NCBI GenBank assembly: GCA_000165425.1
Contig: CT868085.1
Location: forward strand, 558,001-601,676
Origin: Paramecium tetraurelia
Lineage: Eukaryota
Reading direction: 5' to 3'
Length of the DNA stretch: 43,676 nt
How positions within the stretch are numbered: the first letter of the stretch is position 1; every line of letters begins with the position of its first letter. Both the position numbers and the translations under genes were made by a program. The notes beneath the pieces were generated by a model. It saw only the letters and a list, made by a program, of their open reading frames with translations, was not told where the DNA came from and did no database searches. This document shows positions 1 to 43,676 of the stretch, piece after piece.

Positions 1-125
1 ACCATGGCACTATCGTAGGATAACCCTTTTAATGGAGTGATTTAGGAGGCGATCAAATTAAACCCTTAGAAAATTGTAATAAAAACTATAAATTGAGTTC
101 GTCTATTTATATAATTATATTTATA

Positions 126-827
126 ATGATTACTCGCAGTGAAATTAAGGGATTTCTGCCCCAAAGTATTAGTAAACAATATAAAACAGAACCGATAGAT
201 CAGAATATCAGCGATCTCTCCTTCAGTTTCACACACAGTTTGAAGAGTAGTGTGAAGCCGAAGTTAAACGATTCAATACAATTCGAAACCCAGATATCTT
301 AGAGAATTCAAGTTAAACCTCCTCTAACATCAAAGAGCAACAAAAAGTTCTCGATCCCAATAATCAGAGATAAAACAAACTTTAATTCTGGATTGATTAG
401 TGATTAAATGTCTACTCCTAGATCGAAATTGTAAGACTGTAAATTTTAACTAATTCATCTCAAGCTGTAAAACTAACAAAACCAAAAGATCAACAAGCAA
501 ATATTGATTGAGAAATTATCTAAGCAATTGAAACAATCTTCAACAACCAACATCCCAAAATCAAAAGAGATGATGTAAATTGAGTTGTTATTAGCTGCAT
601 ACAATTAATTACACTTAAGTCATTCAAAGTTGAAACAGGAGAACAAGACTTTAGAATAAGAAATCACAATATGGAAATCAAAGTATCAGGATTTGGAAAA
701 AAAGACAAAATCAAACATCCATTCTAAAAGTACATCATTATAAGTGTAATTCAATAAGCCAATTAATTAAAATATATAAGAGAGATTAAAAACACAATCA
801 AATTCTTTTAAGTTCTCCTTATATTGA
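126..827 (+). CDS. Hypothetical protein (233 aa, K/Q/S-rich, C-terminal coiled coil)
   Basis: Ciliate-code ORF from ATG126 to TGA825-827, reading through many TAA/TAG(Gln). The frame is also open from position 3, so the true start may lie further upstream. Confidence 0.7.
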
Positions 828-871
828 TTTATATAATTCATACTATATTTATACATATATATTTAGATTAG

Positions 872-2052
872 TCATTGTTTTCTTGATCCAAAATTACTTA
901 AGCTTGGATACTCCCCATAATTATTTCTCATCTGTCTCTGTGATCCAAACTATTGTTAACTTTATTGCAAGTAATTATTGGAACCAGGAGACTGATTCAT
1001 GTATTAGGCTTGCTATGAAATCTCAAGTCCCCCTTTTGTTTGACTTTATGAAATCTTCTGTTCAGATTATCTTATTGATGCTTTACTATTTATAGCCGAT
1101 CCAGCATTAGATTTCGAAGTAGTTATTTCTGGGGGAGCCAACTTGTGAATATTCAAGTATTCCGGTAGATCATAATTAACTACTTTTAGAAACTCAGAAA
1201 TAAATCCTCCTAATTAAGAACTAGATTTATGTATAAATTAGTACGATTTCTCAGAATCAAAACTAACTTTGGTTTAATGAAGAGCATATCTCTCTGTGAA
1301 TTCTTATGCTTGTAGAAAATATTGTTCATTTTCCTGTAAAGTTTTGGATTTCAAAAATCGTATGAGTGGTCTCATGCAATCCTGATTCTTTAAATTATCT
1401 AATAATTCAACATGTGAATTCCATCTATCTTGAATTACCTATTTGAAGAATTGAGCATCTCGTTTATAATTTTCAATATTTTTTATATGCTTTCCTTGGA
1501 CATCTATGAGCAATGAATTGAAATGTTATTCAATTATCTTAATGATCCTCTCCTTCTTCTCATTTAATAGTTTTATGCATTACATGTTCATTTGGTCAGC
1601 CATTAATACAGAATTAGTAATATTCTAAAAGCAAGATGCCAATTTATTAGCTTATAATATATATGATCTAAAGGTACCTTCATTATGCACTGTCAATTAT
1701 ATTTTATTTAAGACATTTTCCAGACTATCCAATTTAGGTTTGGACTGCGATTCAAAATGCTCCTGCACATGTTAAGGAATACATTCAGGACATAATGGGA
1801 AACAACATCCTTCAAGTTAACAGAAGTTAGTATAATTATATCCTTAATGATTGTAGCAATTAATCTAATTGCAATTTAAATAAACAATACTCTTGGTATG
1901 TTGTGAGTGTTAAATTCATTACAATGCTCGAGAATTTTAGGTACTTATAAAACGCTTGACACCAATTTTGTTTCACACATTGGATTATTGGCCTATTATT
2001 ATTAAGTTATCTATCCAAGAGAAGTGACTGAAGCTTGATATCCCTTTGACAT
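872..2052 (-). CDS. B-box-type zinc-finger protein
   Basis: ATG2052, then a 26-nt intron (gtattg..aattag), then CYNHQGYNYTNFCQLEGCCFPLCPECIPQHVQEH (B-box-like C/H spacing) and a helical region; TGA at 872-874. Confidence 0.75.
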
Positions 2053-2102
2053 GACTGTTATAATAATATATTAAATATTAAATATTAATATAGTTATAAG
2101 AT

Positions 2103-3231
2103 TCACAGCTCTAAGAGTTGAGTGATTTAGACTTTATTACCTTCTACTTCTTCATCATTAAGCCATTTTATTCTCTGCCCATTTTGCCACATTCCAATTC
2201 TATATTATTTTTCACTCTGGTAATATATTCCAACACCAGATTATTTTCCATTAATCCAAGTACCTGCATATTTCCTACCATCTCCAAAATAGAACAAACC
2301 TCTACCTTGTTTTTTATCTTATTAATAATTCTTTAATAAAAAAAGAAAATACTCCTTTGTAGCATTTTCCATCTGGCCATTTAAGAGTGCCTTCTCCATG
2401 CATTTTGTTATCTAACCAATTCCCAACATATTCTCTTCCATCTGGCCATTTATAAACCCCAAATCCAGAAATTTCGTTGTCAATAAAATTACCTTTCCTT
2501 TACATTGAATTTTACCTTCATAACTAGCAGTATCAACAAAGGTTAATTGTCCTTTGCCATTCTTTTTACCAAATTAATACTAGCCTTCGTACTTTGCTCC
2601 ATCGGGCCAGACTTCAATACCATAACCATGTTGATTGTCGTTAAGCCATTCACCCTCATACCTGGCTCCATTAAAATGCACGTAAGTTCCTTTACCACAA
2701 GCTGCATCATCTACCCATTCACCATCATAGATGTCTCCGTCAGCATGTATTAGTTTTCCCTTGATTTTAAAAGTCGCTTACTTATCCATTTGATTTATCT
2801 TGTTTCCATTAACCTTCATAGATTGATCCATCTGGCCATATCTATTTTCCATAGCCATCTCTCATGCCACTGAGCCATTGTCCTTCATATTTGGTTCCGT
2901 TTGGCATTAACATAATCTAGTTAAGTTGAAAAAGTACTGGAAGTAATTTACGCTCTTTAGTTTGGATGGTGTCGACAACTTATTAGGGTATGGGATGTTG
3001 GGTTGTAATCAAATTTTAGGAGATCTCTTGGTTGGAGACTTTGCTGCGCATTGAATTCTTCATAATGGCTGAGTCAAAATCATTGTTAATAAGGGCATCT
3101 ATTTTATCTGAGTTCTAATCTTTTTGAGGTTTGTGATGCTTGATGGAAACCTGAATGGATCTTGTCGATATTTTTTATGATGTCAATTCATCCTTTTAAC
3201 AACATTATGTAGCACATTTACATTAACCCAT
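2103..3231 (-). CDS. MORN-repeat protein with N-terminal acylation motif
   Basis: Starts MGQCKCATQCC. Tandem MORN repeats such as [35 protein letters not shown], several short introns, TGA at 2103-2105. Confidence 0.88.
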
Positions 3232-3266
3232 TTAAATATTTATATTTGTAATATTATTATGATAGC

Positions 3267-3554
3267 TCATCTATTTCTAGCATTGATAATTTTATTGCCC
3301 TTTCTCCTTAATTGCTTCTTCCTTGCTCTTTTCTTCTTCTTACTCAGACAATCCAAAACTGCAATCGATTACTCACAGTAATGATTGATTATAGGATCTT
3401 ATGCGTTTGATGCAAAAATCTAACTCTGAGGTACCTAGTATCTCTGAATACGCAGAGCTTGCAAATAGACTGATGGCGAATATAAGGTTGATGATGACAT
3501 CAATCTGGGATAAGGAATTGCAAATCTTCCCATTTATGAAAACAGTCTTTGCAT
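3267..3554 (-). CDS. Small basic protein (95 aa), candidate mitochondrial ribosomal protein mS38-like
   Basis: Intronless. MQRLFSQMGRFAIPYPRLMSSS is presequence-like (no acidic residues); C-terminus LDCLSKKKKRARKKQLRRKGNKIINARNR is highly basic. The family call is inferred from this architecture only. Confidence 0.65.
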
Positions 3555-3599
3555 TTTGAATAATAAATAAATAAATAAATAAATAATAACAGAGCAAGA
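3555..3599. promoter_or_regulatory. 45-nt divergent intergenic region with (TAAA)5 microsatellite
   Basis: Lies between ATG3554(-) and ATG3600(+); TAAA x5 at 3564-3583. Confidence 0.5.
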
Positions 3600-4765
3600 A
3601 TGAAGAACAATCTTTTTGGAGGAATCCCATTCAATTGTGGTGAAAGATATAGGTTGATAAAACTGGTTGGTACAGGTGCCTATGGTTCAGTGGTTCTGGG
3701 TTTTGATCAATAAAACTAGAATATGAAAGTTTAATCATACTCCTATATGCATAGGTGGCTATCAAGAAACTCAATTAAATCGAAGATGTCATTGATGCAA
3801 AAAGAATCCTAAGGGAAATCAAAATCCAAAGATCAATGAATCATTAAAATATTCTCAAAATATATGACATTATTTACGACAAAAAGACTGATCGATTTGG
3901 AGATATTTATATAGTAAGTCCCTACTTTCCAGTTGACCTCGATAAAATTATTAAAAGCAGTCAAGAATTGACAGTCACTCAAGTCTAATTTATTATGTAT
4001 CAACTATGCAAGGGACTCTACTATTTGCATTCCTCTGGTTCCATTCATAGAGATATCAAGCCAGGAAATATATTGGCAAATGAAAAATGCGAAGTTTGCT
4101 ATTGTGATTTTGGCTTTGCTAGAAAGTACGATGAACTTCATGATTAATTCGAAGAGAACATGACTGAATACGTAGTCACTCGATATTACAGAGCCCCTGA
4201 AATCATGTTATCTAGTTAATAATACTCAAAACCAGTAGACATCTGGTCTTTGGGATGCACCTTCGCTGAACTTATGAGTCGCAAAACTCTCTTCAATGCT
4301 CCAAATTACATACAAATGCTTAAGATGTTCTTTAATATCTTAGGCAAACCCTCTGATGATGAACTTAATCAATTTGTTACCAATGAAAATGCTCATTCCT
4401 TTCTGTAAACCTTGCCCCCAAAACCAAAGCAACCTGCATCAAATAGTGTTCCATATCCTGATCCTAAAGCCAGAGATCTACTTGATTAGATGCTTGAAAT
4501 CAACCCAAAAAACAGAATTACTGCTTAAAAAGTATGCATTATCTCACATTAGTGTTTAGAACACCCTTTTTTCGAGTCGATTAGAAACCAAGCAGAAGAA
4601 ATCACATTTGCTGGTAACCTAGAATGCGATTTTGAAAATGATGATTCTATTACCCTAAACAATTTGAAACAACTAATTTTGATTGAAATCAATCAAATCA
4701 AAGCAAAGAATAATGAAGCATAAATTGTTATCGAAGAAGAGATGAAAAGACTTAACCTTTATTGA
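3600..4765 (+). CDS. Mitogen-activated protein kinase (TEY activation loop)
   Basis: [55 protein letters not shown]; short introns near 3729 and 4532; TGA 4763-4765. Confidence 0.95.
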
Positions 4766-5725
4766 TTTATTTAATTATAACAAATATTAAAATATTTAAT
4801 CATCTTATTTTTATTCTTGATTTCATCACAATCCTTTTGTTTATTATTAAATATATAAAATTTATGTATTAAATGTATCATAAATTTTAAGGTATTAAAA
4901 TTAATGAATATAATTTGGTTTATGTGTTTTGATTCTGAGAAAAGTCTAAATTGAAATTGCAACTTCAATTTCTGGCTTAGAATAATATTATAATAAAGAC
5001 CCTATTATTATTTCTGGAATATTTGGAAGCCATTATAATATTATTAGATTGTAAGTTTATTTCATTTATTGAAATTTAATAACAATATTAGCTTTATGTG
5101 ATATATAAGGACTAACTCGAAAGTATTTGGTATTATTATATAGATCAATTTAATAAAGATACCAAATTAGTTAATTTAATCTCAGAATTTACTACTTAAA
5201 TAGTACTATATTCTAATTAATCACTTAAAATTTTCTAATTAAATAAATTAATAATAATAATCATTTGAGTTAATGTAAGTTAGAAATAAAGGTTAGACAT
5301 ATTTAACTACTTGATTATCTTGATTTAATTAACATACATAACCATTAAAGTGTTGATAATTATTTAATCTATTGATTATTATTAAATAAATAAGTATTGC
5401 AGGATTGCTTGAATAAAGACTTGGAACTATGTTATTGAGATTAGATATAGTTTTATATTTGAATTAGTAAGTTGATTAAATTCACTTATAAATGTCTTTT
5501 ATAATAACTTTTTTTAGAATTGAAATTCATTACTTATTATTTAATAAGTAGTAGAATTTAGGTTTTAATAACATGTTTTATTATTCGATAAATAATTTAA
5601 TGCAAATCCATCAGGCTTAGTAAGTTAATTACTTTACACTACATTCTTATGGAAATGTAATTTGATCTTAATTAACTTATGAAAAACAACTACTGAAAAA
5701 TAATTTTAAGATAACAATAAAAATA

Positions 5726-6218
5726 ATGATTTCTTAGCAATTAAAGGTGGGATTCTATGATAATACAATTCCTAAATTTAAAATATAATTGACTAATCGT
5801 CCTACTTATGAAAAACAATCGATGAATCTAAGAAGAAAAATGGAGATTGGCATCAAATAGGAGTCAATTTAAATCTAACAGTTATAGAAATAACAAAATC
5901 ATTTATGGAGATTAAGGGTTTAGAATACTTAAGAATATCATAAAAAGCAGAGCAATCTAATATTTCGATCAAATACAATTAATATTAAGAATTCTAATTC
6001 ATTAAACAGCCAAAAATGCGTTCATCTCATATATAAAAGTCCTTAAAAAGCAATCACAGAAAGGGGGAAACATCAGAAGCCGAATGTAAAATAATTTGAA
6101 TTAATTTAAGGAGATAGGTTTAATTAATAGATCCTTGGATTGTCAAAATATGAATGAAATATTGAATGATAGAAACTAGATATACAAAAGAAGAACCTTA
6201 AGATTAAGTTTGGTTTGA
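5726..6218 (+). CDS. Hypothetical basic protein
   Basis: ORF from ATG5726. Removing the 25-nt intron gtaaaataatttgaattaatttaag (6086-6110) extends it to TGA6216-6218; unspliced it stops at 6157. Confidence 0.5.
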
Positions 6219-6240
6219 TTTATTCATATTTTAACTTTTA

Positions 6241-7929
6241 TCATATTATTTTCTTTGGGATAAGGAGATTGGTTGATGTAGCAATGTTATTCTTGGGAGA
6301 TGTCACTAGATTTGTAATTGTATTTCTTCCATAAAACCTCTGTGTATTGATAGGAGGAATTTGAGTTCTGTCGTAGGTTTCCACTCTGTTCCTGAAAGTA
6401 CCTGCCTCTAAAGTTGAATCATTATTCAGTCTATTCAAACCCATAAAAAAAGATGTCTCTGATTTTCGGAATGAATTTTGTTTGACAATAGGTTTTTATT
6501 TTTGTTTGATGGGACTAAGGGATACTTATGTTGATTCAGTAAGTGCAGGCAAAAGGATTTTATTTGATTAGGATCCTCTTAGATGTTTTTTTGGAGACTC
6601 TGGATCTTTTGGAACAATGAATTATTCATTATCAACACTGAATTATTATTGTAGTTTGATTTTTTTTAATTCTCTAATTGGTGATTCATTTGTTTAATTG
6701 AGGATGGCATTCAATTAATAATGTTTTCCCTTGTATGGGATGTTATTGAGTGTACGAAATGATTTTAAAATTTTGGTAGGTCTTTGTATTGATAATTTAT
6801 TGAAGAATTGTTGGATTTTAGGACTGTTGGTATCTTCGCATTCCTGTTCATAATTGTCTTCATCAAACTCTACAATTGATATTTTGAATTCTCCTAAATC
6901 AGTTTTGGATTAAATTGGCGACTGTTTGATTGAATCTTGTTGAACTTGATTTAAAAATAAAACAGCCTTGAAGTATTAAAAAACCTAATTGTAATAAAAA
7001 CGATACTTTCTTTTTTAATTCTTGGCAAGTACCAAATTCTTTAACACTCATTGGAATAGGATGATTAAAATTACGAGTGATCCAAGGATGAACCAATGCT
7101 TAAGCAGCTGTATATCGAGAATCCTAATCGTATTGCAACAACCTTTGGAGGAGATCTCTTGCCAATGGGGATGCATGTAAGGGTTGCTCATATTTAAGGT
7201 CTGGAAAACTATTGATGAACTCCTTTTTGGTTGAAATTCGAGGATAAAATGGATGTTTGCCTTGATTTAATAGCATAAACAAGACGACACCACACGACCA
7301 CATATCAACAGCTTTGTTGTATGCTTTATTTAAAATTTATTCAGGTGCCATAAATATAAATGTGCCACATTATTACGAAACTGTTTGATAATATCGAATT
7401 TCAGGCATGTACTGATAACTCAAGCCGAAGTCAGCAATCTTAACACTCGAAAGATCCTCACTATTTTTAATTAAGATATTATCTAATCATGTTACTATTC
7501 AAACAAATACCTGGTTTAATATCTCGATGGATAATCTATTTGGAATGGAGATATTCTATAGCTGTGAATATTGATTTCATGATGCCACTTATTGTTTGCT
7601 CCTCTAAACTTTTTTTCATATAATCACTCAGAGAACCACCTCCAGCATATTCCATTATCAAATACTGACTGTTTCCCTGTTTAAAATACTATTTTTAATC
7701 TCAACAATCTAAACCTTGTAAAATTTAATAATGTTTTTGTGTTTCAGACTTTCCATAATTGATGTTTCCTATAATTATGCCCCTTGCATACACTATTCAT
7801 TTCACATTTATTTACTTTTATTGCTACTTCTTCTCCTTTGTACGAGGCCTTGTACACTTGTCCAAATGCCCCTTCACCAATTTTCTCAATTATTTTTAGC
7901 TCCTTTTCCTTCAGAAAATCATGTTTCAT
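6241..7929 (-). CDS. CAMK-group Ser/Thr protein kinase with low-complexity C-terminal tail
   Basis: IGEGAFGQV, VAIK, LIMEYAGGG, IIHRDIKP, KIADFGLS, CGTFIFMAPE, VDMWSCGV, LVHPWI; several short introns; no EF-hands seen. Confidence 0.93.
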
Positions 7930-8175
7930 ATTAATTATTATAAATTAAATATATATAGCTACTAAGAATCTTAATTTATCAGAGCACAGTGTAAGTTAAT
8001 AATCACTTATTTAATCCCAATTTTAAGTTGAAATCAATCTATATTTAGTTCATCCAAGCTCACAACCTATCCAATAGATATGATCATACTGATAAATCTT
8101 CAAGGTACAGAATTGAAATAAATTAAGTATTTAAAGTCATAATCTGTATAAATATATTTTAACTAAAATTACGTA

Positions 8176-8721
8176 ATGACCAATATGCGATTTAGTTTAG
8201 ACGCATCTTTCCATTCCTACTAGTTTTGTGATATCGAAATTAATGACAGGACTCAAAATCTCCCACATTTTGAACCCATTCACATACTCTCTCAACAAAA
8301 TAAATTTAACAACTTAAAAAAAGAAATAAAGCTGTCTCCCTTAATCAACTATGATAATAATAACACTTCATTAATGTATTATTAAATAAAAGTTTAAAAA
8401 ATGAGAGTTAAAAAGGCAATATAATCCAGGAGTTCTAAATACCGCAGAATACCTGATTTGGATTATAATTCCAATCTAAGAATCATATAACCTTCCTCAA
8501 AGACTATGAAAATTACTCAAAGAATATCTTCATAACCATAGCGATTGCCCACCAAATCCTTTTGTGATTTCAAAGATGGCAAAGTCTATCAACAAAAAGT
8601 ACAAACAAAAATTAAAACTCGATTACCTAGCATCGAAAAACATCAAATCGAAACCCTATCTAAAAGCTCTTTGAATTGTTGGACAAGATAGACCACTTCC
8701 AGTTTATTTCAAGAAAACTGA
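8176..8721 (+). CDS. Hypothetical basic protein (181 aa) ending LNCWT..
   Basis: Intronless ciliate-code ORF ATG8176-TGA8721; K/R/S/Q-rich with a single Trp near the C-terminus. Confidence 0.7.
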
Positions 8722-9172
8722 TGACTAAACTTTATGTATATAGAATAATCAAATTATATATTTATCGTTATTTAGATTGCCAATATTCCAATTCTGTCCA
8801 TATAATTGTAACTCGAACTCTTAAATTATTGAAGCATATTAGACAAAATTTATATTGTAGAACAAAAAGGATTTCAAAAGATATCTCTTTTATCTTTTGA
8901 AATAAGTTAAATATTAAAAATCCAATGCAATATAGAGAGTTTTTCTGCATCTGCCTCAAATTGAAGCCATTTCTGGATTCCTATTGATATAACATTTAAT
9001 ATTATTATACTCACCAAAATTTAAATTTGGAATGGATTATCAATTTCTAAATGTTACTTCATCAGAATTAACTCTCTCAGATTGTATTAGTGTTTTGATA
9101 ACCATTCATTCTCATTTAAAATTTTGTATATTTTTTCAGAGAACACACAAAAAATCATTAAATAATAATTAA

Positions 9173-10132
9173 ATGAATCGAATTCATCATTATTCAGGAT
9201 TAGACAGTCGGCAAAAATCTGGATAGGAAGGAACAGAGCCAGCATCTACGAATAATAGGCTTACTAGAAGTTTAGGGAAGAGCAGATCTTCCTTTAATAA
9301 CAGCGTTTCCCAATCAATTACTAGTTCGATATAGAAGGGAAAATCTTATTACTTGAATCAATTAGAAGCGTACTATAATATGCATTTAATTGAAATATTG
9401 GCAGGTTCGTTTTTAGTTAATTAAGGGGTTGTCTCCGATAGATGAGAAGATGGAATTGCTCAATAAATTTAAGGAATTGTTCCAATAGATAGTCGAGTAA
9501 TTATAAGACCTACTATTCCTTATTAAATAAGTTGATTTTGAAGCTCCCAACTTTGAAGAACTGTATTAGACGGATGCTGAATATTTCAGTGAGACTGTAT
9601 ATAGGGATATAAAGGTATCTTTATTTCCCCATATATTAGCATCTTGAATAACAACACTATGATCTAATTTACTCATCTAGTTTAAGATTTTTACCAAATA
9701 TTTTAGATTGTCTCTAATATAATTTCGAAATTGATATTTATGAATTTGATATCCGTAATTGGGCATAGTAAGGATTGGATCATATTCTGAAATTTAGTGG
9801 ATTAAGAAGATCATTTCGTTAACCTGTTGGTTGCTGTTAAAGATATTGCAAATGCATAGCAGATTTATTTAAAGGGAATAGACAAAGAAGATGAAAAAAT
9901 TCAACAATTAATAAAAACAACCAATTAATTGTTACTGAATATGATTAAATTTATGTAACTAACTATTCATCATAATTCCATATTTATGGCTAAATTTTCG
10001 AATGAAATTTAGGATATTTGATAGCAATAAACAGAGAAACATCAATTAAATTTTCCTGAAGATTTAGCGTATTTGCAATCATTTTCTATTTTAAAGGAAC
10101 CAGAAGCATTGGGTGGCTTCATTCCATTATGA
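9173..10132 (+). CDS. Hypothetical helical protein (3' end uncertain: 9894 or 10132)
   Basis: ATG9173 with introns near 9405 and 9615. Splicing the 25-nt gttaacctg..ttaaag extends the frame to TGA10130-10132; otherwise it stops at 9894. Confidence 0.55.
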
Positions 10133-10342
10133 GTTATTCTCTCTGGTGGTCTTAGATTTATGCTACGCCTTTATTAAGATCGAATTGTATATTAATTATT
10201 TTGGCATTATTTTGGATCATTCAGAGATTGTCTTAAATTAATTATTAATAGTCCTCATCTATCTTACATTATGTATTCTGTATCATAAATTAATATCTAA
10301 TATTTCCTAAATAGAAATAAAGTCTTTCATTAATATTAATCC

Positions 10343-11919
10343 ATGATAATGAATGAATTGTACATCGATAATTACAAGATAATATTGAATGAAATTCTTG
10401 GAAAAGGAGTCTATGGAACAGTCTATGGTTGTCGGTCATTAACCGAACCTCAGCTCCTTTTATGTGCAAAAGTAAGAAAATACAATATTTTAGAAAATGA
10501 TGATCTCAGATAAATCAATATAAACTTGTGCAGAAAGGGAAAAATAGATTTCAGAAATCATTTCTTAACATCAATCTAATCAAAACATAGTCAAAGTTTA
10601 TTACGTAAAATATCTACCAGAATAGAAAGTATTGATAATTATTATGGAAAAATGTGATGCTAATTTAAAATAGTACTTAGAATTAAAAGATCCAAAAACT
10701 TTTAGTGAGAATGAATTTCTTGATTTTTTAGATTAATTCTTAACTGGATATTCTTTTCTTTTTGATCGAGACATAATACATAGAGATATTAAACCAGAAA
10801 ACATATTAATTAAAAGAGAAAAAAAAATAATTTATAAGCTATCTGACTTTGGAACAGCAAAAATTTATAAAGCTAACGATTTTGAATTTACTAAAATTGG
10901 CACACCTGCTTATGTAGCACCTGAAATAAATTCATAACTTAATGACTGCGAAGTTTATAATAATTTTGTAAATTTGAAAAAATTCTAACATTCGAAAAGT
11001 CAAGTAGATGTTTATTCAGTATTAATACATTATAAAAATTAGCTTGGTTTAATTCTTTATGAGATGACATATGGTAAACTTCCTTTTGAGAAAAGATTAG
11101 ATTCTATTGTGGATTTTGCATAAAAAATAAAAGCTAATCCTTTGATATTACCAGGAGCCTCAAAATTCAAGGAAATCATTGCGAAAATGTTAGTATACTA
11201 TCCTGATTAAAGATTGTCTTTTGAATATTTGTATAAATTTGTCAAAGATTATAAAAAAGAGTCAGGTCATTGTCCAAGTCCAATCTAATTTAAAATTGAT
11301 ATTGGAAATTGTAATCTCAGAAAAAATATTAAAGTATAGAACACACCATTTAGCCACAAAATTAACATATAAAATAATCCTAATTAAATAAATTAACCTC
11401 ATATTTAACCTAATCCACATCCTTTTTAATAGAAACCGAATTAATTTGCAGGGGTTTAGAATCATTTTTAGCCAAATTAAGCTCCAAATTAAAATTTACC
11501 ACCTCCTCCATAATAAATTCCTGATCCAATTTAAATATAACAACCTATTCGTAGTTCTATTCCTCCACAATAAAAGATAAAAGAATATATGCAATTTATA
11601 TTGTAATTGTAAAAAGCTTAAACTTAGAAATGATCATGGTGACCTAATTAAGGAAGAAATCAAAATGTGTTTTTCATTTTATGTTAAAAACTCAACTTTT
11701 TCATTTGAATAACTAAGAGACTTAATACGAATTTTTAAGAGGTAAATACAAAACCCAGATAATTGCTAAAGCTAAACCTTATATTTTTTCTACTGCATAC
11801 TTTCTCTACTTAATGGTAATGAAGTTCTAAATCTTCAGTTCTTTCAAGATAAGTAATTAAAAGTAGAAATTCAAACAATATACAAGAGTTTAGTTGATAA
11901 AGGGACTTTATAATATTGA
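10343..11919 (+). CDS. Ser/Thr protein kinase with P/Q/N-rich linker
   Basis: LGKGVYGTVY, IIMEKCD, IIHRDIKPENILI, KLSDFGTAK, GTPAYVAPE, DVYS/LGLILYEM; four short introns; TGA 11917-11919. Confidence 0.9.
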
Positions 11920-12676
11920 TATTAAATAATATTATATTTTATAGAAATGAATGATTACTTATATGATTATTATATTTGGTTTTGAATAAGGTTATGGAAA
12001 GTATTTGCAAGCACTTTTGCTCTTAAACATTTCAATAAGAATACTAAAATCAGTTTAAGTAGATTATAACAGTTTACATTACTGAAATAAATGATTTCTT
12101 GAAATATCATAATATTTTGAGAAAAGAATTTAGATTTAACAGATATCTCATTAGTTATATTATTTATAATAAATTAAATGTGAATCTATCAAAATTGTTA
12201 TTTTTTTGGAAATGCGACAAATTAATAGATACACAGGAGCGTCGGCTTTCAAATAAATATTTTATATCAATGGTTTTAAGTACTATGTATAAGTCTTAGT
12301 TTATATAAATTTCAAAAATACATGCTGACAGTGCTTGATTTTATTAAGCTCAAGATTTCTATGATTCCTAAATAGAGTATTTTTGTTTTATATAAAATGA
12401 TGATAATAATTATTGATTAAGTAGAGTATTTATTGCTGCAAATATATCAATAAATAGAAAAGAATGCTAAAACGGATTATTTATAGAATATGAATTAATA
12501 CACAATAATAAACTTAAATTGTACATTTGTTTGGATTATAATATAAATGAATCTTTTTATAAAAATATTATTATAATATTAATGACGTAAATTAATATTA
12601 CTGAAAACTAGTAAATAGGAAGTCTTAAACTAATTCAATAATAGGGATAATTAATTTAAATTAAAAATAAAGAGAA

Positions 12677-13225
12677 ATGTACGGAAATAAAAACAAAAAC
12701 GCAGCACTGATATCAATTTACTGTCAGAGATACAAAATGAGATTAAACTCAACCCCTCATGTCATTGCTAATTAACTGTCCATAAACAATTTAAGTGGGT
12801 AGAGAGTGTAAACTGACTCAGCATAAATTCGAAGAATCAAAACAATGAGAAGTCAGAGATCTAAGTTATATTACAAGTCTGAGAGCAGAGAACCAATTAA
12901 ATTTTCTAATTCATCCAAATTTTCATCAATTGATTCAAGAAAACATTCAAATTATGATTCTCATGTCAATACATCAACTTCTGACAATGAAGACAAGGCT
13001 TTGACGATATCAAAAATGATCTTTTCCGTAAAGTCCCCTCTTTAAAGTTTAAGGTTTTAAGGATTTACTCTTGACAAAAAGCCTTCAAATATTGAAATGA
13101 ACAGAAGGAAAACATTAAGAAATTCTTTATTTGCAAACTCTTATAAGAATTAACATTTTTTAATGACCGGAAATGAATGTGGTTGGTCTAGAAAATCTTC
13201 AGAAAGTCTTATCTATCTATGTTGA
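12677..13225 (+). CDS. Hypothetical basic protein (182 aa) ending ECGWS..
   Basis: Intronless ORF ATG12677-TGA13225; S/K/R-rich with a single Trp near the C-terminus. Confidence 0.72.
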
Positions 13226-14260
13226 TAAGGCTAGTAAGAAATTATTTGTATATAGTGAATATATGTTTATTCATTTTAAATATAATAACATAATAAATAT
13301 TCTTAAATTCTAAAAATGAATAATATTATTCTAGAAGTATTGCATATCCTATTCTAGCCAAAAATACCTAAATAACTTCAGATAATACAAACCAATTTAT
13401 ACGTTATTTTACAATTATTTAAGAAGGAAATACAAAATATTTATATAAAGGACTTATATTTGTAAAAAATATTAAAAATTTTACAAAATAGGTTTCTAAT
13501 TCTAATTAACATAAATTCATGGGTTAAAAGTCAAAGAATAATAGTGTTATGAACAATCTAGCATATAAAATTGCTTTTTTATAAATATAAATCGAAAATC
13601 AATATATTTACGACGTCGAACGATAATAAAGTATACTCTGATTCGTTTAAGTTTATTAAAGTGTTAATTATTGTATTGAAAATTACTACAAATAGAGCAA
13701 ACTAACATTGAATAAGAACTTTCATATTATTAATTAATATTTTATTCATCTTAGGTTGAACCATCAAATTTTTGGTTTGTTTAAAAATAAATTTCTCACT
13801 TGTAATAAATAAAGGTTAACATTATGATTATTCTTTTAAATCAATAGAGAAAAAGGCATAATAATTAGATATTGGATATTTATTGCTGATTTATTTAACC
13901 AATCAAATTAATTATGAATGTAATAAAACTGATTAGAAACTCAAATAATAAATTATTAACAAAACAATCCCTATTATATTTTAAACATAAATTAGATTTT
14001 GTTTAACCTATGTATTTAGAATGATGTGTTGCTTATGCTATATCCTTTTTTATAATTGATTTTTTTAAAGTGAATAACCTAAGCCATTTTGGATTAATTT
14101 TATTGATTATAATTTTAGATGATTTCAACATCGCAAGAGGGGACATATTTTCCATTAAACTACTTAGTTTTGGAAAAACTTCAAGATGAATTTTTTTTAA
14201 ATTTTAATTTTTATTTTAAATAATACTATTTTACTAAAACAATTAAGCTTAATTATTATT

Positions 14261-14380
14261 CTTTATGAAAAATATGGTCAAATAGAATAAATTGCATAAA
14301 TGATTGAATATGGTAACTAGAAGGATGTAAGACATGCTTTGAAGTTTTGAGGAAGATTCTATGATAATAATTAAATTTTG
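14261..14380 (+). pseudogene. Possible decayed RRM/UHM-domain gene fragment
   Basis: Translates LYEKYGQIEQIAQMIEYGNQKDVRHALKF*GRFYDNNQIL, which is RRM/UHM-like (KYGxIxxI..IEY..A..GRFY) with an internal TGA, inside a 1.9-kb tract with no convincing gene. Confidence 0.3.
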
Positions 14381-15151
14381 CTTTCACTATAAATTTTTAG
14401 CTTAAAAGCTTAATTAATAATTAATTTAATATAAGGCATATTAATTATATTCAAATTTTCTATAATTAAACATCAAGAAGATGGTGGACTTAGAGTATTT
14501 TAATTTAAAATCCTTGGTCTCAATTTAGAAAAATTAATAATATGAGATGAAACCAAATTTGAGAGAAATTTCATAAATTAAAAAGAAATCAAACTAGTGA
14601 AAAGTGTATTATAGATTCTTTTTCAATCCTAGTGTTAACATATATTTTTTATAAAGGAAGAGTTTGATCAAGATTCTAGAAAGTTCTAATTGCGATTATA
14701 TTAATTGATAATTTGAAAAGTCTTTTATTTTGGACAATAAAATTAGGTGATAAAGAATGCAATTGTACTCTATCGGATAGAAAACTGATTGTATACTTAA
14801 TATAAATTCTTAAATATTACTACTTATGAATGCTATAATATTTTTTTATAAAAAAATTAATTATAAGGTAGATAATTGCTGTTTTTAAAGACTAAATTTA
14901 ACCACTAAAATAATAATTTCAGTGTTAAAGAGGATCTCTTATATATATAAATTATCTTCTTTAATCTTATAAAGATTTCAACAAATAATTTAAACAAAAT
15001 GCAGTGAAATTTATGGTGAAACATATTTATTGAATGGTAAAAATTAGAATTAAAAAAATTAAAGTCCCAAAGAATGATCAGAAATCGATTGGGCTGATCA
15101 ATGAAGGGCTTGAAATTTCCATGCTTTTTAATCAATATTTAATTTTAGTTT

Positions 15152-18100
15152 ATGTAATATTTAGTGCTAATCTTCTTAATAAGTAGTTTAATCAATGCAG
15201 TGGTAGGGGGTTGGATGATTTTTTACAATGGAATACATGAATTTAAAACATTTACATGCGCTTCAATTGGTTGTTTATATGGATTCAAGAATTAAACATA
15301 TACAGGACCAGCCTTATATTTAAATTGCTTAACAAATCCATTAACTGCCTTAAGACTGGATAGTCTTTAAATGAATTCGTTAGAAAATTATGTATCTTTA
15401 GCACCAACACTATCTAACGCATACAAATTGATAATGTTTGATGTATATTATACAAGTCAATGGGTAGATGATGTCATAGATTTTGAGTTTAATAATTAAA
15501 TTTTTTAAATTAGACATTCTACGTCAGATCCATTGCCTCAAACTGAAGGTTTTTGTGATTCAATTTAATATGAGCTTAGAACATATAACTTTACATTACC
15601 TTATAGTTCAAATGCTTATCAATTTCCTAAATTTACAATATACAATCCTTCGGTAAGTGCAATGATTAGAAATGTGCATTTATCATTTTAAAATTGCTAT
15701 CCTGGTTGCACCTAATGCACAGGGCCAGACAAAAACTAATGCACTGCATGTTCACCAAATTTGGCCGTTCTTAATGGAGTTTGCAGATGTCCCATAAGAT
15801 AAAGTGTTATGTAAGCATATGGATGCGTAAATAAATGTTATATAACAGGATCTAAAATAAAATCATAAAATAGAATTTGTTTAGATTTTGCACCAACAAC
15901 TTTAATCTACTCAGTATTAAGTGTAGTTAATTTAGAAACTTGGTATAATTGGAATATCATTTATGACCCTTAACATATAGATGTTGTTGATAAAAAATTA
16001 GCTCCTTATAATTTTGGACTCTTTAGATTTCGAGAGGGAGTCTATACATCTATTAGCACCGCATATGGGATATATCCTTTGGGTACAATAGTTTAAATTG
16101 TATTTTGTAATGCAACTCCAATAAACACAGGAGTTCAATTTTATGTCAATTAGACCTATGTTGGTTCTGTTTATTATGATGGAACCTAATATATTTTCGA
16201 TAAAGTAGAGTTGAGATCATAATCAGTATATCCAGTAACTGGAGAATGTACTAATAATTAGTTTATATCTGTTGAGATATTCACTACTTTCATTGAATAA
16301 AAGTTAACATATTCTATTTAAGGGAATTTTACGTAACTTTCCAGAATAAATTAGTTCACCAGGAGCAGCTTGGTTTTTAAGACTGGTGTAAATCACTACA
16401 GGCTATTGTCCATATGCGTGTTTCAAATGTGACATGTTTTATAGATGTATATAATGTCCTTCTGGATATGTAAAAATTTCTGATGGAACATGTTAATACT
16501 GGGGTTGTCCAATTGAAAGTACTTATAATGGTACTCATTGTGTCAAATACAATGAAGCAACAAAATGTAAATAATCATTTAACATAAGATTCATAATATT
16601 TTGTGAGAGAATTTTATGACTTTGCTGCCACAGATACTCTAAATACAACCTTCATTTTGGAATCATCTGTACCAACTGATTTGTAAAAAGGTCCTTTTGT
16701 ATTTTGGTCTTACACTGATACAAAAAGAGTATTTGGAGGTAAATTTGTTTGGGCGCAATCCAGGTTTTCCCAGATTTATACTTTAAGTCCGCATCATTCA
16801 TTAACAATATATTTTTAAGTTATTTTTGGTCCGAACTTTCCAACATCTCCTACTAATTACTTTTCATATGAAATTAACAATGGTACTCAAATAAAGTTAA
16901 CTAAAACTTCAACTTTAAGTGTTATTGAAAAAGTGCTAACATATAATCCTACTTTAACCGTTGCAATTTAATGCTATGGTGTTAATGTTATTGATTCATA
17001 TTGTGGAATATCAAATTATTACATTGTTGTTCATTACTGTAAGCCATATTGTAATAGGTGTACAAATGAACTCACTTGTGATGAGTGGATGACATTTGAT
17101 CCGAATATTGTAAAAGTTGAATAATCTTAATGTTTAGATAATTAATTTGTAGATGAAAGTACTTCAACTTGTGAAGATTGTCCCATTGAATGTCTTACTT
17201 GCTTTAATGAATATGAATGCTTCACATGTAAGCCTAACTATAAACTGATTCTTACAACATGTGTAATAGGTTGCTAACTTAACTAATTCCATGATGGCAC
17301 TAATTGCTTAGATTGTCATTATAGTTGTAAATAGTGCTAATCAACTACTTATTGTATTCATTGTGAATCTACATCTTTGAGATACTTAGAAAATGGGCAG
17401 TGTAAATGTTATGATGGTTATTATGACTAGAATACTATCTAAATGTGTTAACCATGTGATAAGTTATGTACAAAATGCTATGGACCTTCCAATTAGAATT
17501 GCTAGTCATGCATAGTTTTAGACTAATTAATCTTAAATGGAAGTTCTTGTGAATGCAATATTGGATATTACTTTGATGAATTTTAATTGAAATGCGAATT
17601 GTGTTCACATCGATGTGAAACATGTTTTGGCTAATCAGACTCCACTTGTTTATCTTGTCATTCAACTTAATTTAGAGTTTTGGATGGATTTTATTGCAAG
17701 TGCAATGATGGATATTTTGATAATATTTAAGATATTTGTGTTTAATGTCCAGTTGCGGAAGATGCCTTATTAGGATCTTGTTATAAGATTTGCGGAAACG
17801 GCTCTTCAATTTGGTTTAATTAGATATGTCCTACATTTGTTTGTCCCTTGGGATACAATACTGTAAATAATTAATGCAAACCTATATGTGGAGACTTAAT
17901 AATTGTAGCTGGAGAATAATGTGATGATGGAAATTTAATCTAATTTGATGGATGTCACAATTGTAGATACTAATGTCCTGCTTAATGTACTGTTTGTGAT
18001 AACACTACTGTATTCCCTTGTCTGGATATGTGTGGTGATGGTGTTGTGAGTGGATTAGAAGAATGTGATGATTCTAATAGCGTATAATTTGATGGTTGTT

Positions 18101-21100
18101 ATTAATGTAAAATTGAATGTTAACCTTAATGTACAAGATGTAACAAAGGTGCATGTTCTGAATGTCAAACTTTTGGTTGGATGTTTGACCCCGCTTCAAA
18201 TTTATGTATAGAAAAGTGTGGAGATCGATATGTAGTTGGAAATGAGCCTTGCGATGATGGATATAATTTTGATGGTAATGATAGTTGTCTTGCTTGTAAA
18301 AGAGTATGCAGGGATGATTGCAAGACTTGTAGTGATGATGGAACCACATGCCTAGAATGTAAAACAATTGGATTTAGACCATATACATACTATTGCGTAA
18401 ATATTTGTGGGGATGGATATCTAGCTGTAGATCCATACAACAGATATATAGAATAATGTGATGATTTTAATTTAGTAAATTATGATGGGTGCAATGCAGC
18501 TTGTTTATTTTAATGCTAGACGATAGATATTTGTACGAGTTGTGTAAGTAATAAATGTTAAAGTTGCATCAGTACCTACTATTTGGATGCATCAAAAAAT
18601 AAATGTATTGAATTATGTTATGATAATATTATTGTTGGAAATGAAAAATGTGAGGATATGAATAGTTTAATGTTGGATGGCTGTTATAATTGTTAATTAT
18701 CATGTTAATAATCATGTCAGACATGCACAATTAATGGATGTACTTAATGTAAAGCAGGCTATTTGCTAACCAATTATTAATGTGTTAATATTTGCGGAGA
18801 TGCCATTGTTGTGTTTGGAGAGGATTGTGATGATGGCAATTTAAATCCTTTTGATGCATGTCATCAATGTGTATATTAGTGTTCTCCTTATTGTTTGACC
18901 TGTCATAAAGGATAATGTTTATAATGTTAAAGGGATTATATCAAAATAAAAGGAGCCTGTTGGAAATATTAAGATTTATTGATGTAAAATGAGCAGAATT
19001 TATAAATTATTGAGGAAACCTAAATTATATTTTTTGAATTTTGTTCACATTATGACAAAATGAATTGCTAGAAATGCCAATACCCATATACCTATAATTA
19101 ATTTGCTTAATAATGTGAAATTTAGTTAGAATATTTAACTCATTATGATGGCCCAACAGGTTAAGATTATATTTAACCTTTATTGGAGTTTTGTCTCATC
19201 TAGTACCATGAAACTTGTTTGAAATGCTATAACAATTTTGAATTGGATGATTACAATAACTCATGTCAACCAATTTGTGGTGATAATTAATTGAATGGCT
19301 ATGAGTAATGTGAAGACAATAACTCTTTGCTTTTTGATGGTTGTTATGAATGTAAATATTCATGTGATTACTCTTGTGAATATTGCCAATTTGGAAAATG
19401 TTTCAGATGTTAATAAGATTAGATTTTAGTAGATGAAAAATATTGTCAACCAAAGGCAGTCTGCAATTAGATTCAAGGGTTTTATCTAGATGAAGAAACA
19501 AATACTTGTATTGAAAATTGTGGAGATGGTATAGTTTCAAAAAATGAGGAGTGTGATGATGGTAATGTAATTTAGTATGATGGTTGCTATTAGTGCAAAT
19601 ATTAATGTTAACCATACTGTTCTGAGTGTATAAAAGGAAAATGTATTATAAGACCTTCTCCTTGTAGTGTTGGTTTTTATTTTAGCTTTGAAACTCTATC
19701 ATGTGAATCTATGTGTGGAGATGGCATTCTGGTTGAATCATAAGAAGAATGTGATGATGGTAATCAAAGTGATGAAGATGAATGTACCAATAATTGTAAG
19801 TTACAATGTGATTCTAAATGTGCTCAATGCGAAAAACAAAATAAGTGTTTATCCTGCAAAGAGAATTATTTATTAATTAATAATAAATGTGAAGATATTG
19901 AGAATTTAGATAATTTTATTAAGAATTGTGAAATATCAATAGATAATGAGTGTTTGTAATGTGAACAAGGTTTCACCCTAAAAAATAATAATTGTATTAC
20001 TTATTGTGGTGATGGCATTTAAAATGGAAAAGAGTTATGTGATGATGGCAATAAAATCAATGGAGATGGATGTGATATAAATTGTACTCCATCTTAAGAT
20101 AGTTATTGCAGAGATTCTGAATGTACGATCTTAATTTCGCCAAGTGCTCAACTTGTTTTTTCAAATGAGTTTTTTGGTTTATAATATGCAGAATTAATTT
20201 ATGACTAAGATATGAGATTGGCAGAGGATTACACCAAACAAGATTATCTTGAGAACTTAGTATTTTTTATTGAGGGTAGAAATGAAAGTGCTAATATTTC
20301 TTATTAGACTAACTCTATCAACTAAGATTTAAATTATATTATTATTTCAATACAGATTGAGTTTTTGGAGTATATTCAAGATCCAGTCTTAAAGGTAAGG
20401 TTTAATAATAATTAAATATTGGAAAATGAGTATGGCTTATCCATAAAATAACAGATTCTATCAACAAAATTATTATCTCCAAATGTTCTTGATTAAAGTC
20501 AATAACAAAGTAGTTAATCATTAATTTCAATGAGTTCGTAATTATTGAAGATAATGGCTGTATTTATAGCATTATCCTCGATAACTGGATAACTACAAAT
20601 AATAACTAACTTAATTGATATTATTCAGTAACTGTATTACTTGAAATATCTAAACTCTAGGATTGGTATTAATCTTGCTCAATTTTACTAAACCTTCAAA
20701 ATAATATAGCTAAATAACATTTATGATTAATTGAACATGAATCCAGATTCTAATTTCAAAGGCGTATTGACATATTACCATTCTGAACCAATATTTGAAC
20801 TTGATGAGAGAAATGCAAATTTTCTAAATAACATTTCCCAATTAAGCTTGGTGTATATAATATTAACAGTAACACTGATGATATTGAAATTTGGTACTGT
20901 ATTAGTAATAAGAAAACTGTCATAATTAAATGCAATTCATTTAAAATAATCATAGCTTTACATTGTAAATTTCATATAAAAGAAATGTATAAAAATAAGA
21001 AAAATAAAGTATTGGCCTCAAATTCAAAGTTTATTTATTGCTATGATTTACGAATTTGGAATAAATATATTCCTTGCTATGAAGTATTCACAAAGTGACA

Positions 21101-21672
21101 GTGAGGGTTACTGTGGGGTTATGATAGCCATTTCAACTCTGCTGGTAAGTACGTTATTATTGCTATCAAAATTGAAATAGAGTAATGGCTTAATCAAAAG
21201 ATTGAAATTACTAAATAAAGAGGACAATGTATACATATACATGTGTGTTCAAAAGCTGTTGTTTGTGATGTTTTTGGTGTTCTTTTTTTAATCTGGGGCT
21301 ATTCAGATTTTGCTATGCATTTTAAACGAATTTTAATATTGTTACTTTTTGTATAGTTACAAAATAATTAAATAGCCATCGGAGAATTTGAAGCAACTGT
21401 CCTCTCACATTGTGTAATTCATAATTTGCAGTCTATATCTAATTAACAACTTTTACTAAAATGACCCTCAGGTTTTGATTATGATTGGGTGGAGCATCAT
21501 TAGTTTGATGAGTACGGTTTTGGTGATAACAGTAATCACAGATTTTTTTGATTTAATTTATCCTTTTTTCAAGAAGATCTTACAAAGACAGAGTGTTCAA
21601 AATAATGAGTTGAGTGAAATGTTTTGCGTAGTTGAAAATCAGGTAAATGTTCTCAATCGATAATAATTTTGA
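15152..21672 (+). CDS. Large Cys-rich surface/membrane protein (about 2158 aa): signal peptide, furin-like repeats, 10 CGDG..CDDGN..DGC (DUF4215/Myxococcus-type) repeats, C-terminal multi-pass TM domain
   Basis: Signal peptide MQYLVLIFLISSLINAVVG; two 22-nt introns (16333-16354, 16567-16588) give an in-frame 6477-nt CDS; CxxCxxxCxxC repeats; several hydrophobic helices after about 20520. Confidence 0.9.
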
Positions 21673-21752
21673 AGATTTGATTTAATTCATTAGTTGTTGT
21701 AATAAGTTTAAGTTATAAATATAATTTATAATTATTGTTTTGTATTAATTAT

Positions 21753-23075
21753 ATGATTAGCGAACATATTTAATCAATTACATCAATAGTGCACAATGGT
21801 ACATAATCGATATTATGAAGAGTTCTATATAAAAAGCGGGAATGGGCCTTGGATCCAGAGGAATATTTTTGAGAATGTAGAATACGATGAATATGAGAAT
21901 AAACAAATAGAGATTTTGAAGTAGAAGATAGAGGAGAAGGGCTTGAAGATCAATTTGAAGAGAAGCAGACTGTTGAAAATGCTGATGGCAGCTCAATACG
22001 ATGTGGAAAGAGCAATAATAGTATTGTAATAAAAATATTAGATAATTAGAATTGTTAATTGCACTTAAAGTATATGAAGGAGTACAAGAAGAGTGACTTT
22101 TAGAAGGACCTGGTGAAAGGCTACCTGTATGTAAGCGGATTCGATAACCAATACAGGCCAGTCATTATCTTTCGACAATATTGTGATATCAAAATAATTA
22201 CTTATTTTTTGGAAACAGTTAGGAGATTTCTTTTGATAGATTATTATGTTGAAAATTGGACCATAATAATAGACCTGGAATTGGATTTGCCAGTGTTGGA
22301 ATTGGAAGATCTCTTATATTTGCAGCTCCAATTTTATGGAAATCTCAATAAAATGCTAATAATAAATGGCCCAGACGACATTTAAGTAATCTTGAAATAA
22401 TTTACTGGTGATTATCTTAAATATATGATTAGATAAATTTCCCGACCTTAGTGTCAAATTGTAAGTGATAACCGAATATTCCTAATTACTGTAGTACATT
22501 CCCAAGGATCAATTGGAAATCAAGTATGGCGGAGACCAGCCTAACGTGATACAATTTTGGTATTCCCATGAAATTATCATAGGCCATTGTAAAAAAGAGA
22601 AGGCATTTCTGGATTAGTGAATGGGAATAATAATAAAACTTCACATCTTTCAATAGGCTCATTGAATAGTAGTTCTGTAAATAAGAAGTCTAGTTTCATG
22701 AAGATAACTGTTTTGGAGGAGAACGGAAACCCCCTTTTAAATTAGCAGATGGCTGTTTTCGAAGACAAAGTGTTGCAGTCATCTGAGTCCTCCATTTAGG
22801 ATTAGGCTCCCCTGTAGGATTATGAGGAGAAGTACAAATCTTACTTAAGTACGTCAACGAAAAAGAATTGCATGGATCAGGTGTAGTTTATGGATATGGA
22901 TGATTAAAGTGTTGAAGAGCAATAATTTAAGGAGGGCTAGAATGAAAAGAAAAAGAAAAGGAAACTGTAAATGGATGAGAAACAAGTGAAAAACTAAAGG
23001 ATAAAAATGGAGGGAGAAAAGGAATCAATAGTTGCCAGTCCATCTTGCTGTTCAAAGAATTGTTGCATTTTCTGA
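21753..23075 (+). CDS. CRAL-TRIO (Sec14-like) lipid-binding protein with C-terminal CaaX box
   Basis: LLKMLMAAQYDVERA, GYLYVSGFDNQYRPVII, VENWTIIIDL, IPKDQLEIKYGG; ends CCSKNCCIF*; short introns. Confidence 0.88.
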
Positions 23076-23128
23076 TTACTACATTTATATAATAATCCAT
23101 CTATTAATTAATAATAATAGTGTTAATC

Positions 23129-25130
23129 ATGAATTATATGAGAGATAATTATACGAGTGCCAAAAATGATGTGCCCATCCTGATCGATTACGGAGCCTCA
23201 ACAATCAAAGCAGTAACAGCATTCTTTTTCATCTTAGGGATATGCCACATCTCAAACTCCAGATGTAGTCATCAGAAGCTACATCAATAAATTCAAGGAC
23301 TCTAATACGCAATCCAATTAGATAGCTCAATGGGACACAGACGTATTTAAGAATTACAGATCACCTTTTGAGAAGAATCTCATCTAACATTCAGGTGCAT
23401 TAGAATAACTAAATGACTTCGTATTCGAAAGACTTTAAGCTGGAAAGCATGGCAGAGTCAATCATCCGATAATATTAACAGAATGTTTTGCCACCACTGA
23501 TCTAGCAAGAATGATAGTCCTGGAACAAATGTTTGAATGCTATCAAGTGCCAAATGTGATGTTGGGAGTGGATGCATTGTTCTCAGTATTTCAAGATGAC
23601 TTGGAAGCCTATCTCAAACAAACCTAATTAATTGTTCATCTGGGTGATCAAACTGTCCATGTAGTCCCAATAGTCAATGGCCAAGTGATATATTCCAACA
23701 TCAAACGATTGAACTTGGGTGGTCTCAACAGTTTAAAGTACTTTTATTAAACCATCCAATTGAGACACCCCCATCTGAAATTCACTTATCCTTAAATTGA
23801 TTATTGGCATAAATAGTACACCAGTGTTGCTATTGATTATCAACTCTAATTGCGATATTTCCAGGGCCCATAATAATACTACGGATACAGAGATTAAATA
23901 TCAGAATAAAATAGATTTCATGATGATTAACTACAATTCTTGGATCCCATATACATTGATATTCCCATTGTATAGAAAATTGTGAGTGCAGAAGACTTAA
24001 AGAGAAAAGATGAAAATAGATAAAGGATGAAAGTTAGATTGCAGGAATCCATCTAGCAAAGTAGAATTAACAAGAAGTCGCAATTGGAATAACAATTAGT
24101 GGCATTGCAATAGGAATTAGAAGCTGACCTAAATAACGAGGAACTCAAAAAGAAAATTACAACTCTGTAAGTTAAACTCGGTTTAGCACCCAAAGAAGCC
24201 TTAGATGAATTGAAGTATAATTTATTGAATGTCCCTGATGATAAACTTACACCTTCTTAATTGAATTAGAAAAGATATCAAAAAGTCATGTATGAATAAG
24301 CGTTGATGAAAAAATAAAAGAACTAGGAATTTAAGTAATTACAAAAAGATGCTAACAAATTCAAATTGGAAGAACCTGAGAAATATTTACAAATGCTATA
24401 CGAGAAGAGAGATCGTATAGTTTTACAAATACAAGAAAGGAAAAAACTACAATAAGAAATGAATAGTAGGAATTCAAGATTCAATTAGAAGAGGATCTAA
24501 ACTCTAGCCTACCTAGGTGCTGATGATAAGGCTGAGGATGATTTTGGAAAGGACGACAAGGATTGGGAAATCTATAGAAGTGTTACCAAAGAAATAGATT
24601 CTGCTGATGAAAAGTCTAAATACAAACTGTAAGAATTAGAACAAGAATTAAAAGACCTAGATCCTGATTTCGAGATTAAAATCCTTAAATCTATAGCTAA
24701 TATACATCAATTAGGTATGAATCTCAGTCAAGTCCCATTATCGGTTGATCGGGTAAGGTGTTAAGAAATTTATTTCTAACCTAGTCTGATTGGAGTTGAG
24801 CAATAAGGGTTAGTGGATATGATCAAATTATCATCTAAAGGTTTGGATAAACTCCTATTGTAAAACATCATCCTAACAGGAGGTGGAGCGAAAACACAAG
24901 GAATTATGTAAAGATTACAGAAAGACTTAATATCAGAATATGATTGTCCGATTGCTATTAAAATTGCCACAGATCCAGTCTTTGGAACATGGTTGGGAAT
25001 GAAGAACTTCGCCAATAAACATTCAAATATGCTTTCCTAATTTTCAATATCAATTGATGATTACAATGAAATTGGTACTTAAAAGTGGGAGATATTTAAA
25101 TAGCATCCATTTTCAAATATTGTAGATTGA
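23129..25130 (+). CDS. ARP5: Actin-related protein 5 (INO80 complex subunit)
   Basis: ILIDYGASTIKAGYA, YRSPFEKN, HPIILTE, MFECYQVPNVMLGVDALFS, a long charged insertion, EDDFGKDDKDWEIYR, EIYFQPSLIGVEQ, NIILTGGG, HPFSN; one intron near 23213. Confidence 0.92.
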
Positions 25131-25293
25131 TAAATTTATTATGTTTTATTTATATAAATGCAAGGTATGTATCTATTATTAATTCTGTTGATTAATTAAA
25201 TGTATATTGTAAGATTACTTAAATTTTGTTGATAATTAAAATGATAATTTGAACTAGTATTTGAGTAAAGGGTATTTAATTCAAATAATAAGT

Positions 25294-25683
25294 ATGAATA
25301 ATAATAAAAATATGTATTCACCAAAGTATCCAGTTGATTAAAGCATAGTTAATATTGGCAGCAATCCATTAAAAACAAGGAGAGCTTAATCTGAATTTTA
25401 GCCATCTAATTTTTAGAATTAAGGGAATAAATAAAGAACAAAAAACTTAGTAGAATTATTAAAAGATGATTTAAATATTTAATATGTCGATTATCCAGAA
25501 GAGTTATTTTAAGTGCCTGAAAATTGTGTAGCTTTAGTTCCTATATAAATAATGAGAGATATATTAAAGAGTTATCAATATAATAACGAAGAATTGTAAA
25601 GAATGGGGATCAAAGCGAAAGAATATGAGTAGAAAAGATTATTACTAAAATTCAAGTCTGGATTGAATTATATAAATTAATGA
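25294..25683 (+). CDS. Small hypothetical protein (about 115-129 aa)
   Basis: ORF ATG25294-TGA25683, whose stop overlaps the next ATG. An alternative 28-nt intron (25629-25656) would end it at 25666. Confidence 0.5.
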
Positions 25684-27266
25684 ATATATAGAATTAATAA
25701 CGTTAAAATAATAATGATGATTGTGATTGCTGTGATTTGAATGATTGCTGTAATGGATGTTGTTGTGAAGATTGTTGTAAGGATTGTGAATGTCAAGAAT
25801 GTGGATGTGATTGCATTAATACAATTCAAACTAATTGTTGTGATAATTGGCAATGTTGTTAGTGTATGCAATGTTGCACAGCAGGAGATATTCTTACAGA
25901 ATTAAATTTTAATCGTCATATTGAATTGGAAGATGAAAACGAAACCTTCTTAGCTTAGTTTAAGGAATTGATTGGCAATTATAGAATTTATAAAAGATAT
26001 CGACATGCATTATTAGAAGAATCCTTCATATTGAAGAAAAAGAAAACATCAACACTTCAGTTTTATGACAAGATAATTTTGAAGACTTATTGGTTCACAA
26101 ATCAAAATGAATATTCAAAATCTTTAAGTGTTTGGCATTAGAATATATTCAAATATACAGAGATGTAAATATATGGAGCTAGAATTCAGGATATTTGTAT
26201 AGACCGATGGAGAATAGCAGTATTATTACCTAAAATGCATCACATTCAAAAGAAACACAAGTTCCAGGTTTATACTTTTCTTTCTTAAATTTCATCTTAA
26301 ATCTTAAATTATTCAGAAGAGAAATCAATATTTAATGAGTTACTTGTTTATTATGATACTAATTATGTGTTGTTGCCATCAAATTTATTAAAATAATCAG
26401 TTTATGAACAATATAGAGCTAATCATAAATTGAGACATCCTCCTGAATGGGAAGATGAAAATGAGTAGATATTTGATTGGAACAAAAGCGATTGTTTTTT
26501 AGTTGGATTATTTGTATTAAGTTAATTAGTAAATTCATCATTAGATGATGTGTATGAAGAATCAAAATTTAATAAAAATAAACTCAACTTTTACTTATAA
26601 AAAATAAATAGTTAAGAATTCTATAATGTTTTGATCTATATGTTGCAGACAGAACCAGACGAAAGATACTCATTATAACAGATCCTATAGTTAATGAAGC
26701 ATAAGCCAATCACGCCAATTACATAAGATAATAATAAAAGCTAAGCCCCTTTGCAATCAGCTTAGAAATTATAGCCAATCAGTTTAGTTAGTAGAGTCTA
26801 AAACTAGAATTTAAATACTGGAGGTGTTTATACAGGGGATTAGATTGACAATAAAAGGCATGGCCATGGAAAATTGCTTAATCCTGATGGATCTGGATAT
26901 GAAGGAGAATGGTTCTAAGATTTAATGCATGGGAAAGGTGAATTGTTTTTACCAGATGGAAGAATACTATATAAAGGATAGTTTTAAAATGGGAAATATC
27001 ATAATTTTGGACATCTGGTCAATCCAAATCCTAATATCTCTTAAAATTATAATTTTAGAGATCTCAGAAATATCGGAAATTATTGGTCAAAATATGAAGG
27101 AGATTTTAAGTAAGATAAAAAACACGGCTATGGCATCTTGTACTTCTCAAGTGGAGAAAAGTGGGCAGGAGAGTTCATTGATGATATTCCGAGTGGATTT
27201 GGCACATTTTTTGGGTTATCTGGTGAAGTAACAGGAAAATGGGTTAAAGGCATTTTATTTGATTGA
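25680..27266 (+). CDS. Cys-rich N-terminus / degenerate pseudokinase / MORN-repeat protein (528 aa)
   Basis: 22 Cys in residues 15-66; kinase C-lobe remnants (HPPE, KSDCFLVG, MLQTEPDER) with no HRD or DFG; MORN repeats YTGDQIDNKRHGHG, YEGEWFQDLMHGKG; no intron needed. Confidence 0.85.
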
Positions 27267-27340
27267 GTTAGTGATGTTTATTTTTTTACAGGATTTTTAG
27301 ATCTTAAAGATCAATTAAATAATACATTATTTATTATATT

Positions 27341-29956
27341 ATGGAACATAGATAGCTATTAGAAACACTGGTGGTTGATTTATTAAACAGTCCAATCAAC
27401 CCATTAGTTTAAGTACGCTTTTCAAATATGTTTAGTATCGAGACTTTCAGATTTAACACATCTGTAAATAAATTGGGGTAAATGAGTATGGAGGTTAAAA
27501 GGATGCAATCTTTTTTAAGCATTTTGCTTCCCATTTTATTTCATATTTAAATGAAAAAAATGAGCTCTCTCCTATCATATCCTAGGCTCAGATCACCAGA
27601 AATAAGTCAAAACCACAAGAACTACAATCAAATCAACAAATAGCATTACCCTAAAAACCTGAGCCAATCAAAAGTCCTGTTTGTTTTAAACCAAAAAGTG
27701 ACATAGTTTAAATCATTGATGATGATATCGTGGACACAAACAAACCAAAAATTGGTTTGGAGGTATTCCTCCCTAAATCCTTAACACCTGTGCCAAATAT
27801 TATTGGGGTTAATTTAGACATAAATAATAATCAATTTAATAAAACAAATGATCACGTTAAACATACATCATCGAAAACAGCCTCAAATAAATAGGAAATC
27901 AAACCTAAAGATCCTAAACTCATTCCAGATCTCATTCTCAAAAAGAAAATCATTAAAAGTCCTCAAAAACATGACCTCCAAAACAAAACATTTACAACGC
28001 TTGAACCTGTTGAAATTAAGGAAACCCAATTAAATAGATCTCTATAATCTAAAACAGAACTCCACAACCATTAAAAAAAGAAAAAGTTGTCCCCCTCATT
28101 GGATATCATAAAAAGAAAAGATAGCAAACCATCAACTTTTAAACCAGATTCTTTATCTGAATCGTTCGAATTAAGAACCTCTGATGATTTATCATTGAGA
28201 GAAGATAGCATTAAAAGGAAGGAGAATATTAAATTGTTTAATAAGCATGAGAAGAAATCTATTAAGGGACCAGAAAGTATCAATAAAAGAGAAAAACTGT
28301 AAAAAATTGAAAAAAAAAAACATTCAGAATCTGATATATTACAGAAAATTGAAAAATAGACTCAATAGATTATACCAATCATAGAGAAGAAGGATTAGAA
28401 GAAAAAGGATAGAAATGATAATAATAATAAATAGAAGCATAATAAAGCAGATTAAGAAAAGTTCTAATAAAAAGAGAAGAATGTAATATTAGAAAGATTA
28501 GAGAAAGAAAGGCAAGATAAAGATAGGTTAGAAAAAGAAAGAGTGGAGAAATTCGAAAAAGAAAGAGCAGAGAGATTAGAAAAAGAAAGATAAGAAAGAA
28601 TTGAATATCTAGAAAAACAAAGGTTGGAGAGAGAAAGATAAGATAAATTAGAAAAGGAAAGATTAGAGAGATTAGAAAGAAGTGATAAACATAGATAAAA
28701 AGAAAGCTAAGAATTGGAATTAATTATTGAAAAACTATTATGTACTAACCAAAATGAAACTTAAAAAGTTAAAAAGAATTCAGAGTAATTAATAATAATG
28801 GAGAGCAATGAAAAAGCAATCAAAAAATCAGAAAAAGAGCAATCTAAATTTGAAAAACCTGTATGTAATTATTGTCAATGCTCAGATACAAAAACTATTG
28901 AAATTTAAGATGGAGTAAGAATATGTACATAATGTTTGCTAGTATCCATTAATCCCTTCTAAAAAATTATTACAAAATTAGCCTTTGCTGAATACAGATG
29001 TTCAGGTAAAGAAAATGCTAAAACATGTTATAGTTTCACTATTGAAAATTCATTTGATTGCAATCTTGAAATCAGATGTGTGTCTCTTAATAAGCAAGGA
29101 TTATATGATCTAACCTTTCCAATGTCTTGCACATTACTAATAAATGGTATTCCCATCAAAGAGGTCAGATCATTACAAGAAAAGTCAAGCTTAAAAAAAA
29201 GAAGGGATTCATCGATTTTTCTTAATGTAAAAGATATCTTAAAACAAAATAACTTTTCTAAGAAGTTTGTATTCTCAATTATTGAACATTTGCCGGATTA
29301 AACTTATCGAAAAGATACAATTGGCGCAATCTATTCTTTCGGTTTGTTTTTAGTCGAACCTCTGAATGTTGTAAAAACAATTGAGAAATTTAAATCACTC
29401 GATATCTAACCAAAAATCAAATCAGATTAAGGAAAAAAAGAGATATTGGTCGCTAAAACGATTATTAGTCTCTATTGTTAATTCACCTTGGAATTAATTC
29501 AAATACCAGCAAAGTATATAATAAGTTTAAAATGTATTAGGGGTGAATTTTGTTAGCATGAATAATGTTTCTGTTTACGTAGTTTCTTGGAAATGATGAT
29601 CAAAGTAGAACATAAAAAATGGATTTGTCCAATTTGCAAAAAAGTGTGTTTCCATTTGATCATTGATAAATATCAGCTATTCATAATAGAACGAATCAAA
29701 CAGTTAGAAATATCTGTTGATTAGATAGTATTAGATCATAATGTATAATTTTAAAATAGCCTAGGGTTAAATGGATAAAGATGAATAGATCAATTTAATA
29801 TTATAAGATTAAACAATTAAAACGTACTAAGACATAATTGATAGAGGATATTTGAATATCAATAAAATCAACAAAAATGAAGATGAAGATGACATGCCTA
29901 TTATAAATAATGATGGTAAGTCTTAAAATGTTGCAATAATATTGATTGATGATTGA
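27341..29956 (+). CDS. SP-RING (MIZ zinc finger) SUMO E3 ligase-like protein (PIAS/Siz-type)
   Basis: SLYCQFTLELIQIPAKGEFCQHEQCFCL..WICPICKK; upstream CxxC pairs; EKERxERL charged repeats at about 28490-28680; SIM-like IVQIIDDD and terminal AIILIDD*. Confidence 0.88.
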
Positions 29957-30016
29957 GAATGTATTTCTTTTGAATATATACCAATATAATTTGCTGATAA
30001 TTTAATGTTTTCTATG

Positions 30017-30852
30017 TCATAATAATACGTCGTTTTCCTTATACTTCTCTTCAATTGTAGACTTCTGATTCTCTTGATTATAATATGATTATTAATTAAC
30101 TTTATTTAACTCCTATTAGTTGATTTTTTAACTATCACTATTATTATTTTTATCATTATTGTTATTATTATTATTTAAGTTGGAATTGTTGGCAAACTGA
30201 TAATAAGGATCGAGTTCGTGCTCTATTCGAATTTTACCTAAATCCTTTTGTTAATCTAGAAATGTAGTAATTTCTGTAAATTTCAATTTAGACTCTCTTA
30301 ATTCATTATACTCAAGAGTATCTACTTTAGAGTCTTTGAAAATAAATTGAATTGTGTAATACTCAACTGATTTGTGACCCTTTTTGGTTATTCTTATATC
30401 TTCCAATTATTCCAAATCCTTAATGATTGTAATTTTACGACAAAATAGAAATGGATTCATTCTCTCTATTAATAAGATTTGATGGGTTTTGTGTATTTCA
30501 TATTTCATTCGATCAACACTTGTTAGAAATACAATTCCTAAACTAGAATGAACATTTAAGAAATAGAATACATTGTCATTCCAATGATGATCAAGAATCT
30601 CCACCACAAAGTTAAATCTCCTTTATCGTACTTGAGTAATATGTAGAGCAATGATATTCCTGAGGATACAAATACCAAACCTAAAAACCAGGCTCCTTTT
30701 GGATATTAACATATGCTATAAATATTCTTCTTTTTCAATTGAGATTGGAATTTTTGTTGATGATCCAACAAGTATTGATGTGGCAACTTGCCCTTCTGAT
30801 CAAACTTCCTTTTAGCATACAAAGCCATAACCCCTGCTTTTCCTAGAAACAT
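30017..30852 (-). CDS. Two-TM membrane protein (268 aa) with Asn-rich tail
   Basis: Helices GAWFLGLVFVSSGISLLYILL and WWRFLIIIGMTILGIVFL are joined in frame after removing one 29-nt intron, giving an 807-nt CDS. Confidence 0.75.
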
Positions 30853-30888
30853 TTTTATAATAAATATGATAAATAATAATAATGGATT

Positions 30889-32689
30889 TCACTTTTGAAG
30901 TTTCCCCATATTCCACTTGCCTTAAATGGATTGCCCATTTTTATACGAGTAAGTACCAAACCCATGAATTTATCCATCTTTGAATGCCCCAATATACTTG
31001 TCCCCATTGCTTAAAGAGAGTGTTCCAAAGCCATCCCTGTTATCCCTCTTAAAGGCTCCTTCATACTTGAGCCAACATGTAATATTGGTTAGATTATTAT
31101 GGTCTAATCCAGAAATCATTGGTATTTAGTCCTAGTTATATTCTATTCCTTATCCATGATATTGATCATCAGCCCAATTGCCATCATAGGTTACTTTGCC
31201 TTAAGAATTGTATAACACTCCCTTTCCACTCATTTTATTATCCTTCCACATTCCATCATAATAGCTCCCATCAGTGTGAATAAACTTCCCTTTTCCGTGT
31301 CTCAAACCATTCCTCTTCATGCCTTAATACCTGGATCCATTGGGATATCTCTCCTTTACAGTTTCAACTACAATAGTTATTCAATAGAGTATACCTAAAT
31401 CTTTTTACTTAGTTGGTTCGTTTCCGATGAGACCCAAAACATCATACTAGTCAAACGTATTTGGTTCTCCTATAAGGTCTTATCCTCCTCCACCAATCAA
31501 TTAAGATACATCCTATTGCTAATACTGCTATTCCATTTGTTAATCTTGATGTTGCTCTAGGATTATTTGGACAGGAGTGATAGATTATTTACATTTTGGA
31601 TTTTTGTCTAATCTTTCATACAATTACTGAGCAGTTGGTCGTTATGATACTTTAACAGTCAACATATCTTTGATGATGTAAAAGAAGAAATCATGACATG
31701 AAATTTTGATGGTTTACAAATGAGAAGATATCTTATCTTCAAATATCACTCCTTAATCATAATCGTAACAGAGAGATGATTGTTTTCCACTGCATAATTG
31801 TAGGAATACCATCCCTAAGGAATAGATGTCTGATTTAAACCAATCAACATTAGGTTCTTTATTGCCTTTATCCAATTCACTCACTAGTTCAGGAGATAGA
31901 TAGGCTATTTTTGAATATTTCTGTTTGTCACTGTATATCTTTTGATAATCGTTCTTGTGATCGAACAAATGAGGGTCAGCTATTTTGTATTTGTCTTGTG
32001 TGATAAAGATGTTTCTCATCCTCAAAGCTTGATGCATAATACCATTTTAATGTAGATAATTCAATCCATTAATACATTAGTAAATTATGGGATAGAATTC
32101 GTCTTGCTGATAAGGGATTTTATTTTCCAATCTATATTGGAATTCAGAGGCAAAATCTGTCAGAATATAATCGAAGATCAGAAATGATTTATAAATTGAT
32201 GTACAGAATCCTTCCTCTTGTCTTGACATGTATTCATTCAATTATACAATGTTATCATTTTATAACAATTTACGTTAGAGGAATTGTTAATTCTGCTCTT
32301 CAAAATCCGTTTGATATAAAAACTCTTAAACTTTCAATATCGCAAGCAATTTAGTTTGCTTATTCTCCAAAAGAATGACATCCCCATACCATTCATCCAA
32401 GTAATGAGTCTTGTGTTCGTAATTTTATAATGTTTATTGAATGTCAGGAGTGGATTTATCGAGTATCAAACAGGGATTGGTATTACATGACAAACACTAT
32501 CCAAATCCTTAGCATGAACATATAGCACAGCAACTTCTAAATTCATCTCTCATTGATGTGCAACACGGTCTCATACAAACATAACATTATTCACAACCTT
32601 CACAACAATACTATGCACAATCAGACAGTCCTTTCCAACCTTGGGTGATATTACAAATTATAATTACAATGTTCACAAGTGTTCCCCAT
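30889..32689 (-). CDS. Cys-rich pseudokinase-MORN protein with N-myristoylation motif
   Basis: MGNTCEHCW.. with 17 Cys in the first 64 aa; GLNYLHQNGIMHQALRMRNI (HRD lost), KIADPH (DFG lost), YLSPE, KSDIYSLG; C-terminal MORN repeats; short introns. Confidence 0.9.
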
Positions 32690-32704
32690 ACTGTTATAAT
32701 TTAA

Positions 32705-32720
32705 ATATATATATATATAT
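32705..32720. repeat. (AT)8 microsatellite in a 56-nt divergent intergenic region
   Basis: Direct reading; lies between ATG32689(-) and ATG32746(+). Confidence 0.8.
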
Positions 32721-32745
32721 AATTTATAAATAAAATTATCATCCT

Positions 32746-34769
32746 ATGCACAGAAAATTATCAAGTTTGTTATCATAGACAACCTGCAAAAAGACTTAGA
32801 TAATGTCTCCAAATTCCAACACCAGCGTAGATATCACCTAACTAACTAATGTATTGTAACACTTTTATCAATAGTTACATATGTAGATATTAAAAATGGT
32901 TGAAAACAACAGCAAGGATACGGATATTATGAAAATTATGGATACCATCAAAATATTATCAAAAGGCCTTGAAAAGGCATCTTAAAGTGAGTTGGAATTG
33001 GGTTATAAAGATCGTTAATTATAGAAGGCTCAATAATTATATAGTGATTTGGAATAGAAATTTTAAGTATTGAAAACTAAATATGATGACTTGGAGGGTT
33101 AAAATAAGAATCTTAAGACCAAAATTGATGAATTGATGCATCAAAATCAATTAAATTATCATTAATATTAATTACAAACTAAGTTAAGTGGTGATTTAAA
33201 TCATAAAGTAACTAATTTAGAATAAAGGTTAGAAATCATATTAGAAAGTGATTTCCCTAATGAATCTGTTAATATTAGAAAAACACTAACTGACTTAGTA
33301 AAAGAATGTGAAAGATAAAAAAGAGAACTATAATTAAAGAATTAAGAAATCTCTCGACTAACTGAACAATATAAATCATCTCAACAACGAATCAGTAAAC
33401 TAAATTAAAAACTCGAATTAATGAAAAAAAAAATCTCAATTAGAGAACTTGAAAATTTGGCTTTGGATAGAGCTGAATGGATTCAATAAGATGACAAATA
33501 AAATGATCCAACTCAGATTTTAATTCGATATTAAGCTTGTGATAATTTAGATTTCAGAATCAATGCTCTTAAATTAGAATTTGCAGATATCATGAATGAT
33601 ATCTAAGAATAAGGAACTACTGTGTTTACTTAAAAGGTGATGTAATCAACTTAGAAATAAATCAAAGAATCCATTCAATTAGTAACTTCATAATATTTGT
33701 CATTTAAAGACTTTTCTGAGAAGCTTAATATGATGCTTAAATAACTGATTTCCCTCTAATTGATTGAATCTCTTTAAGAGTAGATGCAGTTCATTGAATA
33801 TAATTTTAAACATGTCTTTATGTGTTAAAATACAAGGTTGTGGATTTTGGATGCTTAAATGGGAATCCTTTACTCAAGCAATAATTAACGAGTCTTAATT
33901 AATAAGGGATCTTTCAGTGAAGTGTTGCGATTCTAAAAGCCTTTACACAAACGAGATTATAACCTTTTATGTGACAATACCAATCATGTTGCCATGTATA
34001 CAAATCAAAGTCTCCTTTATCCAATCTTCAACCAGAATCAAATATTATCAGGTATCTTAGAAATAAGCAATTCTGTAAGTGATTACTTTTCTTTTGATGA
34101 AGAGTATTATGGTGTAATTTTGGCTAAGTTCTGCGAATAATTGATTAAAACTTAAATAAAAACCAGGTTGTTGTCAGTTACACTAAAGTTCGATTCTATG
34201 GTTTAAAATGCCTTTCATGATTTTCTTGTAAGTAAAACTCAGTTTGAATTGTATAAACATATACGTTATTGGATGGAGACAATTTTAACTGTTTCAATGA
34301 TAGCCTTTTATTTTGTTAAGAATGAGTCATTTATTACTTATAAAACCATTGGAACTAGCTGGGATGGTATGACTCATAAAAATGCAGTTACCTAGGGTAG
34401 AGTTTTAGATCAACCAATTATTTTAAGTAAAAAAGGCATTGCAAAACAAGTTTGTGATCGTAAGAAAGTAATAATACTTATCAAATTTAGGAATTAATAG
34501 TAATGAACATGAGAAAATCAATAGAGTTCGATGAAACCATAGATTTGGATTCGATCTTGCCAGTTCTAATCCATCCAATTATTTATGATAATCAAGTGAT
34601 TGCTGTATTTGAAGTTCCAATTAAACAAAGAAATCTTCTAAAGTAGGAGAAGGATAAAATTATGCTTGGCAGTTCAACCATAGTTGGATTGGATCAAAGT
34701 TTTGAAATGATGGCTGCGAAATTAGGAACTACTATTATGAATGCAATTAATATTTTAAAGCTGTAATGA
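32746..34769 (+). CDS. Coiled-coil protein with two C-terminal GAF-like domains
   Basis: Long heptad region, then RLWILD..SLLYPIFNQNQILSGILEISN..FSFDEE, and KKGIAKQV..FDETIDLDSILPVLIHPIIYDNQVIAVFEV; intron near 34500; TGA 34767-34769. Confidence 0.8.
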
Positions 34770-34933
34770 TGCTTTTACACATCTAATCATTATTAACAAT
34801 CTTTTAATGCTATATTCTAGTGATTGACAACTTAATTCTTACAATTTAATGCTATCTATTTATAGATAATTGTTACAAAGGCTTCTTAGGTAATTTTATA
34901 GAATAATATATACACAAAATAATTTAAATATTT

Positions 34934-35323
34934 TCAACTTTAATCTGTTTGGTTCGTGTCTGGTATAGTCCAAGCTCGAATTTCAAACTTTTATTTCATT
35001 AATTTCTCTTTGTTGGAAACTCTGGTTTTAAGCTTTGCCTTTTCTTTTTGAGGAGATCTAAAATTATTGCTTTTTAAAGGTAAAAGAGAGTATCTCCTTC
35101 TGCTCTCTAACAATCTTGAGCAACAATTATATGTAGATTAATTTCCAATGCAATTTCTCATATTAGATCGAGCCGAAAGAAGGTTAGATCTTATTTCAGC
35201 ACCATAGTTCTTTCTAATTTCAGAAATTTAGAATTTATTTTTCCTAATAGTTTAGTGCATTTGATTCTTTATTGATGCAATCAATATATTAAGTCCATCT
35301 TCGTAACAATTTATGTTCAACAT
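34934..35323 (-). CDS. Hypothetical basic protein (129 aa) ending IRAWT..
   Basis: Intronless ORF from ATG35323 to TGA34934-34936; R/K/S-rich with a single Trp near the C-terminus. Confidence 0.65.
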
Positions 35324-35551
35324 TATGATAATTTATGAAAACTAAATTAATTACATTTAAACATTAAAAATTTAACAATTTATGGAATATTTTTGGGCTT
35401 AATTATTACATATAATGTGGAATTTAACAAATGAAAATTCTGATCTTCTTATTTCCAATTTATATTAATTTAATTATTTTAAATTAGTGAACAACATATA
35501 TTCTCAAATATAATTTTCAATAAATTATAAATTATATTTTGATTTTTCATA

Positions 35552-36154
35552 ATGTATGTCTATGAATTTTAAAGAAAAGCAAGAGAATATCTCCTAGGTT
35601 AAAAATTATCTTTGAAATCGATTACCCAAAAATATAATAAAGACAAACTAGAGTAATAACGATCTTTCAAGCAAATGTCATCTATATTAAATTCTAAAAC
35701 TGAGTCATCTGTCATTATAACAGATTCTTTGATAACTGAGATAAGGTAATAGAAGAAAGAAAAGGCTTTTTTAATCAGAAAATCACCTGATAATTATAAA
35801 AACTATTTAGAGAAAAAGAAATATAACTCAATCTATGCAAGATAAATAACACCTGTAAGATAAATGAGTATAGCTGAATACGTTTATCCTGAACCTATTA
35901 GGCATGTAAGAAACAAATAGGTTACTTAAACATCAGCATTCAAAAATTTTGTTGCATAAAAACACATTAAAACTGAAGATTCAGCCCATTAATAATTAAT
36001 CACAGCAAGAAGCAGGAAACCATTCTAAAGATATGTTAGCGAATCTAGCAAGCAGCCTTAACCTAAAAAAAATCTAAATAACCAAAATTAAGAAATGGAA
36101 CAACTTAGAAAATTAAGTGGATGGAGTATAAATAGCAACGAAAGCAAATTTTGA
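35552..36154 (+). CDS. Hypothetical basic protein (200 aa) ending LSGWS..
   Basis: Intronless ORF ATG35552-TGA36154; K/Q/S-rich with a single Trp near the C-terminus. Confidence 0.75.
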
Positions 36155-37806
36155 TTTATTTTTTCCTAATCATAAAGATATTCTCAAGTCTGATATAAAA
36201 AGGTTATTAATTAATATCGATTTCTACAATATGTATAATAGCATATTCAGAATGTACTCATAATTCTTAATTTTTCATAAATGCACATCTGCTCCCTCAA
36301 TGAAATGAGTCTCAGTTGTTATTATTATGACATAATAAAAAATAGAATATTTCAGTATTAATATTCAAATTCACATTAATTCTCCAATTATGGGTTTCAA
36401 TTCATAATCCTCCACATTTCATATTTTCAAATAAATATGTAAAGAGATAAATTGCTTAATTATAAACCAAAATAATTTCAAAAAATTACAAAATTTATTG
36501 AAATTGTGTATATACTCTCAATCAATGAGAATAAAACTATAATTAAATTTTATAGTGATATTTAATATAGGTTTCTAAGAAGATATTATAATTATTTTAA
36601 TTATGCACATAAAATAAAGAATCAAATCAACATCTACTATTTTAAATTAGATCATAAATTTAAATAAATTATTGAGGAGAGCTGGTTTAAGGCTATTTGT
36701 TGTAATCAAATATAAAATAATTTTTAATTTCCATAATTTAAATGTCAATATTGAAGATATATAGCGGTTTAAAAATTAGAATTATGATTTAGCAATTGCA
36801 ACCTTCTGCCATTTCATTAATAATTTAGTTTAATATTCCTATAGAAAATTGGAAGTAAAGTGAAAAGAAATGATAATTATTGTAGAAAAATATCTTGATA
36901 TTGAATATTAATATATTTAGTTATCATAAATTATTACAATCATAAATATTTTTAGGTTTTATTATCATGATTTAATGTATAGATATGTATTACATTTATT
37001 TTTATTGCAATCATAATTTAATCTATACTTATTTAAACATTATACATTTATTTAGGTTTTATAATAGTCTTTCTTACTTCTTTATTATTATTATTTATAC
37101 ATTTTATGCTGTATAAACATTGCTATGCTAAATATATATAAAAATAACAAAAACCAAAGAGAATATTACTTCTTGTAAATAAGAAAATTAGGCATTTTTT
37201 TTAGATTGTATTTAGATCCATTAATAATGATGATCTTTTTTATATAATCAATCATAACCTTAAGTCTTAATTACTTTGTATAATAATCTTTAATTTAAAC
37301 AGCTTATTGATAGAAATAATATTAATGAGTTACAATTTGTTATTATTTATTTGCAATTTAATAAAAAGTAGCTCCAATCAAAAAAATATAAAGTTGAAAT
37401 TCAATAAAGTTTGATCTTGTTTTTTAATTCATAACTTTCAACCTAATAATTTGATATTTAACTTATAAATGAATTATTTAATTAATATTACTTAAAGGTT
37501 AATTTTAAGATGATACATTTATATGATAGCTACATCTCAAATCATTATTATTCCCATTTCTCGCTCAATTAATTAATTAATCATTAAGATCTATTGATTA
37601 TTAATAAAAAAATTAATGTTGATAAAAATTAACATCATCTCTCAGTTTATATTGGCAATTTTAATCAAATGATTAAGCGATCTATTTTTGCAGTTAAAAA
37701 TAGAATATTTACAGAAGAATCGCTTCAATTTTATTTAATTGGAAGAATACTTATTTTCAAAATATTTTACTTTTATAGTTTATTTAAACAAAACTAAAAT
37801 TCATAA

Positions 37807-40309
37807 ATGCAAAAGCCAAAAATTTTAAATAAATCAAAAACAGAACCTCCAAATAATGAACTTGCATATTATCACCTTTAATAAAGTGAAGTAATGGAGT
37901 TGTAATATTTATATGCAGAAGTTGATATAGAATAATTAAATGGATCATGCATAGGAGGAGATAAATAAGGCTTTAAAATTGGATCCAAAATATGCAGAAG
38001 CCTATTAACTGAGAGGTAGTGGGCGATATTATTACACTTAGGATTGATTCATTTTAAGAAAGAGGAGAAGCTTAAGGCATTAGATGATCTAAACTAAGCC
38101 ATCTTCCATAATCCAAGTTTGGTTAGCAGCTTCTATCACAGAGGTATTTCGAAAACTGATGTAGCTACTGTCTATTAGAAAAATTAAATGCTAGACAAAG
38201 CTTTAGAGGATTGCGATTAGGCAATAAAATTGAATCCTGATTATGCGTTGGCTTATAGCAAAAAAGGTGATTGTAACTTCTTAGTAACAAAGGTTCATTG
38301 ATGAAGATCAAAGGAAGGCTAGATGAAGCTCTTGATTTGTACTCAAAGGCAATTGGTCTTGATAAAAATTGTTCCAATGCTTTTCTGCACAGAGGTAACT
38401 TGAGAATATGAAAGTAAGCTCTTCTATTTAAGGAAATCCGTTAACTAGAAAAAGCACTTAAAGATTATAATTAGGCTATTGAAATCAATCAAAATAATCC
38501 TAATGCATATTTTAATCGAGGTGAATATTAGAATTATGATTAGGAGTCTTACTAAAAGAAATTGGAGAGTACGAATAAGCTCTTTAAGATTATGATAGGG
38601 CAATCGAATTAAATCCAACTAATGCCAGCATTTATTTGAATAGAGGTAACTTGAGATATAATAAGGTGCTTTATTGAGCAGTATGAATCAGAAAGAAAGA
38701 GCTTTAAAAGATTATGATAAGGCTATTTAAATCAATCCAGAATACTCTAATGCTTATTTAAATAGAGGTATGAAATCGTTGATTAATAGCTCTTTTGCTT
38801 TGTGATATGGATCAGATTGGCAAAGCAGTAAAAGATTGCAATTCAATAATAAAGATTAACAAACAAGATGCAAATGCTTATTTTAACCGGGGTATTGAAT
38901 ATTTTGAAAAGAGGGTTTTTATTTGATCAGTTGGATTAGAGACAGCAAGCACTGGATGACTACACTTAAACAATAGAAATAAATCCAAAGGATTCTAGGG
39001 CATTCATAAATAGAGGTGAGAATTTAATGAAATAATAGGCCTATTGTATTGGAGAATGCAAGAAAAAGAAAAAGCCATGAAAGACTGTTTTACTGCCTTA
39101 GAAATATGTCCAAGCAATCCTCTTTATCTCACGATAATAGGTGATTTACATTTTCAGGATTTATAAAATGAAAAAGTGCATTAATATTTCACTGAGGCGT
39201 TGAAAAATATTGAAGGAATGTAACCTGAAGATAAAGCTAAATGGGGTTTGTCAGATAAAAACATCAGCTTCATTAAAATTAAACTATAGATTCTATAAGA
39301 AATAGAGCGTGATATCATAATAGCCAAAAAGCAGATATCCCTGTTGCCCAAGATTTCTACATAAGATTAGAATTAAGCAAATGAATTTTTCGAGAGGATT
39401 GAGAGAATCGAAAGGTCAGTTTCTGTAATAGTTTTACCAAACAATGAATCATAGAAACCAGAAAGGCAATAGAATATGATCAATTAATTCTATGAGATGT
39501 AGTAGCAACTTAAATAATTACAATAATAGTTGCAATAATAAAATCAACTGATTAACAAGATTTAAAATTTAGATAACTTCTAAATAGAATTTATGATGGA
39601 TGAGTTGAAGAAACCAAGAAATAAGCATCAATTTATATATTATAAATCATTATTTTGGAGATTGTACTTCTATATGCATGCAATGTAGGAACTATCTACA
39701 AATCTATTTTAAGTCAATAAAGAAGCCTTTGTTGAAAGTACTTCAGAAAAGGTTGCAAGCATATTATAAAAGATTTTTAAGGTTGGATCAAAAGCTTTAG
39801 AGCAATTACCAATTATTGGAGAAGCATTCAATATAATTAATTCTGCATTAGATTTTGGAATTGAATATCAAAAGGAAGCTAAGTTTAAAAGAAGGATAAT
39901 TCGTTTAACTAATATTATGAAATTATTTGCCATAACTCCTTCTGAATTAGAGAAAGAGGTATAGTTTGCAGCAATAGAATTAAGCAAATTGTAGGAACCT
40001 GGGATGAAGGAAATCCCGATATCGAAATTCACATAATTTGTGGAAAAATTATCTTTACTCGAAAATACTTAAGAAGAGTATAGCAGAGATCCTTATTGGA
40101 AGAAAGGGACAGTAGATTCGTTGATAATCTTGAAATATTTAGAGGATAATAATGATATGATTATGTTAGAGGATTAGCATAAAAAACTTAGGCAAGTATT
40201 CATTGATGCCATTCTAAAAAATGAAAATTCAACTTCAAACACAATTAAGAAATAAGAGAAATAGATCTCTAAAGACAAAGAAGAAATTGATAAATGTAAC
40301 ATATAATGA
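37807..40309 (+). CDS. TPR-repeat protein (755 aa; about 10-11 TPRs, coiled coil, helical C-domain, CaaX)
   Basis: Repeats such as AYFNRGVLLKEIGEYEQALQDYDRAIELNP; 10 introns totalling 235 nt give an in-frame 2268-nt CDS; ends KCNIQ*. Confidence 0.93.
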
Positions 40310-40928
40310 ATCACGATAAATGTAATATGAATAGGTTTTATTGTTATTCTAGTATATAATTGTTAAAATGATAATAAAAAAATCTTGACATTTTGCATTT
40401 CATCTAATTTTTAATTTCAAAGGACTTTCCCAAGCAAGTTAACGTTTTCACCAGATCTTATGTTTAATCACCAATAACTTCATTTAATAATTCTTAAGAG
40501 TATATATTTTCATCCTTTTTATCTCTAATTTTATTGAGAATAGATATTAACAGTGTTGAAATTATAAGAAGAAGGATTGTCTTCACTCATTGAAAATAAG
40601 AGTGATATCATTCTTTTTAAGTGATTTCATAAAATAATTTTTTTATTTTATGCATATTTGAAACATTTATATCATTAAAATAATGAATAACTTTATAGTG
40701 ATACTTATCATTAGAATAAAAGTAGAAGTTAAATATTTACTTTCTTTTATATTTTAGCATATTTTATTTAGTCTTTAGTAGGTGTGTTTTCAATTATATT
40801 CGTAATTAGATTTTGAATCAAGTATGAATTCAAGTTTAAAGGCAAATATAATTTGTTATTAATTAAGAGTATTTCATAATTATTTTTTAGTTCGCAAAAT
40901 CAAAATAGATTAAAATTAAATTAAATTT

Positions 40929-43049
40929 ATGAAATCACTCGAAGCAAGTGAAGATAATATATAAAAATATTGTAAATGTAATATATTCATATTATAATCA
41001 TAGATAATGAGTAAAGTTGGAAATGGCAAGAGGGAATTTTCTAAGTGGAAGGAATTGAATAAAGACAAAGAACTTTGAAAAAGACCAATTTTCTTGTACA
41101 ATACACTAAAGATAGATGGATTCATTATATTTAGGATGGATGTATGCTAAGAAAGTAATGTTAATATTATCCTTAGAGATAGAGCGTTATTGAGTAATGA
41201 ATAGCCAGAAATCTATAAGAATTTAGAGCATATTAAATATCTTAGATGGGAAGGAGAATATGGTGGGAATTAAAAAAAAGTAGGAATGTGGAATGCCTTT
41301 TGGAGAGGCGATAATCTAAAAGTTGGAGGACTTTATAACGAAAATGGTTTGAAATAAGGAAAATGGGTTAATCTATTTCCAAATTACAATGAGTAAATTT
41401 TTTGCTTTGAAAGCAGTATTTCCTAGGTCACTTATTCAGGATACTATAATAAGGGTGTAAAATAAGGAGAGTGGACTAGTTATCTATATGATAAATAAAT
41501 GTAAATTAATCCATAAATTTTAGTGCAAGTGGTATTTATAATGAATATGGATAAAAAAATGGGATTTGGGTTGAGCTACATGATAATTATAGTATGTATG
41601 TTCAAAGAAATCTATTAAAAGGGATCAAATGGTAACATTTGTTGGAGAATACGATAATGGAGTGAAATTTGGAAGATGGAATATATTCTTTCAATCCTGT
41701 TTCTTTTATGAAAGACAGTTAATGTAAGTATGAAAATAATTGATAATAGAGGTGGAGGAGATTATAATGAAAATGGATTAAAAAATGGATTTTGGATAGA
41801 TATTAATGAAAATTATAATCAGTTATACCGTTATGTTTATTTTATTATTAGTGAATATGAAATCTTATACACAGGGTTATATGATAATGGCAAGAAATAA
41901 GGATAATGGGATATAGAATTTAAAGATGGTAGATTTGCGCCATCTCATCCAAAAATGTATTTAGCTATCCAAAATAAATTTAGTGGAGGTGGAGTCTATG
42001 ATGAAAATGAATAAAAAACTGGAAAGTGGATAGAATTACACGAGGACTTTAGAAAGTAAATAAATTAAGTTATTGAAGTGTGTGCTAGGTAATTTTGGAA
42101 GGAGAGTATGTTAAAGGAATTAAATAAGGAAAATGGATTACATAATTTAGATTGAATTTAAAACATAAATTTAAAATTATGTAAGTAGCTGTTTAATTGT
42201 TTAGTGGTGGTGGAAACTATGATCTTTAAGGAAGAAAAATTGGCAAATGGATAGACATGAATGATAACTTTTGGAAGTAAAATAAATTAAATAATAATAT
42301 TCAATTAGACAATGCCAAGTCATTGAGAGTGGATAATATGATTGTGGAAAGAGGAAAGGATCATGGATAATTAAATTTAGGTATACGATAAATAAAGATT
42401 TCAATAAAATGTACACAATATATAAATAAACCAGTGGAGGGGGCAAATATGATGATTAAGGAATTAAAAACGGAAAATGGGTTGAAATCTTTAAAAGCTT
42501 CTAAAAGTATCCTATTTATATTGTAATTAGTTCATGCTAAGTAATTCTAACAGGAGATTATTTGGATGGGAAAAAAGTAGAAAATTGGAAAATTTCAGTT
42601 AGAGATCATGAAAAAGACAGATTTTAATAGATGTATTAAATTATACTATTATAGTGGAGGAGGAACATATGATTAAAATGGACTAAAAGATGGAAAATGG
42701 ATAGATTTAATTGAAAATTTCACAATGTATCATTATTAGAGGAAATTAGCAACAATCAAGTGATTATGAAAGGAGAGTATTTATTTGGAAAAAAACAGGG
42801 CTAATGGAATACTTTGTATAAAAAAGATCTTAAATTAGACTTTTATATTCTGTAATTTTCATTTTTTTAATTATTGATAGCGCTGGGGGTAGTTATAATA
42901 AGGATGGAGAGAAAAATGGAATCTGGATTGATTTGAATTATAGTTTTGGAAAAGAAGTCGGAGAATTCTTATACATTTTTATGGGAACATATAAAAACGG
43001 TCTTAAAATGCAATAATTTACAAGAAAAAATTTATATTTGGATGAATGA
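40929..43049 (+). CDS. MORN-like beta-hairpin repeat protein (571 aa, 16 introns)
   Basis: Alternating modules GGGxYDENGxKxGKWIxL and QVxxxGEYxxGxKxGxW; 16 GT-AG introns totalling 405 nt give an in-frame 1716-nt CDS. Confidence 0.9.
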
Positions 43050-43500
43050 TAATTATATTTACAGTAATGATATCACGATTTAAATATATTAAAATGGAAA
43101 TTAACACATTAAAAAGTTAAATTTTAGTTGAATAGATATTTTAATATTTGGATATTATACAAATTAGATCTTAGGTGTACCTAGAATTATTTAATAAGTG
43201 ATATATTTTATTCAGCGATTGATTGAAATTACTGACATGATATTTTAGTTGTTTATATAATTAATTTTTATAATGATGGAGTTGCAGAATTTATTCTGTT
43301 CAAATTTAAATCAAAATCAACATGTTCATATTGATTTATCAACATTTACTTAATTAGTGATGTATGTTGAAAACGCTAATTATTACTAATTATCACATTT
43401 GGCTAGAAATTATCTTAACCCACAACTTTTAATTAAAATTTAAATTAAAATTTTAAAATCGAGTATAATAAATTATAAACTGCTTAAGCATTAAACAATT

Positions 43501-43676
43501 ATCTCTGGATTTTCTAGGGCTGACAAATAGTAAGATGGATGTCTCTACAGAACCTTTGTAGGAAACATCACATCTCTGGGAAAATGGTAATGCTGTCTTC
43601 AATACTGACTTGCCTGAGGGCCGATATTCACAGACAGAGTGTCATTATAGTGGTTAGACAGAGGCTGTTCATGAAG
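43501..43676 (+). ncRNA. Candidate structured non-coding RNA (truncated by window end); alternatively the 5' end of a CDS from ATG43535
   Basis: Abrupt GC increase; three hairpins (43503-43519, 43533-43575, 43593-43637); TATAAA at 43474 and TAACCCACAA at 43416 upstream. Confidence 0.35.

What the first reader, a model, noticed from the sequence alone, without database searches (positions are those of the whole stretch)
38016..39140. One-exon-one-repeat TPR cassette array: eight consecutive exons of exactly 102 nt
Seen: exons 38042-38143, 38165-38266, 38293-38394, 38419-38520, 38544-38645, 38666-38767, 38790-38891 and 38914-39015 are each 102 nt (one 34-aa TPR). Nine phase-1 introns (20-26 nt) all fall at the same repeat position (R/K-G|), and two of them (38395, 38646) share the start gtaacttgaga, which points to duplication of exon+intron units. 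The 1.27-kb last exon has no introns. Known parallel: Tetrahymena LRR genes built from 90-nt phase-2 exons that evolve rapidly. Inference: symmetric cassettes allow repeats to be gained, lost, shuffled or skipped without frameshift, as expected of a diversifying recognition-receptor family.
Basis: partly seen in the sequence, partly recalled or inferred. Interest (0 to 1): 0.8.

Follow-up and report, generated by a model that had tools for sequence, protein, structure and literature searches.

The report
Paramecium TPR gene, one exon per repeat
A Paramecium tetraurelia gene encodes its TPR repeats one per 102-base exon, split by tiny introns at the same spot in every repeat; this looks like the old footprint of exon-plus-intron duplication in a conserved gene, not a fast-changing receptor.

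Summary
On the + strand, 37807-40309 is an 11-exon gene (ciliate code) giving a 755-aa protein. It has eight consecutive 102-nt exons, nine phase-1 GT..AG introns of 20-26 nt, and an intron-free 1271-nt last exon. Each intron splits the codon of TPR consensus position 8 (Gly/Ala).

The public P. tetraurelia protein P0050 is reproduced exactly from this locus using seven of these nine phase-1 introns unchanged. RNA evidence:
- Stranded poly-A reads cover 37794-40315.
- Four reads support the 38143|38165 junction.
- Twelve runs hold 0.76-0.79 of the sampled words. The expected share is 0.75-0.79 if all ten introns are spliced and 0.97 if not.

Origin by exon+intron duplication is plausible. Introns 38395 and 38646 are the most alike, and the exons after them are the most similar pair.

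The diversifying-receptor reading is not supported:
- Orthologues in P. pentaurelia (755 aa) and P. sonneborni (753 aa) align without gaps across the TPR array.
- 10 of 10 repeats match position for position.
- Exon skipping was not observed in Paramecium (PMC5663052).

This is a new example of a known kind, of modest interest.

The parts
37807..40309 (+). Whole coding region of the TPR gene: 11 exons, 755 codons, TGA stop at 40307-40309
   Evidence: Spliced translation under code 6. Aligns without gaps over the full length to the 755-aa P. pentaurelia orthologue, and without gaps across the TPR array to the 753-aa P. sonneborni orthologue. Stranded poly-A reads cover 37794-40315.
37807..37890 (+). 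Exon 1 (84 nt), ATG start
   Evidence: The N-terminus matches orthologues P0001 and P0002. The public model P0050 starts later, at ATG 37940.
37891..37918 (+). Intron 1, 28 nt, phase 0, GT..AG
   Evidence: It is needed to keep the frame and to match the orthologue sequence.
37919..38015 (+). Exon 2 (97 nt), most of TPR unit 1
   Evidence: TPR_11 E 2.8e-4.
38016..38041 (+). Phase-1 intron, 26 nt. The public model uses an alternative donor at 38019.
   Evidence: One search shows P0050 uses donor 38019 (23 nt, one extra Arg). The orthologues lack the extra residue.
38042..39015 (+). Array of eight 102-nt exons separated by seven phase-1 introns (38144-38164, 38267-38292, 38395-38418, 38521-38543, 38646-38665, 38768-38789, 38892-38913)
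   Evidence: Each exon hits TPR_1. Four reads support junction 38143|38165.
38144..38164 (+). 21-nt intron, a multiple of three with no in-frame stop. The public protein keeps it as coding.
   Evidence: Retention reads through without a stop. P0050 contains the 7 extra residues. Loose ends of 4 reads in run X22 show it spliced.
38395..38520 (+). Intron plus following exon; unit most similar to 38646-38767
   Evidence: Intron prefix 11 nt and suffix 4 nt identical. Intron alignment score 13.5, next best 6.5. Exon pair 68% identical, third positions 0.68.
38646..38767 (+). Intron plus following exon; partner of 38395-38520
39016..39038 (+). Last phase-1 intron, 23 nt
39039..40309 (+). Intron-free last exon (1271 nt): TPR unit 10, then a ~390-aa all-helical domain with no Pfam family, ending in a CaaX-like motif (CNIQ)
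   Evidence: TPR_1 only at residues 2-26. (AF2, pLDDT 79.9, all helices). (C-terminal motif). A contig from run X9 covers 39658-40316 without gaps.

Best explanation
This is an ordinary, expressed, conserved Paramecium tetraurelia gene. Its protein has ten N-terminal TPRs and a Paramecium-type helical C-terminal domain that ends in a CaaX-like box.

The one-exon-one-repeat layout is most likely a historical footprint. An ancestral TPR unit that already carried a tiny intron in the codon of TPR position 8 was multiplied by tandem duplication of units of about 125 bp (102 nt of exon plus the intron). Every copy therefore inherited the intron at the same site and phase.

The exact 102-nt exon length is then held by the strict 34-residue TPR period, not by any cassette function. 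The uniform phase 1 follows from the shared site.

The duplications are old. The array was already fixed at ten units before the P. aurelia species examined here diverged, and before several paralogues split. It has since evolved under purifying selection as a protein-binding scaffold, probably tethered to membranes by prenylation.

Shown here: the gene model, the TPR identity, the shared position and phase, transcription, and conservation of repeat number and order.

Inferred: the duplication mechanism, its age, purifying selection (no dN/dS could be computed), and prenylation.
For: Gene model and phases.

TPR register, with the intron in the codon of position 8. The orthologue P0001 hits TPR_1 at E 9.1e-64.

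Expression and splicing:
- 95 and 127 stranded reads from two poly-A runs were laid, all with the first mate on the minus strand, covering 37794-40315.
- Four reads give the 38143|38165 junction.
- 12 of 20 holder runs carry 0.76-0.79 of the words. The expected share is 0.754-0.792 with all ten introns removed and 0.97 unspliced.
- The public protein P0050 is reproduced letter for letter using 7 of the 9 phase-1 introns unchanged plus one with a donor 3 nt downstream.

Unit duplication including the intron:
- The position and phase are the same in 9 of 9 junctions.
- Intron pair 38395/38646 stands out among 45 pairs, and the exons after them are the top pair of 28.
- Paralogue P0003 (38% identical) has 8-residue insertions exactly at two unit junctions. 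These read as unspliced 24-nt introns in its annotation.

Age and stability:
- Exon DNA identity is 39-68%, and third-position identity averages 0.40 against 0.285 expected at random.
- The orthologues align without gaps across the TPR array.
- 10 of 10 units are positional best matches in each of 3 species pairs.
- Paralogues P0006, P0010 and P0011 are colinear over the array.
- Concave-face positions vary among orthologues in 3.2 of 10 units, against 4.33 for other non-core positions.

Background: P. tetraurelia averages 2.3 introns per gene, introns average 25.1 bp, and 99.9% are 20-35 bp (PMC5663052). The introns here are typical in form but unusually dense.

CaaX: 21 of 53 family sequences, including all full-length close relatives, end in C-x-[ILVM]-x.
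Against: - No DNA of orthologues or paralogues was available. Conservation of the introns themselves outside this locus rests only on two insertions in one paralogue's annotated protein.
- Only one of ten junctions has direct read support. Reads were 58 nt, and no joints passed the tool's listing threshold.
- The intron similarity involves one pair only. The other seven phase-1 introns show no detectable similarity to one another, so descent from one ancestral intron is inferred from position alone.
- The elevated third-position identity of the exon pair rests on 34 sites and is about 2 SD above comparable pairs, uncorrected for 28 comparisons.
- Some family members do show signs of later repeat turnover. 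Paralogue P0011 has units 85% identical, and repeat counts in the family range from about 5 to 16.
- Metagenomic homologues (P0029, on a 2416-bp contig for a 769-aa protein) appear to lack introns in the array. Introns could therefore have entered after the array existed.
- The list of groove positions used is recalled, not taken from a call.
Confidence: 0.72

Rival explanations
1. The symmetric phase-1 102-nt cassettes are a working device. Repeats are currently gained, lost, shuffled or skipped without frameshift in a rapidly diversifying recognition-receptor family, as in the Tetrahymena 90-bp LRR exon genes.
For: - Exact-length exons with uniform phase do allow in-frame gain or loss at DNA level.
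- The wider family has variable repeat numbers, about 5 to 16 units.
- One paralogue (P0011) has neighbouring units 85% identical, suggesting later duplication or conversion.
- The Tetrahymena precedent is real (PMC6564038).
Against: - Three orthologues of 755, 755 and 753 aa show no indel in the array.
- 10 of 10 repeats are positional best matches in each species pair.
- The TPR region is as conserved as the rest of the protein.
- Concave-face residues are conserved between orthologues.
- Exons are only 39-68% identical in DNA, so nothing recent has happened in this gene.
- No exon skipping was observed in Paramecium (PMC5663052).
- The family is small: 47 clusters at 50% identity across all species, 13 at E below 1e-30. 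T. thermophila has 1,874 LRR genes.
- There is no signal peptide or transmembrane evidence for a receptor. The C-terminus looks prenylated and cytosolic (inference).
Confidence: 0.07
2. Parallel intron gain. The TPR array existed without introns, and tiny introns were later inserted independently into each repeat at the same favoured site. The conserved Arg-Gly codons give ...AGAG|G..., which resembles a proto-splice site.
For: - 6 of 9 junction exons end in AGAG.
- Seven of the nine phase-1 introns share no detectable similarity with one another.
- Metagenomic homologues seem to encode the array in one ORF.
Against: - Nine independent hits at the identical nucleotide, with none elsewhere in the array or in the 1271-nt last exon, is far less parsimonious than inheritance.
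- The one intron pair that is still alignable sits next to the most similar exon pair, as co-duplication predicts.
- A 38%-identical paralogue already shows insertions at the same junctions.
Confidence: 0.12
3. Artefact: the introns are not real, and the region is a decayed or frameshifted pseudogene whose frame can be restored by chance GT..AG pairs.
For: Direct junction reads exist for one intron only.
Against: - The spliced frame is open for 755 codons and aligns without gaps to independently annotated orthologues.
- The public protein uses the same introns.
- Word shares of 0.76-0.79 in 12 runs match the fully spliced form.
- Poly-A reads cover the whole gene on the right strand.
Confidence: 0.02

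Closest known systems
[quoted passage not shown] 2019, PMC6564038; passages read)
   Same: Both are ciliates. In both, consecutive exons of one exact length match the repeat period, intron phase is uniform so junction codons interlock, and origin by duplication of exon+intron units is proposed.
   Different: - Here the repeat is TPR (102 nt, phase 1), not LRR (90 nt, phase 2).
- There is no nucleotide-level repeat conservation.
- Repeat number does not vary among the three orthologues.
- The family is small.
- The Tetrahymena genes are often species-specific and recently expanded.
- That paper states P. tetraurelia LRR genes lack a 90-bp peak, and it says nothing about TPR exon lengths.
Public P. 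tetraurelia protein P0050 (728 aa, 'unnamed protein product (macronuclear)') and orthologues P0001 (P. pentaurelia, 755 aa) and P0002 (P. sonneborni, 753 aa)
   Same: P0050 is this very locus: 100% identical over 720 aligned residues, and reproduced exactly from the window. P0001 and P0002 are colinear at 80.5% and 71.7% identity.
   Different: The P0050 model starts at ATG 37940, uses donor 38019 and keeps the 21-nt intron 38144-38164 as coding. The orthologues and 4 RNA reads favour the 755-aa model.
Hop/STI1 co-chaperone genes, where TPR-DP modules are flanked by phase-0 introns (PMC4522979; passages read)
   Same: TPR-coding modules are bounded by introns of one phase, and this is read as a trace of module duplication or shuffling.
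   Different: In Hop the introns bound whole three-repeat domains, not each 34-residue repeat, and the phase is 0. There is no sequence relationship beyond the TPR.
Typical Paramecium tiny introns (Saudemont et al. 2017, PMC5663052; passages read)
   Same: GT..AG, 20-28 nt. 8 of 10 are not multiples of three. One of the two 3n introns carries an in-frame TGA.
   Different: Density is ten introns in the first 1.2 kb of the gene, against a genome mean of 2.3 per gene. One 3n intron has no stop.

Membership tests
Tetratricopeptide repeat (Pfam TPR_1 PF00515 and clan) | 34-residue units matching the TPR profile, in tandem | tested here: met
   8 of 8 102-nt exons hit TPR_1 (E 1.3e-8 to 0.11). Exon 2 and the start of the last exon also hit it. 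Orthologue P0001 hits TPR_1 at E 9.1e-64 with 7 stretches. An HMM built from the units finds 10 units spaced 33-35 residues apart.
Exact-length exon arrays of the Tetrahymena LRR type (PMC6564038) | At least 3 consecutive exons of one exact length equal to the repeat period | tested here: met
   Eight consecutive 102-nt exons.
Exact-length exon arrays of the Tetrahymena LRR type (PMC6564038) | Extreme bias to one intron phase before these exons | tested here: met
   9 of 9 are phase 1. The phase differs from Tetrahymena, which is phase 2.
Exact-length exon arrays of the Tetrahymena LRR type (PMC6564038) | Variable exon number among close paralogues or species; many species-specific genes | tested here: not met
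   Orthologues of 755, 755 and 753 aa show no indel in the array, and 10 of 10 units are positional. Variation is seen only among distant paralogues.
Exact-length exon arrays of the Tetrahymena LRR type (PMC6564038) | Nucleotide-level similarity between exons, showing recent clonal expansion (group III) | tested here: not met
   Pairwise exon identity is 39-68%.
Exact-length exon arrays of the Tetrahymena LRR type (PMC6564038) | Genome-wide peak in the exon-length histogram | not testable with these tools
   No whole genome is held for this window. Within the window, no other TPR unit exists.
Paramecium spliceosomal tiny introns | GT..AG ends, length 20-35 nt | tested here: met
   10 of 10 introns are 20-28 nt with GT..AG ends. 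The length range comes from PMC5663052.
CaaX-box prenylated proteins | Cys at position -4 from the C-terminus with an aliphatic residue at -2 | tested here: met
   The window protein ends in CNIQ. 21 of 53 family sequences end in C-x-[ILVM]-x.
CaaX-box prenylated proteins | Actual farnesyl or geranylgeranyl modification and membrane association | not testable with these tools
This is inference from the motif only.

The most novel reading that the evidence does not exclude
Paramecium may hold a so far undescribed class of genes (at least this TPR-plus-helical-domain family) built from 102-nt phase-1 exons. This would be a TPR counterpart of the Tetrahymena 90-bp LRR exon arrays, in a genome whose splicing machinery precludes exon skipping. 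Repeat gain would happen purely at DNA level and would still be active in some paralogues, such as P0011 with units 85% identical. If so, two ciliate lineages independently built exact-length exon arrays from different repeat types.
Probability: 0.3. Interest if true: 0.5.

Novelty: new member of a known kind. Interest (0 to 1): 0.3.

Why it matters
The case shows cleanly that a one-repeat-per-exon layout with uniform phase can persist as a frozen trace of ancient exon+intron duplication, with no present role in diversification or alternative splicing. It occurs in an organism where exon skipping was not observed.

It offers a second ciliate example, with a different repeat type and phase, to set beside the Tetrahymena LRR arrays.

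It also corrects a public gene model, in which a 21-nt stopless intron is kept as coding. And it flags a Paramecium-centred family of probably prenylated TPR proteins whose function is unknown.

Tried and rejected
- **Whole-genome search of the window's own assembly:** none is held. The genome-wide exon-length histogram could not be made.
- **Read laying:** reads were 58 nt, and no joints reached the listing threshold. Run X3 laid nothing, and run X9 gave one contig over the last exon only. Nine junctions therefore lack direct read support, and exon skipping could not be looked for directly.
- **Earlier notes of this scan**: nothing relevant.
- **C-terminal domain:**
  - No Pfam family.
  - ESM Atlas best score 0.77, which is chance level.
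  - Foldseek against PDB gave no match at E up to 0.001. The best was FICD at E 0.088 with TM 0.17.
  - The VIA-align wide search matched only residues 1-175 to TPR or helical bundles, with Z up to 11.5. That is below the level trusted for helical folds.
- **Metagenome scan with P0029:** swamped by generic TPR proteins. All 79 loci match only query residues up to about 400, and its own contig was not recovered.
- **Other scans with the conserved C-terminal motif:** Genome contigs gave 14 pattern matches, none confirmed. Viral contigs gave 39, none confirmed. The source organisms of the metagenomic homologues remain unknown.
- **Literature on TPR arrays with one exon per repeat or 102-bp exons:** no paper was found.
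- **dN/dS:** not computable, because no orthologue CDS is held.
Full report
**What is there**

The window is AT-rich (GC 0.20-0.35) and reads as ciliate DNA: TAA and TAG are sense codons, and the introns are tiny. On the + strand, 37807-40309 holds a gene of 11 exons.

The eight exons named in the finding are each exactly 102 nt. The seven introns between them are 21, 26, 24, 23, 20, 22 and 22 nt, all GT..AG. A 26-nt intron (38016-38041) precedes the array and a 23-nt intron (39016-39038) follows it. A further 28-nt phase-0 intron lies at 37891-37918.

Spliced and read with code 6, the gene gives one open frame of 755 codons ending at TGA 40307-40309. All nine introns of the finding are phase 1. 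The last exon, 39039-40309, is 1271 nt without interruption.

**The repeats are TPRs, and the intron sits in the codon of position 8**

Each of the 8 exons, translated alone, hits Pfam TPR_1 (E 1.3e-8 to 0.11). Several also pass the gathering score for TPR_1 or TPR_11.

In seven of the eight exons, residue 2-3 aligns to profile position 10-11 (6 to 14 in the eighth). The split junction codon is therefore TPR position 8, the small-residue position. It encodes Gly at six junctions and Ala at three.

The exon register is thus offset from the canonical repeat. Each exon carries positions 9-34 of one TPR and 1-7 of the next.

An HMM built from the units finds ten units in this gene (E 1.8e-16 or better) and nothing else in the window (best other hit E 0.23).

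**Is the model real?**

Four lines of evidence say yes.

1. The public P. tetraurelia protein P0050 (728 aa) is identical over all 720 aligned residues. It is reproduced letter for letter from the window using ATG 37940, a donor at 38019, retention of intron 38144-38164, and the other seven introns exactly as proposed.

2. The independently annotated orthologues align without a single gap until near the C-terminus. They are P0001 (P. pentaurelia, 755 aa, 80.5% identical) and P0002 (P. sonneborni, 753 aa, 71.7%). This includes the upstream start and both places where P0050 differs.

3. Two poly-A stranded RNA runs gave 95 and 127 reads, all with the first mate on the minus strand, with depth from 37794 to 40315. 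Four reads in run X22 have loose ends that spell the end of exon 38042-38143 directly before 38163. That is the 38143|38165 junction, so the 21-nt intron kept in the public protein is spliced.

4. Of the 20 runs that hold the stretch, 8 hold all of the sampled 31-mers and 12 hold 0.76-0.79. I computed 0.754-0.792 for a transcript lacking all ten introns, depending on UTR length, and 0.97 for an unspliced one.

The weak point is that reads were only 58 nt. No joints reached the listing threshold, so nine junctions have only indirect support. The choice between donors 38016 and 38019 stays open.

**How unusual is it?**

P. tetraurelia has on average 2.3 introns per gene. Its introns average 25.1 bp, with 99.9% between 20 and 35 bp (PMC5663052, passages read).

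Each intron here is typical in form. But ten in the first 1.2 kb, and none in the last 1.27 kb, is far from typical.

A neighbouring repeat protein shows that repeats as such do not attract introns. It has 1791 codons and 10 DUF4215 stretches, and it lies in one uninterrupted frame at 16297-21669.

Eight of the ten introns are not multiples of three. Of the two that are, 38395-38418 has an in-frame TGA, and 38144-38164 has no stop.

**Origin**

All nine junctions share one nucleotide position and phase.

The exons are 39-68% identical in DNA. Among the eight, third-position identity averages 0.40 (0.285 expected from composition). The repeats are therefore old.

One pair stands out:
- Introns 38395 and 38646 share their first 11 and last 4 nt.
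- They give the best alignment of 45 intron pairs (score 13.5, next best 6.5).
- The exons that follow them (38419-38520 and 38666-38767) are the most similar of the 28 exon pairs. They are 68% identical, with third positions at 0.68, against 0.41-0.53 for pairs with the same amino-acid identity.

This is what co-duplication, or later conversion, of an intron-plus-exon unit predicts. The evidence is suggestive rather than strong, since it rests on 34 third positions and a single pair.

A 38%-identical P. tetraurelia paralogue (P0003) has 8-residue insertions exactly at two unit junctions. They begin after the junction Gly and have the length of 24-nt introns left unspliced in its annotation. 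The intron site therefore seems to predate the paralogue split.

I could not fetch DNA of any orthologue or paralogue. Intron conservation elsewhere is untested.

**Is it a diversifying cassette family?**

For this gene the answer is no.

- The three orthologues have the same ten units in the same order. For each of the three species pairs, 10 of 10 units find their best match in the unit at the same position.
- The TPR region is 79.7% and 70.3% identical to P0001 and P0002. The last-exon part is 82% and 74% identical.
- Positions that I recall as lining the concave ligand face (2, 5, 9, 12, 13) differ strongly between the ten units (entropy 2.1-2.9 bits). Among orthologues they vary in only 3.2 of 10 units on average. 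The figure is 4.33 for other non-core positions and 2.1 for core positions. This is the pattern of ten distinct but conserved binding surfaces.
- Paralogues P0006, P0010 and P0011 are colinear over the array.
- At RNA level, cassette skipping is not an option. Saudemont et al. report no case of exon skipping in Paramecium. They explain it by a machinery that recognises only very short introns.

- Unit counts range from about 5 to 16 among the more distant paralogues.
- Paralogue P0011 has units up to 85% identical. Repeat turnover has therefore happened elsewhere in the family.

**The family and the rest of the protein**

The C-terminal ~390 residues have no Pfam family. A full HMMER scan of 1.84 billion representatives found 47 proteins at E up to 0.001, 24 at E up to 1e-10 and 13 at E up to 1e-30.

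Of 20 that I looked up, 14 are Paramecium proteins (P. octaurelia, P. pentaurelia, P. primaurelia, P. bursaria) and 6 are unnamed metagenome proteins. All 9 hits of the word-based search are Paramecium.

The AlphaFold model is all-helical with mean pLDDT 79.9. It has no convincing structural match.

The protein ends in CNIQ, and 21 of 53 family sequences end in C-x-[ILVM]-x. This is a CaaX-like box, so I infer prenylation and membrane tethering. That inference is untested.

Two shorter, partly garbled copies look like decaying or mis-annotated duplicates. They are P0004 (P. pentaurelia, 485 aa) and P0005 (P. primaurelia, 504 aa).

**Comparison with what is known**

The Tetrahymena parallel is accurately cited. 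It comprises arrays of exactly 90-bp exons, more than 98% phase-2 introns, variable exon numbers and recent clonal expansions. The authors note that P. tetraurelia LRR genes lack a 90-bp peak (PMC6564038).

The present gene shares the architecture, with exact exon length and a single phase. It does not share the dynamics.

My searches found no paper describing TPR arrays with one exon per repeat or 102-bp exons. The Hop gene literature describes phase-0 introns around whole TPR domains (PMC4522979).

The locus itself is already in public annotation with most of these introns.

**Verdict**

This is a new example of a known kind, of modest interest.

Noticed in passing
window 37940, 38016-38041, 38144-38164: The public protein for this locus (P0050, 728 aa) differs from the orthologue-supported 755-aa model in three ways. 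It starts at a later ATG (37940), uses a donor 3 nt downstream (38019, adding one Arg), and keeps the 21-nt stopless 3n intron as seven extra residues. Four RNA reads show that intron spliced.
   Followed up: yes
window 40295-40306 (C-terminus) and family proteins: There is a conserved CaaX-like C-terminus. The window protein ends in CNIQ, and 21 of 53 family sequences end in C-x-[ILVM]-x, often with extra Cys upstream. This suggests prenylation and possibly palmitoylation, and so membrane tethering of this TPR family.
   Followed up: partly
proteins P0029, P0033, P0045, P0037, P0055 (metagenome records): Full-length homologues (TPR array plus the same C-terminal domain, some with a CaaX end) occur on metagenome contigs as single uninterrupted ORFs. 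One example is a 769-aa protein on a 2416-bp contig. Their repeats are much more alike (up to 82% identity). The conserved motif was not confirmed in any prokaryotic species genome or viral contig, so their source organisms are unknown.
   Followed up: partly
proteins P0004 (P. pentaurelia) and P0005 (P. primaurelia): These shorter copies, 59-70% identical, have garbled stretches and lost TPR units. They look like decaying duplicates (possibly from the last whole-genome duplication) or badly annotated genes.
   Followed up: no
window 16297-21669 (+): A 1791-codon uninterrupted frame holds 10 DUF4215 Cys-rich repeats and a hydrophobic C-terminal part. It looks like a large surface or membrane repeat protein with no intron per repeat, and it served as an internal contrast.
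   Followed up: partly
window 3707-4762 (+), 10389-11630 (+), 31384-32760 (-), 23184-25127 (+), 25629-27263 (+), 27379-29781 (+): The neighbours are ordinary Paramecium genes: three protein kinases, an actin-related protein, a MORN-repeat protein and an SP-RING (zf-MIZ) protein.
   Followed up: partly
window 41000-43676: GC skew is strongly positive (0.48-0.53) at the right end of the window. The long frames there gave no Pfam hits.
   Followed up: no
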